This document shows positions 1-64,000 of a DNA stretch of 64,000 nt, one piece after another. The DNA lies in NCBI GenBank assembly GCA_021789555.1, contig JAJYJK010000004.1, forward strand, positions 47,064-111,063. The letters run 5' to 3'. How positions within the stretch are numbered: position 1 is the first letter of the stretch; the number at the start of each line of letters is the position of its first letter. The notes beneath the pieces were generated by a model. That model saw only the letters and a list, made by a program, of their open reading frames with translations, did no database searches and was not told where the DNA came from. This stretch comes from Nitrospirota bacterium. Its GTDB lineage: Bacteria > Nitrospirota > Thermodesulfovibrionia > Thermodesulfovibrionales > JdFR-88. A program made the translations under genes and the position numbers.

Positions 1-698
1 TCCGCTATGGCCGAGGTAAGCCCGTTATACATCAGCAGCGCGAAGTAGTGCTTGTTTATGATCGGCCTCACGTGCTTGGGGCAGCCGTTTGAGATATTGC
101 TCAGGCCCACCACCGTCTTCATCGGCGGGTCGTTAAGCTCCTGGAACATCTTTATGGCCTTGATGACGTGCAGGGCATGGTCCTGGGAGGTGGCTATCTG
201 GAGCACCAGCGGGTCCAGATAGAGGTCTTCAAGCGGCACGCCGTACTCCATCGCCCTCGCCATTATCTCGGCCGCTATGGCGCAGCGCTCCTCGGCGTCC
301 GCGGGCAGCCCGCCCTTGCCCACGGTCAGCCCTATCACCTGGCAGTTGTACTTCGCCGCGAGTTCGAGGATTGGAAACCTCTCCGGGTCGTTCGATGTGG
401 AATTGATCAGCGGCCTTCCCCACTGGTTGTCATGCGCCTTCAGGCCGGCCTCTATGGCCTTTGAGTTCGTGGTGTCGAGGCAGACAGGCGACGGCACGGC
501 CTCCTGGACGGCCCTCACCATCCACTGCATAAGCTCCTCGCCCTCGTCTTCGGCAGGCCCTATGTTGGCGTCTATCATCCTGGCGCCCGCATTCCACTGG
601 GCCTTGGCGATCTCCTGGATCGGGCCCTTGTCCCTCTTGAGCATCGCTTCACGGACCCGTTTGGCTATAATGCTTAGCTTTTCGCCTATGATGAGCAT
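1..698 (-). CDS. acsE: Methyltetrahydrofolate:corrinoid/iron-sulfur protein methyltransferase (Wood-Ljungdahl), 3' end outside window
   Basis: Not in the ORF track because it is truncated. Manual translation from ATG at 698 (GGAG SD upstream) gives MLIIGEKLSIIAKRVREAM...IDANIG...VCLDTTN...LINSTS...LYLDPLVL...VGLSNISNG, a pterin-binding TIM barrel of the AcsE type. Confidence 0.85.
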   Translation of the reverse strand, partial: MLIIGEKLSIIAKRVREAMLKRDKGPIQEIAKAQWNAGARMIDANIGPAEDEGEELMQWMVRAVQEAVPSPVCLDTTNSKAIEAGLKAHDNQWGRPLINSTSNDPERFPILELAAKYNCQVIGLTVGKGGLPADAEERCAIAAEIMARAMEYGVPLEDLYLDPLVLQIATSQDHALHVIKAIKMFQELNDPPMKTVVGLSNISNGCPKHVRPIINKHYFALLMYNGLTSAIA

Positions 699-815
699 CC
701 TCGACTCCTTGTTTTTAGTTTTTTTCGGACAATCCGAAAACTCCAGAGATAATGAAAATAACATAGTTTTAAAAATGGGTCAAAAATAATTTTTTTATAG
801 GTCTATAAAGAGAAT

Positions 816-860
816 CCCCCGCCCGCCCTTCAAGGTATGGGGCTCCGCCCCATGCCCCGA
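816..860 (+). repeat. Dispersed intergenic palindromic repeat, family A (CCCGCCCGCCCTT...TGGGGCTnCGCCCCAnnCCCC)
   Basis: Related copies at about 1062-1081, 5241-5310, 8131-8157, 10446-10484 (-), 16441-16520 and 50944-50999 (-). Confidence 0.7.
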
Positions 861-1173
861 AACGGCAAAGGAGGCCAATTATCGCCTGCCACCCCATCGC
901 CCATTTACCTGCCTGCCCTATTCATTCGGTCAGGCCGTTCCGGGCGTAAGCTGAAAGGCCCAGTTAAAAAACCGTCTGAAGAAGCGATTACATCCATTTC
1001 TTCTGAACACACCGTCTCTCGTCCGCCGGCCCTCTTCCGTCATTCATAAGGACAGGCTGGTATGGGCTGCCCCCATGCCCCTTTAACAAACGGCCAGGTA
1101 AATATCCGCCTTGCCCTTGAGAAAGGAAGCTATGCGGACGGACACACAACGTCGCATCCTGATGACCCTTGCC

Positions 1174-1254
1174 CTTCGCCCTGAAGACGATTCGACAAAT
1201 CTTTTGGAAACGCCCGGAAGGGAAAGCGCGCGAACGAAAGGACAGGCAGATATG
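1174..1254 (+). repeat. ~80-nt intergenic element, family B (copy 1)
   Basis: Shares blocks TTCGCCCTGAAGACGATTC(G/A)ACAAA and CGAACGAAAGnnCAGGCAGATAT with the reverse complement of 25135-25212. Confidence 0.8.
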
Positions 1255-1352
1255 AAGCCCATATTTTTGAAGCCCACGGGGATTCCCGGAAAACCTGTTT
1301 TCCCGAGTGAGGGGAATACGCTCGCTATAATACTTAAGATATACTTTAACCC

Positions 1353-2273
1353 ATGAAACGAGTCGGGTTCTTCTATGACGACGTTTTTTTGAGGCACGAG
1401 ACCCCGCCCGGGCACCCCGAGTGCGCCGAGAGGCTGCTGGCGATTATAAAGAGCCTCCTCGGATCGGATATCGCCGGCAAGCTCGTCCATAAAAGTCCGC
1501 GGAGGGCGGAGCCCCGGGAGATAGAGGCCGTCCACGACCCGGATTACGTCCGCAAGGTGGCGGGTTTTACCGGCTATTTCGACCCCGACACCTACATATC
1601 CCCCGGCTCTTATGAGGCCGCCCTTTATGCCGCAGGCTCGGTCCCGGGGGCGCTTGAGCTTATAAAAAAGGGCGAGCTCGACCGCGCGTTCTGCGCGGTG
1701 AGGCCCCCCGGGCACCATGCCGAGAGGGACCGCGGTATGGGTTTTTGCATCTTCAATAACGTGGCGGTCGGGGCAAAGGCGGCGCAGAGACTCGGTTTTG
1801 AGCGCGTCTTCATCGTCGACTTCGACGTCCACCACGGAAACGGCACCCAGCACATCTTCTATGAAGACCCCTCCGTCTTCTACTTCAGCACCCATCAATA
1901 TCCGTTTTATCCGGGCACCGGAGCGGATTCGGAGCGGGGGAAGGGCGCCGGGGCCGGCGCGACCTACAATGTGCCGATGGCCTCCGGCTCGGGAATAAAA
2001 CAGTATCTGAGGGTCTACCAGGACCTGCTGCCGCCCCTCATGGCACGCTTCAAGCCGGACGTCGTCCTGGTGTCAGCGGGCTACGACATCTACAGCAACG
2101 ACCCGCTGGCCTCGATAAACGTATCGGAAGAGGGGATAAGAGAAATCGTGGAGGGCATCCTTCGGGCGGCCCCCGCGGTCCCCTCCGTCTTCGTGCTTGA
2201 AGGGGGATATGACCTCGGGGCCCTGGGAAACCTCGTCGTCATAACCCTTGAGCGCATGCTCTATTCGATATAA
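1353..2273 (+). CDS. Histone deacetylase family (AcuC/AphA-like) Zn-dependent deacetylase
   Basis: Motifs HPE, RPPGHHA, GFCIFNN, DFDVHHGNGTQ, SAGYD and LEGGY. Confidence 0.95.
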   Translation: MKRVGFFYDDVFLRHETPPGHPECAERLLAIIKSLLGSDIAGKLVHKSPRRAEPREIEAVHDPDYVRKVAGFTGYFDPDTYISPGSYEAALYAAGSVPGALELIKKGELDRAFCAVRPPGHHAERDRGMGFCIFNNVAVGAKAAQRLGFERVFIVDFDVHHGNGTQHIFYEDPSVFYFSTHQYPFYPGTGADSERGKGAGAGATYNVPMASGSGIKQYLRVYQDLLPPLMARFKPDVVLVSAGYDIYSNDPLASINVSEEGIREIVEGILRAAPAVPSVFVLEGGYDLGALGNLVVITLERMLYSI

Positions 2274-2305
2274 TGCGTCTGCTCTACGCGGAATGATGCG
2301 GCGCT

Positions 2306-4189
2306 CTACCGGGAGCAATGAAAGGCTTTGAACCCCTCTTTTTTCAGCCTTTCGTAATCGGACTTCGTATCGCCGGGCCGGCTGAATTTCCCGACCTGCA
2401 CCTTGTATACGGGCTTGCCGCCTTTCTCCGATTGCTCGATGAAGGCGTCAAACCGCTTTGCCTTAAGACTTCCGGTCAGCTTGACGGCATTTGCCTTTTC
2501 TGAAAAAGCCCCGACCTGAAGCGAATAGACATGCCCGGCGGCGGCTTTTTTATTCTCAACCTTCCGTTTGTCCTGCCGGGGGCCGTTTGCCGCCGCCTCT
2601 TCCTTTTCTTCCTTGGAAAGCAGGGTCCAAAAACCCTGGCTCCTCCGGTTTTGGCCCTTCCCGATTGCCGCCGGTTTTTTGCCTTTTTGCCCCTTTGCGG
2701 AGACGAGCTTCTTCACTCCGGCGGCGGACAGCCCCCCGACGCCGCCGGCTGACTGGTTCTTTATGCCCGCCGGCTTGTTCTTTATGACGCCCGATGGCGG
2801 GTTCTTTACGGTTGACTGGCTGGCAATGGTTTCACCTTGAACCTGCTGCGCCTTCCGGCTATTTGCCGGGGCGACACTATTTGCGGCAGCGCTCGGAGCG
2901 GCGGCATTTATCTGCTTCTGGGGGGCCGGGGTATTTTGTTCTATAACCACGGGCTGGTTCTCGCCTGCCCCGGCCTGTATCTCTTCTTTCGCCCTGCCCT
3001 GCCTTGGCGCCAGATACATGAAAAAGACAAAAGAGGCGGCTGCCCCGGCGAGCACTATCGCCAAAATATAGACAAGGCTTTTTCTTGAGCCGCCTTTGCC
3101 ACTTTTATGCTGCTCTGCCGACTTCATTTCTTTCATAACGGCTTCGGACTCCTTCTCTTGCGATGTCTCGGTCCCCTCATCTGCCGGGGGATCCTGCCTG
3201 CTTCCAAAAAGACCCTCCTTGCGTCTCATCGCCTGCTCGATATGTGATTCAAATCCGGCTTCCTTTGGGACTCCCGGTCCGGCTTCGCCAGGCATCATGG
3301 ACACCGGTGTCGTGGATGCTGGCATCCCGGACGCTGGTGCCTCAGGCACTGACGTAATGGGCACTGGCGCCCCGGACACTGGTGTCCCCGCCGGTTCACT
3401 CCATGCGTCCGTTTCGGGCCAGGCGTCCGTTTTGGGGGCTGCCTCTTCAATCGCGTCCCGGCCGGCATCCTCCAGCCCCGACATTTCAGGGGGCATCTCA
3501 GGTATTGGGGTCTCATCGGATAGCCGGGTTTCATCCGGCAGCAGGGCCATGGGGAGGTTCGATCCGTCCGTATATTCATGAGTTTCCGGCTGCCCGTCGA
3601 AGGTATCCGGCTGCCCGCCGAGGGCTTCCGGCTGCACACTAAAGGTATCAGGCTGCTCCTCATCTTCGCTGCCGGGCTCCGCCGGAGGGAAATCCCCGGC
3701 CTCATTTATTTCATCTTCGGAGAGTCTTACAATGCCATCTTCTTCAGAGAAAGAGCCAGCTTCTTCAGAGACTTCAGAGATAGCATTTTCCACGACCTTC
3801 CCGGCGGGCGTCTCGGCCGGTATGCCCTCGAGTGTCGCCTTGCTCTTGGCGATGACCTCCGCGTCATTCAGCGGGACCTTCACGAAATTGACTATCCCGT
3901 ATAAATCCCTGTACCTGGGCTCGTATTCCTTGTCCTTTACGGTAAGAAGGAGAATCGGCACTTTGCGAAGAAACTCCATTGCCCGGAGCCTGCTTATGAA
4001 TTCAGTCCCGCCCGCGTCTTTCAGGGAAAGGTCCAGGAAGATGAGAGAGGGCTTTACCCTCCTTGCCATCACGATGCCGGCCTCCGCACCCGAAGCGGTG
4101 AAAACAAAATAGCCTTCGGCCTCAAGAGCCCTTGCTATCTGCCTCGCGGTATCGAATTCCTTCTCTATTACAAGTACATTCTTCGGCAT
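2306..4189 (-). CDS. Membrane-anchored protein: N-terminal receiver domain, acidic/Pro-rich linker, one TM helix, C-terminal SPOR domain
   Basis: Receiver fold (VLVIE...PSLIFLD...VPILLLT), hydrophobic stretch LVYILAIVLAGAAASFVFFMYL, SPOR signature YSLQVGAFS...NA...YKVQVG. Confidence 0.8.
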   Translation of the reverse strand: MPKNVLVIEKEFDTARQIARALEAEGYFVFTASGAEAGIVMARRVKPSLIFLDLSLKDAGGTEFISRLRAMEFLRKVPILLLTVKDKEYEPRYRDLYGIVNFVKVPLNDAEVIAKSKATLEGIPAETPAGKVVENAISEVSEEAGSFSEEDGIVRLSEDEINEAGDFPPAEPGSEDEEQPDTFSVQPEALGGQPDTFDGQPETHEYTDGSNLPMALLPDETRLSDETPIPEMPPEMSGLEDAGRDAIEEAAPKTDAWPETDAWSEPAGTPVSGAPVPITSVPEAPASGMPASTTPVSMMPGEAGPGVPKEAGFESHIEQAMRRKEGLFGSRQDPPADEGTETSQEKESEAVMKEMKSAEQHKSGKGGSRKSLVYILAIVLAGAAASFVFFMYLAPRQGRAKEEIQAGAGENQPVVIEQNTPAPQKQINAAAPSAAANSVAPANSRKAQQVQGETIASQSTVKNPPSGVIKNKPAGIKNQSAGGVGGLSAAGVKKLVSAKGQKGKKPAAIGKGQNRRSQGFWTLLSKEEKEEAAANGPRQDKRKVENKKAAAGHVYSLQVGAFSEKANAVKLTGSLKAKRFDAFIEQSEKGGKPVYKVQVGKFSRPGDTKSDYERLKKEGFKAFHCSR

Positions 4190-4252
4190 CGCAGACGCAA
4201 CATTATTTCACAATAAAACAGCTAATTGCAAGTAATTTCTTAAAGCTAAGCT

Positions 4253-5212
4253 TTATTTCTCCATAGACTCGACCAGAGCGGCGGCCAGGAGGGGAAACAT
4301 TATCTCATGGTGGCCGGTCAGCGCGTAAGAGGCCCCGCCCCGGAGGGTGGGCCGTCTGAGGACGTTTTCACTTGGCCTGTAGTGCTGTATGAAATCCATA
4401 TTCACAGTCGTTATGTTTTCCGTCCGGTGGCCCAGGTTTCGGGCGATGGTCAGGGCCTTCAGGAAAACCTCCGGCAGGACGACCGCCGAACCGAGATTTA
4501 TGTAGACCCCCTCTTCCAGTCCGGCCAGCACTGAAGCGAAGAGCCTGAAATCCCTGAAAGTGGCCTCTCCGGTGAGCGCCCCGTCGGCGGAGGGGTGCAT
4601 GTGGATTATGTCTGCGCCCATCGTGACGTGCACCGTCATCGGGATTTTCTGCGCGTATCCCTGGGCGAAGATGCTCTTGTCCTTGTTGGGGAAGCGTTTT
4701 TGCCCCCTGCTTATTGCCCTGCCGACGGACTCCCCCAGTCCGAGCCCGTCTTTCACCCCGTCCCTGATGGCGCGGTTGAGGTAAACCCCGGTCTCCCGGG
4801 CCATGCCGAAGGTCCCCTTGCAGAGCTCCTCAGCGACGTCCTCCGAAGTGCGCCCTATGAAGGCAAGCTCGAAATCATGCACGATGGCGGCCCCGTTGGT
4901 GGCCACGGCCGTTATTATACCGCGCCTCATGAGGTCTATTATGAGGGGGGAAAGGCCGACCTTTATGGGGTGCGCCCCCATGCCCAGAACGACGGGCCTG
5001 CCCTTCCTGCGCGCAGTCGTTATCTTCTCCACGACCGCCTTGAAATCCCTCGCGGCAAGCAGGCCCGGCAGGTTTTGCAAGAAATCCGAAAAGCGGCTTC
5101 CGGCCTGCACCGGTTTGGCGGTCAGGTCGATTTCGACCCTGGATTTTCTGCCCGCAAGCGGAACGGTCTTTATCTTTTTCAGATCGAGTTTTTTCACCTT
5201 CGGTCCTGACAT
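4253..5212 (-). CDS. Conserved protein with a deoxyhypusine-synthase-like fold (function unknown)
   Basis: Motifs GMGAHPIKVG, ATNGAAIVHD, GADIIHMHP, GSAVVLPEVFLKAL and GHHEIM. Start placed at ATG 5212, downstream of a TGTTAAAAT box. Confidence 0.6.
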   Translation of the reverse strand: MSGPKVKKLDLKKIKTVPLAGRKSRVEIDLTAKPVQAGSRFSDFLQNLPGLLAARDFKAVVEKITTARRKGRPVVLGMGAHPIKVGLSPLIIDLMRRGIITAVATNGAAIVHDFELAFIGRTSEDVAEELCKGTFGMARETGVYLNRAIRDGVKDGLGLGESVGRAISRGQKRFPNKDKSIFAQGYAQKIPMTVHVTMGADIIHMHPSADGALTGEATFRDFRLFASVLAGLEEGVYINLGSAVVLPEVFLKALTIARNLGHRTENITTVNMDFIQHYRPSENVLRRPTLRGGASYALTGHHEIMFPLLAAALVESMEK

Positions 5213-5420
5213 GGTATGGGATTTTAACATAAAAGAGGATTCCCCACCCTCCGCCCTTTTATTTGGATGGGGCTTCGCTCCAAACCCCGAAAAGCCCGAG
5301 CAGAAGGCGGTTCACTTGCAATCGGCTTGTTTAAAGAAAATGCCGCCGGGCAATGACGGCAAAGCTGCGGGGGGGGGCATGCCCGGTTTTCATTGCCGGT
5401 ATGTTAAACTAGGGAGAAAC

Positions 5421-5855
5421 ATGGAAGAAATTGGCGTTGTCATAAAGACGCTCGGACGGTTCGCCAAGGTCTCCATCGCAAAGCCAAAGGGAATCTGCGA
5501 GCACTGCACGCTGGGGACATGCCATGTCTCCGAGGAGGGTTCCGAGATAGAGGCCCTGAACATGGCGGGCGCACGCGAAGGCCAGAAGGTAAGGGTGGTC
5601 ATGAAGCCCTTCTCCTACATGAAAGGCTCGCTCATCGTCTACGGACTGCCCGTCCTGGCCCTTGTCCTGGGGGCCATCCTCGGCAAGGAACTCGCCTTGA
5701 GCCAGCTAAAGGGCAGCGACCCCGATTCCATCTCCGCGATATTCGCTTTCGGCGCATTCGGCATCTCTTTCCTGTTCGTGAAAATCTGGTCATCGAAGGC
5801 GGAAAAAAAACTTGAATACAAGCCCGTAATCGAAGAAATACTGACTGACACTTAA
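5421..5855 (+). CDS. RseC/MucC family membrane protein
   Basis: ATG 5421 with GGGAG SD; MEEIGVV..., Cys motif CEHCTLGTC, two C-terminal TM helices and YKPVI. Confidence 0.8.
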   Translation: MEEIGVVIKTLGRFAKVSIAKPKGICEHCTLGTCHVSEEGSEIEALNMAGAREGQKVRVVMKPFSYMKGSLIVYGLPVLALVLGAILGKELALSQLKGSDPDSISAIFAFGAFGISFLFVKIWSSKAEKKLEYKPVIEEILTDT

Positions 5856-5875
5856 TACCCGGAGGTTTCTATCCT

Positions 5876-7966
5876 ATGGCAAACTTTGCGGTGCAGGCGA
5901 TCAGGAATGTAGTTTTGATTGGGCACGGCGGCTCCGGCAAGACCTCTCTTGCGGAGGCCATGCTCTTTACCGCGGGCGCGGTCGACAGGATGGGCAGCGC
6001 GCAGGACGGCACCACCATAATGGATTTCGAGCCCGAAGAGATCAGCAGGAAGGCCACCATCGGCACATCGGTCGCCTTCTGCAACTGGAAGGGCAACCGG
6101 CTCAATCTGATAGACACCCCCGGGTTCATAAACTTCATCGAGGAGACACACGCGGGCATGAGGGCGGCCGACGGGGCCATAATGGTCGCAAGCGCCGTCC
6201 ACGGGATAAAGGCGGAGGCCGAAAAGCTCTGCGAATACGCCTCGGAGTTCGAACTGCCCATGATGGTCTTTGTAAGCGAGATGGACAAGGACCTTGCCGA
6301 TTTCCCAAAAACCCTGGAAGAGATCGAGAGGTCTTTCCGGAAGGAGGCCATCCCGCTTGATATCCCGATCGGCTTCGGCGCCTCCTTGAAGGGCCTCGTG
6401 GACCTTATCGAGATGAAGGCCTATATCTACGAAAACGGCAAGGCAAGCGAGGCGCCCATGCCCTTCGGCATGGACGCGGAGATACAAAAATACAGGAAAA
6501 AGCTGGTCGAAAAGATAGCCGAGTCCGACGACAACCTCCTTTCCATATACCTTGACGGAGGGGAGATAACAAAAGAAGAGATCATAAACGGCGTAAAGAC
6601 CGGCTCCATTACCGGGCAGTTCATACCGGTCGCGGCCGGCTCGTCCGTGAAAAACATCGGCGCGGACAGGCTGATGGACGCAATCGTCCTGTGCCTGCCC
6701 TCCCCGGAGGAGCGCGCGAAGGTCTCGCCCCCGGAGGGGAAAAACGCGAAGACCGGCGAGCCGGAAAAAAGGCTGCCCGAGGTCTCCGCGCCACTTTCGG
6801 CCTACGTCTTCAAGACCGTCGCGGACCCCTTTACCGGCAGGCTCTCGATATTCCGCGTCTACTCCGGCAGCATCAGTTCGGACTCAAGCGCCTTCAATGC
6901 CGCAACCGGCGCAAGGGAGCGCGTGGGGCAGCTCTTCTATCCGTTCGGCAAAAAACAGGTCCCGGTGCAGGGCCTGGGACCGGGCGAGATAGGCGTCGTG
7001 GCCAAGCTCAAGGAGACGAACACGGGCGATACCCTCTCCGATGAGGCGCACCCAATCCTGTTTGAGAAGGTGAAACTGGCCGAGCCCCTGATCTCCTACG
7101 CCATCGCCTCCAAATCAAAAGGGGACGAGGAAAAAGTCAGCTCCGGCCTCCATAAAATCCTGGAAGAGGACCCGGCCCTCCAGTTCCACAGGGACGAGGA
7201 GACGAAGGAGATGATACTCTCCGGGATGGGGCAGCTCCACCTCGAAGTGGCCCTCGAAAAACTCAAACGGAAATTCGGGGTTGATGTCGAGATGAAGACC
7301 CCGAAGATACCTTACCGCGAGACGGTAACCGGCGCTTCGAGGGTGCAGGGCAGGTATAAAAAGCAGTCGGGTGGCAGGGGTCAGTACGGCGACTGCTGGA
7401 TAGAGGTGAAACCCCGGCCGCGCGGCGCGGGATTTGAATTCATCGACGCCGTCGTGGGCGGGGCGATACCGAGAAACTACATACCGGCGGTCGAAAAGGG
7501 GATCCTCGAGACGCTGAAAGAAGGCATCATCGCCGGCTATCCGATGATAGACCTGAGTATTACGCTCTTTGACGGCTCGTTCCACCCGGTCGACTCCTCC
7601 GAGATGGCCTTCAAGATTGCGGGCTCGATGGCGATAAAAAAAGGCGCGACAGAGGCGAAACCGGTCCTGCTTGAGCCCATCATGAAGGTAAATATAATAG
7701 TGCCGGAGGAGACCCTGGGCGCGGTCATCGGGGACCTGAACGCCAAGAGGGGAAAGGTGCAGGGGATGGAGCAGTCCGGCAACAACCAGAAGATAGCGGC
7801 CCTCGTCCCCATGTCCGAGATGCTCACATACGCCAACCAGCTCCAGAGCCTCACGGCCGGCAGGGGCCTCTACACCATGCAGTTCTCCCATTACGAACAG
7901 GTGCCGGGGCACCTCGCGCAGAAGATAATAGCGGAATCCGAGGCCAAGAGGAAGAAGGAAGAATAA
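5876..7966 (+). CDS. fusA: Elongation factor G paralogue (EF-G2/FusA-like)
   Basis: 696 aa; G1 GHGGSGKTS (not the canonical AHIDAGKTT), DTPG, GMGQLHL, KQSGGRGQYG, DSSEMAFKIA; lies outside the str operon. Confidence 0.9.
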   Translation: MANFAVQAIRNVVLIGHGGSGKTSLAEAMLFTAGAVDRMGSAQDGTTIMDFEPEEISRKATIGTSVAFCNWKGNRLNLIDTPGFINFIEETHAGMRAADGAIMVASAVHGIKAEAEKLCEYASEFELPMMVFVSEMDKDLADFPKTLEEIERSFRKEAIPLDIPIGFGASLKGLVDLIEMKAYIYENGKASEAPMPFGMDAEIQKYRKKLVEKIAESDDNLLSIYLDGGEITKEEIINGVKTGSITGQFIPVAAGSSVKNIGADRLMDAIVLCLPSPEERAKVSPPEGKNAKTGEPEKRLPEVSAPLSAYVFKTVADPFTGRLSIFRVYSGSISSDSSAFNAATGARERVGQLFYPFGKKQVPVQGLGPGEIGVVAKLKETNTGDTLSDEAHPILFEKVKLAEPLISYAIASKSKGDEEKVSSGLHKILEEDPALQFHRDEETKEMILSGMGQLHLEVALEKLKRKFGVDVEMKTPKIPYRETVTGASRVQGRYKKQSGGRGQYGDCWIEVKPRPRGAGFEFIDAVVGGAIPRNYIPAVEKGILETLKEGIIAGYPMIDLSITLFDGSFHPVDSSEMAFKIAGSMAIKKGATEAKPVLLEPIMKVNIIVPEETLGAVIGDLNAKRGKVQGMEQSGNNQKIAALVPMSEMLTYANQLQSLTAGRGLYTMQFSHYEQVPGHLAQKIIAESEAKRKKEE

Positions 7967-7970
7967 AGTG

Positions 7971-8160
7971 GAATACCCGCCCGAATACCCGCCCGGATTT
8001 CACGCGCGGACTAAAGCCCGCGTGGCCTATTTAAATAAACCACCCCGCCGCAAGCGGACGGGGTATTAAGGCGATCTTTAGATTCCTATTCGTGGCAAGC
8101 CACGGGGAATTAACCCTAAGAAAGATTAAATGGGGGGCTCGCGCCCCCCAAACCCCCTAA
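7971..8160. repeat. Cluster of REP/IS200-IS605-end-like hairpins and a 12-bp tandem duplication
   Basis: GAATACCCGCCC x2; hairpins CACGCGCGGACTAAAGCCCGCGTG (8001-8024), ACCCCGCCGCAAGCGGACGGGGT (8042-8064), CGTGGCAAGCCACG (8091-8104); family A copy at 8131-8157. Confidence 0.7.
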
Positions 8161-8365
8161 ACAGCAAGCTTCTCCCGGAAATAAAAAACGAGTGCCCTGA
8201 TTGAGGGCCGGTGCGAAATGCCCCTTCTTAATAACACTTTTGTGCCAAGGCGGCGGATGCGAAAATACTCTTTAAACTCTACATCCCTGAATTTTGTTAT
8301 AATGCCGCAGTTATAAACGGAAATCTTGATTATGTGGTCAGGGCATAAAAGGGCATTGTCTTTGT

Positions 8366-8401
8366 CCCCTCGCCCTTTGGGAGAGGGCTAGGGTGAGGGA
8401 G
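8366..8401 (-). repeat. BoxC-like repeat, left arm of the inverted pair flanking the DUF559 gene
   Basis: Reverse complement CTCCCTCACCCTAGCCCTCTCCCAAAGGGCGAGGGG matches 8755-8790 at 34 of 36 positions. Confidence 0.9.
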
Positions 8402-8839
8402 ATTGCGTTTTCATCCAAAATTCCGATCCCTAAAGAACTACTCCAAGCCTGTCGCGACCTTCGCCGGAATTCAACTGATGCAGAAAATTTGCTTTGGAGA
8501 TTACTACGTGGCCGCCAATTGAACGGCGCAAAATTCCGCCGCCAACATCCCATCGGCCATTTCATTCTTGATTTTTATTGTGATGAACTTAAGTTAGCCA
8601 TTGAACTCGATGGCGGCGGGCATGCAGAAGAGAAGCAAAAATTATATGATGAGCAAAGGACAAGGGCGTTAGAAGGAGAAGGCATAAAAGTTCTGAGATT
8701 TTGGAATAATGATGTGCTCACTAGAACGGAGGCGATTTTAGAGACGATTTGGGACTCCCTCACCCCGGCCCTCTCCCAAAGGGCGAGGGGGAACGAACAC
8801 AAAGAGAAAAAGAATGCGGCAAAAGAACAAATCGGCTAA
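8393..8839 (+). CDS. DUF559 / Vsr-like PD-(D/E)XK endonuclease
   Basis: Motifs LRRNSTDAE..LW..LR, KFRRQHPIG.FILDFYC, LAIELDGGGH, VLRFWNNDV. Confidence 0.9.
   Translation: MREIAFSSKIPIPKELLQACRDLRRNSTDAENLLWRLLRGRQLNGAKFRRQHPIGHFILDFYCDELKLAIELDGGGHAEEKQKLYDEQRTRALEGEGIKVLRFWNNDVLTRTEAILETIWDSLTPALSQRARGNEHKEKKNAAKEQIG
8755..8790 (+). repeat. BoxC-like repeat, right arm of the inverted pair
   Basis: CTCCCTCACCCCGGCCCTCTCCCAAAGGGCGAGGGG, translated within the DUF559 C-terminus as SLTPALSQRARG. Confidence 0.9.
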
Positions 8840-10034
8840 ATTATCAGAAATTTATCATGCTCCGGCAAGTGAGCTTTTTCATGCCATAATTGAATTATTT
8901 CCTCACCCTGCCAATTTTGAAACTGAAGAGAAATCAATACGATTTTATGAAGGGCCATTATCACTGCCAATTCAAATACCACGGAATTTTGACCCCAGAA
9001 ATATTGTCATTAAACTCCTCTCTGAGAGCGAGAATGAGACGGAGATTCGCTCTGGTCCGAAATGTACCCGAAAATTTTTTGACCAGGTAAAATCGGTTAT
9101 AGAAGAGGAAGTATTGAAAACTAATCCAAGCACAGGGCGTAAGCTAATACTTTCTGGTGTGCCAATAACCGGATATTTCAAATACCGCACCGAATTCCAG
9201 ATATTGCCTCCCCCCGCTGATGCGCCTAAACCGAAGGGAATCTTGGACGGGCCTCACCCGGTTCTCCTCGAGTTCCGATTTGATAAATCCTCCGTTGGAT
9301 CTATTAATAATCGCAGAATCATGAAAAAATCCTTTGAATCATCAAGTTTACTCACTCTCTTCTTAGATATACACATCTGGACGCGCGATTTCAAGATCAG
9401 AAGAGAATGGGTTTACTGTATTGACGATAATCCGCGTGTGTTCAAATTGTGCGATGCTGTTTACGATTATAGATTCTCTCCTGAGAATGAATATGCGGAT
9501 TTCAAGGATATCAAGGATTACAAGCCGCTTGACGTTCCTTTAAATTTGACTGAGCTTTTTGATAAAGCCTTCAGTCTCGAAAGAGCCATGCGCGAGAAAT
9601 TGATGAAAGTCGCCCATTTGTTTTTGCTTGCCTTGAAATTATGGGATATATCCGAGACGGCGGCATACCTTGCCACTGTCAATACAATTGAAAGCATTGT
9701 ACCCCCTTCAAATGAGAGGTGCCCGACTTGTAAGAGCCATTTAGGTATTACGAAAACTTTTAAGAAATTTATGGAAGATCATACATCTGCATCCAATGAT
9801 CCTTTAATTGAAAAAATAAAAAATAATATCTACAAAACTCGTTCTGGCATTGCTCATCAAGGTATTTTATTTGGTAGCGATCGGAACCCGTATTGGCATA
9901 ACTTCTTCGAAGAAGAGCATCGCAATGAAGGCCATATTTTAAGATATCTCGTGCGCGAGGCTATTATTAACTGGTTCAATGATATAGCTGTTGACAATCG
10001 GATTAGCGACGATTGTGATGCTTACGACCAATAA
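8814..10034 (+). CDS. AT-rich hypothetical protein with a C-terminal HEPN (Apea-like) domain; putative RNase or defence effector
   Basis: IYKTRSGIAHQG contains RX4H; preceded by a helix ending NTIESI and a CPTC motif; visibly lower GC than its neighbours. Confidence 0.65.
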   Translation: MRQKNKSAKLSEIYHAPASELFHAIIELFPHPANFETEEKSIRFYEGPLSLPIQIPRNFDPRNIVIKLLSESENETEIRSGPKCTRKFFDQVKSVIEEEVLKTNPSTGRKLILSGVPITGYFKYRTEFQILPPPADAPKPKGILDGPHPVLLEFRFDKSSVGSINNRRIMKKSFESSSLLTLFLDIHIWTRDFKIRREWVYCIDDNPRVFKLCDAVYDYRFSPENEYADFKDIKDYKPLDVPLNLTELFDKAFSLERAMREKLMKVAHLFLLALKLWDISETAAYLATVNTIESIVPPSNERCPTCKSHLGITKTFKKFMEDHTSASNDPLIEKIKNNIYKTRSGIAHQGILFGSDRNPYWHNFFEEEHRNEGHILRYLVREAIINWFNDIAVDNRISDDCDAYDQ

Positions 10035-10193
10035 TTGATATAATTGTTGGGCTTACACTTCCGCGTGTTATGGGACGAAACATACTAAAAGCGTTAGCGC
10101 CAGCTTACATCACAAGTTCTGGACGGACTGTTGAAAATACCGGCTCTCGTGGAAATGCTATGTTTCAAAGGGAATCTTCTCTTTTTTACTGGT

Positions 10194-10215
10194 GCTACGC
10201 CGCATGCGGCGTAGC
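10194..10215. repeat. Perfect 22-bp palindrome at the right side of the island
   Basis: GCTACGCCGCATGCGGCGTAGC. Confidence 0.85.
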
Positions 10216-10552
10216 TTGAGATCATGACGCATGTCACATGAACTATTTATATGGACAATGTCATGGTCCGGCGGATTATGATGGGAACCGGCAGGGCATA
10301 TCAAAAGCCGAAGCCGGAAAGGGGTTTTTTAGAGGTGTTCATTGAACGCCTTTGAACAGCCGGGCTAAAAAAATATTTTAAAAGCAAGGGGTTAAAATTT
10401 TCAGCTTGAACGGTAAATCACAAAAAAGGCCGGGCGCAAGATACTTGGGGGCATGGGGGCGCAGCCCCAAAATAATAAAAAGGCCATTCGGGCCTTAAGC
10501 CCGCGCGTGAAACTGGGGCGGGAAATCAGCTGCCTTATGTTAAAATGATTGG

Positions 10553-13381
10553 ATGTCAAAGGAAACCGACTATAAAGACACCCTAAACCTGCCCGCGACC
10601 GATTTCCCCATGAAGGCAAACCTGCCCCAACGGGAGCCTATGATGCTCAAGACGTGGCAGGAAGCGAAACTCTACGCGAAGATACTCGAAAAAAACCGGG
10701 ACGGGGAGAAATTCATCCTGCACGACGGCCCCCCGTACGCAAACGGCCATATACACATGGGCCACGCCCTCAATAAGGTGCTGAAGGACATAATCATCAA
10801 ATACAAGACGATGAAGGGGTTTAACTCTCCCTATGTGCCGGGCTGGGACTGCCACGGGCTGCCGATAGAGCTGCAGGTGGACAAAAACCTCGGGCAGGCC
10901 AAAAACCAGACCACGGTGCTCGAGAAACGCAGGCTCTGCCGGCAGTACGCGGCCGGCTTCGTCGATATCCAGCGCGAGGAGTTCGTGAGGCTTGGGGTTT
11001 TCGGTTTATGGGAAGCTCCATATCTGACGATGACGAACGACTACGAGGCGGACATCGTGGCGGAGTTCAACCTTTTTGCAAAATCAGGCTATCTCTACAA
11101 GGGGAAAAAGCCCGTCCACTGGTGCCCCTCATGCGTCACCGCGCTTGCCGACGCGGAGGTCGAGTATGCGGAGAAAAAATCCACTTCGGTATATGTGCGC
11201 TTCAGGCTCCTCGATGAGGACGCGGCAAAACTTGGGCTCACGGGGGCCGTCTACCTCGTCATCTGGACCACCACCCCCTGGACATTGCCCGCGAACCTGG
11301 CCCTGGCCGTAAACCCGGAGGTGGACTACGCCGCCTTCACCGCCAACGGGGAAACGCACATCCTCGCGGAAAACCTTTACGAGCCACTGAAAGAAATCCT
11401 CCATATAGCCGGCGAAAAAGTTCTGGAAATAAAGGGCATCGCCCTCAGGGGATTAAGGGCAAAACACCCGTTTATCGACAGGCTTTCCCGGGTGATAACC
11501 GGAAAATTCGTGACGACCGAGGAAGGCGCCGGCATTGTCCATATAGCCCCGGGCCACGGGGAGGACGACTACGCGGCCGGCATCGAAAACGGGCTTGAGA
11601 TTTACGCCCCGGTCGACGATTACGGGAAATTCAGAGGCACGGGAGTTGAGCGGATTGAGGGCGAATTCGTCTTCAAGGCAAACCCGAAAATAATAGAGAT
11701 GCTCCGGGAGAAGGGCGCGCTGCTGGCGGAAAAGGAGATAACCCACTCCTACCCGCACTGCTGGAGGTGCAAAAAGCCCGTCATCTTCAGGGCGACGGAA
11801 CAATGGTTTATCTCTATGGAATATTCCGGCCTGAGGGATAAATGCCTCGCGGAGATAGAAAAGGTGAAATGGGTGCCGGAATGGGGCAAAGGCAGGATAT
11901 ACGGCATGGTTGAGCGCAGGCCCGACTGGTGCATCTCCAGGCAGAGGGCCTGGGGGGTGCCGGTTGCGCTGCTTTCTTGCGCCGGCTGCGGCCGGACCGT
12001 TACCGAGCCGGCCGTCCTGGACAAGACCGAGGAGTTTTTCCGCCGCCTGGGCTCGGACGTATGGTTCGAGAAACCGGCCTCCGAATTCATCCCCGAGGGG
12101 TTCACCTGCCCCGGTTGTGGCGGAAGGGAATTCACGAAGGAGAAGGACATCCTCGACGTATGGTTCGACTCCGGCGTAAGCCATCATGCCGTTTTAGAGC
12201 GCAGGGCCGGGCTCGCCTTTCCCGCGGAGATGTACCTGGAAGGCTCCGACCAGCACAGGGGGTGGTTCCAGAGCTCGCTGATAACGGCAACGGCGCTCGC
12301 GGGGTCCGCCCCGTATAAGACAGTCCTCACCCACGGTTTCGTCGTGGACGGCAAGGGACACAAGATGTCAAAATCCCTGGGCAACGTCGTCGCCCCGGAA
12401 GACATCATAAAGAAACACGGCGCGGAGATACTCAGGCTGTGGGTATCGGCCGAGGACTATCGTGACGATATAAGGCTCTCCCCGGAAATCCTGGAGCGCC
12501 TGACCGAGGCGTACAGGAAGATAAGAAACACGGCCCGGTTTCTGCTTGGCAATACACATGATTTCAGCGGCGGGCACGATTTCGAGGGCGGCGACACGCA
12601 CCGGGGCTCGCTTCTGGAGATAGACCGCTGGGCGCTCTCCAGGCTCCAGGGGCTTATAGCCGGCGTGGAGCGGGCGTATGAGGATTTCGAGTTCCACGAG
12701 GTCTATCACAGGCTCTACAATTTCTGCGTGGTGGACATGAGCTCGTTTTATCTGGACATCCTCAAAGACAGGCTCTATACATTCAGGCGGGATTCGGAGC
12801 AGCGCAGGGCGGCGCAGTGGGTCCTGGGCCAAATCCTGCTTGCGATGGCGAAGCTCATGGCCCCTGTGCTGAGCTTCACCGCCGAGGAGATATGGGGTTA
12901 CATAAACCCGGCCGCCGGACGGGGAAAAGACGCGGAGAGCGTCTTTCTCTCCTCCTTTCCCGCCGTGGACGACAAACTCCTGGATGCCGCACTCGAAGAG
13001 AAATGGAGCAAGATCATCGCCGTAAGAAACGAGGTGAATAGGGCCCTCGAGATAAAAAGACAGCAGCGCATGATAGGCAATTCCCTTGAGGCGAGGGTTT
13101 TACTATACGCCCCGGATGATATATACGCGCTTCTGAAAGATCATGAAAATTTCCTGCCCGCCCTCTTCATAGTCTCGCAGGCGGAGATCAGGAAAATCTC
13201 CGGGGAAGAGCTTATGAGTGATATTCTCACTGAAGCGTTCCGGTCCGAAGAGATAAAGGGGCTGGTTGTTGATGTCCTCCGGGCCGAGGGCGAGAAATGC
13301 CCGAGGTGCTGGATGCGTGATACGAGCGTGGGCAAAAACCCGGAAGGCGTCTGCGACCGCTGCAGGGGCAACATATCGTGA
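10553..13381 (+). CDS. ileS: Isoleucine--tRNA ligase
   Basis: HDGPPYANGHIHMGH, GWDCHGLP, WTTTPW, EGSDQHRGWF, KMSKS and a C-terminal Zn finger. Confidence 0.98.
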   Translation: MSKETDYKDTLNLPATDFPMKANLPQREPMMLKTWQEAKLYAKILEKNRDGEKFILHDGPPYANGHIHMGHALNKVLKDIIIKYKTMKGFNSPYVPGWDCHGLPIELQVDKNLGQAKNQTTVLEKRRLCRQYAAGFVDIQREEFVRLGVFGLWEAPYLTMTNDYEADIVAEFNLFAKSGYLYKGKKPVHWCPSCVTALADAEVEYAEKKSTSVYVRFRLLDEDAAKLGLTGAVYLVIWTTTPWTLPANLALAVNPEVDYAAFTANGETHILAENLYEPLKEILHIAGEKVLEIKGIALRGLRAKHPFIDRLSRVITGKFVTTEEGAGIVHIAPGHGEDDYAAGIENGLEIYAPVDDYGKFRGTGVERIEGEFVFKANPKIIEMLREKGALLAEKEITHSYPHCWRCKKPVIFRATEQWFISMEYSGLRDKCLAEIEKVKWVPEWGKGRIYGMVERRPDWCISRQRAWGVPVALLSCAGCGRTVTEPAVLDKTEEFFRRLGSDVWFEKPASEFIPEGFTCPGCGGREFTKEKDILDVWFDSGVSHHAVLERRAGLAFPAEMYLEGSDQHRGWFQSSLITATALAGSAPYKTVLTHGFVVDGKGHKMSKSLGNVVAPEDIIKKHGAEILRLWVSAEDYRDDIRLSPEILERLTEAYRKIRNTARFLLGNTHDFSGGHDFEGGDTHRGSLLEIDRWALSRLQGLIAGVERAYEDFEFHEVYHRLYNFCVVDMSSFYLDILKDRLYTFRRDSEQRRAAQWVLGQILLAMAKLMAPVLSFTAEEIWGYINPAAGRGKDAESVFLSSFPAVDDKLLDAALEEKWSKIIAVRNEVNRALEIKRQQRMIGNSLEARVLLYAPDDIYALLKDHENFLPALFIVSQAEIRKISGEELMSDILTEAFRSEEIKGLVVDVLRAEGEKCPRCWMRDTSVGKNPEGVCDRCRGNIS

Positions 13382-13812
13382 TTGTCTCGGCGCTCGTCAT
13401 CATACTAGTCGTCATCGACCAGGCGACGAAGACCATCGCCCACGGGCTTGTAGGCCCTGATTGCGTGGACCGCATCCTGCCCTTTCTGAACATCGTGGAC
13501 CTCAGGAACCGGGGGTCCGCGTTCGGGATGCTCCAAAACGCGGGCAACGCCTTTTTCATCGCCATCACCGCGGCGGCCATCGTCGTAATCAGCTTCCTGC
13601 TGGCCAGGGGGCGGAGGAAACAGGCGGGGCTCATCCTCGTGCTTGCTGGTGCGGCCGGCAACCTCATGGACAGGCTCCTCTACGGATCGGTGCGGGATTT
13701 CATCGACGTCCACGCGGGCAGGTTCCACTGGCCCGCCTTCAATTTCGCGGACTCCTACATAAGCATAGGGATAGTGCTTTTATTCATAAGCTCCCTCAGA
13801 CAGGCCAGATAG
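13378..13812 (+). CDS. lspA: Lipoprotein signal peptidase II
   Basis: DQATK, NRGSAFG, GNLMDR, VRDFID, WPAFNFAD; GTGA overlap with ileS. Confidence 0.95.
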   Translation: MIVSALVIILVVIDQATKTIAHGLVGPDCVDRILPFLNIVDLRNRGSAFGMLQNAGNAFFIAITAAAIVVISFLLARGRRKQAGLILVLAGAAGNLMDRLLYGSVRDFIDVHAGRFHWPAFNFADSYISIGIVLLFISSLRQAR

Positions 13813-14129
13813 ACCAGGCCGGATAACCCGCGCGGTCACACGCGGTCCACTCCGCGTGCTTCATCAGGTTGGAGTCCACCGTCAAGGGCAAGACCAGTTT
13901 ACTTCCCTCCGCCGGCAGGTAGAATTCCGGCAGGAGCGTCTTTCTGCCGCCAAACCAAAAAATAAAAATCTCCCGGAAGACAAGGAAATGTAGACCGAAA
14001 GGTTCAAGGAAAGAGTTCGAGAAGACCCTCTTCCGTTACGTCCCCGCCCAAAAGCCTGCGAATCTTTATATTAAAGCTTCCGCTTGCGCGGCAATGACGG
14101 ATGGAGGCAAACAGCGAACGCTACACGGA

Positions 14130-14615
14130 CTATTTTTTAAACCCTTCCCGGAGGATGGCCACCTTGCCCGTGCGCACGAGGTCCTTTATCCCCATCGGCT
14201 TCATCAGGCCGATGAAGGCCTCTATCTTCTTCTCGTCCCCGGTTATCTCTATCGTATAGGTGCTCTCGGAGGAATCGACGACCCTGCCCCTGAATATCTC
14301 GGCCAGGTTCAGGACCTCGGCCTTCCGCTCGGGCCTCGGCGTGACCTTTATGAGGACCATCTCCCTTTCGACGTGCTCGAATTCGGTGACGTCCGTGACC
14401 TTGATGACGTCGACAAGCTTGTTTAACTGCTTGTTTATCTGCTCTATTATCAGGTCGTCTCCGCTTGTGACTATCGTCATCTGCGAGTACCGCGGGTCTA
14501 TCTCCTCCCCGACGGACAGGCTTTCGATATTGTACCCCCGGCCGCTAAATAGCCCGGATATCCTTGAGAGGACGCCGAACCTGTTTTCCACCAGAAGCGT
14601 TATCGTGTGTCTCAT
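14130..14615 (-). CDS. ilvN: Acetolactate synthase small subunit
   Basis: [29 protein letters not shown] domain; coupled to ilvB. Confidence 0.97.
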
Positions 14616-16354
14616 TTGACGACCTTGAGCCTTCTTTTCTTCTCCTGCCGGGCCTCCTGCTCCTCGAAGAGCATGTGGTCAATAGGGGCGCCGGCGGGCA
14701 CCATCGGGTAGACCTTCTCCTTCCAGTCAACTACAAAATCCATGAACACCGTCTTTTTGATCTTGAAGAGCCCTTCCCTGAGGACGTCCTCCACCTCGGA
14801 GGGTTTTGTGGCCTTCAGGCCCGCGGCCCCGTAAGCCTCGGCTACCTTCACGAAGTCCGGCACGACGTCCAGGCTGGTGTGGGAGTAGCGCTCTCCGTAG
14901 AAAAGCTCCTGCCACTGTCTCACCATCCCCAGATATCCGTTATTGAGTATGACCACCTTTACCGGCAGCCGGTTCAGGACGGCGGTTGCAAGCTCCTGTA
15001 TGTTCATCTGGATGCTGCCGTCCCCTGCGATATCAATAACGAGCTTTTCGGGAAAGGCCAGTTGGACGCCTATGGCCGCGGGGAAGCCGAAACCCATCGT
15101 CCCCAGGCCGCCCGAGGATATGAACGTGCGGGGCTTGTCGTACTTGTAGAATTGGGCGGCCCACATCTGGTTCTGTCCGACTTCGGTGGTGATTATGGCC
15201 TCGCCCTTCGTAAGCTCGTATATCTTCTCCACGACCGCCTGGGGTTTGATGACCTCATCGCTCGGGGTATAAGTGAGGGGCCTCTCCCTTTTCCAGGCGT
15301 CAATCTGCTTAAGCCACGCCTTCCTTATCTGCGCCCACTGCGTCTTGGCCTCGGTCTTTATCGTCTTGTTGAGGGCGGTCAGGACCTTCCTGACGTCGCC
15401 CACAATGGGTATGTCCACCCTCACGTTTTTCCGTATCGAGGTGGGGTCTATGTCTATGTGGATGATGCTTGCGTTCGGGGCGAAGGAATCGGTCTTTCCG
15501 GTCACCCGGTCATCGAACCTCATGCCGAGGGCGATGAGGAGGTCCGAGTCCTGGATGGACTTGTTCGCGTAATAGGTGCCGTGCATCCCCGGCATCCCCA
15601 GCGACAGCCTGTTTGTCTCCGGGAAGCAGCCGATGCCCATGAGGGTCGTCGTAACCGGTATCTGGGTAAGCTCGGCCAGCTCCCGCAGCTCCTTGTGGGC
15701 CCCCGATATTATCACGCCGCCGCCGGCGACGATCACGGGCTTTTTTGATTTCTCTATCAGGTGCGCGGCCTGGGTGATCATCCATTTGTTGCCCTCGTAC
15801 CTCGGCTTGTAGCCCTCGAGGTGGACTTTTTCCGGCCAGACGAAATCCGTCTTGCCGGCGGTCACGTCTTTGGGCAGATCGATCAGCACCGGACCCGGCC
15901 TGCCGCTCATGGCGATATGGAAGGCCTCCTTGATGACGACGGCAAGGTCTTTTACGTCCTTGACGAGGTAATTGTGCTTGGTGCAGGGCCTGGTGATGCC
16001 CACGATATCGGCCTCCTGGAAGGCGTCATTGCCGATGAGCATCGTCGGCACCTGGCCCGTTATCACCACAAGGGGCACGGAATCCATGCTGGCCGTGGCG
16101 ATGCCGGTGACGGTGTTGGTGGCCCCGGGGCCTGAAGTCACAAGGACAACGCCGGGTTTGCCGGTGGCGCGCGCGTATCCGTCCGCCGCGTGCACCGCCC
16201 CCTGCTCATGCCTCGTGAGTATGAGTTTTATGTCCTTGTCGTCATAGAGGAAGTCGAAGATGTTCAGCACGACCCCGCCCGGATAGCCGAAGATGTGCTT
16301 CACACCCTCCTTTTTCAGGCTCTCTATCAATATCTCTGAACCGGTAAGCTTCAT
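14612..16354 (-). CDS. ilvB: Acetolactate synthase large subunit
   Basis: [34 protein letters not shown]. Confidence 0.97.
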
Positions 16355-16440
16355 ATCCCAATCCTTTTAAAATAGAAAGAAATGTGTCTGTTATTTTAAC
16401 ACAAGCAGACGGGCATTAACAAAATAAGGGGGCCTTGGAT

Positions 16441-16620
16441 TCCCATCCCGCCCGCCCTTTTTTATTTGGGGCTTCGCCCCAAACCCCGAATAGAAAAAAC
16501 TATCCGGGCAGAAGGCGGAGGGGACACTGGCGAAGCGCAGCGTCCGGGGGACCAGTCCCGAAGGGGACCGGTCCCGAAAGGCGAGTTTCGCAGATGCAGC
16601 GGAGCGAGACAGAGGTTTTC
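16441..16620. repeat. Family A repeat plus tandem GGGACC(A/G)GTCCC hairpins between ilvD and ilvB
   Basis: GGGGACCAGTCCCGAAGGGGACCGGTCCCGAA flanked by GCGAAGCG- and GCGGAGCG-type units. Confidence 0.6.
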
Positions 16621-16645
16621 CCGCCATCGATCCCGGCGGTATATT

Positions 16646-18307
16646 CTATCCCTCCTCCATGATAGCGCCCTTGGCGGCGGAGCTGACAGAGGCGCTGTAG
16701 CGGGCCAGCCAGCCCTTGCTCACTTTGGGTTTCGGCCTCTTCCATCCCGCGAGCCTGGCTTCAATCTCCTTATCGGTCAGTCCGATGTTAATCTTCCTGC
16801 CGGGTATGTCTATGGATATGATGTCGCCGTCTTTAACGGCCGCGATCGCCCCTCCCTCCATCGCCTCTGGAGAGACATGGCCGATGCAGGGCCCCCTGGT
16901 GCCGCCAGAAAACCTGCCGTCGGTAATCAGGGCGACCGAATCGGAAAGCCCCATCCCGGCTATCGCCGAGGTGGGCGAGAGCATCTCGCGCATCCCCGGG
17001 CCGCCCTTGGGGCCTTCATAGCGGATGACGACGACGACGCCGGGCTTGATCTCCCCGCCCATTATCGCCTTCATCGCCTTCTCCTCGGAATCAAACACAC
17101 GGGCTTTGCCCTTAAACCGCCTCATCTTCGGGCTGACGGCGGACTGTTTCACGACGGCCCCCCAGGGCGCGATATTGCCCGTGAGGACGGCTATCCCGCC
17201 TTCCTTGTGGTAGGGGCGCTCAGCCGGCCTTATCACTTCCTCATCCATGATTTCAGCGGCCTCCGCGATATCGAAGACCTTGCGGCCGCTTACGGTGATG
17301 TGGTCGGCCAGGAGTTTTTTGAGGTCCTTCATCACGGCGGGTATGCCGCCCGCCCAGTGAAGGTCCTCCAGATAGTGCGCGCCGCCTGGCAGCATGTCGG
17401 CTATGTGCGGGGTCTTCCTGGAGAGCCGGTCGAAAGATTCAAGCGTCAGCTCCAGGCCCGCCTCGTGCGCGATTGCGGGCAGATGGAGGCAGGTATTGGT
17501 GGAGCCACCGAGGGCCAGGTCCACCACTATTGCGTTTTCAAGAGATTTTCCCGTGACAATTTTGGAGGGCGTCACGCCCTTTTTCACCAGTTCCACAACG
17601 CGCCTGCCGCTTTCGAAGGCTATCCTCTTTTTCTCCGCACTGACGGCAAGGGCCGTGGCGCAATAGGGAAGGCTCATGCCCATGGCCTCGGTAAGGCAGG
17701 CCATCGTGTTCGCCGTGTACATCCCCTGGCAGGAACCCGCGCCGGGGCAGGCGCAGAGTTCAAGCTCCTCCACCTCGCGGTCGCTTATGAGCCCCTTTTT
17801 GTATTTGCCAACCGCCTCGAACGTGTCGTTTACAAGCGACAGGCGCTTCCCCCTTAAACGGCCGGAGAGCATCGGGCCCGCAGTGACAACGACCGTGGGC
17901 ACGTTCACCCGCAGCGCGCCCATGAGCATCCCGGGGGTGATCTTGTCGCAGTTCGTCAGCAGCACCAGGCCGTCTAATTTGTGGGCCTGCATTACGGTTT
18001 CCACCATGTCGGCGATCAGCTCGCGGGAGGGCAGCGAGTACTGCATGCCGCTGTGGCCCATCGCTATGCCGTCGCAGATGCCCGGAAGCCCGAAGAAAAA
18101 CGGATACCCGCCGCCGGAGTGGACGCCTTTCTCGATGAACCGCTCCAGGTCCCTCATGCCGATATGGCCGGGTATGATATCGGTAAAACTGGTTGCGACC
18201 CCTATGAAGGGCTTGTCCATCTCGGATTTCGGTATCCCGGTGGCATAAAGAAGGGCCCTGTGAGGGACCCGCTCTATGCCTTTCTTGATCATTCCTGAAC
18301 GTGCCAT
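16646..18307 (-). CDS. ilvD: Dihydroxy-acid dehydratase
   Basis: [48 protein letters not shown]. Confidence 0.97.
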
Positions 18308-18370
18308 TTTTTAGAAAAAAACATCCTTCCTCTCTGAAATTGAATAACTAAACTGCGGTACGGAAACGGC

Positions 18371-18601
18371 TTAGTTGGTCGAGTGGTCTTTCTTATACCT
18401 TATAATGAGTTCCTCCATGCGGTCCTTCTTAAGGAGTTTCAATTTCTGGATGCGCTTCTTCTCGATCTCTTCTTCCGTGCTCAGGTAATGCTTGCCGGCC
18501 AGATCGGCCGCCTGGCTGTCCAGAAGTCTGTGCTCTGCCGCAAGCTTCTTGAACTCATCGCTTTCCTTCGTAAGGATCTCCACAATTTGCTCGTCTTTCA
18601 T
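18371..18601 (-). CDS. DUF465 (YdcH-like) coiled-coil protein
   Basis: F.KL..EH..LD...KK.KL..KD pattern; AGGAG SD. Confidence 0.8.
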   Translation of the reverse strand: MKDEQIVEILTKESDEFKKLAAEHRLLDSQAADLAGKHYLSTEEEIEKKRIQKLKLLKKDRMEELIIRYKKDHSTN

Positions 18602-18655
18602 CCGCGCTCCTCCTTTACAAAAAAATTAACATATGAATCCCCGAAAAGACAAGGG

Positions 18656-20038
18656 TCAGAGCTTCATGTTTATATTTTGGGCCAGGGCAAAGGAATTGTC
18701 GATACAGTCATTGAGCGAAATCCCCCGGAAGGCGTTTCCGGTCATGAAAAGGCCCCGGTGGGCCGCCAGCGCCCCGTCCATCTTTTCGAGCCTTTGGGCG
18801 TGGCCCAGGGGATACTGCGGAATGGCCCTTTCATGACGAAAAATCCTTACAAAATCGGGTGTTGCCCTGAGGCCGAGCATCCCCTGCAGCTCACCCGACA
18901 CCAGGGAGAGGAGTCTCTCGTCATCGAGCATCGCAAGCCCCGAAGCCCTGGCCCCCCCGACCATCACCCTTAAAAGGACATGCCCCTCGGGGGCGCGCTC
19001 CGGGAAGATGCTGGAGTCGTAGAGCACCCCCAGTATCTTCCTGCCCTCCTTGAACGGCACCAGAAACCCGAAGGCGTCCACGGGAAAAGAGTGTTTAAGT
19101 TTTTCCCTCCTGAACCCGAGGCTCACGACCGAGACGGCGGGATACTCTATGTCCCCGACGACTCTTGAGAGGTCCTTATCGAAATCTTTCAGTATCCTGG
19201 CGGCCTCATAGGCCGGGCAGGCAAGGACGACGGCTTCGGCAAGGACGGCCTCTTTGCCTTCGATATGGAGCCGGTAGCCGCTTGCGCCTTCGAGCCTTTC
19301 AATCCCCGCTACCCTGCAGCCCGTCTTCAGCCTCTCGCCCAGAATGGCCTTCAGCGCAAGAATGAGCTCTTCCATCCCACCCGAAAAGGAAGATAAAACG
19401 CCTCCCGGGCCGGCCCCGACCGGCCCCTTGCCGGCCTTTTTGGCCTCCCGGCCAAGGCTTATCATCGCCCTGACGAGACTGCCGTACTTTCGCTCCATGG
19501 CCTTTATCTTCGGGAAACAGCTCTCGACGCTCATCTTCTCCGGGTCCCCGGCGAATACGCCCGAGGCCATGGGGTCTATCAGGTTTTCGTAGGCCCGCCT
19601 GCCCAGGCGTCTTGTTGCGAAACCGGCAAGCGTCTCGTCGTTTTTATTGGCGGGGATGAAGGGCTCAAGCGCGATGCGAAGTTTGCCGAGGGGGGAGAGC
19701 ACATCTGATATCAGGAAGGCCGCCGGGCTCTCCGGCAGGAGCCTCGGCCTTGCTTTCAGGTAAATGAACCTCTTCCTGGCCGCGTCGGCGCTCCGCTGCA
19801 CTTTTAGCCCCAGGTTGTCCGCCACCTGAAGCGTGCGGGGCCTGTTGTCGAGAAACCCGTTTACGCCCCATTCGCAGATATATCCTTCGGCCTTTTCCGT
19901 CCTGATCTTTCCGCCGGGACGGTCTTCGGCCTCAAGGACAATCGGGTCGGCGGCGCCCGCCCCCCCTTCCCCGAGCAGGAAATGGGCAAGGCAGAGCCCG
20001 GAGATGCCGCCGCCCACAATGGCTATCTTCACCTTCAC
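18656..20038 (-). CDS. hemY: Protoporphyrinogen/coproporphyrinogen oxidase, HemY type
   Basis: FAD motif IVGGGISGL, GGKIRT, AIPQY, GISLNDC; lies in the haem operon. Confidence 0.92.
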   Translation of the reverse strand: MKVKIAIVGGGISGLCLAHFLLGEGGAGAADPIVLEAEDRPGGKIRTEKAEGYICEWGVNGFLDNRPRTLQVADNLGLKVQRSADAARKRFIYLKARPRLLPESPAAFLISDVLSPLGKLRIALEPFIPANKNDETLAGFATRRLGRRAYENLIDPMASGVFAGDPEKMSVESCFPKIKAMERKYGSLVRAMISLGREAKKAGKGPVGAGPGGVLSSFSGGMEELILALKAILGERLKTGCRVAGIERLEGASGYRLHIEGKEAVLAEAVVLACPAYEAARILKDFDKDLSRVVGDIEYPAVSVVSLGFRREKLKHSFPVDAFGFLVPFKEGRKILGVLYDSSIFPERAPEGHVLLRVMVGGARASGLAMLDDERLLSLVSGELQGMLGLRATPDFVRIFRHERAIPQYPLGHAQRLEKMDGALAAHRGLFMTGNAFRGISLNDCIDNSFALAQNINMKL

Positions 20039-20063
20039 TCTGTCCGCTCCGAATCTCTCGCCT

Positions 20064-21038
20064 TTACCAGGAGAGCTCCTTTACCTTGTCCAAAACCATC
20101 TCCCTAAACGCCTGAATCAGCAATGGGTGGGTATTCAGGGCGGGGGCGCGCTTGAGCTCGATGCCCAGAGCCCCCGCAAGCCTTTTATATAATATATCAA
20201 TCTCGTAGAGCGTCTCAATGTGGTCGGAAACAAAACTGATCGGCACCGCGAGGACCTTTTTTATCCCGCGTCCGGCAAGCGTTCGGAGCATCTCGTCCGT
20301 ATAGGGGGCCAGCCATTTTACCGGCCCGGTGCGGGACTGGTAACTAAGGGCGTGCTCAACCGGGGGCATCCGTTTAAGGACGGCATTTATCGTGCAGCGG
20401 ATGTGCCCAACGTAGGGGTCGCCGGTTTCGACTATCTTCATGGGAAGGCCGTGCGCGCTGAAAAGGACGAAGACGTTATGGTCATCCCCTCCGCCGAAAA
20501 GTGAAATCCCTTTTTTGATCGTCTCCGCCAGGGCCTCTATATAGAGCGGCTGTTCGCACCACTGCTCAATGGCCCCGACGCGAATGCCGAGCCTCGCGGC
20601 CTCCTCGTTCAAGCGATGGAGCGACGAGCCGGTGGTGGCGATGGAGTAATGGGGATAGAGCGAGAGGGCCATTAACTTTTTGATGCCGTCCTGGTGCATC
20701 CTCTCCACCGCTTCCCCTATATATGGACGCCAGTAGCGCATGCCGAAGGAGACCTTGAATTCGCCGTAAGGTTTCAACGCCTGCCCGAGGGCGGCGCATT
20801 GCGCGCCCGTCCATTCATTTAACGGGGACCTGCCGCCTATGAGCGCGTATGCCTTCTTCGCCTTTGCCGCCCGCCATGCGGAGATGGCCCAGGCAATCGG
20901 CTTCTGGAGCGGGGCGGGCCCCAGTCTGATAATCATCCTGTCCGCGAAGAGATTGAAGAGGAAGGGCCTCACCGCGCGCAGGCTGTCCGGCCCCCCGAGG
21001 TTCAGAAGAATTACGCCTATAGGGCCTTTCTCACTCAG
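20064..21038 (-). CDS. hemH: Ferrochelatase (probable non-canonical start)
   Basis: The conserved N-terminal IGVILLNLGGP lies upstream of the first GTG (20972); also LYPHYS, FSAHGLP, GDPY, YQSR.GPVKWL, FVSDHIETLYE. Confidence 0.93.
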   Translation of the reverse strand: MSEKGPIGVILLNLGGPDSLRAVRPFLFNLFADRMIIRLGPAPLQKPIAWAISAWRAAKAKKAYALIGGRSPLNEWTGAQCAALGQALKPYGEFKVSFGMRYWRPYIGEAVERMHQDGIKKLMALSLYPHYSIATTGSSLHRLNEEAARLGIRVGAIEQWCEQPLYIEALAETIKKGISLFGGGDDHNVFVLFSAHGLPMKIVETGDPYVGHIRCTINAVLKRMPPVEHALSYQSRTGPVKWLAPYTDEMLRTLAGRGIKKVLAVPISFVSDHIETLYEIDILYKRLAGALGIELKRAPALNTHPLLIQAFREMVLDKVKELSW

Positions 21039-22074
21039 GGCGGCCGGCCGCTTTCCCGCTTAGCTCGTGCACGATATCAACCAGCGCCTTCGCGTTTTCG
21101 ACCGGGATTTCGGGCAGGATGCCGTGGCCCAGATTGAAGATATGCCCCCTTGCGGGCCCCGCTTTCTCCAGTATCTCCCGCACCTTCGGCCTGAGGCCTT
21201 CAGGGGGCAGCAGGAGGGCGCACGGGTCCAGGTTTCCCTGCACCACGAACTTTTTGCCGAGTTTTTTTACCGCGTCACCCATATCAATACGCCAATCAAT
21301 GCCTATGGCCCCTGCGCCGGAGGCCTTTATCTCTTTCAAGAGCCCCGCGCAGCCGTTTACAAAATAGATAATCGGCGCACCATCATCTTTAAGCTCCTTT
21401 ATTATCTGTTTCACATACGGCAGGGCGTATGCGCGGTAGTCGTCCGGGGAGAGCACGCCCGCCCATGTATCGAAGAGCTGGACGGCATCGGCCCCCGCCT
21501 TTATCTGCGCCCTCAGATAGGCCGTCACCGTGTCGGTTATCTTGGTCATGAGCCCGCCGAAGAGGCCGTGGTTCTGGTACATAATCCTCTTTGTGCTGAG
21601 GAAATTCTTCGAGCCCCCGCCCTCTATCATGTATGTGGCGAGGGTGAAGGGCGCGCCGGAGAAACCTATCAGCGGCACTTTAAGCCCCGATTTGAGGATT
21701 TTTACGGTCTCCAGCACAAACGGCAGGTCGTCTTCCGGGACCGGCACGGAAAGCCGCTCCAGAAGCGCCCTGGTCCTGATGGGCTCGGCCAGCGAGGGCC
21801 CGTGCTTCTCGGAAAAGGCGAGCTTCATCCCCATCGCCTCGACCGGTATGAGGATATCGGAAAACAATATGGCCGCGTCCACGCCCAAGATGTCCACGGG
21901 CTGGAACGTGACCTTGGCCGCCAGCTCCGGGGTCTTGCACAGGGTAAGGAAATCAACACTCTCCCTCACCTGCCTGTACTCGCGCAGGTACCTGCCCGCC
22001 TGACGCATAATCCAGACAGGCGTGTAAGGGGCCTCTTCGCCCCTGAGGACCTTAAGAAAGATATCGTTCATCAA
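21031..22074 (-). CDS. hemE: Uroporphyrinogen decarboxylase
   Basis: PVWIMRQAGRY, AAILFSDIL, QGNLDP, IFNLGHGI. Confidence 0.97.
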   Translation of the reverse strand: MMNDIFLKVLRGEEAPYTPVWIMRQAGRYLREYRQVRESVDFLTLCKTPELAAKVTFQPVDILGVDAAILFSDILIPVEAMGMKLAFSEKHGPSLAEPIRTRALLERLSVPVPEDDLPFVLETVKILKSGLKVPLIGFSGAPFTLATYMIEGGGSKNFLSTKRIMYQNHGLFGGLMTKITDTVTAYLRAQIKAGADAVQLFDTWAGVLSPDDYRAYALPYVKQIIKELKDDGAPIIYFVNGCAGLLKEIKASGAGAIGIDWRIDMGDAVKKLGKKFVVQGNLDPCALLLPPEGLRPKVREILEKAGPARGHIFNLGHGILPEIPVENAKALVDIVHELSGKAAGRPE

Positions 22075-22169
22075 AAATCCTCCGCCTGAGGTTTTACCTT
22101 TACCTTTTATTTTTATGCTTTACTTTTACTTTTTACTTTTGTGCTAAGAAAAAAAACGGGCCGGGACAA

Positions 22170-23258
22170 TTATCCTTTATTGCCCTGTCCGATCACGCGC
22201 TTTTTCATTTTAAGGGGCACATGGCCGCAGAAGGGCTCCTCCTCCAGGTAATCGCCCGTGAGCGAATAGGCCCTGGCCCTGCACCCTCCGCAGACGTTTA
22301 TGTATTCGCAGGAGCCGCATTTGCCCTTGTAGCCCTTGAAATCCCGCAGCTCGCGGAAAAGCTCCGAGTCCTCCCAGATGTCCTTGAACGGGCGCTCCAT
22401 GACGTTGCCGGCCGGCTTCGGGAAATAGCTGCACGGAAGGACGTTGCCGTCAACGTCTATTAGGCATATGAGCTGCCCCGCTATGCATCCCTTCGCCCCC
22501 CCGGTGGAGAATTTCAGCGTCCTTCGCTCGAATTTCGACTTCTCATCGCGCGACCTCTGGAGCACGACCCTGTAGTAATGGGGGGCGCAGGTGGGGCGCA
22601 CGAGCATATCTTTTTCGTCCTTCTCCATCCGGTAGTGCCAGTCGAGTATCTCCTCGTAGTCCTCCTTGGAGATAAGCTCGTTCATTATCTCCTCGCCCCT
22701 TCCCGTGGGGACTATCATGAACATGTACCAGGCCGTGGCCCCGAGGTCCTTTGCGAGCCGGTAGACCCTGGGTATCTCCTCCTGGTTCCGCTTGGTGAAG
22801 GAGGAGTTTATTATGAACTCCATCCCGTGCTTGCGGAAGAGCCCGGCGGCAGTCGTGATGCCGCGGAAGGCCCCCTTTACCGACCTGAAATTATCGTGCA
22901 CTTCCTCCGTGGAGCCATCAAGGCTCAGCGAGACGATCCTGATCCCGGAGGCCTTTATCTTTTCGCATATCCCGTCGGTCACAAGCATGCCGTTTGTGGC
23001 AAGGCACATCCTGAGCCCGAGCCCCGTGCCGTGTCCGGCTATTTCAAATACGTCGTCCCTCAAGAGGGGCTCGCCGCCCGACAGCACTATCACGGGTTTC
23101 GCATAGGAGGCGATATCGTCCAGTATCCTGAATGCCTCGCCGGTCGGGAAGTCCGGATGGCCCTTGACTTCCAGCTCCGAGGAGGAGCGGCAGTGGACGC
23201 ACCTCAGATTGCATCTCCTGGTTATCTCCCAGGCTATCCATTTAGGGGCAAATTCCAT
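22170..23258 (-). CDS. Radical SAM/SPASM protein, AhbD/NirJ-like (putative coproheme decarboxylase)
   Basis: [46 protein letters not shown]; directly upstream of hemE. Confidence 0.8.
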
Positions 23259-23267
23259 TTCGCCTTA

Positions 23268-25046
23268 TTATACCTGTACCTTCGCTGCTTTTTCATGCCA
23301 TATGGCATCTTCGAGCGCGGCAAGCAGGGGGCCGAAGGTGGAGGGCGCGAGCGCGGAGACCGCGACCGCGCCGTAGCGCGCCGAAAGCGCCCCGGCCTCA
23401 TCCGCGGAGAGCCTGTCGGCCTTGTTGAAGACCACCAGCCTCGGCTTTGAGGAGAGTCCAAGCTCCTCCAATATCCTGGCAACGCTGTCCATCTGCTGGG
23501 GGAACCTCGGGTTCGATGCGTCCACCACGTGCAGCAGGAGGTCTGTGTCCTCCAGCTCCTCGAAGGTCGCCTTGAAGGCCGCGATGAGGTCCTTGGGCAG
23601 GTCCCGTATGAAACCCACGGTATCCGTGATGATTACCTGCCGCTGGCCCGGCGCGGTCCCGGGGAAAACCGTCCCCACGGGGATTTTCACTTTCAGTTTC
23701 AGCCGCCTGCTGGCCGTCTCCAGGGTGGCGAACATCCTGTCCTCGACGGCGGTCCCGGAGCCCGTAAGGGCATTTAGCAGGGTGGACTTCCCCGCGTTCG
23801 TGTATCCGACGATGGAGACGATGGGCAGCCCCCGCTCCACCCTCCTTTTTTTCCTCTGACCCCGGCCCAGCGAGAGGGCTTTCAATTGGCGCTCCAGTAA
23901 ATGGATGCGGTCCCTGACGCGCCTGCGGTCCACTTCAAGCTTCGTCTCGCCCGGCCCCCTGCCGCCGATGCCGCCCATGAGACGTGACATCGAAGAGCCC
24001 TTGCCGGTAAGCCTCGGCAGCAGATATTTCAACTGCGCCAGCTCCACCTGGACCTTGCCCTCCCGGCTGCCGGCCCGCCGTGCAAATATGTCCAGGATAA
24101 GTTGGGAGCGGTCAATGACTTTCAGCTCCGTGAGATCGGTTATGGACCTTATCTGGGAGGGGCCCAGGTCCTGGTCGAAGACCAGCAGGGTCGCGCCCTT
24201 GTCCAGGGCGTCTATGATCAGCTCCTTCATCTTGCCCTCGCCCATCAGGTATTTAGGATTAATCTCTTTGGGCCGCTGGATGACCGAATCCAGCACGAGG
24301 ACCCCGGCGGAGCGGGCAAGCTCTTTCAATTCATCCATCGATTCCTCAATTGAATAGGGACCAGTCCCGTACCCGTATGCGGGCGGAAACGTCTTTCCCC
24401 TCGCCCTTACCGAAACGCCCACCAGGATCGCGCGCTCACTTTTATCGTCTTCGAAGTGCCTCCTCCTGGCCATCTCGCTCTCCAGCGCGGACACGAACCC
24501 CCCGAAATCGAAGCGGAGACGAAAGCGGCCAAGGTCCCCGAAGTCTTGCACCTCGAACCTCTTGCCGGCATCCCGCCCTGCTCCATCCCCCGGGGAATGG
24601 CCGGCTACGGGACTGGTCCCTGCGGGCAGCAGGTGGGCCAATTCAACGGCGCCGGGTTCGCCGTCTTCGCGCACCCCTATGGCGCAGACCAGATCGAGGC
24701 GCAGGAGGGCCAGGTCGGTGAGGTCGTCACGGGTGAGTTTCTCGTCATCTTTAAGGTGGGTATGGATGAGTCTGAGGCCCCTGAGGGCCTTTCTGCCGAG
24801 CGGATAGGCCTCCAGGGACGGTATGAATATGCCCTTGGCGTCCCCGACGATGACCTGCAAGACCGCCCCCCGCCTGTCGATAAGGACCCCGAGCTGCCGC
24901 CCCAGACGCGCAGAGAGCGCGGCCAGATACCGGGCAAGCTCATTAGTGACGGCTTCTTCCGGAGGGACCCTTCTCCTGAAAACCCTTTCGAGCAGGCGCA
25001 GTTCGCTCCCCTTGAGGCTGGAGCTATTGCCCGTTATGGAAGGTAT
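23268..25046 (-). CDS. hflX: GTPase HflX, long form (probable ATA start)
   Basis: LILDIFA.RA, RGPGETKLE, GYTNAGKSTL, DTVGFI, NKAD. The frame is open upstream of 24860 to ATA 25046, which follows an AGGAGAGG SD. Confidence 0.92.
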   Translation of the reverse strand: MPSITGNSSSLKGSELRLLERVFRRRVPPEEAVTNELARYLAALSARLGRQLGVLIDRRGAVLQVIVGDAKGIFIPSLEAYPLGRKALRGLRLIHTHLKDDEKLTRDDLTDLALLRLDLVCAIGVREDGEPGAVELAHLLPAGTSPVAGHSPGDGAGRDAGKRFEVQDFGDLGRFRLRFDFGGFVSALESEMARRRHFEDDKSERAILVGVSVRARGKTFPPAYGYGTGPYSIEESMDELKELARSAGVLVLDSVIQRPKEINPKYLMGEGKMKELIIDALDKGATLLVFDQDLGPSQIRSITDLTELKVIDRSQLILDIFARRAGSREGKVQVELAQLKYLLPRLTGKGSSMSRLMGGIGGRGPGETKLEVDRRRVRDRIHLLERQLKALSLGRGQRKKRRVERGLPIVSIVGYTNAGKSTLLNALTGSGTAVEDRMFATLETASRRLKLKVKIPVGTVFPGTAPGQRQVIITDTVGFIRDLPKDLIAAFKATFEELEDTDLLLHVVDASNPRFPQQMDSVARILEELGLSSKPRLVVFNKADRLSADEAGALSARYGAVAVSALAPSTFGPLLAALEDAIWHEKAAKVQV

Positions 25047-25107
25047 GTTAGAGACCTCTCCTTTTTGTCATCTCTAATATTATTTTAGCAGATTATTTAG
25101 TTTGATT

Positions 25108-25237
25108 AACCCTCACGCTCTCCCGCCTTGGGGAATATCTGCCTGCACTTTCGTTCGGTCGCGCGGTTCCGGACGTGAGCGACAACTTTGTTGAATCGTC
25201 TTCAGGGCGAAAGGGGAGGGGATTAAGGGGCGGGGTG
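25108..25237 (-). repeat. Family B element (25135-25212) nested inside a split BoxC-like repeat
   Basis: Minus strand reads CCCCGCCCCTTAATCCCCTCCCC-[family B]-CCCCAAGGCGGGAGAGCGTGAGGG. Confidence 0.7.
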
Positions 25238-25240
25238 TTC

Positions 25241-27244
25241 TTACCAGCGCCGGGTCAGGCTCGCAAAGAAGGCGTGCGCATGGCCGGACTGGTACTCCGG
25301 GTTCAGGCTGTTGACCGCGCTGTCAAAGTCGCTGTAGAAATAACTGAGCCCGAGCTCCGTCTTCTTGCGCACGGCCCATCTGGCCTTGAAGGAATAGACG
25401 GTCTCCTTTATGTCCAGCGTCGAAAAGACGGACAGGGGAAGCAGTGAGGGGCCGTTTGAAAAATCATACTGGCTTGACGGGGAGAAATCGCCGCTTGCCG
25501 AGAAACGGTTCACCGCCCCGGTCAGCTCAAGCTTATCGACCGGCGTGTAATTGGCCGAGACCGTGTAGTTATGCGAGATGTCGGTGTAGGGCACATTCGG
25601 GTCCAGGAACTGCGCGCCCGCGGGGCCCGTGTAAACCAGGTCCTGCCTCACCTTTGAGCGCCAGTATGCGTAGCCCGCATCCAATGTAATATTCCGCCTG
25701 ATTGGAAATACGATATCGCCCGAGAATTTGTCCCTCCGCACGTCCCTGTTTGCGGCATTCGTGATGCCGGAGGTGGTCTCGTCTATTATCAGCACGTTGT
25801 CCCTTGTCTCGTGGGAAAGCTCGTAGCTTGCGAAGGCCGTGATCCCCCCCGGGAAGCTCCATGTGGCGGACAGGGTGCCGGCATCGCCGTTATTTGGCTG
25901 GTAATTGTACGCCGGGGAGCCGTACCATTCGTGGGTGTACTGCCCCCTAAGTTTCAGCATGCGGACAGGGCGGTAGTCCACATTGAACGAAGTCCTGGTG
26001 CTCCTGGTGGACGCGGGTAAAAGCCCGTCTTCCCAGAAGGTGGAATTTTCGCGCCTTTCGTTGTTCCAGGAGATCTGGCTGCCTACCGACAGATTGTATG
26101 TGATCCTGTAGCGGGCCACACCGGTTACGGTGTCCGTCACCGAGGAGATCGGCGGCCGGATGGAGTTGATCAGCGCGGGTGGCGGGAGATTGAACTGGCT
26201 GTAAAGCTGGTTCAGGGTCGAGCTGATATTCTCCTCGGAAAGCTCCTCGTGTTTGTACCTTGCCACCAGCATAAGCGGCGTCACCGGTATGACCCTTATC
26301 TCGCCGTCGCCGAAGAAATAATCGGCGCGGGCGCCTGAGGTATCGTTCGTCCTTGATATCTTCGACAGCGTTCCCATGGCGTATATCATGCCCGTGTATG
26401 AGCTGTGTATCCTGAATGTGTCCGTGTTGCCCTCCAGTTCGGGTATCAGGTTGTGGAACCAGGAGACGCCACTGTCATTGGTGTAGCTCATGACCTCATT
26501 GCCGGCGGAAAACCTCTTGAACCCGTGCGAATAATCCATCTCCACGGGGCCCAGATGACCGTTCAGGCCCACCCTTATATCGGTCGTGCGCATGTCCACG
26601 GGCCTGTCCTGGGAGACCCTCACGATATCGCTGAATGAACCCGAGCCGCCAAGGAATATCTGCTGCATGTCTCCCGACTGAACCACGTTCATGCCCTGCA
26701 GATATATATGGAAGGGATAGTCGTGGGTTTTGAAACGCAGAGAGACGCGGTTGATTCCCATCCTTACGCCGTATTGGACCCCGGTATCGGACTGATCCAA
26801 ATCCGAGCCATTTCTGGACGGGTTGCCTGCAAGCGTAATGTTGGGCAGGTTATGGAAGAGGCTGCTGCCCAAAAACCTGAAAAGGACGGTATCGCTGTAA
26901 GCGTAGCGGAAATCGGCAAAGTAGTCTTTTTTATTGAGGACGTCAAGCTCCAGGTGGACCCGGTTCGGGAACGGGAAGGCGATGATCTCGCCGCCCAGGC
27001 CGAGGGAATCGCTCGCGTAGCCGTATGGCAGCGCATTGCTGCCGCCGTTTAAGTGGGCGTCAGTAAAACCTCCCCACAGGCTGTACTCGGGGGCTATCTC
27101 CGGGTACTTGTAAACCTGGTTGTCCGCCTCGTCCTGCGCGAAGGCCGCGGAGGCGAGCATGAACAGGAGCACCGGAAGAAAAAGGACGGCGCATATACCT
27201 CTTTCCGTTTCAGCCCGCGTCCGCCACCTCACCGGGTGAACCAT
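25241..27244 (-). CDS. Outer-membrane beta-barrel protein, MtrB/PioB-like porin
   Basis: Signal peptide ending ASAAFA-QD, alternating amphipathic strands, terminal aromatic residue (FFASLTRRW); overlaps the upstream decahaem cytochrome gene. Confidence 0.75.
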   Translation of the reverse strand: MVHPVRWRTRAETERGICAVLFLPVLLFMLASAAFAQDEADNQVYKYPEIAPEYSLWGGFTDAHLNGGSNALPYGYASDSLGLGGEIIAFPFPNRVHLELDVLNKKDYFADFRYAYSDTVLFRFLGSSLFHNLPNITLAGNPSRNGSDLDQSDTGVQYGVRMGINRVSLRFKTHDYPFHIYLQGMNVVQSGDMQQIFLGGSGSFSDIVRVSQDRPVDMRTTDIRVGLNGHLGPVEMDYSHGFKRFSAGNEVMSYTNDSGVSWFHNLIPELEGNTDTFRIHSSYTGMIYAMGTLSKISRTNDTSGARADYFFGDGEIRVIPVTPLMLVARYKHEELSEENISSTLNQLYSQFNLPPPALINSIRPPISSVTDTVTGVARYRITYNLSVGSQISWNNERRENSTFWEDGLLPASTRSTRTSFNVDYRPVRMLKLRGQYTHEWYGSPAYNYQPNNGDAGTLSATWSFPGGITAFASYELSHETRDNVLIIDETTSGITNAANRDVRRDKFSGDIVFPIRRNITLDAGYAYWRSKVRQDLVYTGPAGAQFLDPNVPYTDISHNYTVSANYTPVDKLELTGAVNRFSASGDFSPSSQYDFSNGPSLLPLSVFSTLDIKETVYSFKARWAVRKKTELGLSYFYSDFDSAVNSLNPEYQSGHAHAFFASLTRRW

Positions 27245-28377
27245 CCTTTACCGGAAGTGGGCGGCAGGTCGGAGCCGTGGATTTGCGAATGGCAGTCGGT
27301 GCACCTCGTATAAGTGGCCCGGGTGTTGAGGGCGTTTATCAGATGCCCTTCATGGCACTGGAGACAGAGGAAGGGCTGTCTCAGTTTCAAGAGGTCATCG
27401 TTTGGCGAGCCGTGCTGGTTGTGGCAGACAAGGCAGTTTTCCGTATTTTCCGCGTGCTCGTAAATGAAAGGGCCCTCCTTGTCGGCGTGGCACTGGGTGC
27501 AGGTGGCCTTGATGGTGGGCTTCCGCAAAAGCTTCGGGTTCCCCCCGTGAGGGTCGTGGCAGTCGGTGCAGAATATCTTGCCCTCGGGAACCGGATGATG
27601 GCTTATCTGGTTGAATTCGCTCTTTATGTCCTGATGGCACCTGAAACACATCGACGCCGTGTCCCTGGGGTTTACGATGAGGTCCGGCCCGTGGTGGATA
27701 TTGTGGCAGTCCTCGCAGTCCACGCCGTTTAAGGCGTGGGGGCTCGTGTTCCAGGCGTGAAGGTTGAAAGTGGCGTTTCCGGTATGGCATTTAAGGCATA
27801 TGAGGGATTTCGCGGTCGGCGGCAGGCCCTTTATGTCGATGAACGTCTTATAGTCGCAGGAGAGGGTCTTTCCCTCCTTCCGCGCCTCTTTCACCTTCCG
27901 CCGCGTAAGCCCCATTATGGCCAGGCTGCCAGGCCCGTGGCAGGACTCGCAGTCCACAATCGGAAGACCGGATTTGGGCGAAAGCTGGGCGCCCATCGTG
28001 CTTGCCTCAAAATCCCTCTTTATCTGGTCATGGTAATGGCAGGACCTCAGACAATTGGCATTGCCCACGTAATCGGCATCGAACCTGCCCGCAAGCATCT
28101 TTTCATATTCTTTTATGGGTATTAAGGGTTTTGAGGTCTTCAGGGTCTCGCAGCCCGCAGGCAGGAACAAGGCCGTCAAAATCAAAAAGGCAAGGAGCGG
28201 CAGATACCTCGAAAAGGCCGGCGAGAAGGCATTGTCCGTTTTTTTGAAGACAACACGCCCGCTCTCCGTCGAGAGATTCCATCCGGATGGATTTTCACTT
28301 TCAACAGAGGGAGTTTTTTTATTTTTTATTATTATTCGCCCGGTTGCCCCTTTTGAGGCAATACGCCTGCTCTGCAT
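27229..28377 (-). CDS. Decahaem c-type cytochrome lipoprotein (DmsE/MtrA-like)
   Basis: Nine CXXCH (CESCH, CLKCH, CEDCH, CFRCH, CTDCH, CTQCH, CLVCH, CLQCH, CTDCH) plus CLRSCH; GPF.YEH and PFLCLQCH motifs; lipobox-like LPAGC. Confidence 0.88.
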   Translation of the reverse strand: MQSRRIASKGATGRIIIKNKKTPSVESENPSGWNLSTESGRVVFKKTDNAFSPAFSRYLPLLAFLILTALFLPAGCETLKTSKPLIPIKEYEKMLAGRFDADYVGNANCLRSCHYHDQIKRDFEASTMGAQLSPKSGLPIVDCESCHGPGSLAIMGLTRRKVKEARKEGKTLSCDYKTFIDIKGLPPTAKSLICLKCHTGNATFNLHAWNTSPHALNGVDCEDCHNIHHGPDLIVNPRDTASMCFRCHQDIKSEFNQISHHPVPEGKIFCTDCHDPHGGNPKLLRKPTIKATCTQCHADKEGPFIYEHAENTENCLVCHNQHGSPNDDLLKLRQPFLCLQCHEGHLINALNTRATYTRCTDCHSQIHGSDLPPTSGKGWFTR

Positions 28378-28410
28378 TCAGCCCCCAACATCATAAAAAA
28401 ACCGTGTGAA

Positions 28411-28440
28411 ACTATATATTTTAGGTCCTCAAAAAGTCAA
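28411..28440 (-). promoter_or_regulatory. Putative sigma70 promoter of the cytochrome-porin operon
   Basis: TTGACT-N18-TATAGT on the minus strand, 33 bp upstream of ATG 28377. Confidence 0.5.
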
Positions 28441-28532
28441 GCTCTGACGGGCGTATTGTCAAGGCAAAATAGAAATTTCCTGCTTTGGGCGGGCTCAGGC
28501 ACCCGGCGGTTGCGCGGCAGAACGCTGTCGAA

Positions 28533-29681
28533 CTAGGGGGCGGTTTTTTTTATGGCGTCCTCAATAAACCGGGCGGGGGAGCCGCCTGAAAAATGGATCC
28601 GGACAATTTCAGAGCCGATCTCCTTTGTCTGCCTGTACGTCTCGTCAACGGCCCTTTCCACCACGGCCCAGCCCTCGCGTGGGCCGTCCGTCCCTTTTTC
28701 AAGGAAAAGGCCGGCGGCCTTCTCTATCTTCACGGAGAGGAGTTTTCTGTAGCCGGCCAGAAAGGCGGCATAGAATGCTAGTGAGCCCGTTTTCTTTCCG
28801 TCCATGATGTAGCGGAGCATCCCTTCCGGGCAGGTGTCGGCGAGCACGTCTTTCAAGGCCCTGAGGTACATGGCGTGTTTGGCCTCCCGCGTCTCCATGA
28901 GCATCTCCGACCATGCCGGGCCGAGTCTTTTCCGCTCGGCCGCCTCTCCAAGCTCGTGCCTTATGTACGTCCTTAGTTCCTCCCTCGAAACGGCAGAAAG
29001 CATATCTGTCATTTCCGGCCCCGCCTCCGGGGCGGCCCCTGCCCGTTGCGCAATACCGGGGGCGACGCCGTAATACGAGAATGCCGCCCGCAGAAGGCCC
29101 GAGGGTTTTGCCCTGTATTCCTCGAATTTCTGCCATATCAGATTTTCATTGGCCTCCAGGCGGGCAAAGACGCAGTCCCCCGCGAGCATGGCGACCGCGG
29201 CCGAAAGGTCCCTTGCGTATTCCCTGCCGCAGGTGTAAATTTCGAGGCCGTCCTCTGTCTCGCTCCCGATGACGTCGGCAAGAAAGAAGGTGGCCCGAAG
29301 ATGGGGCCCGTAGCCCGCCGCGTAAACGAGCCCGCGGTCAATCAGCACCCGGTTTATGCCGGCCGAATCAAACGCGTCAAAGCGCGCGGCCTCCTCCGGG
29401 TTGTCCGCCTTCACCCCCCCCGTCTCTACCTTCAACCCCTTTATCTCGACCGGCCCGAACGGCCGACCGTCAATCTCGCCCCAAAGGGCCTCCCTTTCGC
29501 CGATCCACCCGGCAATCCGCGCATTTTCCACCTTCTGCCACGGCCGCAGGCCGTGCTCTGAGTAGTAAAGCTCCCGGAGCCTCATCAAGAGCCCGCAGAC
29601 GGAATAAAGCCCCCAGCTCCTGGCGTCCGCTATATCACAATTGCTCTTGACGCTGCTTACAAGCAGGTCATCCGGCTCCAT
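28533..29681 (-). CDS. Conserved hypothetical protein (Sfum_1244-like family, from memory)
   Basis: N-terminal NCDIADAR..GLYSVCGLLMRLRELY; CGREYARD; HELGE motif. Confidence 0.6.
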   Translation of the reverse strand: MEPDDLLVSSVKSNCDIADARSWGLYSVCGLLMRLRELYYSEHGLRPWQKVENARIAGWIGEREALWGEIDGRPFGPVEIKGLKVETGGVKADNPEEAARFDAFDSAGINRVLIDRGLVYAAGYGPHLRATFFLADVIGSETEDGLEIYTCGREYARDLSAAVAMLAGDCVFARLEANENLIWQKFEEYRAKPSGLLRAAFSYYGVAPGIAQRAGAAPEAGPEMTDMLSAVSREELRTYIRHELGEAAERKRLGPAWSEMLMETREAKHAMYLRALKDVLADTCPEGMLRYIMDGKKTGSLAFYAAFLAGYRKLLSVKIEKAAGLFLEKGTDGPREGWAVVERAVDETYRQTKEIGSEIVRIHFSGGSPARFIEDAIKKTAP

Positions 29682-29820
29682 CTGTAGATGATAACACGGC
29701 CGGTTTTTAAAAATGACGCCCGGTGATAGCAGTTATCCCGGCCTCCTTCCTGCTTATGCCGCCTGATTTGATGTAAACAAAACATTGGCGTTAAAATAAG
29801 GGTGAAAAACGAAACCGCAC

Positions 29821-30606
29821 GTGAGGAAGATAAGACTCCTGCTCGAATATGATGGCGCGCGCTACAGCGGCTGGCAGAGCCAGCGTAAGGGCGATAGTGT
29901 CCCCACCATCCAGGAAGCAATTGAAAAACAACTAAAAAAGTTCCTGAAATCCGAAGGCGTGTCCGTCGTCTCCGCGGGCAGGACGGACGCGGGCGTACAC
30001 GCCCTGGGGCAGGTGGCGACCTTCATCGCGGGCCCGGACTTCGGGCTTGCGCCGCAGACCGTGAAGAAGGCCCTCAATGCCATGTTGCCGCCCGACATCA
30101 GCGTCATCGAGGCAAGCGACTGCCCCGCGGAGTTTCACCCCAGGCGGGACGCGATAAAAAAGACCTACTTCTACCTGATCGCGGCCACAACGCGCCCGCC
30201 CGTCTTTGTCAGGCCGTACACGTGGCGGCTCCCCTTTCAACTGGACCTGGAGAGGATGAAAATGGCGGCCCGGCCACTTGTCGGCAGGAGGGATTTCACC
30301 TCTTTCAGGGCGTCCGGCTGCGGGGCGAATACGCCTGTGAAAGAGGTCCTGTCGGCCGAAATAACGCCGCTTCGGGAGGTGGAGTTCCTGACCGTGCGTC
30401 TAAGCGGAGATTTCCTAAGGATCAGCATTACGGCGGACGGGTTTTTGAGGCACATGGCCAGAAACATCGTGGGCACGCTCGTGGAGGCCGGAAGGGGAAG
30501 GATAAGGCCGGAACAGATGGAGGAGATCATAGCCGCCCGTGACAGGAGGCTTGCGGGACCGACCGCGCCCGCCCACGGACTGTTCCTTGAGCGGGTGTAT
30601 TACTAG
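29821..30606 (+). CDS. truA: tRNA pseudouridine(38-40) synthase
   Basis: EYDG..YSGWQ, AGRTDAGVHALGQ, FLRHMARNIVG, TAPAHGLFL. Confidence 0.96.
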   Translation: MRKIRLLLEYDGARYSGWQSQRKGDSVPTIQEAIEKQLKKFLKSEGVSVVSAGRTDAGVHALGQVATFIAGPDFGLAPQTVKKALNAMLPPDISVIEASDCPAEFHPRRDAIKKTYFYLIAATTRPPVFVRPYTWRLPFQLDLERMKMAARPLVGRRDFTSFRASGCGANTPVKEVLSAEITPLREVEFLTVRLSGDFLRISITADGFLRHMARNIVGTLVEAGRGRIRPEQMEEIIAARDRRLAGPTAPAHGLFLERVYY

Positions 30607-30650
30607 AAACTGGAGACTGAAAACCGGGGCTGGCGACTAAAAACCAGAGA
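30602..30650 (+). repeat. Degenerate heptamer tandem repeat between convergent truA and dksA-like genes
   Basis: ACTAGAA ACTGGAG ACTGAAA ACCGGGG -CTGGCG ACTAAAA ACCAGAG. Confidence 0.5.
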
Positions 30651-30670
30651 TTCGGCAGGACGCCGCGACG

Positions 30671-31273
30671 TCAGATGCCGGTTTCCCGCTCCATCGCCTC
30701 CATTATCTCTCTTTTCTCCTGGTCGTCCTTGCAGTATATGGCGAAAGGCATCACCTTCAGGCGTTCGAGGTCTATCTCCTCGCCGCACTCCTCGCAGATG
30801 CCGTAGGTGCCCTCGTCGAGCTTTCTCAGGGCCTCATCGATCTTGGCCAGGTTCTCCCGGTGGGTGCTGAGCTGTTTCAGGCTTATGTCCTCGGAAAGGT
30901 CGACCACAGACCAGTCGCCGTCATCCAGGGCGGTCTCCACGATCTGCCTGTTTTCTCCGCTGATGATCCTGCCTATCTCCTTTTTCGCTTCGCCCAGGAT
31001 CATGCCGCGCTGCCGGATGAGCTCCCTTCTGAGCGCAAGCTCCCTTTCGTCGGGCGCCTCCGTCCTTGTTTTCTTCGGAGGGATTTCCGCCGCCGGGGCC
31101 GTCTTCGGCTTGGTCCTGCCGGCCGCCGCTTTCGCCTTTGCCGGGCGCGAGGTCCTTACCGGATGAGAGGTTTTTTCCGCATGGGGGGTCTTTTCCGCCT
31201 TCTTTTGCCCCGTCTGTCCCCGGGCGGACGCCTGCCTGCCCGCGGGGCCTTTCACAATTTTTTTCGGGGGCAT
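30671..31273 (-). CDS. DksA/TraR family protein with a Lys/Ala/Pro-rich N-terminal tail
   Basis: IDEAL.KL..GTYGICEECGEEI...RL..MPFA.YC. Confidence 0.85.
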   Translation of the reverse strand: MPPKKIVKGPAGRQASARGQTGQKKAEKTPHAEKTSHPVRTSRPAKAKAAAGRTKPKTAPAAEIPPKKTRTEAPDERELALRRELIRQRGMILGEAKKEIGRIISGENRQIVETALDDGDWSVVDLSEDISLKQLSTHRENLAKIDEALRKLDEGTYGICEECGEEIDLERLKVMPFAIYCKDDQEKREIMEAMERETGI

Positions 31274-31275
31274 TT

Positions 31276-31416
31276 TTATTTTTTCTCCTGCTCTGCGGGA
31301 TCGGTTTCCTTATATATCTCCTGGATGCTCCTGATCTTGATGCCTGCCTGTTGCAGGGCCTTCTGTATATCGACGGTCTTTGCGTCTTCTACTTTCAGCA
31401 TGAAATTGGATTTCAT
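31276..31416 (-). CDS. Small hypothetical protein, 46 aa (below the ORF-track cutoff)
   Basis: MKSNFMLKVEDAKTVDIQKALQQAGIKIRSIQEIYKETDPAEQEKK; fills the frr-dksA gap almost exactly; GGAGG SD in the frr 3' end. Confidence 0.75.
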   Translation of the reverse strand: MKSNFMLKVEDAKTVDIQKALQQAGIKIRSIQEIYKETDPAEQEKK

Positions 31417-31419
31417 CGT

Positions 31420-31977
31420 CTAGACCTCCATTATCTCTTTTTCCTTGGTTTCAAGAAGGCCGTCAACCTTCCCGATGTAGGAATCGGTTATTTTCTGGAC
31501 CTCGGCGATGGTCTTTTTCACCTCGTCCTCGCTCATGTGCTGGTCCTTCTCGAGCTTCTTGACGCCTTCGTTCATGTCGCGCCGGACGTTCCTGAGGGCC
31601 ACCCTCGTCTCCTCGGCCTTTTTCCTTACCACCTTAACCAGCTCGCGCCTGCGCTCCTCCGTGAGCATGGGGATTGGCAGCCTGATGAGCTTCCCGTCAT
31701 TGGCGGGCGTCAGGCCGAGGTCGGACTTCATCAGGGCCCGCTCTATCTCGCCTATCATCTTCTGCTCCCAGGGCTGAATGACTATGAGGCGGCTCTCGGG
31801 CACCGAGAGGGCGGCCACCTGCTGAAGCGGGGTGGGGGTGTTGTAGTAATCGACCATTATGCCCTCCAGGAGCGCCAGCGAGGCCCTGCCGGTCCGCACC
31901 GCATTGAATTCCTTCCGGAGGATGTCCAGGGCGGCGTCCATCCGGTGCAGGAGCTTGTCTTTCAGCGCCTTTTCCAT
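31420..31977 (-). CDS. frr: Ribosome recycling factor
   Basis: RTGRAS, VDYYNTPTPLQQVA, LTEERR.ELVK, RNVRRD. Confidence 0.97.
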   Translation of the reverse strand: MEKALKDKLLHRMDAALDILRKEFNAVRTGRASLALLEGIMVDYYNTPTPLQQVAALSVPESRLIVIQPWEQKMIGEIERALMKSDLGLTPANDGKLIRLPIPMLTEERRRELVKVVRKKAEETRVALRNVRRDMNEGVKKLEKDQHMSEDEVKKTIAEVQKITDSYIGKVDGLLETKEKEIMEV

Positions 31978-31978
31978 A

Positions 31979-32758
31979 TCACTCTATTATAGTGCCTACT
32001 TTCTTGCCCGCGAGGAGGCCCTTTATGTTGCCTCTCCCCTTGAGATTAAATACCACAATCGGCATGTGGTTGTCCATACATAAAGTTATGGCGGTGGAAT
32101 CCATCACCTTGAGGCCCTTCCTTATCACGTCCAGGTAGGATATCCTGTCGAACTTCTTCGCCCTGGGGTCCTTGATCGGGTCGGCCGAATAGACGCCGTC
32201 GACCTTGGTCGCCTTGAAGATCACGTCCGCGCCGATTTCCATGGCCCTCAGGGCCGCGGCGGTGTCCGTGGTGAAGTAAGGGTTTCCGGTGCCGGCGGCG
32301 AAGATGACGACCCTGCCCTTTTCGAGGTGCCTTACCGCCTTTCTCCTTATATACGGCTCGGCAAGCTCGCGCATCTCTATGGCGGACTGCACCCTGGTGG
32401 GGATGCCCAGCTTCTCAAGGGCGTTCTGGACGGCAAGGGCGTTTATGACTGTCGCAAGCATGCCCATGTAATCCGCCGCGGAGCGCTCCATGCCCTGGGC
32501 CGACGCCTCGACGCCCCTGAATATGTTCCCGCCGCCTATGACGAGGGCCACCTGGACGCCGGTCTTCAGCGTCTCCCGGACCTCGCGGGCTATGTAATCG
32601 ACGGTCCCGGGGTCTATCCCGTAAGAGCGTTCCCCCATCAGGGCCTCGCCGCTTAGCTTTATCAGAAGGCGCGTGAAGACGGGTTTCTTCACCTTTTTGG
32701 GGGCGGGGCCGCCCCTGCTATTTCGCACTTTTGCTTTCGCCAAGCTGGTACCTTGCAA
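31979..32758 (-). CDS. pyrH: UMP kinase (exact start uncertain, overlapping the tsf end)
   Basis: [33 protein letters not shown]. Confidence 0.96.
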
Positions 32759-33320
32759 AACGCCTGACTACGATGTTTTCCCCGATCTTGGCCACCTTTT
32801 CGGTGATGATGTCCTTCACCTTCTTCTTGCCCTCCGGGTCCTTCACGAATATCTGGTCCAGGAGGCAGCTCTCCTCGTAAAACTTCTCGATTTTCCCCTG
32901 GATTATCTTTTCGACGACATGGTCCGGCTTGCCCTGGACCTGCGCCTTGTAGATTTCCTTCTCGTGGTCGAGGACGTCCTGGGGGACGTCCTCCCGCTGC
33001 AGATAGGCCGGGCTTGCCGCCGCCACGTGCATGGCGATGTCCTTTGCGAGCCCCCGGAAATCATCCGTGCGGGCGACGAAGTCCGTCTCGCAGTTCAGTT
33101 CCAGCAGCACGCCTATCTTGTCCATGTGGATATAGGAGCTTACGAGTCCCTGGGAGGCCGCGCGCGCGGACTTTTTCTGCGCGGTCGCCATCCCCTTCTG
33201 CCTGAGGATGTCGACTGCCTTGTCCAGGTCCCCGCCGGAGGCCTCAAGGGCCTTTTTGCACTCCATCATCCCTGCGCCGGTTTTCTCCCGCAGGTCCCTG
33301 ACCAGTTCCGCCGTAATCAT
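32718..33320 (-). CDS. tsf: Elongation factor Ts (short form)
   Basis: [35 protein letters not shown]. Confidence 0.97.
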
Positions 33321-34159
33321 TGCGCCGCCCCCTCCGGGAGTTCGCCTGCCGAAACGGCGCTCTCCGGGGGCTTTACTCCGGTCAAACCGGCGGGGGCCGC
33401 CTCGGCCGGAGCGGCTTCCTCCGAGGCCTTCTTTTCCTCTATCTTCGCATCCTCGGCCACCTGCGCCGTCTTCTTGTTGTATATCTCCCTGCCTGTTATC
33501 ACGGCTTCGGCCATCTTGGAGGATATGAGCGTTATGGCCCTGATGGCGTCATCGTTGCCGGGGATGACATAATCTATCTCATCCGGGTCGCAGTTCGTGT
33601 CGACTATCGCCACCGAGGGAATGGAGAGCTTCCTTACCTCCGAGACCACTATCCTCTCCTTCTTGGGGTCGACGATAAAGACCGCCCCCGGAAGCGAGGT
33701 CATGCCCTTTATGCCGCTCAGGTTTTTATCCAGCTTGGCCCTTTCCTTCTCGATACGGGACACTTCCTTTTTGGTGAGGCGGTTATACGTGCCGTCCTCG
33801 CGCATCACGTCTATCTTTTTAAGCCTGTCGATGCTCTTCCTGACCGTCTGGAAATTGGTCAGCATCCCGCCCAGCCAGCGCTGGTTCACCCAGAAAACGC
33901 CGGCCCTCTTCGCCTCTTCCGAGATGGAGTCCTGGGCCTGCTTTTTCGTGCCCACAAATAAAACGGTCTGATTTTCCGCCGCCACATCCCGGATGAAATT
34001 GTAGGCCTCTTCGAGCCCCTTCAGGGTCTTTTGCAGGTCGATGATGTAGATACCGTTTCTTTCCCCGAAGATGTACCGCTTCATCTTGGGGTTCCATCTC
34101 TTGACCTGGTGCCCGAAATGGACGCCGGCCTCGAGAAGCTCCTTCATTGTCGCTATCAT
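33317..34159 (-). CDS. rpsB: 30S ribosomal protein S2
   Basis: [38 protein letters not shown]. Confidence 0.98.
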
Positions 34160-34179
34160 TGTTTGCCCTTCCTCCTTCA

Positions 34180-34256
34180 GGTTTTTATCCTCCGTCCTCG
34201 CCCCTTCACCCGGAGCATCCGAGACCAGCCGGGGTCGATTTGCCGGACGTGTGTAA
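34180..34256 (-). ncRNA. rpsB 5' leader (S2 autoregulatory structure)
   Basis: Minus strand ACACACGTCC...CCCCGG...CCGGG...GGACGGAGG...AAAAACC: outer CGTCC/GGACG stem and inner CCCGG/CCGGG stem, matching the ACACAC...GGAGG layout of rpsB leaders. Confidence 0.65.
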
Positions 34257-34439
34257 GTTAGCTTATTAGCTTAGCATGTAAACCTCTTTTTTACAAGATT
34301 AATTAAGGATTTGCACGCCCACCCGCCTTCTGCCTTATATCCAATTGCTTGCGCCGGCACTGTTTGAAAAACGCCGGGCGATGGCGGCGCTATCTTCCGT
34401 AGTTTCAGTCTTGGGAGGACCGTGTTAAAATCACATACC

Positions 34440-35168
34440 ATGACAGGGCTGATTTCATCCGTCCCATTCGAGGCCGACCTGATACTTGATTCGTTTAAGA
34501 GGAAGAAAATTTCCGCCCCGCTTGTCGAGGGGACGATTGGGGAGAGAGGGAAAAAAGCGGCCTACATATGCTCCGGCATCGGAATTGCCAACGCTGCGCG
34601 CGCAGTGGCCATCCTGGCTGAAAGGAAAAAACCGGAGGCGATCTTTCTCTTTGGCATAGGGGGGGCGTATCCCTCCTCGGGCCTCAAAAAGGGAGACCTT
34701 GCGGCCGCCGAGGTGGAAATCTACGCCGAAGGCGGCCTGATCCGGGAAAAAGGCTGGGCAAAGACCGGGGGCGCATCAAAAGTGCAAAATTATGACGGGT
34801 TCAGGGTTTTGGGATTTCCGCTTTTAAAGAAGGACGGGAAGGTCTTTTTCAGCAGTTTCCCCCTGGACAGGCGCCTGCTTAAAGAGGCAAAAAAACGCAT
34901 CCCGGACTTGAGGACGGGCCGTTTTCTTACGGTATGCGCAGCCGGCAGGTCGACAAGAAAAGCCGGCCCCCTCGGGGCCGGATACGGCGCGATTGTGGAG
35001 AATATGGAGGGCGCGGCGGCGGCCCATACGGCCCTATTCTACGGTATCCCCCTCATTGAGATTAGGGGGATAAGCAACATGGCCGGAGAGCCGCCTTCAA
35101 AGTGGCGCAAGCAGGAGGCCGCGCGCAACTGCCAGACGGCGGTGTTGAGGTTGCTGGAATTTTTATAA
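34440..35168 (+). CDS. mqnB: Futalosine hydrolase (MTAN/PNP family)
   Basis: SGIGIANAA, FGIGGAY, ENMEGAAAAH, EIRGISN. An alternative GTG start exists at 34422. Confidence 0.8.
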   Translation: MTGLISSVPFEADLILDSFKRKKISAPLVEGTIGERGKKAAYICSGIGIANAARAVAILAERKKPEAIFLFGIGGAYPSSGLKKGDLAAAEVEIYAEGGLIREKGWAKTGGASKVQNYDGFRVLGFPLLKKDGKVFFSSFPLDRRLLKEAKKRIPDLRTGRFLTVCAAGRSTRKAGPLGAGYGAIVENMEGAAAAHTALFYGIPLIEIRGISNMAGEPPSKWRKQEAARNCQTAVLRLLEFL

Positions 35169-35246
35169 AATTTTGCCCTTGGCCGACTGCATTTTTAAAC
35201 GCTTCCCCTTTTGAAAATATTCCGCCCGGACTTGTATAATTAGCCG

Positions 35247-35312
35247 ATGCCCCCGGAACTACAATGCCTCCCGGAAATACAATGCCATGAAATTCCTCCC
35301 GCTTCACAATGA
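35247..35312 (+). other. Putative leaderless uORF (21 aa) coupled to the ClC gene
   Basis: TATAAT-N6-ATG; encodes MPPELQCLPEIQCHEIPPASQ; its TGA overlaps the ClC ATG (ATGA). Confidence 0.45.
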
Positions 35313-37123
35313 AAGATGTAATTAAAGTTTCCGGCAAGCAGGAAACCAGCAGGCTTGAAGAGCTGGTCGTCGTCCTCAAGAAATTCCATATCACGGAACA
35401 CACCGCCCTTATAATCCTCTCTTTCCTTGTCGGAGCGCTTGCGGGGCTTGCAAACATCCTTTTCCGCACAACGATGAACTTCATCCATCAGCTTGTCTTC
35501 GTCCAGGGCTCGGAACTCCTCTCCATAGACCATGGCGGCATGTTCAGGGCCCTCCTGCCGCTGCTGCCGATGGCGGGGGCCCTTCTTCTTGTCCCCCTCT
35601 CGCTGGCCTTTCCGGGCGAGGTAAACGGCTATGGTTTTCCAAGATTCATCGAGCTTGTAAACATCAGGGGCGGCGTAATCAAGATAAGAAACATCCTGCT
35701 TAAAACACTTTCGGCCGGCCTCACGATCGGCTCCGGCGGCTCGGCGGGCATTGAGGGGCCTATTGCCATCATAGGGGGAACCGTGGGTTCGGGAATAGGG
35801 CAGCTCTTCCGGGCATCGGGGAGCCGGATGAAGCTTTTGATAGCCGCGGGCTCCGCCGGAGCAATGGCCGCCACCTTCAATGCCCCGATAGCGGGCGTGA
35901 TGTTCGCAACAGAGATAGTGCTCCTCGGCAATTACGAGCTTTCATCCTTTGCGGCCATAGTCATCTCCTCCGGAATCGCCACCGTCATATCCAGGGGGTT
36001 TTACGGCTCGACGCCGGCATTCTCCGTACCGCAATACCGGTTGAGAAGTCCGGTCGAGATACCTCTTTACATATTTTTCGGGGTGCTGGTCGGCATACTT
36101 GCCGTCTTCTACATACGGGTGTTCCACTGGATAAAAGACGGGTTTGACGCCCTGAAGGTGCATCCCCAGGTTAAACCCGTAACCGGGGCTTTTATCGTGG
36201 GCGCAATTGGCATATTCCTCCCCCAGGTCATGGGAAACGGATATGAGTTCATAGAGGTCTCTCTTGTGGGCAAGATGATTTTCCCGGTGGTATTGGCGCT
36301 CGTCTTCTTAAAACTCGTTGCCACCAGTGTCACCATCGGCTCGGGGGGCGCGGGCGGGGTCTTCGCGCCGTCTCTTTTTATCGGGGCGATGGTCGGAGAA
36401 AGTTACGGCTACATTGTCCATTGGCTTTTCCCCGCCTACACGGCATCTCCGGGGGCTTACGCCACCGTAGGCGTCGGCTCGTTCCTTGCCGCAGCGACGC
36501 ACGCCCCGCTTACGGGCATCTTCCTTCTCTTCGAGATGACCGGCAACTACCAGATAATAATCCCCCTCATGTTCTCCTCCATAATCGGCACCCTTGTCGC
36601 CAAAAGGCTTTTTTCGGACTCGATCGACACCGTGGAGATTACGAGAAAAGGGATAAAGATACACATGGGACGGGAAGTGGCCATCATGAGCAGCATCAAG
36701 GTAAAAAACGTCATGAGGAAAGATTTTATAACTGCGCCCGAGGACGCCACACTGGACAAGATAATAAACGACATGATTGGCAAAGAGAAATTCTATATTC
36801 CCGTAGTCGACGCCAAAGGACTGATGACGGGCATAGTCTCGTTCCAGGACATAAGGCCCGTGCTCCTTGAGGAGCAGGTAAAAGAAATAGTCAGGGCAAA
36901 GCAGATCGCAACCGAAGAGGTCATCGTGATGTACCCGGATGAAGACCTCAACGCCGCCGTCGAAAGGTTTTCCCTAAAGGATATAGCCGAGGTCCCGGTA
37001 GTAAGCAGGGACAACCCCCAAAAGGTAATCGGGATGTTAAGCAGAGGAGATGTAATTTCGGCTTACAATAAAGAGGTCCTGAAAAAATCCGCCCCTCCCA
37101 TCGAAACCTCCTGGATTATCTAA
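35309..37123 (+). CDS. ClC family chloride channel/antiporter with C-terminal CBS pair
   Basis: GSGGSAGIEGP, FNAPIAG, GGVFAPSL, two CBS domains. Confidence 0.93.
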   Translation: MKDVIKVSGKQETSRLEELVVVLKKFHITEHTALIILSFLVGALAGLANILFRTTMNFIHQLVFVQGSELLSIDHGGMFRALLPLLPMAGALLLVPLSLAFPGEVNGYGFPRFIELVNIRGGVIKIRNILLKTLSAGLTIGSGGSAGIEGPIAIIGGTVGSGIGQLFRASGSRMKLLIAAGSAGAMAATFNAPIAGVMFATEIVLLGNYELSSFAAIVISSGIATVISRGFYGSTPAFSVPQYRLRSPVEIPLYIFFGVLVGILAVFYIRVFHWIKDGFDALKVHPQVKPVTGAFIVGAIGIFLPQVMGNGYEFIEVSLVGKMIFPVVLALVFLKLVATSVTIGSGGAGGVFAPSLFIGAMVGESYGYIVHWLFPAYTASPGAYATVGVGSFLAAATHAPLTGIFLLFEMTGNYQIIIPLMFSSIIGTLVAKRLFSDSIDTVEITRKGIKIHMGREVAIMSSIKVKNVMRKDFITAPEDATLDKIINDMIGKEKFYIPVVDAKGLMTGIVSFQDIRPVLLEEQVKEIVRAKQIATEEVIVMYPDEDLNAAVERFSLKDIAEVPVVSRDNPQKVIGMLSRGDVISAYNKEVLKKSAPPIETSWII

Positions 37124-37183
37124 AAACCGGTCCGGGGCCCGTTGAAGAATTTTCCCCGCCGGTGGGTCCATCCCGCTGAAGGG

Positions 37184-37837
37184 CTAGCTTCGGGCCGCTT
37201 TCAGCGCCTCCATAAACCCTTTGATGTTTTCCCTGATATCGCCGCAGGCGATCGCGCCCGAGACGGCCGTGGCATCGGCCCCGGCCCTTATCACCTGCCC
37301 GATGTTGCCCGGGGTTATCCCGCCGATTGCGACGATGGGGATTTTCACCGCCCGTCTCACTTCAACAAGAGATGAAATCCCCCTGGCCGGGCCCGCGTCT
37401 TTTGTTGCGGTCTCGAAAATGGGGCCAAAGCCGATATAATCGGCCCCGCCCATTGCCGCCTCTTTCGCCTCGGAGATGCTATGGGTCGATATGCCTATCA
37501 GTTTTTGGCCCATAAGCCCCCTGGCCTCTTTGAGAGGGAAATCGTCCTGTCCCAGGTGGACCCCGTCGGCGTCCACCGCGAGGGCGATATCGGGGTAGTC
37601 GTTTATGAAGAGGAGGGCGCCGTTTTCGCGCGTGAGGGCGCGAAGAATTAGCGCGGTCTCCCAGACCTCCCGCCTTGCGGCGTTTTTCATCCTGAGCTGC
37701 ACCCATTTCAGGCCGGCCGAAAGCGCGGCCTCGGCCTGTCTTGCGGCCGGGAAGGGGCAGGCGGATTCCTCCGCCGTGAGAAAGCAGAGCCCGCCAAGGT
37801 AAAGGCCGGGGGTTGGATTATCCGAAAAAGATTTCAT
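37184..37837 (-). CDS. thiE: Thiamine-phosphate synthase
   Basis: VQLRMK, FINDY, DGVHLGQDD, GISTH, DYIGFGPIF.T.TK, VAIGGI. Confidence 0.9.
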   Translation of the reverse strand: MKSFSDNPTPGLYLGGLCFLTAEESACPFPAARQAEAALSAGLKWVQLRMKNAARREVWETALILRALTRENGALLFINDYPDIALAVDADGVHLGQDDFPLKEARGLMGQKLIGISTHSISEAKEAAMGGADYIGFGPIFETATKDAGPARGISSLVEVRRAVKIPIVAIGGITPGNIGQVIRAGADATAVSGAIACGDIRENIKGFMEALKAARS

Positions 37838-37850
37838 CGGAAAAAGGCTG

Positions 37851-37886
37851 CTCCCTCTCCCAACCCTCTCCCATGATGGGAGAGGG
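37851..37886 (+). repeat. BoxC-like repeat, isolated copy
   Basis: CTCCCTCTCCCAACCCTCTCCCATGATGGGAGAGGG between accC and thiE. Confidence 0.75.
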
Positions 37887-37920
37887 TTTCACCATTAAAA
37901 CTGCGGGAAACAAAAAAACG

Positions 37921-39276
37921 TCAGCCCGCGGGGTTCTCGCCCGGGTTATTCAGCTTTTCCAGGAAGGAGGTGTTTATCCTGCCCTCTCTGAAATCCTTGT
38001 TTTCGAGGACCCGCTTATGAAACGGGATCGTCGTTTTTATCCCCTCGATGACGAACTCGTCAAGGGCGCGCTTCATCCTTGCGATGGCCTCCTGCCTGTT
38101 CGCGCCGAACGTAATCAGCTTGGCTATGAGGGAATCGTAATGGGGAGGGACGGTCCAGCCGCAGTAGGCGGCGGTGTCCACCCGCACGCCGGGGCCGCCC
38201 GGCTGGTGCAGGAACTCTATTTTGCCGGGCGAGGGGATGAAGCGGTCGGGGTCTTCCGCGTTTATCCTGCACTCTATGGCCGCGCCCCTCGGCTTGAATA
38301 TCTTTTTCGCCGTGATGGGCTGGCCCGCCGAAAGAAGTATCTGATCCTTCACGAGGTCAACGCCCATGACCATCTCGGTCACCGGGTGCTCGACCTGCAC
38401 CCTGGTGTTGAACTCCATGAAATAGACCTCCTCCTCCGGGGTGACCATGAACTCCACGGTGCCGATGTTCTTGTACTTCACGGCCCTGGCGGCCCTGATG
38501 GCAAGCTCCCCCAGGCGGCGGCGAAGTTTTTCCGAGACAAACGGGGAAGGGGACTCCTCTATGAGTTTTTGGTGCCTGCGCTGAATGGAGCATTCACGCT
38601 CGCCAAGGTGGATGATCCTGCCCTTTGTGTCGGCAAGCACCTGGACCTCTATGTGCCTTACGTCCTGGAGGTACTTTTCAAGATAGAGCTCGCTTGAGCC
38701 GAAGGCCGTAAGCGCCTCCCTCTGGGCCATGAAGAAGGCGTCCTCGACCTGCTCCTCGGCGTTTACTATCTTCATGCCCCTGCCGCCCCCGCCCATCGAG
38801 GCCTTGATGATGCAGGGGAAACCTATCTTCTTTGCGGCCTTTGCGGCCGCGGCCGCGCTGTCCAGTGGGCCGTCGCTGCCGGGGACCACCGGCACACCCC
38901 TTCTCTTCATTACCTGCCTGGCCTTGGCCTTGTCCCCGCCAAGCCGGATATTGTCCGGGGACGGGCCGATAAAGGCGATGCCGGAGGCGGCGCAGGCCTC
39001 GGCGAATTGGGGGTTCTCCGATAAAAAACCGTAGCCGGGATGAATGGCCTCCGAGTCCGTTATCTCGGCTGCGGTCAGAATCGCCGGCACATTCAGGTAG
39101 CTCTGCTCGGTTTGAGCGGGCCCTATGCAGATGGCCTCGTCGGCGAGCCTGACGTGCATGTTCTGCCGGTCGGCCTCCGAGTATACGCCCACCGTGCGGA
39201 TATCGAGCTCCTTGCACGCCCTGATAATTCTCACGGCGATCTCCCCCCGGTTGGCTATCAGTATCTTTTTGTACAT
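37921..39276 (-). CDS. accC: Acetyl-CoA carboxylase, biotin carboxylase subunit
   Basis: ANRGEIA, HPGYGFLSEN, GGGGRGM, CSIQRRHQK, NTRVQVEH. Confidence 0.97.
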   Translation of the reverse strand: MYKKILIANRGEIAVRIIRACKELDIRTVGVYSEADRQNMHVRLADEAICIGPAQTEQSYLNVPAILTAAEITDSEAIHPGYGFLSENPQFAEACAASGIAFIGPSPDNIRLGGDKAKARQVMKRRGVPVVPGSDGPLDSAAAAAKAAKKIGFPCIIKASMGGGGRGMKIVNAEEQVEDAFFMAQREALTAFGSSELYLEKYLQDVRHIEVQVLADTKGRIIHLGERECSIQRRHQKLIEESPSPFVSEKLRRRLGELAIRAARAVKYKNIGTVEFMVTPEEEVYFMEFNTRVQVEHPVTEMVMGVDLVKDQILLSAGQPITAKKIFKPRGAAIECRINAEDPDRFIPSPGKIEFLHQPGGPGVRVDTAAYCGWTVPPHYDSLIAKLITFGANRQEAIARMKRALDEFVIEGIKTTIPFHKRVLENKDFREGRINTSFLEKLNNPGENPAG

Positions 39277-39280
39277 TGCC

Positions 39281-39724
39281 TTATTGTGCGGCGGGCTCTA
39301 TCAGGAAGAGGGGCTCTCCGTACTCGACGGGCTGGCCGTTTTCGACCAGTATCTTTACAACCTGGCCCTCGATCTCGGACTCGATCTCGTTCATGAGCTT
39401 CATGGCCTCCACTATGCAGAGCACCTGGCCCTTTTTCACGATGGAGCCGACCTCGACAAAGGATGAGGCCTCCGGAGTCGGGGCCCTGTAGAAAGTCCCG
39501 ACGAGCGGGGCGGTTATCGTAGCGAGCCGTTCCTTTTCGCCTTCGCCCTCTTCATGCTTTATCTGCCGTGGCGCGCCCGGCAGCTCCGGCGACGGGAACT
39601 CGACCGACGTGTAGAAACGGCCACGCCGGATCTTTACCTTCGAGCCTTCCTTCTCCACCTGTATCTCGGTGACGTCGGTGTCTTTAAGGAGCGCGAGGAG
39701 AGCCTTTATGTCCTCTAGCTCCAT
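39281..39724 (-). CDS. accB: Biotin carboxyl carrier protein
   Basis: APLVGTFYRAP, EAMKLMNEI. Confidence 0.96.
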   Translation of the reverse strand: MELEDIKALLALLKDTDVTEIQVEKEGSKVKIRRGRFYTSVEFPSPELPGAPRQIKHEEGEGEKERLATITAPLVGTFYRAPTPEASSFVEVGSIVKKGQVLCIVEAMKLMNEIESEIEGQVVKILVENGQPVEYGEPLFLIEPAAQ

Positions 39725-40288
39725 CTATCTGACCCTCTCCACATATTCCCCGCTCCTGGTGTCGACCCGGATGACGTCCCCGACGTTTATATGGAACGGC
39801 ACCTTCACGGTCGCCCCGGTCTCGAGCTTGGCGGGCTTGTAGCTCCCCGCGGCCGTGTCCCCCTTGAAGCCGGGCTCCGCCTGGGCCACCTGAAGCTCCA
39901 CGAAGGTGGGCAGTTCTATGCCGATTGGGGCGCCCTTGTAATAGAGCACCGTGGCCACGGTGTTTTCCTTGAGGAAAAGCCTGGAGTCCCCCAGTTGCTT
40001 TTCGTTAAAAGGCACCTGCTCATAGCTCTCCGTATCCATGAAATAGTAGAGCCCGTCCTGGTAATAGAGGTACTGCATCGTCTTTTCTTCCAGCTCGGGG
40101 CGGTCGAATTTCTCACCCGACCGGAACGTGTCCTCAAGGACATTGCCCGTCTTCAGGCTCTTCATTTTGGTGCGCACAACGGCGCCCCCGCGGCCCATCT
40201 TCACGTGCTGGAAGTCGACTATCTCGCAGGGCTCGCCCTTGTATACTATCTTCATGCCTTTTCTGAAATCGCTTGTCGAAATAATCAC
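39725..40288 (-). CDS. efp: Elongation factor P
   Basis: FQHVKMGRGGAVVRTK, PGFKGDTA, KPAKLETG, DTRSGEY. Confidence 0.96.
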   Translation of the reverse strand: MIISTSDFRKGMKIVYKGEPCEIVDFQHVKMGRGGAVVRTKMKSLKTGNVLEDTFRSGEKFDRPELEEKTMQYLYYQDGLYYFMDTESYEQVPFNEKQLGDSRLFLKENTVATVLYYKGAPIGIELPTFVELQVAQAEPGFKGDTAAGSYKPAKLETGATVKVPFHINVGDVIRVDTRSGEYVERVR

Positions 40289-40322
40289 GCCTTTTTTTAA
40301 AAACCTCCCCTGTGGTCCTTTT

Positions 40323-41468
40323 CTAAATTCCGCTTTTGCCTTTGGGCAGACGGGTGAGCACTTCCGGGCGGCCTTGCGCCAGGTAAACCATGTCCTCGAT
40401 CCTTACGCCCCCCAGACCGGGGACATAAATGCCCGGCTCTATTGTAAAGACCGTTCCGCGGGCCAGAGGCTTGTTCTCCCCGGGACGAGGCGAAAGCCCC
40501 GGCTGCTCGTGCACCTCCAAACCGATGCCGTGCCCCAGGCTGTGCCCGAAATTCTCCCCATAGCCTGCTTGTTTTATAACATATCTGGCTGAATTGTCAA
40601 TATCTTTCGGCCTTTTCCCCCTATACCCCCCGACACCGGCCCCCTTCGAATACGCCTCCCCGAGGAAGGCGATGGCCCTGGACTGGGCCTCGAGCACTAC
40701 CCGGTAAATCTTCCTCTTCTCGGCCAGGCGCAGGTCCTTCCGATGGCCCTTTTGCCCTCCGCCTACCAGGAAAGTCCGGGTCATGTCGGAGCAGTAGCCG
40801 CCGTACTCGGCCCCCCAGTCTATCACCACAAGGTCGCCCGGCGCGATTTTGCGCCCGGTGGGCCGCGCGTGCGGGACGGCGGAATTTTCCCCGGAGGCCA
40901 CTATCGCCGGGAAGGCCGGTTTCAGGGAGCCCTTCTTTAAAATAGCCTCCTCGAGGCGCAGGGCCAGGGCCTTTTCCGTCACGCCCGGTCTGATAAAACC
41001 CTTTACCTCGTTAAAGGCGTCCTCGGCCCGTCTGACCGCCCCCCTGATGCAGCCGACCTCATAATCGTCCTTGACGGCCCGCACCCTCTCGACAACCCCG
41101 CCAAGCGGAATTACTTCTGCCCCGAAGACACGTCTGAGCTTTTCATAAAAGGCATAGGAGACGGTCTTCTCGAAGGCCGGTTTCCTGACTGCCAGCCGGC
41201 GGCAAAGCCGGGCAACTGTTTTCTCCAGCGGGCCCTTCATGATGACGGTCTCGTATAGCCGCCCCGCCTCGCCAAGCGCGTCCTTGCCGTATCTGGAATC
41301 GGTGATGAAGAGGGCATCCTTCCCGGTGACGATGATATGGCCCGCGGAACCGTTAAAACCCGTCAGGTACCGGACGTTCGCCAGGTTGCTTATCAGAAGG
41401 GCGTCAGCCCCCCGCAGGGCCGTCCGCAGAGCGGCCAGCCTGTTTTGGAGAGACTCGTCGATCGTCAA
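40323..41468 (-). CDS. Xaa-Pro aminopeptidase (M24B)
   Basis: RYLTGF.GS, DWGA...[35 protein letters not shown]. Confidence 0.92.
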
Positions 41469-41917
41469 GCCTTGTGCGGGGTCCCTTCCAGGAGTATCTT
41501 CGCCGCGGCCCGCAACGCCAGCATGTAGCTGCCCGGCCCGAAACCGCTTATCTGCCCAAGGGCAACCTCCGCAATGTAAGAGCGCCTGCGGAATTCCTCG
41601 CGCCTGTGGATGTTCGAGAGGTGCACCTCTATGACCGGCTTCCCCACCGCCGATATCGCGTCCCTGATCGCAATGGACGTGTGAGTGTAGGCCGCCGGAT
41701 TTATGATGAGCAGGTCATAGTCGGCAGCCTGGATTTCATCAATTATCCCGGACTCGCTGTTCGTCTGCACGACGGAGAGCTCAAGACCGAGCCGGCCGGC
41801 CATCGCCTTCATCGCCTCGTTTATATGATCGAGCGTGGCCATTCCATAGACCGAAACCTCGCGCTTGCCGAGCAGGTTTAAGTTTGGCCCGTGGATGACC
41901 TTCACCTTCGGCATCAC
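41465..41917 (-). CDS. aroQ: Type II 3-dehydroquinate dehydratase
   Basis: [33 protein letters not shown]. Confidence 0.96.
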
Positions 41918-42126
41918 TCGGGCTCCTGCGCCACTTTATAGCCGGCGTCTTTTATCGCCTGCTCTATCTCGGAGAGCCTCGTCCTGCCTTCGTCGTAGCG
42001 GACCACGGCCTTGCCTATCTCCACCTGCGAGCTTGCCACCCCGCTTACGGCTTCCACGGCCTTCTTCACAGCCATGACACAGTGCTGGCAGCTCATGCCC
42101 TCAATCCTGATGGTGGCCTCTGTCAT
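41914..42126 (-). CDS. Heavy-metal-associated domain protein (CopZ-like chaperone)
   Basis: GMSCQHC and AGY; own GGAGG SD. Confidence 0.88.
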
Positions 42127-42219
42127 CGAGATTCCTCCTGAAAAAATAAAAGCCGGTTTTTACCGAAAACCAGTCTACGGAACCTGAGATATTTCTTTAA
42201 TCTTTATCTTTTAAAAAAA

Positions 42220-42615
42220 TCAGAAATCATTCTCTATCCGGGAGACGGCCTGCCTCAGGTAGAACCTGCCCTTTCCGAGGCTTCCCGCGCCAGATCTCAT
42301 TACCAGGGCAATGAAGTATTCCGGATTGATCCTGCGGATTATTATAGCGCAGCTTCGCGCAAGGATGGTAATCTCGGCAGTGTCCCCGATTTGAAGATTT
42401 TTCGCGGCCCTGCCCGCCTCTCTTATGAGCTGCGAGGTCTCCGCCCCGAGGGTATCGGCGTCCATGATGCCGGAGTGGAGAGGTTCGTCCGTCCCGGAGA
42501 CCCCGGAGGCGGCGGCCCCGGAGCCGACCGGGATGCCGTCTGTCCCGAGTATCATGGCAAAGAGCGCGCCCTCCACCTTTTCGATCACTTCCTTAAGGGC
42601 CTCTGAAAAAGTCAT
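42220..42615 (-). CDS. Roadblock/LC7 (MglB-like) protein
   Basis: MTFSEALKEVIEKVEGA...GTDGIPV, NPEYFIAL, LGKGRFYLR. Confidence 0.8.
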   Translation of the reverse strand: MTFSEALKEVIEKVEGALFAMILGTDGIPVGSGAAASGVSGTDEPLHSGIMDADTLGAETSQLIREAGRAAKNLQIGDTAEITILARSCAIIIRRINPEYFIALVMRSGAGSLGKGRFYLRQAVSRIENDF

Positions 42616-43666
42616 CCTTTTTTCTTTTGGCCGATTCAAGAAAGGCGCCGAGCATTGAAACCTTCACGTCGCCCTCGATGCCCAGGAGTTTTATCAGCAT
42701 CCTCAGCTCTTCATGCCTCTGAAGGGCCTGAATATCCTCGGGATAAAGTTCCAGGTGTCTTCTCAGCCGGAGTAGCCCGCGCGCATACTCGCCCTCCCCA
42801 ATCAGGGCATCGGCGGCCGAAAGGGCATCGGCGGCCGTTTCATCCGCTTCGCCGCCGGCTGTGGCGCCGTCCTCAATGACATTATCTTTCAGCACATCAT
42901 CTTCAATGACATTGTCGGCCCCGGACTCGATTACAATCTCGCCGTCCTCTTCGCGGACACCCCCCGAGTTTTCCTCAAACCAGCCGGCCAAATCTTCCTC
43001 GGCAGCGGCGGGTCCCTCTGCGGCCTGTCCCCGGGCCGGGCTTTCACTTTCATTCGGGCCTTCAGCCCCTGGGCTCTCCCCCGCCTCGGGAGTCCCGTCA
43101 TCAATTCTGAGGTCCCCCGGGGATTCCCCTGTCCCGAAATCGGTTTTGCCTTCCGCTTCCGTGGCGGGATTGGCGACAGGCGGCTCAGGCGCCACGGCCA
43201 TCGGCTCTTCGGCCGGGGGCTCGGCCTCTGCCGGTGCTTCCCCGGGCGCTTCGTTTTCATCCGCGGCATTGACGCCACTTAGTCTCTCCAGGGTCTTTTT
43301 TGCCTCCAGGTCCATGGGGTTTAGGCGAATAACGATCTCGAACGCCTTTTTTGCGTCCTCCAGGTCCCCCAGGCGCAGATGGATTTCAGCAAGCTTTCTC
43401 TGGGCAAAGAGATTGTCCGGGATGGCATCGGCCACACGCCTGAATTCCGCAATAGCGCCCTCCAGGTTGTCTTCCTCGAGGTAGAGCTTCCCCAGGGCGA
43501 CCCGCGCGCTCATGTAGTCGGGCTGCCTTTCAAGCCCATCCCGAAGGACCTGGACCGCCTCCTCACGCATGCCCGCCTTTCTCAGCTCATCGGCAAGGGG
43601 GATGAAGAGCCTGGACGAGGGGTCTTTCTGGACCCTTTCCTTCAATCTCTCCAATTCACCGGGCAT
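42593..43666 (-). CDS. TPR protein with an acidic low-complexity linker
   Basis: DPSSRLFIPLADELRK, ARVALGK.Y, PDNLFAQRKLAE helical repeats. Confidence 0.8.
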   Translation of the reverse strand: MPGELERLKERVQKDPSSRLFIPLADELRKAGMREEAVQVLRDGLERQPDYMSARVALGKLYLEEDNLEGAIAEFRRVADAIPDNLFAQRKLAEIHLRLGDLEDAKKAFEIVIRLNPMDLEAKKTLERLSGVNAADENEAPGEAPAEAEPPAEEPMAVAPEPPVANPATEAEGKTDFGTGESPGDLRIDDGTPEAGESPGAEGPNESESPARGQAAEGPAAAEEDLAGWFEENSGGVREEDGEIVIESGADNVIEDDVLKDNVIEDGATAGGEADETAADALSAADALIGEGEYARGLLRLRRHLELYPEDIQALQRHEELRMLIKLLGIEGDVKVSMLGAFLESAKRKKDDFFRGP

Positions 43667-43696
43667 TGTAGATTTTCAAATAATGGTATTTAAAAG

Positions 43697-44899
43697 TCAA
43701 GTTTTAAGAAGATGTGAAATACTGTCAAGTACCGCATTGGCAACGTCTTGCTTGTCCATAAGCGGAATCTCCCGGATGTCCCCGCCGCGGGCGATTATCG
43801 TTACCGCATTTGTCCCGCAGTCGAAACCGGCCCCCGGCCTCGTGACATCGTTAAAAATGATCATGTCCAGCCCTTTTTTCTCGAGCTTCTGCCGGGCCCT
43901 GCCGGTATCGGGCCCGGTCTCGGCCGCGAATCCGACCGTGAAGGGTTTCTTCTTCCGCCGGGAGACCTCAAGCAAAATATCATGCGTTGCTTTAAGTTTC
44001 AGGCTCAATTTATCTGATTTTGCCAATTTTTTCCCGAATGTCTCTTCGGGGGTAAAATCGGCCGGCGCGGCGGCCATAATCAATATTTGGGCGTTATTTA
44101 TCTCTGCCAGGACGGCCTTTTCCATCTGGGCCGCGGTCTCCACGCGGATTAATTTCCCGATGCCGGCGGGCGGGCTTATGGCGGCGGGGCCGCTTACAAG
44201 GGTGACGTCCGCCCCGCGGGCGGCGGCGGCCTTCGCCAGGGCAAACCCCATCCTGCCGCTTGAGCGGTTGGAGATGAACCTCACGGGATCTATCGCCTCC
44301 CTGGTGGGGCCCGCGGTCACAAGCACCCGCCGGCCTTGAAAGTCCTTGCCGGTCAGGGCGTCCCGTGCGGCCTCCACAATCTTCTCCACCGCGGCCATCC
44401 GGCCCACGCCGGCGGCCCCGCAGGCGAGCGCCCCCTCTTCCGGGGCCATCTCGATCACTGCCAGCCCGCCTTTAAGAAAATCCAGGTTCCTCCTGAAAGC
44501 CGGATGCGCGTACATCGCGGGATTCATGGCGGGAGCGACGAGTGTTTTCCCCCTATAAGCCAGAAAACATGCCGTAAGGATGTCGTCCGCTATCCCCAGG
44601 GCCATTTTGCCCAGGGTATTGGCGGTGGCCGGGGCCACGATGAACAGGTCGGCGGCCGCGGCAAGATTCACATGCGCCAGGGGTTCGCCTTCCCAGAGGC
44701 CGGTGAGGGGTTTTTGGCCGGACGCAAGCTCCAGTGAAAGGGGCGTGATAAAATTCAAGGAAGCGGATGTCATTATCACTCTGACATCCGCTTCCTCGTC
44801 TTTCAGTCTCCGGACAAGCTCGACCGCCTTGTATGCGGCAACGCTGCCGGTGACCCCCAAAAGCAGGTTTTTATTCTTTAGGGGGCTCCTCTTCGCCAT
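43697..44899 (-). CDS. coaBC: Bifunctional phosphopantothenoylcysteine decarboxylase/synthetase
   Basis: GVTGSVAAYK, APATAN, PAMNPAM, TAGPTRE.IDPVRFISNRSSG, GFAAET; start at MAKRSP. Confidence 0.96.
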   Translation of the reverse strand: MAKRSPLKNKNLLLGVTGSVAAYKAVELVRRLKDEEADVRVIMTSASLNFITPLSLELASGQKPLTGLWEGEPLAHVNLAAAADLFIVAPATANTLGKMALGIADDILTACFLAYRGKTLVAPAMNPAMYAHPAFRRNLDFLKGGLAVIEMAPEEGALACGAAGVGRMAAVEKIVEAARDALTGKDFQGRRVLVTAGPTREAIDPVRFISNRSSGRMGFALAKAAAARGADVTLVSGPAAISPPAGIGKLIRVETAAQMEKAVLAEINNAQILIMAAAPADFTPEETFGKKLAKSDKLSLKLKATHDILLEVSRRKKKPFTVGFAAETGPDTGRARQKLEKKGLDMIIFNDVTRPGAGFDCGTNAVTIIARGGDIREIPLMDKQDVANAVLDSISHLLKT

Positions 44900-45275
44900 T
44901 TTTTTCCACAAACAGCTCCTCGAGGCCCTCCTTGCTCTTCTCTTCCTTCTCGTGCAGGTACACCTTGAGGTCGCGTTCCAGTTCCGTGAGCTCCTCCACC
45001 CTCGCCTCGCGCTTCTTCGTCTCAAGGAGACGGCGCATATCGAGTTTCTTTGCCTCTTCGAGGGCGGTGCGCGCCTCTTCGCCGGTCAGAAACTCAAGCA
45101 CGTTTTCCACGGCTTCGAGAATGCCCTGCGAGGCCACCTTCTTGTATTTGCTCGGCAGTTTCGGCTTGGCGCCAAGGGAAAGGTCTTTCGCCCTCTGCGA
45201 GGCGATGGCCACCAGACGGAACCTGCTGTCTATATTCTTCTTCTCTGTCTTGACGGGCAGCGAGATTATATCCAT
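44871..45275 (-). CDS. rpoZ: RNA polymerase omega subunit with a charged C-terminal extension
   Basis: IDSRFRLV.IASQRAKDL; position between gmk and coaBC. Confidence 0.88.
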   Translation of the reverse strand: MDIISLPVKTEKKNIDSRFRLVAIASQRAKDLSLGAKPKLPSKYKKVASQGILEAVENVLEFLTGEEARTALEEAKKLDMRRLLETKKREARVEELTELERDLKVYLHEKEEKSKEGLEELFVEKNGEEEPPKE

Positions 45276-45919
45276 CAGCCCACCTCCTTTTTCTCCAGCT
45301 TGAAATGTTTCTCCACCCAGGCCCGGTCTAGCCTCCCCAGGCGCGCCCTGTCGGCCAGTATGACCGCCTTCAGACGCTCCAGGGCCTCTTCGAGCCTATC
45401 GTTCACTATAACATAATCGTACATTTCGTATTGCATTACCTCGCCAATCGCGTTTTGCAGCCTCAGTTCCACCTGCTCCCTGGAGTCGGTCTTCCGGCCT
45501 TCGAGCCTCTGTCTGAGGGCCTCCAGAGACGGGGGCAGGATGAATATATACAGCGCCTCCGGCAGCCCCTTGCCCTTGCCTTTTTTCCCCCTGATCTGTC
45601 TTGCGCCCTGCGTGTCTATGTCGAGTATGACGTCCAACCCGCGCGCAAGCAGCCGCTTAAGGTCCTTAAGCGAAGTCCCGTAGCGGTTCCCATGGACCTC
45701 GGCGCTTTCAAGAAATTCGCCCTTCCCGACCATCGAGGCGAATTCTCCCTCCGCTATGAAATGGTAATCAATGCCGTCAACTTCCCCCGTTCTGGGCTTT
45801 CTCGTGGTGTACGAGACCGACTCCTCTATTGCGGGCAGGCTCTTTAACACCTCGCGCACAAGCGTCGTCTTGCCCGCGCCGGAGGGGGCCGATATTATGA
45901 AAAGGGTGCCTTCACTCAT
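45275..45919 (-). CDS. gmk: Guanylate kinase
   Basis: [34 protein letters not shown]. Confidence 0.97.
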
Positions 45920-46196
45920 TCTGCGCCGGTCTGCCCAAAAACCTCTGCGTGATGGTCTCGGCCTGAAGGGCGGAAAGTATCACATGGTCGCTGTCGGTTA
46001 TCAGGATGGACCGTGTGCGCCTGCCCTCGGTTGCGTCAACGAGCTTGCCCCTCTCGCGCGCCTCTTCCCTCAGGCGTTTCATCGGGGCGGACCCCGGGGT
46101 CAGTATGGCCACCACCTTCGCCCCCGCCACCATGTTGCCGAAACCTATATTGACGAGGACCGGGGCCAGATCGTCTTTTTTAGCCGGCATACTCAT
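45912..46196 (-). CDS. DUF370 (RemA-like) protein
   Basis: [34 protein letters not shown]. Confidence 0.9.
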
Positions 46197-47038
46197 TGAA
46201 GGTTCTGGACCTGCTGCCGGATCCTCTCCACCTCGGTCTTGAACTCGATCACCCTGGCGGTTATCTCCATATCAGTTGTCTTTGAGCCGATAGTGTTGGC
46301 TTCCCTGTGAAGCTCCTGCAGCAGGAAATCAAGCTCTCTGCCTATTTTATCATTACTTGCGATGATTTTTTCCATCTGCCCGAGATGGCCCGTGATCCTC
46401 GTGAGCTCCTCCGCGATGTCGGCCTTCTCGGCCAGAATTGCGGACTCCTGCATCAGCCGCCCCTCGTCCCACCCGGTCTCCTGGAGCATCGATTTTATCT
46501 TCGAGGCGAACCTTTCCTTGAGGCCCGAAAGGGTCACGGGCAAGAGCTCTTTCATCCGGCCGTTTATGCGTTCGAGCGCGCCCAGGCGCGAGGTTACGTC
46601 TTCGGCTATCATCCGGCCCTCTTTTATCCTCATCGCCTCGACCTGGGAAATCGCATCTTCGAACGCCTCCGTGAATGAGACGATATCGCAGCTCGTCTCC
46701 TCCGAGATAAAGAGGTCCTTCATGAGGGCGAGTTCCCGGATGCCGGCCGGCCCGGCGATGGAGAGCTCACGCCTGAGCCCCTCCAGGGCCTCGTACACCT
46801 GCCCGGCCTTCGAGACGTCGAGACTAAATCCCTGCTTGCCGGATTTTACGGTCACGAAGACATCGAATCTGCCCCTGGCGAACCTGCCCCTTATGATGTT
46901 TCTGAGAGGGACTTCCTGCTCCATGAGGCCCGGGGGGAGCCGTAAATTCATTTCGAGAAACCTGCTGTTTAAAGAACGCACCTCAACCCTGAAATCGCCT
47001 TTTTCGGAAGAGCCGAAACCCGTCATTCCCTGTAGCAT
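46193..47038 (-). CDS. yicC: YicC/YloC family endoribonuclease
   Basis: [35 protein letters not shown]. Confidence 0.93.
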
Positions 47039-47156
47039 AGTTATGATATTAAATCAGGAGCCGGCTTTAGTCAAAGAAAAAGCGGGAAAAGGGGGGGAAG
47101 AAAAAGGAGGGAAAGAGTTGCCAAGGCCCGTGAAAACAATTAGAATTTAATCTGTA

Positions 47157-47173
47157 ACGGCATTGCGTCTGCG
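47157..47173 (+). promoter_or_regulatory. Putative sigma54 (-24/-12) promoter of the OmcS-like genes
   Basis: CGGCATTGCGTCTGCG: GG(47159-60)-N10-GC(47171-72), preceded by an AT-rich stretch. Confidence 0.5.
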
Positions 47174-47289
47174 AAGCAACTCCAAAGGCAAAGCACGGCA
47201 AAACCCCAAAAACCCGGCAGTAAAGTGAAACCTCTGACGCGCGGGCCGCGCCACGCAGACCGCGCTCCAGGGGCCTTTGAGGCGGCCGC

Positions 47290-48606
47290 ATGAAGATTGC
47301 CCGCAAAACGATAGCCGGCCTGCTGCCGGCCCTTTCCCTCTGCCTCGCGGTGGCCGTCCGGCTCGCGGCGGGGCCGGACGTCGCCCTCGCCTTCCATAAC
47401 GGGGGCACCGGGGACTGTGGCGACTGTCACACCACGCACAGGGCCGGGGCCATTGCCGAAAATGCCGCAACGGCGCAAGGCGTTTATATGTTGAAGGGGT
47501 CTGACGCGAGTTCGACATGCCTGAACTGCCATCAGGCGGCCGGCCTGGCGGGGCCGACCGGCCAGTATGTAAGCACCCCGGAGTCCGAGATGCCGGCCGG
47601 CGTCCCTCCAAAACAGATGACGCCCGGCGGAGATTTCGGCTGGCTCAAAAAAAATTACACCTGGAAGGCGCCCGGCTCCGGCATGCGGGCAAGCCCTGGA
47701 TACATGCACGGCCACAGCATAGTCGCAGTCGATTACGGCTACAGCGCGGACCCGGTAATCACGAGGGCCCCCGGCGGCGCGTATCCCGCCTCGGCCCTTT
47801 CATGCACCAGTTGCCATGACCCGCACGGGACCTACCGGAGGATCATAAACGGCGCGATTGCCTCCTCGGGGGCGAAGATCTGCAATTCCGGCTCATACGA
47901 CACAAGCCCAGACCCCACTGCGGACTGCCCTGTCGGGGTCTACAGGCTCCTCGGGGGCATCGGATACCAGCCCGCAAGCCTTAACGGTTACTCGTTTACC
48001 GCCGACCCTCCGGCCGCCGTCGCTCCATCGGTCTACAACAGGTCCGAGGAAACGACCGAGACCCGTGTCGCCTACGGCTCCGGGATGTCCGAATGGTGCG
48101 AAAACTGCCATTCCATAAATCCCGGCAACGGCCGGCACAGCCACCCGGCCGGCAGTCCGGCCAAGCTGGGGACCCTGGCCAAATACTACAATATGTACGT
48201 AAAGAGCGGGGATGTTACCGGCACCAGCGCCTCCTCCTATTCATCGCTTGTACCCTTCGAGGAGGGCACATCCGACTACAGGACCCTTCGGTCCCACGCC
48301 AAAAACGACGACTCCTACCTGCGGGGGCCGGACGCAAACTCCAACGTCATGTGCCTTACCTGCCACCGGGCGCACGCATCGGGCTGGGATTTCGGCCTGC
48401 GGTTCAACACGTACGACCAGGACTTCATTACAACGGAGGCCCAGACGGGCGCCCCCCTCTGGCCGGGCACCGACACGACCCGCAACGCGCAATGGTCCAT
48501 GGGGCGGACATCCGAGGAGACCAGAAGGGCCTACTACAATATCCCCGCAAGGAGGCTCTCGCCATACCAGAGGACGCTCTGCAACAAATGCCACATCCGG
48601 GACTAA
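47290..48606 (+). CDS. OmcS-like hexahaem c-type cytochrome, copy 1
   Basis: Signal peptide ending ALA-FHNGG; six CXXCH; colinear OmcS motifs QMTPGGDFGW, GH.IVA.DY, APGG.YP, CHDPHG.YRR, RVAYG.GMSEWC.NCH, PFEEGT.DY, CHRAHASG, YQR.LCNKCH..D. Confidence 0.92.
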   Translation: MKIARKTIAGLLPALSLCLAVAVRLAAGPDVALAFHNGGTGDCGDCHTTHRAGAIAENAATAQGVYMLKGSDASSTCLNCHQAAGLAGPTGQYVSTPESEMPAGVPPKQMTPGGDFGWLKKNYTWKAPGSGMRASPGYMHGHSIVAVDYGYSADPVITRAPGGAYPASALSCTSCHDPHGTYRRIINGAIASSGAKICNSGSYDTSPDPTADCPVGVYRLLGGIGYQPASLNGYSFTADPPAAVAPSVYNRSEETTETRVAYGSGMSEWCENCHSINPGNGRHSHPAGSPAKLGTLAKYYNMYVKSGDVTGTSASSYSSLVPFEEGTSDYRTLRSHAKNDDSYLRGPDANSNVMCLTCHRAHASGWDFGLRFNTYDQDFITTEAQTGAPLWPGTDTTRNAQWSMGRTSEETRRAYYNIPARRLSPYQRTLCNKCHIRD

Positions 48607-48683
48607 CGCAGCCCCCGGAATTTGAGGTCTTTTGCCAATTACATCTTTACATTTTCAAATGCTGCATTTTAAAATATAGCCGC

Positions 48684-50096
48684 ATGAAAGAGACAGTGGT
48701 TGCCTTGGCCCTTATGGCGATGGTCATCGCCGGTATTGACGGTAAGGGGTGGGCGTTCCACGACGGCGGCGTCGGCGCATGCGACGGATGCCACACGATG
48801 CACAACTCCATCGGCGGCCAGCCGGTGCAGCTCAAAAACGGGGCCGTACCCTCCGCCACCGTGGGCCAGGCGTCCAACGCATACCTGATGAAGGGCACGG
48901 ACCCCAGCTCCACCTGCCTTAATTGCCACCAGGAGACGGGAAACGCGGCCGCCACCGGCCAGTTCATAAGCACCTCCCCGGCGGACATGCCCGCCGGCTA
49001 TCCGCCCATAGAGCTCACCCCCGGAGGGGATTTCGGATGGCTCCAAAAAACATATACATGGGTGTACAGCGGCACGCAGTACACCGACCCGGGCCAAAAC
49101 CACGGGCATAACATCGTCGCGGCCGATTTCAATTACGTGAAGGACTCCACAATCATAACGGCCCCGGGCGGCACATATCCCGCCTCCGCCCTCTCCTGCA
49201 TAAGCTGCCACGACCCCCACGGAAAATACAGGAGAAACTCTGGCGGAAGCATCACAAAGGGCGGGAGCCCCATAATCGGGTCCGGCTCCTACAATACAAG
49301 CCCGACCCCCGCGGCGGGCCAGGCAGTAGGCGTTTACAGGCTCCTGGGAGGCGTTGGATACCAGCCGGGTTATCTGCTGGGCAGTTATGCCTTTAGCTAC
49401 GCCCCGCCGCCCGCCGTCGCCCCATCGGTCTATAACCAGTCGGAGAGCACCTATCCGGTCCGCGTGGCCTACGGCAGCGACGGCTCCAGCAACGGGATGT
49501 CCTTCTGGTGCAGAAACTGCCATCCGAATATACACACCTCCAGCGGCCCGTCGGCGCCCTTGAACGTCTATAATCAAACGTACAGTTTCCCGCAAACCCA
49601 CCCGATTGAGAGCTATTTGAGCATGGGAACAAACAACAATTACAACGCGTATATAGAATCGGGGGTCTACACGGGCACTCAGAGCACATCCTACTGGTCC
49701 ATCGTGCCCTATGAGGAAAACAACTTGAATTACTCGACCCTTGCATCCCACGCAAACAATAACGGCAGCTATCTTACGGGACCGTCAAGCAGCGACTACG
49801 TCTCCTGCATGACCTGCCACAGGGCGCACGCCACGGGATGGGACTACATGCTCCGCTTCAACTATTTGGGCATACCGGACGGCAACCACGGCTGGACCCA
49901 GATCATAGACGACAACAGCGGCGGAGCGGTTTGGCCGGACCCGGTCCTCGACCCTTATAAGGCCATGGGACGCACCACAACGGAAACGCAGCAGGCCTAT
50001 TACGGCAGACCGGCAACCACCTACGCGGCCGTCCAGTACGTCCTGTGCAATAAATGCCATTACGCCGGCATGATGGGCGGGGGCAGCGGCCGGTAA
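48684..50096 (+). CDS. OmcS-like hexahaem c-type cytochrome, copy 2
   Basis: Start at MKETVVALAL; mature FHDGGVGACDGCHTMHNS; six CXXCH; same OmcS motifs, with insertions. Confidence 0.9.
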   Translation: MKETVVALALMAMVIAGIDGKGWAFHDGGVGACDGCHTMHNSIGGQPVQLKNGAVPSATVGQASNAYLMKGTDPSSTCLNCHQETGNAAATGQFISTSPADMPAGYPPIELTPGGDFGWLQKTYTWVYSGTQYTDPGQNHGHNIVAADFNYVKDSTIITAPGGTYPASALSCISCHDPHGKYRRNSGGSITKGGSPIIGSGSYNTSPTPAAGQAVGVYRLLGGVGYQPGYLLGSYAFSYAPPPAVAPSVYNQSESTYPVRVAYGSDGSSNGMSFWCRNCHPNIHTSSGPSAPLNVYNQTYSFPQTHPIESYLSMGTNNNYNAYIESGVYTGTQSTSYWSIVPYEENNLNYSTLASHANNNGSYLTGPSSSDYVSCMTCHRAHATGWDYMLRFNYLGIPDGNHGWTQIIDDNSGGAVWPDPVLDPYKAMGRTTTETQQAYYGRPATTYAAVQYVLCNKCHYAGMMGGGSGR

Positions 50097-50791
50097 CTCC
50101 TCAGCAGGTCCAGGTTTTCCCTTGCGGTTTTTTCCAAAGCCGGGCCGGAAATATCCTTCAGATACGGGAAAATGCCTATTAGCGGGACCCCCGACAGCTC
50201 CCTTATCACCTCGGGGTTTGTGGGCCATGAAGGGTCCTGATCTCCGTCCGCAGGGCCCAGGCGGTTTATTACCACCCCGGCCACCTGGACGCCGGCGTCA
50301 AGCGCGCACCTCACCGTAAGGAGCGTGTGGTTTATCGTCCCCAGGCCGGGCCTCGCCACAACGACGAGCGGAAGCCCCAGTTCCCCCGCCAGATCAAGGA
50401 CGTAAAAATCCCGCCTGATGGGCACAAGCAGGCCGCCTACCCCCTCGACAACGACCGCGTTGTATCTTTTTGCCAGCCCGCCGAAAATCTTTTTTATCCG
50501 CTCGGGCTCGATCCGGACCCCTTCCCTCTCCGCTGCGACCATCGGGGCAAGCGGGGCCTCCAGGGCGTATGGGGTCACAACAGAGATGTCTTCTTCCATC
50601 CCCGCCATCGTCCTCAGAAGAGCCCCGTCCGCGGGCACGAGGACATCGCCCTTCCTCATGCAGCCCGACTCAATTGGCTTCATCGCGCAGACGGAAAGCC
50701 CGGCCCCTTTTAAAAGGCGCACAAGCGCGGCCGAGATGACCGTCTTTCCGACGCCGGTGTCCGTCCCCGTCACAAAAAAACCCTTCGCCAT
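50060..50791 (-). CDS. bioD: Dethiobiotin synthase
   Basis: FVTGTDTGVGKT, MKPIESG, VEGVGG, LGTINHTLL. Confidence 0.95.
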   Translation of the reverse strand: MAKGFFVTGTDTGVGKTVISAALVRLLKGAGLSVCAMKPIESGCMRKGDVLVPADGALLRTMAGMEEDISVVTPYALEAPLAPMVAAEREGVRIEPERIKKIFGGLAKRYNAVVVEGVGGLLVPIRRDFYVLDLAGELGLPLVVVARPGLGTINHTLLTVRCALDAGVQVAGVVINRLGPADGDQDPSWPTNPEVIRELSGVPLIGIFPYLKDISGPALEKTARENLDLLRSYRPLPPPIMPA

Positions 50792-50801
50792 TTTTTCAGA
50801 T

Positions 50802-50999
50802 CCCCTCACCCTCCGCTTCGCTCCTCCCTCTCCCATTGGGAGAGGGTTATGGAACTCCTGCCTTTTGTGAAATCCCCTCCCTGAACAGGGAGGAGATCAG
50901 GGGAGGGTGCAACAGCTTTTCGACCAGCTGGTTTGGCCGTTCGCGGGGGTTTGGGGGAGCATCCCCCAAAAAGATAAAAAGGGCGGGTGGGCGGGTTCC
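50802..50999. repeat. Two BoxC-like copies in inverted orientation plus one family A copy
   Basis: CCCCTCACCC...CCCTCTCCCATTGGGAGAGGG (50802-50846); CCCCTCCCTG...AGGGAGG...GGGGAGGGTG (50875-50909); family A at 50944-50999 (-). Confidence 0.7.
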
Positions 51000-51000
51000 A

Positions 51001-51741
51001 TTATATCCTGCTTTCAATCGAATAGACCTGCCCGGTTACAGATTCCATTTCAAGAAGGCCGGCGATGAAAACGGCAGCCTCCGCGGGGTCTGAAAGCCTT
51101 CCGATGAGGCTCTCTTTTTCCGCCCTCTGCATGGCCCCGGCCGCGGCCGCCCCCATCCGTGTCGGCATATAGCCGGGGAGCACGGCGTTTACCCGGATGT
51201 TGTGCCTCCCAAGCTCCGCCGCCGCTCCGAAGGTAAGCCCGAGGACCGCGGCCTTCGAGGCGCTGTAGGCCGCCTGGCCCCGCTTGCCCTTCAGGCCCGA
51301 GTATGAGGAGACATTTATGATATGCCCGCCGCCACCCTCCGCCATCAATGGGGCAAAGGCCTTTATCGCATTGAAAATACCCGTGAGGTTCACCCTTATG
51401 ACCTCGTCCCACTCCTCGGGCGAGAGTTTTACAAGGAGGTTGTCCTTCGCGATTGCGGCGCAGTTTATGAGGGCATCGAGCCTGCCCCATCGCGCCCGGA
51501 GCGCCTCGGCCATGCCGCGGACCTCCTCAAGCACGCCCACGTCCGCCTGCAGCGCAATGGCCGATGGGCCCAGTTCTTTTACGAGCCTCTCCGCCCCGGC
51601 CCGGTCTTTGTGGAAGTTTACGGCGACCCCGTAGCCCTCCCTGCCGAGGGTCGCGGCCAGGGCGCTCCCAAGCCCCCCTGCGCCGCCCGTGACAAGGGCG
51701 GTCTTCCTTTCAGGCCGCCTTCTCAAGTCCGAAGGCCTCAT
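51001..51741 (-). CDS. Short-chain dehydrogenase/reductase, FabG-like
   Basis: [24 protein letters not shown]; next to bioD. Confidence 0.88.
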
Positions 51742-52933
51742 GCAGGGCCCTCACGGCAAGCTCCGTGTATTTGGAATCTATGACACAGGAGACCTTTATC
51801 TCCGAGGTGCTTATCATCATTATGTTTATGCCGTGGTTTGCGAGGGTCTCGAACATCTTCGAGGCCACGCCGGAATGGGTCCTCATGCCGACGCCGACGA
51901 TGGAGACCTTGGATATCTCCTCTTTCACGTCAACGCCCCTGGCGCCGAGGCCGTCGGCCAGCTCCCGGGTTATCTCGACCCCCCTGCGGCTGTCGGTCCG
52001 GGGTATTGTAAAGGAGATGTCCGCCGATTTGCCGTCCGCGCTGATGTTCTGCACTATCATGTCGACCACCAGGCCGGCCCCGGCGATCTCCGAAAAAAGC
52101 CGGCTGGCTATGCCGGGTCTGTCCGGCACCCCAAGCAGGGTCAGCTTGGACTGGTTTTTATCATATGTGACTCCCGAGACCAGGACCTTCTCCATCTCCG
52201 CATCCTCCTTTACGATGTACGTCCCCGGCATGTCGTTGAAGCTGGATTTGACGACGAGCGGCACGTCATATTTCTTTGCGAACTCCACGGAGCGGGTCTG
52301 AAGCACTTTGGCGCCGAGGCTCGCAAGCTCCAGCATCTCCTCGTAGGAGATCTTCTCCAGCTTCCTGGCCTCGGGCACGATGTTCGGGTCCGCGGTGTAG
52401 ACGCCCTCCACGTCCGTGTAAATCTCGCAGAGGTCGGCCTTCAGGGCCGCCGCCAGCGCCACCGCCGTCAGGTCGGAGCCGCCCCTGCCCAGGGTTGTGA
52501 CGTCCTCGTCTTCCGATGAAATCCCCTGGAAACCCGCGACGACGGCCACCTCCCCGCGTTCGAGCGTCTTTCGGAGCCGTTCGGCCGTTATTTTTTCTAT
52601 CTTCGCCCTCGTGTGCGCCTTGTCCGTTATGATGCCGCATTGCCTGCCGGTAAACGACATCGCCTTTATCCCGGTCTCCTGCAGGGCAAGGGCGGTAAGC
52701 GCGGCGCTCACGCGCTCGCCCGAGGACAGCAGCAGGTCCATCTCCCTCTCATCGGGCCTTTTGGCTATCTCCGCGGCCAGCCTTATAAGCCTGTCGGTCT
52801 CGCCGGACATCGCCGAGACGACGACCGCCACCCGCGAGCCGGAGCGCACGCATTTTGCCACCCTATCGGCTACCGCTTTAATTCTTTCCAGGCTGCCTAC
52901 CGAGGTGCCGCCGTATTTTTGGACAATCAGCAT
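51710..52933 (-). CDS. lysC: Aspartate kinase
   Basis: [29 protein letters not shown], two ACT domains. Confidence 0.97.
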
Positions 52934-52934
52934 T

Positions 52935-52970
52935 TTACTTTTTATCGGCCCCGTTACTTTTTATCGGCCC
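52935..52970. repeat. 17-bp direct repeat at the apgM-lysC junction
   Basis: TTACTTTTTATCGGCCC at 52935-52951 and 52954-52970. Confidence 0.9.
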
Positions 52971-54211
52971 TGGCCTGCCGTCAAAAAGCGTTTCATTATC
53001 GCGTGGGCGGGGAGTCTCATTATCCCCTCCAGCCTCAGTATCGATTCGTCATAGCGGGCCGCAGCGCCCAGGCCCGGACGGCCCCCCGCTTCGCTGTCGT
53101 ATATCACAAAAGGCACGGGGTCCCTGGAATGGGTCCTGAGCTCTATCGGCGTGGCGTGGTCCGGCATCAAAAGCACCCTGAAGCGGCCGAACTCCGGCAT
53201 ACCGCGCATGACGCCGCCCACCACGAGGGCGTCGAAATCCTCGATTGCCTTTATCTTGTTTTCGATGCTCCCCTCGTGCGAGGCCTCATCCGGGGCCTCC
53301 ACATGGACATAGACAATATCCGCATCCTCGAGGGCGCGCAGGGCGTACTCCGCCTTCCCCGCATAGTTCGTATCGAGGTAGCCCGTCGCGCCGGGGACGT
53401 CTATCACCCGGAGCCCGGCCGATATCGCAAGCCCCTTTGCAAGGTCGACCGCCGAGACCATCGCGCCCTTGATTCCATAGAGCCTGCTGAAATCTGGTAT
53501 CCGCGGTTTCCCCCCCTGCCCCCACAGCCAGATGCTGTTGGCGGGCCTCTTGCCCGCGGCCAGACGCTGCCTGTTTACTGAGTGCCGTTCGAGCAAGTCC
53601 TCGCTGGCGCGCATCAGGCCCCTTATGATGTCCTCGCCCGCGCCGTGCGGCAGGTATTCGCTTATCTCCCTGCCGAGGATATCGTGCGGGGGCGTGCACT
53701 CGAGCGGACGTTTATTGCCGTTTTCACAGGAAGCCGCCTCGCCCATCCAGAGCATCAGGTTGCGATAGCTCACACCCGGATAGAACCTCACCGTCTCCGA
53801 GCCCAGCTCGCGGTTAATATCCCCGATGAGGACGCGCCCCTCCTCCGAGGTGAGCTGTCCGGCGCTGTGGTCTTCCATGTACGCCTTTGTCTTGTCCCTG
53901 TTGAATTTCAGCGTGACCAGGTTGCACCTGAAGGCCACGTCCGCGTCCCGGAGCGGTATGCCCATGCTGGCCGCCTCAAGCGGCGCCCTGCCGGTGTAGT
54001 ATCTCTCCGGGTCGTAGCCCAGGATGCCAAGGTTGGCGACATCCGAGCCGCCCGGCAGCCCCTCCGGAAGGGTCACGGCCCCGCCGGCCATGCCTTCTTT
54101 GGCGAGCCTGTCCATGTTGGGCTTGAATGCGGCCTCAAGCGGGGTCTTGCCGTGGAGTTTTTCGAGCGGCCGGTCCGCCATGCCGTCTCCAATGAGGATG
54201 ACGTATTTCAA
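52961..54211 (-). CDS. apgM: Archaeal-type cofactor-independent phosphoglycerate mutase family protein (proposed homoserine kinase when in thr clusters)
   Basis: [37 protein letters not shown]. Confidence 0.85.
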
Positions 54212-55272
54212 AGTATCCTCTCTATTATCTTCCGTACGACGCCTATTTCGTTTTCGACCTTCGCAAGCTCGCCCGGCAATGCCTTGAAGACCGAATCCGG
54301 GTCCTTGAGCCCGTGCCCCGTGAGGGTGCAGACCACGCGGTCGCCGGGGCTGAAGAAACCCTCCCTGCCCAGTTTAAGCACGCCCGCGATGCTGGCCGCG
54401 CTGGCCGGCTCGCAAAAAATCCCCTCGGCGCCGGCCACAAGGCGGTAGGCCTCCAGTATCTCCTCATCCGTCACCGCCGCTATCCTGCCGCCTGACTCCG
54501 CTATGGCGTTTTCCGCCCCCTTCCAGCTTGCGGGGTTTCCGATGCGAATGGCGGTGGCGATCGTCTCGGGGCGTTCGACCGGCCTGCCGATGACTATAGG
54601 GGCCGCTCCCGCCGCCTGGAACCCGAGCATCCGCGGAAGTCTGCCGATCCTGCCCCCCCTTTTGTATTCATTATATCCCTTCCAGTACGCCGTGATATTG
54701 CCGGCGTTGCCGACCGGCAGGGCATGGAAGGAGGGCGCGTCGCCCAGGGCGTCGGCGACTTCGAAGGCGGCCGTCTTCTGCCCCTCTATCCTGAAGGGGT
54801 TTATCGAATTGACAAGCTTTACGGGGTAGTCTTCGACGATTTTTTTCACGAGGGCAAGCGCGCTGTCGAAATTCCCCTTGACCTGCAGGACGTGCGCCCC
54901 GTGTATTATCGCCTGGGCCAGCTTTCCGAAGGCTATCTTGCCTTCCGGTATGAGCACTATGGCCTTCATTCCGGCCCTCGCCGCGTAAGCGGCCGCGGCG
55001 GCCGAGGTATTGCCGGTGGAGGCGCATATCACCGCCCTGCCGCCCTCCTCCAGGGCCTTCGGGATGGCCACGGCCATCCCCCTGTCCTTGAACGAGCCGG
55101 TGGGGTTGGCGCCGTCGAACTTCAGATAGAGCTCTATGGGCAGAGCGAACCTCTCCGGAAGGTGGACCGCCTTTACAAGCGGCGTGCCGCCCTCCAGCAG
55201 CGTAACGGACGGAGTTTTTTCGCTTACGGGAAGGTATTCCCCGTATTGGCGTACAATCCCTTTCCAGGCCAT
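54208..55272 (-). CDS. thrC: Threonine synthase
   Basis: [38 protein letters not shown]. Confidence 0.95.
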
Positions 55273-55302
55273 TTTTTATTTCTATCCTGCTATGCCGCCC
55301 TT

Positions 55303-55539
55303 TTATTCAACTATATCGCCTTCGACAAGCTCCACCTGGACGCCCTGCGACTTCAGATAATCGATGCCCCTGGCCAGGTCCTCATCGCGGCCCTCCAGCT
55401 CCAGCACCATCTCGCCCACGGTCTCGGTCACACGGGCGCGCCTTATATTGGGCATCACGCCGAACTGCTTTGCCATCCTGAAGATGACCGGCTCTTTTAT
55501 GAGATGCTGAGGAAACGTAAGCTTAACCCTTGTCTTCAT
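55303..55539 (-). CDS. NIL domain protein
   Basis: LTFP...EPVI, NIRRA.V, GEMVLELEG. Confidence 0.8.
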   Translation of the reverse strand: MKTRVKLTFPQHLIKEPVIFRMAKQFGVMPNIRRARVTETVGEMVLELEGRDEDLARGIDYLKSQGVQVELVEGDIVE

Positions 55540-55543
55540 CTTG

Positions 55544-55822
55544 TCATTGCCTCCCGCCCGCGATGGCGGGCACTATGGACAGCTCATCGCCGTCTTTGAC
55601 CGCCGTGTTTTCGCCCTGGAGGAAGCGGATGTCCTCCTCGTTCACGTAAATGTTGACGAACCTCCTGATCTTGCCCCCCTCGGATATCCTCTCTGCAATG
55701 CCGGGGAACGCTTTATCGAGCGCGCCAACTATGTCGATGACCTTGCCGGGCGCGGTTTCGACTTCAGCCTTCCCGCCGGTGACCCTCTGCAGCGGGGTCG
55801 GGATCCTCACCTTGACGGACAT
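55544..55822 (-). CDS. MoaD/ThiS/CysO-like sulfur carrier with a masked C-terminus (GG-RQ)
   Basis: VRIPTPL, RRFVNIYVN.EDIR, SIVPAIAGGRQ. Confidence 0.9.
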   Translation of the reverse strand: MSVKVRIPTPLQRVTGGKAEVETAPGKVIDIVGALDKAFPGIAERISEGGKIRRFVNIYVNEEDIRFLQGENTAVKDGDELSIVPAIAGGRQ

Positions 55823-55823
55823 C

Positions 55824-57074
55824 TTACATCACCTCCCCTTTGTGAGAAATGCCTTTAAGCACATCCTCGAAGGATGCCAGATTCGGTTTTATGCGGTGCA
55901 CCGTGGCCGTATGCCCGGCGAGCGCCTCCTGGGTCTTCAGCCCGTTGCCCGTTATGCAGACCACGGTGCTCGAGTCCCTGTCTATCCTGCCGTCCTCCAC
56001 GAGCTTCTTCGTGGCGGCAAGCGTGACCCCGCCCGCCGTCTCGGCAAAGACGCCCTCCGTCGCGGCCAGCAGTTTTATCGCCCCAATCAGCTCGATGTCG
56101 GATACGTCCTCGCCGCCGCCGCCGGTCTCCCGCACCACCGCCCCGGCGTAATAGCCGTCCGCAGGGTTGCCGATGGCAAGGGATTTCGCCACCGTATCGG
56201 GCTTCACCGGACGGATGACCTCGGTGCCCTTCTTTATGGCGGCAACGATGGGCGAGCACCCGGTGGCCTGGGCCGCGAAGACCTTCGTCGGGAGGGCGTC
56301 GATGAGCCCTATCATCTTCGCCTCCTTGAAACTCTTCCATATCTTCGTAAGCAGAGAGCCGCTGGCGCAGGGAATCACCACGTTGTCCGGGGCCTTCCAG
56401 CCGAGCTGCTCCAGGACCTCGAAGCCGAGCGTCTTTGAGCCTTCGGCGTAGTAGGGCCTTATGTTTATGTTGACGAAGGCCCATTTGTACTTGTTGGCTA
56501 TCTCGCTGCAGAGCCGGTTGACGTCGTCGTAATTGCCGTCGACGGCGATCAGGTTGGGCGAATACACGATGGAGGCCGTTATCTTGCTTTGCTCAAGCGA
56601 CGCCGGTATGAAGACGAACCGTTTCAGGCCGGAGCGCGCCCCCAGGGCCGATACCGAGTGGGCCAGGTTGCCCGTCGAGGCGCAGGCCACGGTGTCGAAC
56701 CCGAACTCCAGGGCCTTGGTCAGCGCCACCGAGACCACCCTGTCCTTGAACGAGAGCGTCGGGTGCATCACCGTATCGTCTTTTATATAGAGCTCCCTCA
56801 CACCGAGGGCCTTTGCCAGGTTGTCCGCCTTCAGCAGGGGCGTGAACCCGGAGTTGAACCCCACCCGGGGCTCTCCGTCGATGGGCAGCAGCTCCCTGTA
56901 GCGCCAGAGGTTTTTCGGCCTCTCCTCTATGCGCCGCCTGTCCAGGACACGTCCGATGCCCTCATAGTCATAGACGACCTCCAGGGGGCCGAAGCAAAAT
57001 TCGCATACGTAAATAGGCTCCACGGGGTATTCCCGCGAGCACTCCCGGCATCTGAGGGCCTTCACGTAACCCAT
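55824..57074 (-). CDS. Threonine-synthase-like PLP enzyme with an N-terminal Zn ribbon (second paralogue)
   Basis: ATG 57074 after AAGGAGG; CREC...CEFC; PTLSFKDR, ASTGNLA, LAIGNPADG, TGNGLKT. Confidence 0.85.
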   Translation of the reverse strand: MGYVKALRCRECSREYPVEPIYVCEFCFGPLEVVYDYEGIGRVLDRRRIEERPKNLWRYRELLPIDGEPRVGFNSGFTPLLKADNLAKALGVRELYIKDDTVMHPTLSFKDRVVSVALTKALEFGFDTVACASTGNLAHSVSALGARSGLKRFVFIPASLEQSKITASIVYSPNLIAVDGNYDDVNRLCSEIANKYKWAFVNINIRPYYAEGSKTLGFEVLEQLGWKAPDNVVIPCASGSLLTKIWKSFKEAKMIGLIDALPTKVFAAQATGCSPIVAAIKKGTEVIRPVKPDTVAKSLAIGNPADGYYAGAVVRETGGGGEDVSDIELIGAIKLLAATEGVFAETAGGVTLAATKKLVEDGRIDRDSSTVVCITGNGLKTQEALAGHTATVHRIKPNLASFEDVLKGISHKGEVM

Positions 57075-57179
57075 CGCGCACCTCCTTTCAGGCAAGATAT
57101 CTCGATATTTTACTCCAACCATGCCGATTTTTAAAGTATTGCCGGGCTTTTTTTTCGCCGCCGGGTAAAAGCGCCTCAT

Positions 57180-57208
57180 TTGACAAAAGCCCCCACGCCC
57201 CGGATAAT
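57180..57208 (+). promoter_or_regulatory. Putative sigma70 promoter of the MFS gene
   Basis: TTGACA-N17-GATAAT, 9 nt before GTG 57218. Confidence 0.65.
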
Positions 57209-57217
57209 AAATAGTAA

Positions 57218-58504
57218 GTGTTTACTTACATCGTGAGGGCGCTCTCCGGGCTGAGGCTGGACTTCGCGGTCCTCCGGTCGCTAAAAAACCGCAACTACCG
57301 GCTCTTCTTCGTCGGCCAGGGCGTCTCGCTCATCGGCACATGGATGCAGCAGATAGCCATGAGCTGGCTTGTCTATCGCCTGACGGGGTCGGCGCTGCTT
57401 CTGGGGGTGGTGGGGTTTTCCGGCCGGATACCCTCTTTCCTGCTGGCCCCCGTGGCGGGCGTGCTGGCAGACAGGTGGAACAGGCGCCGCCTGCTGGTGG
57501 TCACGCAGTCGCTTGCCATGCTGCAGGCCTTTTGCCTCTCGGCGCTCATCCTGACGAAGACCATCACGATATGGCAGCTCATAATGTTTAGCGTCATCCT
57601 CGGGTGCGTAAACTCCTTCGACATCCCAACGAGGCAGGCCTTTGTCGTGGAGATGCTCGAGAAAAAAGGGGACCTTGGAAACGCCATAGCCCTGAATTCC
57701 TCGCTCGTAAACGGGGCGAGGCTCATCGGCCCCGCTATCGCCGGGATCCTCATAGCGGCCGTCGGCGAGGGGATTTGCTTTCTTCTAAACGGGATAAGCT
57801 ACATAGCGGTCATCGCGGCCCTGCTCATGATGGGGATAAGAAAACCCGCGGCGCAGGCGCAGGCAAAAAAAGGCTTCATGCACGAACTCCGCGAAGGCTT
57901 TTCCTACGCCTTCGGATTTTCGCCCATAAGACATATCCTTTTGCTGCTTGCCCTGATGAGCTTCATGGGCATGCCCTACCAGGTGCTGATGCCCATCTTC
58001 GCCGGCGGCATCCTCAAGGGCGGCCCGCACACCCTGGGTTTTCTCATGGGCGCATCGGGCCTCGGCGCCCTGGGGGGCGCGGTATTTCTTGCCTCGAGGA
58101 AAAGCTCCCCGCGCCTGGGCATGACAACGCCGCTTGCGGCGGCCGTCTTCGGCGCCGGGCTCATGGCCTTTTCCCGGTCCCGCCTGCTCTGGCTGTCGCT
58201 GCCGGTGATCTCCGTCGCCGGGTTCGGCATGATGGTGCAGATGGCCTCAAGCAACATGATACTGCAGAGCATCGTGGACGACCGCAGGAGGGGCCGGGTG
58301 ATGAGCTTGTTTACGATGGCCTTCATGGGCATGGTCCCCTTCGGCAGCCTGCTGGCCGGCTGGCTTGCAAGCCGGATAGGCGCACCCTCCACCCTCTTTG
58401 CAAGCGGGTTTTGCTGTGTCGCGGGCGCGCTGCTGTTTTCAACCCGGCTGCCCGCGCTTAAAAAAGAGCTTGCGCCCGTTTACGAGCAGAAGGGGATAGC
58501 GTGA
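57218..58504 (+). CDS. MFS transporter (EntS/MFS_3-like)
   Basis: RNYRLFF.GQ.VS..GTWMQ, GVLADRW.RRR, about 12 TM helices, RGRVMS. Confidence 0.9.
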   Translation: MFTYIVRALSGLRLDFAVLRSLKNRNYRLFFVGQGVSLIGTWMQQIAMSWLVYRLTGSALLLGVVGFSGRIPSFLLAPVAGVLADRWNRRRLLVVTQSLAMLQAFCLSALILTKTITIWQLIMFSVILGCVNSFDIPTRQAFVVEMLEKKGDLGNAIALNSSLVNGARLIGPAIAGILIAAVGEGICFLLNGISYIAVIAALLMMGIRKPAAQAQAKKGFMHELREGFSYAFGFSPIRHILLLLALMSFMGMPYQVLMPIFAGGILKGGPHTLGFLMGASGLGALGGAVFLASRKSSPRLGMTTPLAAAVFGAGLMAFSRSRLLWLSLPVISVAGFGMMVQMASSNMILQSIVDDRRRGRVMSLFTMAFMGMVPFGSLLAGWLASRIGAPSTLFASGFCCVAGALLFSTRLPALKKELAPVYEQKGIA

Positions 58505-58507
58505 TCT

Positions 58508-60151
58508 TTACTTGGCCCGCCCGGCGTCTTGTTTTTTCAGTTCTTCTTCCGCCATGCCCAGGTTGCGGCCCGCCTGGGCGTATCCGGGGTATATCCGGAG
58601 CGCGGTCTGGAATTCACCGATCGCCTCCCGGTAACGGCCCATCTTCCCGTACACCGCGCCCAGGTTGTTATGCGCCACCGCACTGTCGGGTTTCAGGTCC
58701 ACCGCGATTGTGAGCTCCCGCACCGCGTCATTCAGCCGTCCAAGCTGCGTAAACGCCATGCCCAGGTCATCATGCGCCTCTGAATAATAGGGGTTGATGC
58801 TTATGGCGGTCTCGAACTCCCCTATCGCGCGCGGCAACTTCCCGATCTTCAGGTAGGCCGTGCCGAGGTTATTATAGGCGTCCACGTTTCCGGGGTCCGC
58901 CCGGACCATGCTCTGGTAGAGGTCAAGATTGTCCCACCAGACAAAATTCCTCTCGAAGGTCCTCACCTCGAAGGAAACGGCTATAAGTATTATGAGGGCG
59001 ACCCCGGCCGGCGGGACCTTCCTGTATGCCTGCCGGAGCGCGTAGCCGGCCATGAGGGCAAATCCCGCCGCCGGAAGATAATAGAACCTCTCGGCCACCG
59101 GGGCGCTCGGTATCGGGATGATGTCCGACACCGGCAGGACCATCCACAAAAACCAGAGGGCCCCCGCCCGCAGCGGAGCGGGTGTCTTTTTCCTCACCGC
59201 AAGGAAGATGAGCATGGCCAGCCATAAAACCGAGAGCAGGGATTTCAGCCAGCTAAAGGGCGCCATCGACTGGTTTGTATAGAGGGCGTTGAGATTGAAA
59301 GGAAAGACCATGAGCCTCGCGCCCTCAAAAACCACATTCGAAATGAATACAAGCCTGCCTGCCGAAAACCGGATGCCCTCCCCCGAGGCGTACATGCCGA
59401 GCGCCGCCCGTCTCAAGACCATATACCCCGCAGCCGCCGCGAAAAAAGCCGGCAGTGTCATCCACCATTTTTTTACAGGCCGCCATTTTTGGGCCCCCGC
59501 AAAATTTTCACCGGGCAGCAGGAGCGCCAGGCAGAGGAGGAAAAAGGGCAGCGCCACCGTCTGCTCCTTGCTCAAGAGGGAAAGAAAAAACAACCCCGCC
59601 GCGGCAAGGACAAAGACCCGCTTGGGGCCTCCTTTTTTGAGGACAAGCAGAGACCCGAAGACAAACGCCGCGTTTAACAGCGTGTTTCTCGCGGAGATAA
59701 AATCGACCGCCTCCGCGTTTACCGGGTAGAGCGCAAAGAGCAGGGCCGATATGAAGGCAAGCGCGCCGTCCCCGAAAACCTCCGCCACAAGCAGGTAGAA
59801 GACAAGGACGCAGACGGCGTGCAGGAGCAGGTTTTCAAGATGATACCAGAACGGGTTTTGCCCCCAGAGATGATAGTCCATCATGAAGGTAAGAATGCTC
59901 AGCGGCCTGTAATACGGGGTCTTGACGGCCTGGGCATTGTCGGCCGTTTTAAGGATGGCGAGCGCGTTGCCCGGGTCGCTGAAGAACTGGCCCTTCTCCA
60001 CTATCAGGTAATGGTCGTCCCATACGAAACCGGCGGACAGGCTGTTCCAGTACGCCGCGACAACGGCGAGGAGCAGCAAAAGGACGGCGAGCCTCCGGTT
60101 TAAGGCCAGGCCAAACAGCCGCACATCCCCATTGCCGCTTTTATTTTCCAT
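58508..60151 (-). CDS. TMTC-like polytopic membrane glycosyltransferase (GT-C) with C-terminal TPRs, copy A
   Basis: FVWDD, YYRPL, YHLENLLLH, LFALYPVNAEAV..ISAR, LLSKE, AERFYY, RNFVW, then NNLG-type TPRs. Confidence 0.75.
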   Translation of the reverse strand: MENKSGNGDVRLFGLALNRRLAVLLLLLAVVAAYWNSLSAGFVWDDHYLIVEKGQFFSDPGNALAILKTADNAQAVKTPYYRPLSILTFMMDYHLWGQNPFWYHLENLLLHAVCVLVFYLLVAEVFGDGALAFISALLFALYPVNAEAVDFISARNTLLNAAFVFGSLLVLKKGGPKRVFVLAAAGLFFLSLLSKEQTVALPFFLLCLALLLPGENFAGAQKWRPVKKWWMTLPAFFAAAAGYMVLRRAALGMYASGEGIRFSAGRLVFISNVVFEGARLMVFPFNLNALYTNQSMAPFSWLKSLLSVLWLAMLIFLAVRKKTPAPLRAGALWFLWMVLPVSDIIPIPSAPVAERFYYLPAAGFALMAGYALRQAYRKVPPAGVALIILIAVSFEVRTFERNFVWWDNLDLYQSMVRADPGNVDAYNNLGTAYLKIGKLPRAIGEFETAISINPYYSEAHDDLGMAFTQLGRLNDAVRELTIAVDLKPDSAVAHNNLGAVYGKMGRYREAIGEFQTALRIYPGYAQAGRNLGMAEEELKKQDAGRAK

Positions 60152-61964
60152 GGTCCGTTTCTTTCGGGATATTTTCGGGGTTTGAGATCAGGGCCAGATA
60201 TCTGGCGGCTGTCTGATTGGCGGGGTCGAGGCGAAGGACGCCCAGGAACTCCTCTCTCGCCTCCTCAAGATTGCCCAGCCTCGCGCTGATTACTCCTGCA
60301 TTGATGCGCGCCTCAATGAAACCGGGGTCCAGCCGGAAGGCCATTTTAAATTCGTGGAGCGCCCCTTGCGGATTTCCGGAAGCCGCATAGGCCTGGCCAA
60401 GCCAGGCGTGAACGTCCGGACTGTCCGGCGTCAGCTTTCCGGATGTCTCAAGCTCCCGCACCGCATCCCGCAGACGGCCTTCATGCAGATATATTATCCC
60501 GAGGTTTTCGTGGGCATCGGCATATCCGGGGCTGATGCCGATGGCCATTTGGATCTCCCTCATGGCGTCTTCCATACGCCCCAGTTTCCGGTAGACGACG
60601 CCCAGGTTAAAATGGGCCCTGGCAAAACCAGGCTGCAGGACAACCGCTGCCTGAAAGGCCTTCGCCGCGTCATCGAGGCTGCCTTGTTTTTCCAGGACAT
60701 AGCCGAGATTATTATAAGCGATCTGGTTTTTCGGGTCCGAGCGGAGCACGCTTTGATAGAGGCCCAAATCGCTCCTCCAGACCCGGTTTCTCTCGAATGT
60801 CCTTACACCCAGGACAAGGACAAGCGCCATGGCCGCGACCACTCCGGAGCCGGCCCGCTTTTTATTCAAAACCGCCAAAAGATAGCCGAGGACAGCGACA
60901 AAACCGAAAAGAAACGTGTATTGATACCTTTCAGCCACCGGGGTGCTGGGTATCCTGACAATGTTCGATACGGGCAGTAGCCCCCACAAAATCCACTGCG
61001 CTCCGGCGCGCACCGGCTCCGGGGTCCTTTTAACAACGGCCAGCAAGACAAGAGACAAAACGCCCAGGATTGAAAATAAGGCCTTTGGCGCGGTAAAAGG
61101 CAGGGTCCCCGTCAAATATATGGCGTTAAGCTTGAAGGGGTACAGCATGAGCCGGAATTCTTCAAAAAGGGAAGACGAAACAAGCTTCAGATTATCGATT
61201 GAAAAGACAATGCCCTGTCTCGAGGTGAAAGCGCCGATTACCATATATCTCAAGACAAAATACAGGGCCGTCGTCATGAAAAAAACGGCAAGCGCGGCTT
61301 TCCCCGTTTCATGCGTCTTTTCCCTTGTGGTCAGAGTGTAGGAGAGGAGGAAAAAGGGCAGGACTATGGCGGGCTCCTTGCTCATAAGGGCGAGAAAGTA
61401 AGATATAACGGACATGCCAGTCCATTTAAACCCTCTTTCCCTCAGGAATAAAAGTGAGGAGATCAAAAACAACGCGCATAAAAGGCTGTTTCTGGCCGAG
61501 ATGAAATCGACCGCCTCCGCGTTTACGGGGTATACGGCAAACAGCAAGGCCGCGAAAAAGGCAAGCGCGCCGTCCTTGAATTCCGCGAGCAAAAGCAGAT
61601 AGAAAAGCGAGACGACGCACGCGTGCAGGAGCACAGCTTCCAGGTGGTATCCGAAAGGTCTCGGTCCCCACAAATAGTGGTCGAGCAAGTATGACATCGC
61701 ACCTAAAGGCCGGTAATAGGGGTTTGAATTGCCGATTTCGGCCCCGGTGTTATCGGGCGAGGTCAAAATGGAGGGGATGTTCCTCAAATCGGAGAAAAAC
61801 CCCTGCCTGGAAACTACAAGGTAATGGTCATCAAAGACGAAACCGGAGTGGAGACTGTTGCCGTACGTGGCGGCCACCACAATGGCCAATAGCGCTATGG
61901 AAAGCCTCTTGTTTGCAAACAGGCCCCTGGCTCCCGGGGCCTTGCCCGGAGACTCTATAGACAT
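60141..61964 (-). CDS. TMTC-like GT-C/TPR protein, copy B
   Basis: FVFDD, YYRPL, YHLEAVLLH, YPVNAEAV, LMSKE, AERYQY, RNRVW, multiple TPRs. Confidence 0.75.
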   Translation of the reverse strand: MSIESPGKAPGARGLFANKRLSIALLAIVVAATYGNSLHSGFVFDDHYLVVSRQGFFSDLRNIPSILTSPDNTGAEIGNSNPYYRPLGAMSYLLDHYLWGPRPFGYHLEAVLLHACVVSLFYLLLLAEFKDGALAFFAALLFAVYPVNAEAVDFISARNSLLCALFLISSLLFLRERGFKWTGMSVISYFLALMSKEPAIVLPFFLLSYTLTTREKTHETGKAALAVFFMTTALYFVLRYMVIGAFTSRQGIVFSIDNLKLVSSSLFEEFRLMLYPFKLNAIYLTGTLPFTAPKALFSILGVLSLVLLAVVKRTPEPVRAGAQWILWGLLPVSNIVRIPSTPVAERYQYTFLFGFVAVLGYLLAVLNKKRAGSGVVAAMALVLVLGVRTFERNRVWRSDLGLYQSVLRSDPKNQIAYNNLGYVLEKQGSLDDAAKAFQAAVVLQPGFARAHFNLGVVYRKLGRMEDAMREIQMAIGISPGYADAHENLGIIYLHEGRLRDAVRELETSGKLTPDSPDVHAWLGQAYAASGNPQGALHEFKMAFRLDPGFIEARINAGVISARLGNLEEAREEFLGVLRLDPANQTAARYLALISNPENIPKETDHGK

Positions 61965-61988
61965 GGCGCTCCCAAAAAAATATATCCC

Positions 61989-63779
61989 CTAATTGCCCCC
62001 GGGGGTGGGACTTCCGCCCGCCGGTTTTACCAGCGGCAGGTCCCTGGCCGCAATGGCGTTTCCGGGGTCGATGGACAAAACGGTCTCGAACTCCCGCCTG
62101 GCGTCCGCGTAGCGGCCCTGCCTGAAGTAGATCACCCCCAGGTCGTTATGGGCAGTGACGTTGCCGGGGTCCAGGGCGAGGACTTTTACAAATTCCCGCG
62201 ATGCCTCTTCAGTGAGGCCCTGCCGCAAACGGGTTATCGCCAGGTTCAGGTGCGCGTCGGACCTCTGCGGGTTTAATTCCACCGCCCCGCGGAATTCGCG
62301 GGCGGCGTCCTCAAGCCTGTCCAGCCCGGCCAGCGCCACCCCCAGGTGTATGCGGGCCGTGTAGAAATCCGAATCGAACGAGACGGCGGCCCGGAACTCC
62401 CGCACCGCCCCTTCGAGGTCGCCCGTCTTCATATATGCAAGCCCAAGGCCGTCGCTGGCCTCCGGATAATCGGGCTGACGCGCGAGGGCCGCCTGGAACT
62501 GCCCGGCCGACTCGTCAAACCTGCCTGCGTCATATAAAGAGCGCGCCAGGTAGTAATGCGCGGTGGGGTTTCCGGGGTCCGACCGGACCATGCTCCGATA
62601 GATGCTGAGATTACCGCGCCAGTCAAAATTCCTCTGGAATGTCCTAGCCCCCAGGATGATGACAAGCAGGGCCAGCAACAACATCGCAGGCAGCGCCCTT
62701 CTCCTGTACAGCGCGGCAATTGCGTAGCCAAGGATGAGGACAAACCCAAACAGTATCGTGTACTGATATCTTTCCGCCACCGGGGCGCTCGGTATCATGA
62801 CTATGTTGGAGACGGGCAGCAGCCCCCACACTATCCACTGGGCCCCGGCGCGCACCGGTCCGCTCGTCCCCCGTCCGATAGAAAGATAAAGAAGCGCCGC
62901 GAGGCCGGAGACGGCAATCACCGCCCTCAAGGGAGTGAAGAACACATCGAGCATCGAATAATAGGCGTTCAGGCTGAACGGCCAGAGCATCATGTGGAAA
63001 TTCTCGAAGAGGACCGCCGACATGAATTTCAGCCTCTCGACCGAAAACTCAAGGCTCTGGTTGGACGCAAAAACGCCGAGTACCGCCTGCCGGATAAGAA
63101 AATAAACGGCGGTTATCACGAAAAAACCGGCGAACGTCTTCCACCCTACCCTGAATCTTTTTTCATCCCTTGCGAAAAGGGTGAAGGTCAGGAGAAAAAA
63201 CGGCTCCACCACGGCCGGCTCCTTGCTGAGGAGGGCCAGGAAATATGCGGCAAATGAAAGCGCGGTCCATTTCGCCCCCTTCCTTGAAAGCGCAAGCAGC
63301 GAGGCCATAAGAAACAGGGCGCAAAGGAGGGTGTTTCTTGCCGAGATGAAATTCACGGCCTCCGCGCAGACCGGATAGACCGCAAACAGCAGGGCGGAAA
63401 AAAAGGCCATCAGTTCGTCCTCGAAGACGCGGGCCACAAGAAGGTAAAAAAACACTACCACGAGCGCGTGCAGCAGGACGTCTTCCAGGTGGTACCATAG
63501 GGGGTTTAGGCCCCAGAGGTAATGGTCCAGCATGTAGGTAAGCGTGTTTAACGGGCGGTAGTAAGGGGTCGCCTCATTATTGGTGGTGTCCCGCTGGGCA
63601 AACGCCGAAAACGTGTTTTCCGGATGGCTGAAAAAAGCGCTCTTGTTTATTACCGTGTCCCGGTCATCGAGGACAAAGCCGGAAATCAGGCTGTTGGAAT
63701 AGACGATGCCGACGGCAATCAGCAGGGCCGCGATGGCGATCTTTTTGTTCAGTATGGCGCTTTTTATCCAATCGATCAT
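61989..63779 (-). CDS. TMTC-like GT-C/TPR protein, copy C
   Basis: FVLDD, YYRPL, YHLEDVLLH, YPVCAEAV, LLSKE, AERYQY, RNFDW, multiple TPRs. Confidence 0.75.
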   Translation of the reverse strand: MIDWIKSAILNKKIAIAALLIAVGIVYSNSLISGFVLDDRDTVINKSAFFSHPENTFSAFAQRDTTNNEATPYYRPLNTLTYMLDHYLWGLNPLWYHLEDVLLHALVVVFFYLLVARVFEDELMAFFSALLFAVYPVCAEAVNFISARNTLLCALFLMASLLALSRKGAKWTALSFAAYFLALLSKEPAVVEPFFLLTFTLFARDEKRFRVGWKTFAGFFVITAVYFLIRQAVLGVFASNQSLEFSVERLKFMSAVLFENFHMMLWPFSLNAYYSMLDVFFTPLRAVIAVSGLAALLYLSIGRGTSGPVRAGAQWIVWGLLPVSNIVMIPSAPVAERYQYTILFGFVLILGYAIAALYRRRALPAMLLLALLVIILGARTFQRNFDWRGNLSIYRSMVRSDPGNPTAHYYLARSLYDAGRFDESAGQFQAALARQPDYPEASDGLGLAYMKTGDLEGAVREFRAAVSFDSDFYTARIHLGVALAGLDRLEDAAREFRGAVELNPQRSDAHLNLAITRLRQGLTEEASREFVKVLALDPGNVTAHNDLGVIYFRQGRYADARREFETVLSIDPGNAIAARDLPLVKPAGGSPTPGGN

Positions 63780-63799
63780 ATTGATCCTGCCGTTTGGTC

Positions 63800-64000
63800 C
63801 TACCGGCCTTGCAGCATCTGTTCGGCCCGCTCCAGGTTCCTCATCGCAAGCCCAAACCCTGGCCCGGCGGCCAGGACGGCCTTTTGAAACTCCTTCACCG
63901 CGTCTTTGATGTCCCCCTCGGTCTCATAGGCCAGCCCGAGGTTATTGAGCGCCACGGCGTTGCCGGGATTCAGATTGACCGCTGTCTGAAACTCCGCCAT
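63800..64000 (-). CDS. C-terminal TPR end of an upstream gene, probably a fourth array member (5' part outside window)
   Basis: EFQTAV.LNP..A.A.NNLG.AY...EFQ.A...PG...A.RNL..AE resembles the C-terminus of copy A. Confidence 0.65.
   Translation of the reverse strand: MAEFQTAVNLNPGNAVALNNLGLAYETEGDIKDAVKEFQKAVLAAGPGFGLAMRNLERAEQMLQGR

What the first reader, a model, noticed from the sequence alone, without database searches (positions are those of the whole stretch)
47157..50096. Tandem OmcS-type nanowire cytochromes in an apparently non-Geobacter, Wood-Ljungdahl genome
Seen: two secreted paralogues, each with exactly six CXXCH, a mature N-terminus FHxGG and six extra conserved His (FH, CHTxH, GHxIV, CHDPH, xHP, CHRAH). 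Established: this matches my recollection of G. sulfurreducens OmcS motif by motif; OmcS polymerises into conductive filaments, with the second His of CHTMH ligating a haem of the next subunit. That His is kept in both copies (CHTTH, CHTMH). Inference: the host, whose housekeeping genes look Nitrospirota-like, may build OmcS-type (possibly heteromeric) nanowires. The pair sits on the opposite strand between yicC and bioD with no dedicated chaperone or secretion genes next to it.
Basis: partly seen in the sequence, partly recalled or inferred. Interest (0 to 1): 0.85.

Follow-up and report, generated by a model that had tools for sequence, protein, structure and literature searches.

The report
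Tandem OmcS-family cytochromes in a Nitrospirota genome
Two neighbouring genes encode close relatives of the Geobacter nanowire protein OmcS in a sulfate-reducer-like Nitrospirota genome that also carries the nanowire assembly genes elsewhere, so it is a good but not unprecedented candidate for cytochrome nanowires outside Geobacter.

Summary
Gene A (47290-48606, 438 aa) and gene B (48684-50096, 470 aa) each have six CXXCH motifs. They match OmcS (PDB 6EF8) over its full length (E 5.8e-137 and 3.2e-116). All 12 axial His are kept, including the His16 equivalent. AlphaFold2 models hit only 6EF8 (TM 0.83/0.89 and 0.75/0.86).

The host is Nitrospirota-like, not Geobacterales. IleS on the same contig is closest to Nitrospiraceae and Thermodesulfovibrionales MAG proteins. 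The genome has CdhC, DsrA and ResB.

New here:
- The genome has eight OmcS-like matches.
- On another contig it has a complete osc-like assembly cluster, colinear with Geomonas and Geobacter.
- The A+B pair is a 3 kb indel between yicC and bioD, and that site is empty in a genome of the same genus.
- A and B are old paralogues outside the strict Geobacter OmcS clade.

Novelty is limited. OmcS-family genes occur in 39 of 401 sampled genomes of the phylum. They have been reported in Nitrospirae and Thermodesulfovibrionia MAGs (PMC9948709, PMC8478452). Polymerisation is inferred, not shown.

Verdict: a new member of a known kind, of moderate interest.

The parts
47118..47146 (+). promoter-like site (TTGCCA-17-TAGAAT) 144 nt upstream of gene A
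   Evidence: Consensus scan, 10 of 12 matches. Both hexamers are recognisable in the otherwise diverged upstream region of the same-genus genome G002. This is a consensus match only; function is not shown.
47290..47391 (+). predicted Sec signal peptide of A (residues 1-34, ending ALA|FH)
   Evidence: Residue 1 (Phe) of the mature OmcS chain 6EF8_A aligns to A residue 35. The segment is hydrophobic with an AxA motif (read from the sequence). No SignalP-type tool was run.
47290..48606 (+). gene A: OmcS-family hexahaem c-type cytochrome, 438 aa (404 aa mature)
   Evidence: Six CXXCH. phmmer E 5.8e-137 to 6EF8 over residues 35-438 against 1-407. 55.8% identity to Geobacter OmcS P0023. All 12 ligand His present. 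AlphaFold2 pLDDT 80; Foldseek 6ef8_A E 5.4e-47, TM 0.83/0.89. dN/dS 0.24 against the G002 orthologue.
48646..48675 (+). promoter-like site (TTTACA-18-TAAAAT) ending 9 nt before B's ATG
   Evidence: Consensus scan, 10 of 12 matches. Both hexamers and the stretch up to the ATG are conserved in G002, while the 5' part of the A-B spacer is not. Function is not shown.
48684..48755 (+). predicted Sec signal peptide of B (residues 1-24, ending GWA|FH)
   Evidence: Residue 1 of the mature OmcS chain aligns to B residue 25. The G002 orthologue starts at the equivalent ATG.
48684..50096 (+). gene B: OmcS-family hexahaem c-type cytochrome, 470 aa (446 aa mature), with insertions and an 11-residue C-terminal tail
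   Evidence: Six CXXCH. phmmer E 3.2e-116 to 6EF8. 51.9% identity to OmcS and 53.7% to A. All 12 ligand His present. AlphaFold2 pLDDT 73.5; 6ef8_A E 8.4e-40, TM 0.75/0.86. dN/dS 0.20. The tail after the last CXXCH is 11-13 residues in all 4 members of the B clade, against 3 in A and OmcS.
47081..50129 (.). about 3.05 kb insertion/deletion segment carrying A and B between yicC and bioD
   Evidence: In G001 (same genus), G004 and G006, bioD lies directly next to yicC. G000 and G002 carry A+B there. G003 carries other genes plus one A-like gene. The G001 flanks align to window 46968-47080 and 50130-50208, with about 107 bp between them in G001. Contigs from a run of another study bridge both junctions.
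46193..47038 (-). left flank: yicC (YicC/YloC family endoribonuclease)
   Evidence: TIGR00255, E 5.9e-59, above cut-off.
50060..50836 (-). right flank: bioD (dethiobiotin synthase); its 3' end overlaps the 3' end of B by about 37 nt (convergent genes)
   Evidence: TIGR00347, E 3.3e-52, above cut-off. Coordinates.

Best explanation
A and B are two anciently diverged members of the OmcS family: Sec-exported hexahaem c-type cytochromes with six bis-His haems.

Proposed mechanism, with each step marked:
- Haem attachment by the genome's System II (ResB/CcsA) machinery (inferred).
- Cleavage of the signal peptide to expose an N-terminal Phe-His (inferred from alignment to the mature OmcS chain).
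- Export across the outer membrane and head-to-tail polymerisation (inferred, not shown). The His of CH-x-x-H (A H50, B H40, equivalent to OmcS His16) would ligate haem 5 of the next subunit, giving a continuous haem chain.
- Assembly would be helped in trans by the osc-like cluster on contig C74/C4. That cluster encodes a beta-propeller, a 776-aa probable outer-membrane protein, a lipoprotein, a SurA-like PPIase, and 26-haem and 16-haem cytochromes.

The likely role is extracellular electron transfer to (or from) iron minerals. The host is an anaerobic Nitrospirota bacterium carrying dsrAB and Wood-Ljungdahl genes, and it occurs in mine-drainage, sediment and tailings metagenomes.

Family membership is shown. 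Filament formation, homopolymer versus heteropolymer, and the direction of electron flow are inferred.
For: Family and fold:
- Full-length phmmer matches to 6EF8.
- The only Foldseek hit with E <= 0.001 is 6ef8_A for both models: 1 of 12 matches for A and 1 of 10 for B.

Haem ligands:
- The six CXXCH His and the equivalents of OmcS His110, 147, 257 and 335 are kept in 118 of 118 family rows.
- His2 is kept in 111 of 118; the other 7 are gaps from my trimming.
- His16 is kept in 104 of 118. It is present in A, B and the other four full-length own paralogues. Because 14 rows lack it, its retention is informative.
- Passages of Filman 2019 (PMC6584659) state that 11 axial His come from the same subunit and one, on haem 5, comes from the neighbour.

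Assembly genes:
- Seven consecutive Geomonas limicola genes downstream of its omcS-like pair match own contig C74 3446-14353 in the same order. Identities are 31-57% and E-values run from 8e-48 to 0.
- Pfam gives YNCE propeller, GNA1162/LpoB-like lipoprotein, SurA_N plus Rotamase_2, and 26 and 16 CXXCH.
- This agrees with the description in PMC13194489 (passages) of OscH as folding, OscE/F/G as secretion, and OscI/J as cytochromes.

Co-occurrence:
- The OscE-like protein was found in 31 of 401 sampled genomes of the phylum. All 31 are among the 39 with an OmcS-family match, and none are among the other 362.
- Among 41 relatives the figures are 8 and 10.

Constraint and supporting genes:
- dN/dS is 0.24 for A and 0.20 for B.
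- ResB is present, CcmE was not found, and a single-domain cytochrome c7 is present.
- Contigs from three other laid runs cover the pair.
Against: - No experiment or structure shows that A or B polymerises.
- In both trees, A (7-row clade, support 99) and B (4-row clade, support 100) lie outside the clade containing Geobacter OmcS. OmcS is the only family member with a solved filament.
- The pair is not next to the osc cluster. In this genus the osc-proximal genes are a different, divergent paralogue type (39.5-45.6% identity to A, B or OmcS).
- All four B-clade members carry an 11-13-residue tail after the last CXXCH. In OmcS this end holds haem 6, which lies near the subunit interface (PMC6584659), so B's interface may differ.
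- No RNA data were available.
- That His16 is the cross-subunit ligand is recalled from Wang et al. 2019, which I could not read.
Confidence: 0.55

Rival explanations
1. A and B are OmcS-family cytochromes that do not form filaments. They would act as monomeric or small-oligomer outer-surface or periplasmic electron carriers, as may be the case for Geobacter paralogues for which no filament has been shown. Any nanowire in this organism would be built from the paralogues that sit beside the osc cluster on C4/C74.
For: - A and B lie outside the Geobacter OmcS clade.
- They are detached from the osc cluster, which has its own five OmcS-like matches (C4 x3, C74 x2).
- The pair is dispensable: the site is empty in a genome of the same genus (82% complete), which also has no OmcS-like match at all.
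- PMC13194489 (passages) lists omcT, oscC and omcJ as OmcS-like paralogues without assigning filaments to them.
Against: - A and B keep the His16 equivalent, which 14 of 118 family members have lost.
- Among the own paralogues, A is the closest to OmcS (55.8% against 43.7-45.6% for the osc-proximal ones).
- In other genomes of the phylum, the osc-proximal gene is of the A/OmcS-like type (49-57% identity to A) in 7 of the 12 genomes fetched; the other five genes range from 37.8 to 52.4%, and for G212 and G111 I did not check osc adjacency.
Confidence: 0.3
2. A and B co-polymerise into a heteromeric (for example alternating) OmcS-type filament.
For: - The genes are adjacent and on the same strand, and this arrangement is kept in G002.
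- Both retain all 12 ligand His.
Against: - OmcS nanowires are described as homopolymers (PMC12307469, passage), although omcS and omcT are in one operon in Geobacter (PMC13194489).
- A and B are only 53.7% identical.
- Each has its own conserved promoter-like site.
- In G003 the A-like and B-like genes lie on different contigs: the A-like one at the yicC-bioD site, the B-like one near the osc cluster.
- B has clade-specific insertions and a C-terminal tail.
Confidence: 0.07
3. The pair is an assembly or binning artefact: a Geobacterales fragment wrongly joined to a Nitrospirota contig.
For: None found. This was considered only because the closest characterised relative is from Geobacter.
Against: - The pair lies inside a 117.8 kb contig, between housekeeping genes whose order is conserved in six related genomes.
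- G002 has the same pair at the same site.
- GC content is 0.60 across 46001-50000, like its surroundings.
- Contigs of run X5 (another study) bridge yicC-A (2200 nt, 15 differences) and A-B-bioD (3030 nt).
- The nearest homologues are in Nitrospirae-titled MAGs, not Geobacter.
Confidence: 0.01

Closest known systems
OmcS of Geobacter sulfurreducens (GSU2504; filament structures PDB 6EF8 / 6NEF)
   Same: - Six CXXCH in the same order.
- All 12 axial His, including the His16 equivalent.
- The mature chain begins Phe-His.
- Full-length alignment and the same predicted fold.
- Little regular secondary structure.
   Different: - Identity is 55.8% for A and 51.9% for B.
- Both lie in tree clades separate from the one holding Geobacter OmcS.
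- A has an extra Cys pair (C198/C213), shared only with its closest relatives in alignment A1.
- B has insertions after haem motifs 4 and 5 and an 11-residue C-terminal tail.
- The host phylum is different.
- Polymerisation is unproven.
omcS-omcT-osc operon of G. sulfurreducens (Shen et al. 2025, Cell Chem Biol; known to me only through passages in PMC13194489 and in the bioRxiv preprint 10.1101/2025.10.22.684050)
   Same: - Tandem OmcS-like genes.
- The genome carries colinear homologues of seven osc-type genes, including a SurA-like PPIase and two very large multihaem cytochromes.
- OscE-like and OmcS-like genes co-occur strictly in the genomes sampled.
   Different: - Here the A+B pair is on another contig from the osc-like cluster, inserted into a housekeeping locus.
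- The osc-like cluster is flanked instead by five divergent OmcS-like matches.
- My Osc letter names are assigned from gene order and the GSU numbers. They do not come from the original paper.
omcS genes reported in Nitrospirae / Thermodesulfovibrionia metagenome-assembled genomes (PMC9948709, PMC8478452)
   Same: Same phylum. Mine-drainage sediment or subsurface settings. omcS-type genes taken as markers of iron reduction (passages).
   Different: Those reports are annotation-level hits (KEGG number or FeGenie). In the passages I saw there was no analysis of ligand His, paralogues, osc genes or genomic context. Their supplementary tables were not available to me.
OmcE and OmcZ cytochrome filaments
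   Same: Extracellular polymerised multihaem cytochromes. OmcE also uses a His from the neighbouring subunit (PMC9473688, passage).
   Different: The folds and haem counts are unrelated. Neither model matched them: 6ef8_A was the only Foldseek hit with E <= 0.001.

Membership tests
OmcS family (hexahaem nanowire-type cytochromes) | Six CXXCH haem-binding motifs in conserved order and spacing | tested here: met
   Exactly six in A and six in B. They align column for column with OmcS.
OmcS family (hexahaem nanowire-type cytochromes) | Full-length sequence homology to OmcS | tested here: met
   phmmer E 5.8e-137 (A residues 35-438 against chain 1-407) and 3.2e-116 (B residues 25-460 against 1-405). 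Pfam and NCBIfam have no dedicated OmcS model; only Paired_CXXCH_1 passes its cut-off.
OmcS family (hexahaem nanowire-type cytochromes) | All six haems bis-His: six distal His in addition to the six CXXCH His | tested here: met
   The equivalents of OmcS His2, 16, 110, 147, 257 and 335 are His in both A and B. They are invariant in alignments A1, A2 and A3. Actual ligation is inferred from the alignment.
OmcS family (hexahaem nanowire-type cytochromes) | OmcS fold | tested here: met
   AlphaFold2 models against 6ef8_A: TM 0.83/0.89 for A and 0.75/0.86 for B; no other hit with E <= 0.001. These are predicted structures, modelled without haems.
OmcS family (hexahaem nanowire-type cytochromes) | Cross-subunit His (OmcS His16) available for haem 5 of the next subunit | tested here: met
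   A H50 and B H40. This position is His in 104 of 118 family rows and missing in 14. That this particular His is the cross-subunit ligand is recalled from memory. PMC6584659 confirms only that one His, on haem 5, comes from the neighbouring subunit.
OmcS family (hexahaem nanowire-type cytochromes) | Head-to-tail polymerisation into filaments | not testable with these tools
   This needs cryo-EM or biochemistry, or multimer modelling with haems.
Strict orthologue of G. sulfurreducens OmcS | Groups with Geobacter OmcS to the exclusion of other paralogue clades | tested here: not met
   OmcS P0023 groups with the first Geomonas gene, a Geobacteraceae MAG gene and one genome of this phylum (G197), with support 95-98. 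A and B are in other clades. The trees are unrooted, and Geobacter OmcT, OscC and OmcJ were not available to label clades.
osc (OmcS companion) assembly system | Colinear set of companion genes (propeller, large secreted protein, lipoprotein, PPIase, two large multihaem cytochromes) in the same genome | tested here: met
   Own C74 3386-14356 is colinear with Geomonas limicola L021 11257-21263 and Geobacter sp. AOG1 L058 12527-21392. The cluster is on another contig, not adjacent to A and B.
osc (OmcS companion) assembly system | Physical linkage of the subunit gene to the osc genes | tested here: not met
   A and B are on C49, while the osc-like genes are on C74 and C4. In G002 the equivalents are also on different contigs, C39 and C17.

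The most novel reading that the evidence does not exclude
In this Nitrospirota genus, one osc-type export machine may serve a repertoire of up to eight OmcS-family subunits. These would include a detachable two-gene 'nanowire cassette' (A+B) that comes and goes at a housekeeping locus between close relatives. A and B, each with its own promoter-like site, would build two different filaments (or a mixed one) assembled in trans. A sulfate-reducing, Wood-Ljungdahl organism could then switch wire types with conditions.
Probability: 0.15. Interest if true: 0.65.

Novelty: new member of a known kind. Interest (0 to 1): 0.4.

Why it matters
OmcS-type filaments have been solved only from Geobacter sulfurreducens. 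The PDB copy searched holds one OmcS sequence, in two entries.

This genome offers a concrete test case outside Geobacterales. It has subunit candidates with every haem ligand intact, a complete companion cluster, System II maturation, a small periplasmic c7 cytochrome, and an iron-rich habitat.

If A or B forms wires, long-range extracellular electron transfer would extend to dsr-carrying, acetyl-CoA-pathway Nitrospirota of mine-drainage sediments. That would bear on iron, sulfur and mercury cycling there.

The presence/absence polymorphism within one genus gives a natural comparison. The subfamily lacking His16 gives a sequence marker that may separate polymerising from non-polymerising members.

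The finding does not change the current picture. The family and its machinery are already described as widespread.

Tried and rejected
- **Complex prediction.** Complex prediction with two copies of mature A returned 'no answer' (score 0.00, controls not run). It counts neither for nor against binding.
- **Sequencing runs.** No RNA holder was listed, so nothing can be said about expression.
- **Empty-site allele in metagenomes.** No laid contig joined yicC directly to bioD. Contigs drop rare variants, so this shows nothing.
- **Mobile-element signs.** blastn of the G001 empty site against the window gave only the two flank matches plus short chance-level hits. I found no direct repeats and drew no conclusion on mechanism.
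- **Recent tandem duplication: rejected.** A and B are 53.7% identical. Separate A-like and B-like genes exist in G003 on different contigs. Whether the A and B clades are sisters is unresolved in both trees, and I did not run an AU test.
- **Orthology of B or A to Geobacter OmcT.** This could not be tested because no OmcT sequence was available. The second Geomonas gene is only 45.5% identical to the first, so I do not call it OmcT.
- **Atlas search with the OscE-like protein.** The nearest clusters are unnamed Thermodesulfobacteriota proteins, and one is automatically named a PEP-CTERM-associated outer-membrane protein. This is a lead only.
- **Papers not held.** Shen et al. 2025 and Wang et al. 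2019 are not held. What I say of them comes from citing papers or from recall. Supplementary tables of PMC9948709 and PMC8478452, which may list the very MAGs concerned, are closed.
- **Literature searches.** I ran 'OmcS' with 'Nitrospirota', 'Thermodesulfovibrionia' and 'Nitrospirae', and 'OmcS-companion' (0 papers). In the listings, and in the OmcS passages of the seven listed papers I opened, I saw no study of OmcS-type filaments in this phylum.


Full report
**What is there.** The + strand carries two genes between the - strand genes yicC (46193-47038) and bioD (50060-50836). Gene A is 47290-48606 (438 aa). Gene B is 48684-50096 (470 aa). B's real start lies inside a longer open frame that begins at 48093. 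Each protein has exactly six CXXCH motifs.

phmmer against all PDB chain sequences returns OmcS (6EF8/6NEF) as the only significant hit. E is 5.8e-137 for A (residues 35-438 against chain 1-407) and 3.2e-116 for B. Residue 1 of the mature chain (Phe) aligns to A F35 and B F25, directly after hydrophobic leaders ending ALA and GWA. Pfam and NCBIfam have no OmcS model; they give only the generic doubled-CXXCH domain.

AlphaFold2 models have pLDDT 80.0 and 73.5. Each matches 6ef8_A and nothing else at E <= 0.001 (TM 0.83/0.89 and 0.75/0.86). Only the left coordinate, 47157, marks no feature.

**Haem ligands.** I built an alignment of 118 full-length family members. They came from 135 hmmsearch hits on ORFs of the fetched loci. 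I removed four duplicate loci and any row shorter than 340 aa or with fewer than six CXXCH, then added Geobacter OmcS P0023.
- The six CXXCH His and the equivalents of OmcS His110, 147, 257 and 335 are His in 118 of 118 rows.
- His2 is His in 111 of 118; the other seven are gaps from my N-terminal trimming.
- His16 is His in 104 of 118.

A, B and the four other full-length paralogues of this genome have all twelve. Fourteen rows lack His16. They include genes from Geomonas diazotrophica, Geomobilimonas luticola and Geobacter sp. AOG1, so keeping it is not automatic. Filman et al. (PMC6584659, passages) state that 11 axial His come from the same subunit and one, on haem 5, from the neighbour. 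That this one is His16 is my recollection of Wang et al. 2019, which is not held.

**Host.**
- IleS, on the same contig (window 10553-13381), has as its best named relatives MAG proteins labelled Nitrospiraceae (85, 80 and 72% identity), then Thermodesulfovibrionales and Nitrospirota at 62-65%.
- The nearest OmcS homologues are also in Nitrospirae-titled MAGs.
- Another OmcS-like locus of this genome is 82-86% identical in DNA, over about 4 kb, to a locus titled 'Nitrospirae bacterium'.
- The genome is 2.85 Mb in 108 contigs, 98.8% complete. CdhC lies about 3.5 kb left of the window, and a pterin-binding/CdhD-like gene is at the window's first bases.
- It also has dsrA with a dsrB-like neighbour and ResB, while CcmE was not found. 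It has 29 ORFs with four or more CXXCH and a single-domain cytochrome c7.

The 'non-Geobacter, Wood-Ljungdahl' reading is therefore supported.

**Assembly genes exist, but elsewhere.** The genome has eight OmcS-like matches: C49 x2 (A and B), C104, C74 x2 and C4 x3.

On C74, one OmcS-like gene is followed by these genes:
- a YNCE-type beta-propeller (3386-4804);
- a 776-aa protein with no Pfam family (4816-7146);
- a GNA1162/LpoB-like lipoprotein (7273-7851);
- a 407-aa protein with no family (7820-9043);
- a SurA-like PPIase (9131-10975);
- a 26-CXXCH cytochrome (10980-12989);
- a 16-CXXCH cytochrome (12956-14356);
- an NHL-repeat protein.

These are colinear with the seven genes downstream of the omcS-like pair in Geomonas limicola, and with the equivalent genes in Geobacter sp. 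AOG1. Identity is 31-57% and E-values run from 8e-48 to 0. An NHL protein on C4 matches the gene that lies next to the omcS-like genes in those genomes.

PMC13194489 (passages) describes the osc operon after Shen et al. 2025: OscH for folding, OscE/F/G for secretion, OscD for morphology, and OscI/J among the cytochromes. By gene order the C74 genes correspond to OscD through OscJ. This lettering is my inference. In the same-genus genome G002, the five OmcS-like genes and the OscE-like gene lie on one contig, so C4 and C74 are probably one locus.

**Distribution.**
- Among 41 genomes (own plus 40 relatives), 10 have an OmcS-like match at E <= 1e-10. Eight have the OscE-like protein, and all eight are among the ten.
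- In a sample of 401 genomes of the phylum (G000 included), 39 have an OmcS-family match at E <= 1e-40. The matches are concentrated in a few families: f25 26 of 64, f23 3 of 12, f6 3 of 35, and none in f29 (0 of 75).
- In what appears to be the same sample (identical family denominators), 31 have the OscE-like protein. All 31 are among the 39, and none are among the other 362. Related genomes are not independent, so this is description, not a test.
- A scan of species genomes found relatives in Geobacterales, Desulfobulbaceae, Acidobacteriota, Rokuibacteriota, Schekmanbacteria, Anaeromyxobacteraceae and others. Of 600 pattern matches, 197 were confirmed and the best 80 kept.
- The protein database holds 4386 proteins at E <= 1e-10 among the 8000 candidates scored.

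**Phylogeny.** I built a FastTree of the 118 rows and an IQ-TREE 'quick' tree of 59 rows that I chose.
- In both, A sits in a 7-row clade (support 99) confined to this bacterial family and Nitrospirae-titled MAGs. That clade also holds the C104 paralogue and the G003 gene at the same yicC-bioD site.
- B sits in a separate 4-row clade (support 100).
- Geobacter OmcS groups with the first Geomonas gene, a Geobacteraceae MAG gene and, one genome of this phylum (G197).
- The osc-proximal paralogues of this genome belong to a distant clade.

A and B are 53.7% identical. A is 55.8% identical to OmcS and B 51.9%. They are therefore old paralogues, and strict orthology to the proven filament former is not shown. 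In the 12 other genomes of the phylum that I fetched, the osc-proximal gene is A/OmcS-like (49-57% identity to A) in seven (G313, G096, G238, G169, G273, G145, G197). The other five genes range from 37.8 to 52.4% identity to A, and for G212 and G111 I did not check adjacency to osc genes.

**Genomic context and history.** The order coaBC-rpoZ-gmk-remA-yicC | bioD-fabG is conserved in the related genomes.
- In G001 (same genus, 82% complete, no OmcS-like match), G004 and G006, bioD abuts yicC.
- G000 and G002 have A+B at that point.
- G003 has an SQR-like oxidoreductase, a DUF1641 protein and one A-like gene there.

The indel spans window 47081-50129, against about 107 bp in G001. dN/dS between G000 and G002 is 0.24 for A and 0.20 for B, compared with 0.15 for yicC.

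Promoter-like sites occur before A (47118-47146) and 9 nt before B's ATG (48646-48675). Their hexamers are conserved in G002.

The stretch is held by runs labelled mine drainage, sediment and mine tailings metagenomes, from five studies, one of which may be the source. Contigs of run X5 bridge yicC-A and A-B-bioD. Run X9 covers A and parts of B at about 99% identity. This excludes a chimeric contig.

**Literature.**
- omcS (with omcF) was reported in five Nitrospirae MAGs from acid mine drainage sediments (PMC9948709, passages).
- OmcS genes were reported in Thermodesulfovibrionia of a deep mine (PMC8478452, passages).
- Portela et al. 2024 describe OmcS homologues in diverse bacteria without mentioning Nitrospirota (0 occurrences).
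- The title of Shen et al. 2025 calls the machinery 'widespread and ancient' (reference lists).
- In the listings, and in the OmcS passages of the seven listed papers I opened, I saw no study of OmcS-type filaments in this phylum.

**Verdict.** A and B are genuine OmcS-family cytochromes in a Nitrospirota host that also has the companion machinery. Filament formation is plausible (about 0.55 for the full mechanism) but unproven. The main rival is that they are non-polymerising paralogues (0.3). The kind is known, and its presence in this phylum is already in print at annotation level. What is new is the detailed case: the detached indel cassette, the paralogue expansion, and the osc cluster in trans. 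I score interest at 0.4.

Noticed in passing
window 25241-29681 (- strand): A 9-CXXCH cytochrome (27229-28377) is followed by a 666-aa secreted-looking protein with no Pfam family (25241-27244) and preceded by a DUF6866 protein (28533-29681). This may be a porin-cytochrome conduit.
   Followed up: partly
window 8001-10000: GC falls to 0.434, against 0.54-0.62 elsewhere. The dip covers ORFs 8393-8839 and 8814-10034 and may be foreign DNA.
   Followed up: no
window 48646-48683: The conserved promoter-like TTTACA-18-TAAAAT ends only 9 nt before B's ATG, and no clear Shine-Dalgarno is seen. B may be made from a very short-leader or leaderless transcript.
   Followed up: partly
L100 (G003:C24) 1746-6038, and the matching sites in L112, L113, L115: The yicC-bioD junction is a variable spot in this bacterial family. 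It is empty in three genomes, holds A+B in two, and holds an SQR-like gene, a DUF1641 gene and one A-like gene in one.
   Followed up: yes
loci L027, L030, L031, L032, L035, L036, L038 (425-1666), L039, L046, L063, L067, L069, L072, L105: Fourteen of 118 OmcS-family proteins lack the His16 equivalent (CH followed by TPP, GPN, APS and the like). In the 118-row tree 13 of the 14 fall in one 19-row clade of support 98. They may be a non-polymerising subfamily.
   Followed up: partly
window 47879-47928 (A residues 198 and 213): A and its closest relatives in alignment A1 (P0002, P0008) share an extra Cys pair that other rows lack. It is probably a clade-specific disulfide.
   Followed up: no
own genome C74 1-19110 and C4 1-11628 (L091, L092): An osc-like cluster with five further OmcS-like matches is split over two short contigs. 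One copy is cut by the end of C4, and one on C74 (340-1083) has only 3 CXXCH. The assembly probably broke on the paralogue repeats. In G002 the equivalent region is one contig.
   Followed up: partly
G117:C2, G226:C3, G260:C12 (rows): Some OmcS-like matches in other genomes of the phylum contain in-frame TGA or TAG stops. They may be pseudogenes or sequencing errors.
   Followed up: no
own genome C21:4766-6994, C68:4977-6452, C7:38408-38602, C49:43118-43585: The host has dsrA with a dsrB-like neighbour, ResB (System II cytochrome maturation; CcmE not found), a single-domain cytochrome c7 and CdhC.
   Followed up: partly

Follow-up and report, generated by a model that had tools for sequence, protein, structure and literature searches.

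At one end of a 64,000-nucleotide stretch of DNA from a Nitrospirota bacterium (GCA_021789555.1 JAJYJK010000004.1:47064-111063; hereafter, the window), closely packed genes encode similar proteins in which a membrane domain is followed by TPRs. What do these proteins do, where would their substrate come from, and which molecules would receive it? An earlier note on this DNA proposed TMTC-like O-glycosyltransferases that together form an undescribed bacterial protein glycosylation system. Animal TMTC1-4 (CAZy family GT105) are protein O-mannosyltransferases of the ER that modify cadherins. According to the available text of PMC7801869, they possess membrane helices numbered I to XI.

Organization of the array

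Open reading frames in the window and in the contig beyond it reveal five GT-C paralogues (A to E) arranged in tandem on the minus strand, and a genome search with an HMM of the membrane domain detected a sixth copy on a separate contig (C73). The three complete paralogues and the tail of a probable fourth that had been described before are thus borne out, but the array was understated. The genes are as follows (positions are those of the window unless given as L001 coordinates):

57218..58504, plus strand: MFS_3 transporter gene (Pfam MFS_3, E 4e-62)
58508..60151, minus strand: paralogue A, 547 aa; GT-C membrane domain (~1-402) and TPR tail of ~145 aa (ORF, TPR Pfam matches, motifs)
60141..61964, minus strand: paralogue B, 607 aa; 11-nt overlap with A; the copy modelled with AF2
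61989..63779, minus strand: paralogue C, 596 aa (ORF, Pfam matches, motif alignment)
63800..64000, minus strand: TPR tail of paralogue D, last 66 residues (ORF; contig read past the window)
L001 6864-8603, to window-equivalent 65539, minus strand: paralogue D, whole gene, 579 aa
L001 8590-10506, outside the window, upstream of D: paralogue E, 638 aa
L001 10503-11486, outside the window, upstream of paralogue E: methyltransferase
L001 11483-12241, outside the window, upstream of the methyltransferase: GT2
L001 12316 to contig end, outside the window, upstream of GT2: SGNH-TPR protein

The SGNH-TPR gene is the first gene of the operon and paralogue A the last. The MFS_3 gene, which is convergent with the array and lies 3 nt from paralogue A (stop to stop), marks the array end; a convergent MFS_3 gene likewise ends the arrays of loci L004 and L005, and a 428-aa ORF occupies the corresponding place in locus L003.

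The array genes are real and conserved far beyond chance, with one-to-one orthologues in a related genome. In particular, L003 contains such an orthologue for A, C, D, and E (support 100/100 in each case), and no orthologue of copy B was found there. Between orthologues, the TPR tails are 77-84% identical and the membrane domains 74-81%; among the paralogues themselves, the corresponding values are 37-50% and 47-61%. The one-to-one orthology, together with TPR tails that diverge more than the membrane domains between paralogues but are equally kept between orthologues, would fit separate roles for the paralogues. The pattern in the TPR tails is also what supports the proposal of the earlier note that each paralogue's TPRs may choose a different substrate.

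Fold, topology, and family assignment

The AF2 model of copy B (pLDDT 93.5) comprises 11 membrane helices, with TPR hairpins from residue 399 onward (DSSP). Residues ~10-420 of the model align with ArnT (5f15_A) at Z 21.2 (330 aligned, rmsd 4.5; VIA-align), and the same method matched the model to AglB (3waj_A, Z 21.0), Pmt1-Pmt2 (6p2r_B, Z 19.7, 339 aligned), STT3 (6s7t_A, Z 19.5), and further GT-C enzymes, namely, ALG12 (Z 18.9), Pmt4 (Z 18.8), and PglB (Z 18.4). The GT-C fold that had been anticipated from the sequence is thus matched at Z 18-21. The top match, ArnT, is a lipid A transferase, and its lead over Pmt is only ~1.5 Z. In the model, the DD motif sits after helix 1, and the 11 helices put this motif and the TPRs on the same side of the membrane, which by GT-C analogy is presumably extracytoplasmic; counts of Lys and Arg in the loops give no decisive sidedness signal. 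The topology check proposed in the earlier note thus points to the side it favored, and none of the three outcomes that it had named as contrary to its proposal (no GT-C match, a cytoplasmic DD motif, no donor pathway) arose.

Pfam TMTC_DUF1736 (PF08409), a signature located in the loop between helices 7 and 8, has no match in the five proteins at E 0.01-0.1, nor anywhere in the genome in a six-frame search even at E 10. A phmmer search with the membrane domain reached bacterial PF08409-bearing proteins at E 1e-30 to 1e-15, and among 58 aligned relatives, TMTC_DUF1736 is present in 13 and PMT_2 in 13. Moreover, a profile of the clade matched eight bacterial DUF1736 proteins with a probability of 100% (hhalign, E 1.2e-64) over 395 columns that include the loop-4 region. 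PMT_2 scores on the proteins are 17.9 and 23.5 bits (the latter for copy C), under the cut-off of 26.1; in six-frame searches they reach 26.7 bits for copy C, 25.2 for E, 21.2 for B, and 31 for the sixth copy. The MIR domain and PF02366 have no match among the five proteins. The array very probably encodes GT-C enzymes that use a lipid-linked sugar. The best explanation, which is evenly poised, is that these enzymes face the periplasm and represent a bacterial branch of the lineage to which the animal TMTC protein O-mannosyltransferases also belong.

Conserved residues

The copies are 43-48% identical to copy A, and 121 alignment columns are invariant in all five. These columns contain FVxDD, YYRP, YHLE..LLH, YP..AE.V..SARN, SKE, AERxxY, and RN..W, i.e., every motif on the list that the earlier note had drawn up. 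The Asp-Asp pair of the first loop is present in 5/5 copies, in all 58 sequences of the alignment, and in 147-148 of the 150 nearest cluster representatives, among which the other catalytic motifs are similarly kept (RP in 149, K196 in 140, E197 in 141, and Y349 in 144). Overall, copies and relatives alike show little or no variation at DD, YRP, two helix-2 His residues, E150, R158, K196-E197, and E-R..Y.

Comparison with the motif table in the available text of PMC7801869 shows that M1 (DD), M2 (..YRP), M4 (KE), and M7 (ERxxY) are all found, and in the published order, as had been claimed for TMTC1-4. Two acidic positions differ when the copies are aligned to bacterial DUF1736 proteins (not human TMTC): the M3 RxD acid is absent, with Ser, Thr, or Ile in 5/5 copies, and the Asp of M5 (the loop-4 D-Y/W), proposed in the same source as a metal binder in TMTC, is kept only in copy D (1/5). 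The 150 nearest representatives differ from one another at these two positions as well. The replacement of the usual His-Pro by Tyr-Pro, which the earlier note had correctly pointed out, is uncommon in that set (His in 130, Tyr in 10).

The family is very large (54,729 cluster representatives), and databases label its proteins merely as 'TPR protein', just as had been expected. The description of the system as undescribed was too strong, since members number in the tens of thousands and, per the available text of a 2025 review (PMC12757957), TMTC/GT105 has bacterial orthologues. No experimental work on any bacterial member was found in the literature searched, which covers few subscription journals. 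Within this unstudied family the array is unexceptional, but it provides a lead on the acceptor that can be tested.

The probable donor synthase and other operon partners

Among the partners that the earlier note had suggested seeking beyond position 64000, a GT2 polyprenol-phosphate-sugar synthase has a DPM1/ArnC-like candidate upstream of the array, and neither GtrA nor a pilin is encoded in the operon. All four PDB sequence matches of this GT2 are to Dol-P-Man synthase (5mlz, E 4e-9) or ArnC (three entries); its best NCBIfam matches, each below cut-off, are AglJ, PpgS, and Dol-P-hexose transferase, and it is devoid of membrane helices. It is 55% identical to a GT2 encoded among three GT-C/TPR genes in a Myxococcota MAG, the GT-C genes there being only ~26% identical. 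Across 201 Nitrospirota genomes, the GT-C family occurs in 40/41 genomes with an operon-type GT2 vs 65/160 without it, and 15 of 29 GT2 loci in other genomes have a GT-C gene no more than 1.5 kb away. The closest GT2 orthologue sampled, in genome G031 (78% identity), is a solitary gene surrounded by housekeeping genes. It is probable that the operon GT2 supplies the lipid-linked donor. No flippase gene is present in the operon, and the sole GtrA-family gene of the genome (PF04138) is on contig C40, beside its own GT2 and an epimerase. The methyltransferase is tail-anchored. The SGNH-TPR protein is periplasmic and membrane-anchored, with invariant Ser, Gly-Asn, and His residues.

Proposed mechanism

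By analogy with its relatives, the soluble GT2 encoded near the operon head would work on the cytoplasmic side of the membrane, where it would charge polyprenyl phosphate with a single sugar taken from a nucleotide sugar. The SAM methyltransferase, whose gene sits between those of the GT2 and the first GT-C enzyme, may methylate the lipid-linked sugar, a step that is speculative. A flippase, for which the operon holds no candidate, would then move the lipid-linked sugar to the periplasmic side, where each of the five paralogues could transfer it to an acceptor. The fold and motifs of the paralogues are observed, and the transfer chemistry is predicted from them; it would involve three conserved motifs, namely, Asp-Asp in outer loop 1, Lys-Glu in loop 3, and Glu-Arg..Tyr in loop 5, and the acceptor may be presented by each paralogue's own periplasmic TPR arm.

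Candidate acceptors

Whether the acceptor is a protein is an even question; if so, secreted or envelope proteins are the most likely targets. The window contains two Ser/Thr-rich cytochrome genes:

47290..48606, plus strand: OmcS homologue 1, 438 aa; six CxxCH, signal peptide, Ser+Thr 17.4% (phmmer)
48684..50096, plus strand: OmcS homologue 2, ~470 aa from an internal Met of ORF 48093-50096; six CxxCH, Ser+Thr 17.8%

Homologue 1 matches OmcS (PDB 6ef8_A) over the whole mature protein (phmmer, E 5.8e-137), and homologue 2 is matched by an OmcS-like query (G000:C49:95765-97126) at E 1.6e-120. Their Ser+Thr contents compare with 9.6 +/- 2.0% in 36 other window proteins. Both lie 8.4 kb from the array, with eight housekeeping genes and the MFS gene in between, and their link to the array as acceptors is speculative. 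In Nitrospirota, the GT-C family is found in 20/21 OmcS-bearing genomes vs 85/180 others. An OmcS-like gene occurs within 10 kb of a GT-C gene in 11 of the 21, genomes that span three families only and so are not independent; this is well above the one or two expected, a figure that is a rough estimate rather than a computed test. Around OmcS in the other 10 genomes, and likewise at the remaining three OmcS loci here, no GT-C gene is present within the stretch inspected.

Glycosylation of OmcS and OmcE filaments has been reported (PMC9473688), and in Geobacter, genes for GT2, GT4, and GT39 enzymes, methyltransferases, and TPR proteins are reported to come after omcE clusters (PMC13712944); the available text of neither source names the responsible enzyme. 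Since the family tracks OmcS in Nitrospirota and such filaments are reported to be glycosylated, the array provides a concrete, testable candidate for nanowire-coating enzymes. An OmcS-type cytochrome, Ser/Thr-rich and encoded in the same genome, is the leading named candidate, although a doubtful one. More specifically, and still less probably, the array, GT2, and methyltransferase might be the machinery that decorates OmcS-type nanowires, with the TPR arms docking the unfolded or folded subunit and each paralogue attaching a hexose, which may be methylated, to its own surface Ser/Thr.

Protein glycosylation might instead be broad or directed at non-cytochrome targets (e.g., pilins, lipoproteins, or outer-membrane proteins), with the proximity to OmcS reflecting only envelope-gene clustering. 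This possibility is less likely than not. In its favor, only one of four OmcS-like loci in this genome is near the array, and with housekeeping genes between; the family occurs in 85 of the 180 genomes without OmcS; and the 21 kb of the Myxococcota locus L006 are free of cytochrome genes. On the other hand, the operon and its surroundings contain neither a pilin gene nor another obvious acceptor, and the linkage in 11 of the 21 genomes exceeds the rough expectation.

The same chemistry could also serve a non-protein acceptor, an unlikely alternative. Here, sugars would be added to, or branched on, a glycan or lipid of the periplasm or outer membrane (e.g., LPS, an exopolysaccharide, or a lipoglycan), each paralogue making its own linkage from one common donor. 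The task of the SGNH-TPR protein would be to acylate or deacylate hydroxyl groups of that glycan. Several GT-C enzymes act on one polyprenyl-phosphate sugar in mycobacterial arabinan and mannan synthesis, and TPR proteins (BcsC, PgaA, and AlgK) serve polysaccharide export; NCBIfam BcsC and PgaA give weak, TPR-level matches to the array, far below their cut-offs. The best GT-C match is to ArnT. The SGNH-type structural matches of the first operon gene product are largely carbohydrate esterases, many of them acetyl-xylan esterases, with PatB also among the matches (Z 14-16); this gene fits a glycan target as well as a protein target. However, none of the 29 loci with a GT2 orthologue in other Nitrospirota genomes has the SGNH gene at a distance of up to 1.5 kb, which means that it does not generally accompany the GT2. 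The operon also lacks genes for Wzx, Wzy, an ABC exporter, or a polymerase, and arrays are linked with OmcS-like cytochromes. Moreover, the sole characterised relatives of the branch, TMTC1-4, act on folded proteins, according to the available text of PMC7801869 and PMC10214176.

It is very improbable that sugar transfer has been lost and that the proteins are membrane-anchored TPR scaffolds or chaperones, e.g., for cytochrome-filament export or assembly: the unrecognised TMTC_DUF1736, the change to Tyr-Pro, and the loss of two acidic positions would fit such a role, but the catalytic residues listed above remain (nearly) invariant in copies and relatives, and the operon keeps a gene for a probable dedicated donor synthase, which accompanies the family across genomes.

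Relation to known glycosylation systems

As in TMTC1-4 (available text of PMC7801869), 11 membrane helices precede TPRs on what is, for the array, the presumed non-cytoplasmic side, and the motif order is the same (loop 1, DD and YRP; loop 3, KE; loop 5, ERxxY). The likeness extends to full-length profile homology to bacterial TMTC_DUF1736 proteins, the comparison running via these relatives rather than human TMTC. TMTC1-4 combine Pfam PMT_2, TMTC_DUF1736, and TPR, whereas the array lacks a PF08409 match, has Tyr-Pro for His-Pro, and has lost the loop-2 acid in 5/5 copies and the loop-4 Asp in 4/5. It is also bacterial, tandem, and presumably periplasmic, with its own GT2 and methyltransferase. 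The PMT/Pmt enzymes (GT39) of fungi and actinobacteria, with the donor synthase Ppm1, share the GT-C fold (Pmt1-Pmt2 and Pmt4 matches above), the loop-1 acidic pair, and a polyprenyl-phosphate-sugar donor made by a DPM1-type GT2, which is predicted for the array; the array proteins also have weak PMT_2 matches but carry TPRs instead of a MIR domain.

In ArnT/ArnC and Gtr-type systems, a GT2 that charges polyprenyl phosphate (putative in the array) is likewise encoded beside its GT-C user, and ArnC and ArnT are among the best matches of the GT2 and copy B, respectively. Unlike these systems, the array has a GT2 without membrane helices and five GT-C copies with TPR arms, and unlike the Gtr three-component systems (GT2, GtrA flippase, and GT-C), its operon encodes no GtrA. 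A parallel in gene content is found in the omcE-linked clusters of Geobacter and Geomonas, in which, as described in the available text of PMC13712944, GT2, GT39-type, methyltransferase, and TPR protein genes lie near a filament cytochrome gene, and the presence of the cluster tracks glycan density on the filament; that text leaves the enzymes unnamed and describes no experiment on these glycosylation genes. Those clusters belong to another phylum and another cytochrome family (OmcE, not OmcS), and the cytochrome genes of the window, 8.4 kb from the array, are non-adjacent.

Significance

The bacterial TMTC relatives are among the largest glycosyltransferase families for which no experimental study was found, and this locus offers a compact example, with a putative donor synthase, a methyltransferase, and five long-separated paralogues in a single operon. 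If the acceptors were glycans, such arrays would be a new route to envelope polymers. If nanowires were decorated, copy number would set the coating of the filament and thus its insulation, bundling, or protection.

Organization of the Array and Its Operon

The earlier note described a tandem array of proteins resembling TMTCs, the animal protein O-mannosyltransferases of CAZy family GT105 (Pfam signature TMTC_DUF1736, PF08409). That description is borne out and was understated: there are five tandem copies (A to E), plus a sixth (F) on contig C73. The contig extends 6.7 kb past the window end, and the TPR tail at the window edge, ascribed in the same note to a fourth paralogue, belongs to a complete copy, D (579 aa).

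Genes of the array and the operon (window positions, or positions in L001, the same contig beyond the window)
57218-58504, plus strand: convergent MFS_3 transporter gene at the array end
58508-60151, minus strand: paralogue A, complete ORF, 547 aa
60141-61964, minus strand: paralogue B, complete ORF, 607 aa
61989-63779, minus strand: paralogue C, complete ORF, 596 aa
63800-64000, minus strand: TPR tail of paralogue D, at the window edge
Beyond the window, upstream of D, same strand: paralogue E, 638 aa
Upstream of E, same strand: methyltransferase, 327 aa
L001 11483-12241, upstream, same strand as the array: GT2, 252 aa
L001 12316-13812: SGNH-TPR protein, first in the operon, cut off by the contig end

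Since the operon genes either overlap (by 4-14 nt) or sit close together (gaps of 20-75 nt), the array and its upstream genes probably form one transcription unit. Copies B to E are 43-48% identical to A, and the motifs listed in the earlier note are all invariant across the five tandem copies in the alignment. Besides these copies, a membrane-domain HMM found only one further match in the genome, that on C73. According to the sequencing-run listing, the source DNA is present in metagenomes from mine drainage, mine tailings, and sediment; no RNA dataset containing the locus was found among the runs listed. Elsewhere in the window (approx. 30700-34400, 3.7 kb), crude ORFs at 31066-31992, 32327-32656, 32673-33572, and 33597-33971 have translations that look unnatural, and Pfam gave zero matches on the crude ORFs of this region.

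In L003, from a close relative, the operon recurs and holds four GT-C genes; tandem copies number at least seven in L004 and at least three in L005. Each of copies A, C, D, and E has a one-to-one partner in L003, with full support; B has none there. Between orthologues, the TPR tails (77-84% identity) are as conserved as the membrane domains (74-81%); between paralogues (pairs of A to E, with F set aside), the tails (37-50%) are more diverged than the membrane domains (47-61%). Tail length ranges from 145 to 241 aa. The GT-C family is present in 105 of the 201 sampled Nitrospirota genomes, several of which have at least nine copies. A convergent MFS_3 gene also closes the arrays in L004 (11390-12649) and L005 (6272-7516), despite their different sizes, and a 428-aa ORF (17063-18349) sits at the corresponding position in L003. 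This arrangement may reflect an inherited gene order or a functional link such as export or flipping.

The SGNH-TPR protein is complete in L003 (5682-8258, P0121; 858 aa, one N-terminal membrane helix). Its residues ~108-470 match SGNH/GDSL esterases with Z scores of 14-16, mostly carbohydrate esterases but also PatB, and the remainder is TPR. The product is an SGNH-fold protein of the periplasm, anchored in the membrane, that contains an inserted pair of TPRs and ends in a long tail of them. It belongs to a very large family (at least 7,245 members at E 1e-5 among 7,999 candidates scored) that retains ~50% identity across Planctomycetota, Aminicenantes, and Nitrospirota, under the database label of merely 'TPR protein'. 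The idea that this gene generally accompanies the system was rejected, as none of 29 GT2 loci carries it within 1.5 kb.

Fold and Topology of the GT-C Proteins

Pfam and NCBIfam recognize only TPRs above cut-off in the array proteins, with PMT_2 at or slightly under its cut-off. Against PDB sequences, phmmer with the copy B membrane domain returned just a chance-level match to SurE (E 0.01), and TPR matches swamped all else when full-length copy B or the full-length profile was used. An AlphaFold model of copy B, built with an alignment of 58 relatives as input, has a pLDDT of 93.5; it comprises 11 membrane helices, after which TPR hairpins begin at residue 399. Foldseek with the full model against the PDB found nothing but TPR proteins; GT-C matches were seen solely in a Foldseek-independent structure search with residues ~10-420.

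Structure matches to the copy B model
ArnT: Z 21.2, 330 aligned
AglB: Z 21.0
Pmt1-Pmt2: Z 19.7
STT3: Z 19.5
ALG12: Z 18.9
Pmt4: Z 18.8
PglB: Z 18.4

According to this model, the membrane part of copy B has a GT-C fold, as had been proposed from the motifs, with PMT and ArnT structures among the matches at Z 18.4-21.2. Given 11 helices, one and the same side of the membrane would hold the TPRs, the DD loop that follows helix 1, and the SKE and AER..Y loops. By analogy with the solved GT-C enzymes, all of which have it so, that side is likely to be extracytoplasmic. The positive-inside count of the copy B loops settles no side, because its cytoplasmic loops are very short. The predicted complex of the membrane domains of E and D, a possible Pmt1-Pmt2-like pair, scored 0.00 against a mark of 0.32 and is neutral on pairing.

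Relation to TMTC Proteins

TMTC_DUF1736 matches none of the copies, and searching all six frames of the genome with a threshold of E 10 gave no match either. The membrane domain of copy B does reach bacterial proteins that bear this signature (E 1e-30 to 1e-15), some of which carry the JGI name 'protein O-mannosyl-transferase', and PF08409 is present in 13 of the 58 aligned relatives. Moreover, when profiles of the clade and of eight DUF1736 proteins are compared, they align over 395 columns, the loop-4 region included (E 1.2e-64). As a lead, the ESM Atlas returned bacterial clusters with PMT_2 in 21-30% of members (score 0.98) and, at rank 22, a DUF1736 cluster from eukaryotes (score 0.93).

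The published table of TMTC motifs includes DD, ..YRP, KE, and ERxxY (PMC7801869), and the array copies retain these four. In contrast to the His-Pro of DUF1736-bearing relatives, the array copies have Tyr-Pro, a difference already pointed out in the earlier note: of the 150 nearest representatives, 130 have His at this position and 10 have Tyr. The acid that follows the loop-2 Arg in DUF1736-bearing relatives is replaced by Ser, Thr, or Ile, and their loop-4 Asp is retained in copy D alone; neither residue marks this clade, because both vary among relatives. The array proteins are therefore filed with the bacterial TMTC-like lineage rather than counted among established GT105 enzymes. The family runs to 54,729 representatives under a threshold of E 1e-3 and to 18,967 under E 1e-10. 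A 2025 review describes TMTC/GT105 as having bacterial orthologues (PMC12757957), and dbCAN-based surveys list GT105 in bacterial data. A literature search found no experiment on a bacterial TMTC-like member.

GT2, Methyltransferase, and Probable Donor Route

The GT2 protein has no hydrophobic segment. Among PDB sequences it matches just four, one of them Dol-P-Man synthase and the others ArnC entries, and its best NCBIfam matches, each under cut-off, are AglJ, PpgS, and a Dol-P-hexose transferase. A GT2 located amid three distant GT-C/TPR genes in a Myxococcota MAG shares 55% identity with it. Orthologues occur in 41 of the 201 Nitrospirota genomes, and the GT-C family is found in 40 of these 41 vs 65 of the 160 others, a contrast that is indicative only, as the genomes are kin. 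Of 29 GT2 loci from other genomes, 15 have a GT-C gene and 7 a methyltransferase homologue within 1.5 kb; the closest orthologue in the sample sits among housekeeping genes. The methyltransferase combines a zinc ribbon at its N-terminus with one hydrophobic helix at its C-terminus, an architecture that would suit action at the membrane. There is good support for the enzyme class and for the predicted donor route.

PMT_2-type GT-C genes without TPR tails stand beside some arrays (L005 4592-6241 and 7677-9398; L053 9128-10810). The genome that holds the window has further ones at C72:40389, C98:7803, and C30:97982, the first of which adjoins a second GT2 paralogue as an ArnT/ArnC-like pair.

OmcS-Type Cytochromes as Candidate Acceptors

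The 'Ser/Thr-rich surface cytochromes' named earlier as plausible acceptors are real: two homologues of the filament cytochrome OmcS answer to that description.

OmcS homologues in the window
47290-48606, plus strand: homologue 1, six haem motifs, Ser+Thr 17.4%
~48684-50096, plus strand: homologue 2, six haem motifs, Ser+Thr 17.8%

The Ser+Thr baseline of 36 other window proteins is 9.6 +/- 2.0%. Homologue 1 matches Geobacter OmcS (PDB 6ef8) over the whole mature protein (E 5.8e-137). The pair is isolated among housekeeping genes; eight of these and the MFS gene occupy the 8.4 kb between it and the array. The genome has seven OmcS-like matches (two on C49, the contig of the window, one each on C104 and C74, three on C4), and at its three other OmcS loci a GT-C gene is absent from the stretch examined.

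OmcS-like genes occur in 21 of the 201 genomes. The GT-C family is present in 20 of these 21 vs 85 of the 180 others, and the GT2 orthologue in 15 of 21 vs 26 of 180. An OmcS-like gene lies within 10 kb of a GT-C gene in 11 of the 21, where a rough, uncomputed estimate puts the chance expectation at one or two genomes; this linkage represents few independent events, because the linked cases come from three families. In the stretches examined from the remaining 10 of 21, several on short contigs, no GT-C gene was found near an OmcS-like gene. In seven of the 11 linked genomes, members of one Nitrospirota family (G131, G143, G081, G042, G075, G115, and G155), the gap from the last GT-C gene to the first OmcS-like gene is ~2.0-2.5 kb. 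The gap in G075 (L050 2933-3922) holds a 329-aa ORF without a Pfam match, which could be a conserved companion.

Of three large arrays viewed in other Nitrospirota genomes, two have as neighbors multihaem cytochromes, NHL propellers, a PpiC-type isomerase, and long spermidine-synthase-like proteins. The flanking six-haem cytochromes are homologous to a window ORF that resolves into two tandem genes, the OmcS homologues listed above. Four flanking proteins of ~1,000 aa, from two genomes, all contain a spermidine-synthase-like domain.

Array-flanking proteins of ~1,000 aa
L048 17050-19995
L049 142-3156
L051 1260-4379: additionally an MFS-like N-terminal part and C-terminal TPRs (Pfam)
L053 14866-17862

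The nine-haem cytochrome at 27229-28377 was dropped as an acceptor, its Ser+Thr content (13.9%) being not notably rich; its homologues flank GT-C arrays in G075 and G155. This minus-strand gene (Paired_CXXCH_1) is preceded by a DUF6866 protein (28533-29681) and followed by a 667-aa secreted protein without a Pfam match, and the region (25241-28377) may encode an outer-membrane electron conduit.

OmcS and OmcE filaments have been reported to be glycosylated and OmcZ to be unglycosylated (PMC9473688), which supports the idea of an OmcS-type acceptor. In Geobacter and Geomonas, omcE clusters are described as followed by 15-70 genes for GT2, GT4, and GT39 enzymes, methyltransferases, and TPR proteins, and the genes that follow omcE are said to be missing when glycan density is not seen on the filament (PMC13712944). 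The excerpts of these two reports name no responsible enzyme and describe no experiment on those genes.

Protein or Glycan Acceptor

Three points speak for a protein acceptor: the sole characterized relatives act on proteins, the arrays are linked to OmcS-like genes, and TPR arms usually hold proteins. The acceptor may instead be a glycan or lipid: the operon opens with a gene for a carbohydrate-esterase-like SGNH protein, the top structural match is ArnT, and there is a precedent in mycobacteria, where many GT-C enzymes share one donor. A non-catalytic role is unlikely because the catalytic residues are conserved. The locus is an ordinary representative of a family that is large and unstudied, to which it adds a compact operon, clade-specific active-site changes, and a counted link to OmcS-type cytochromes.
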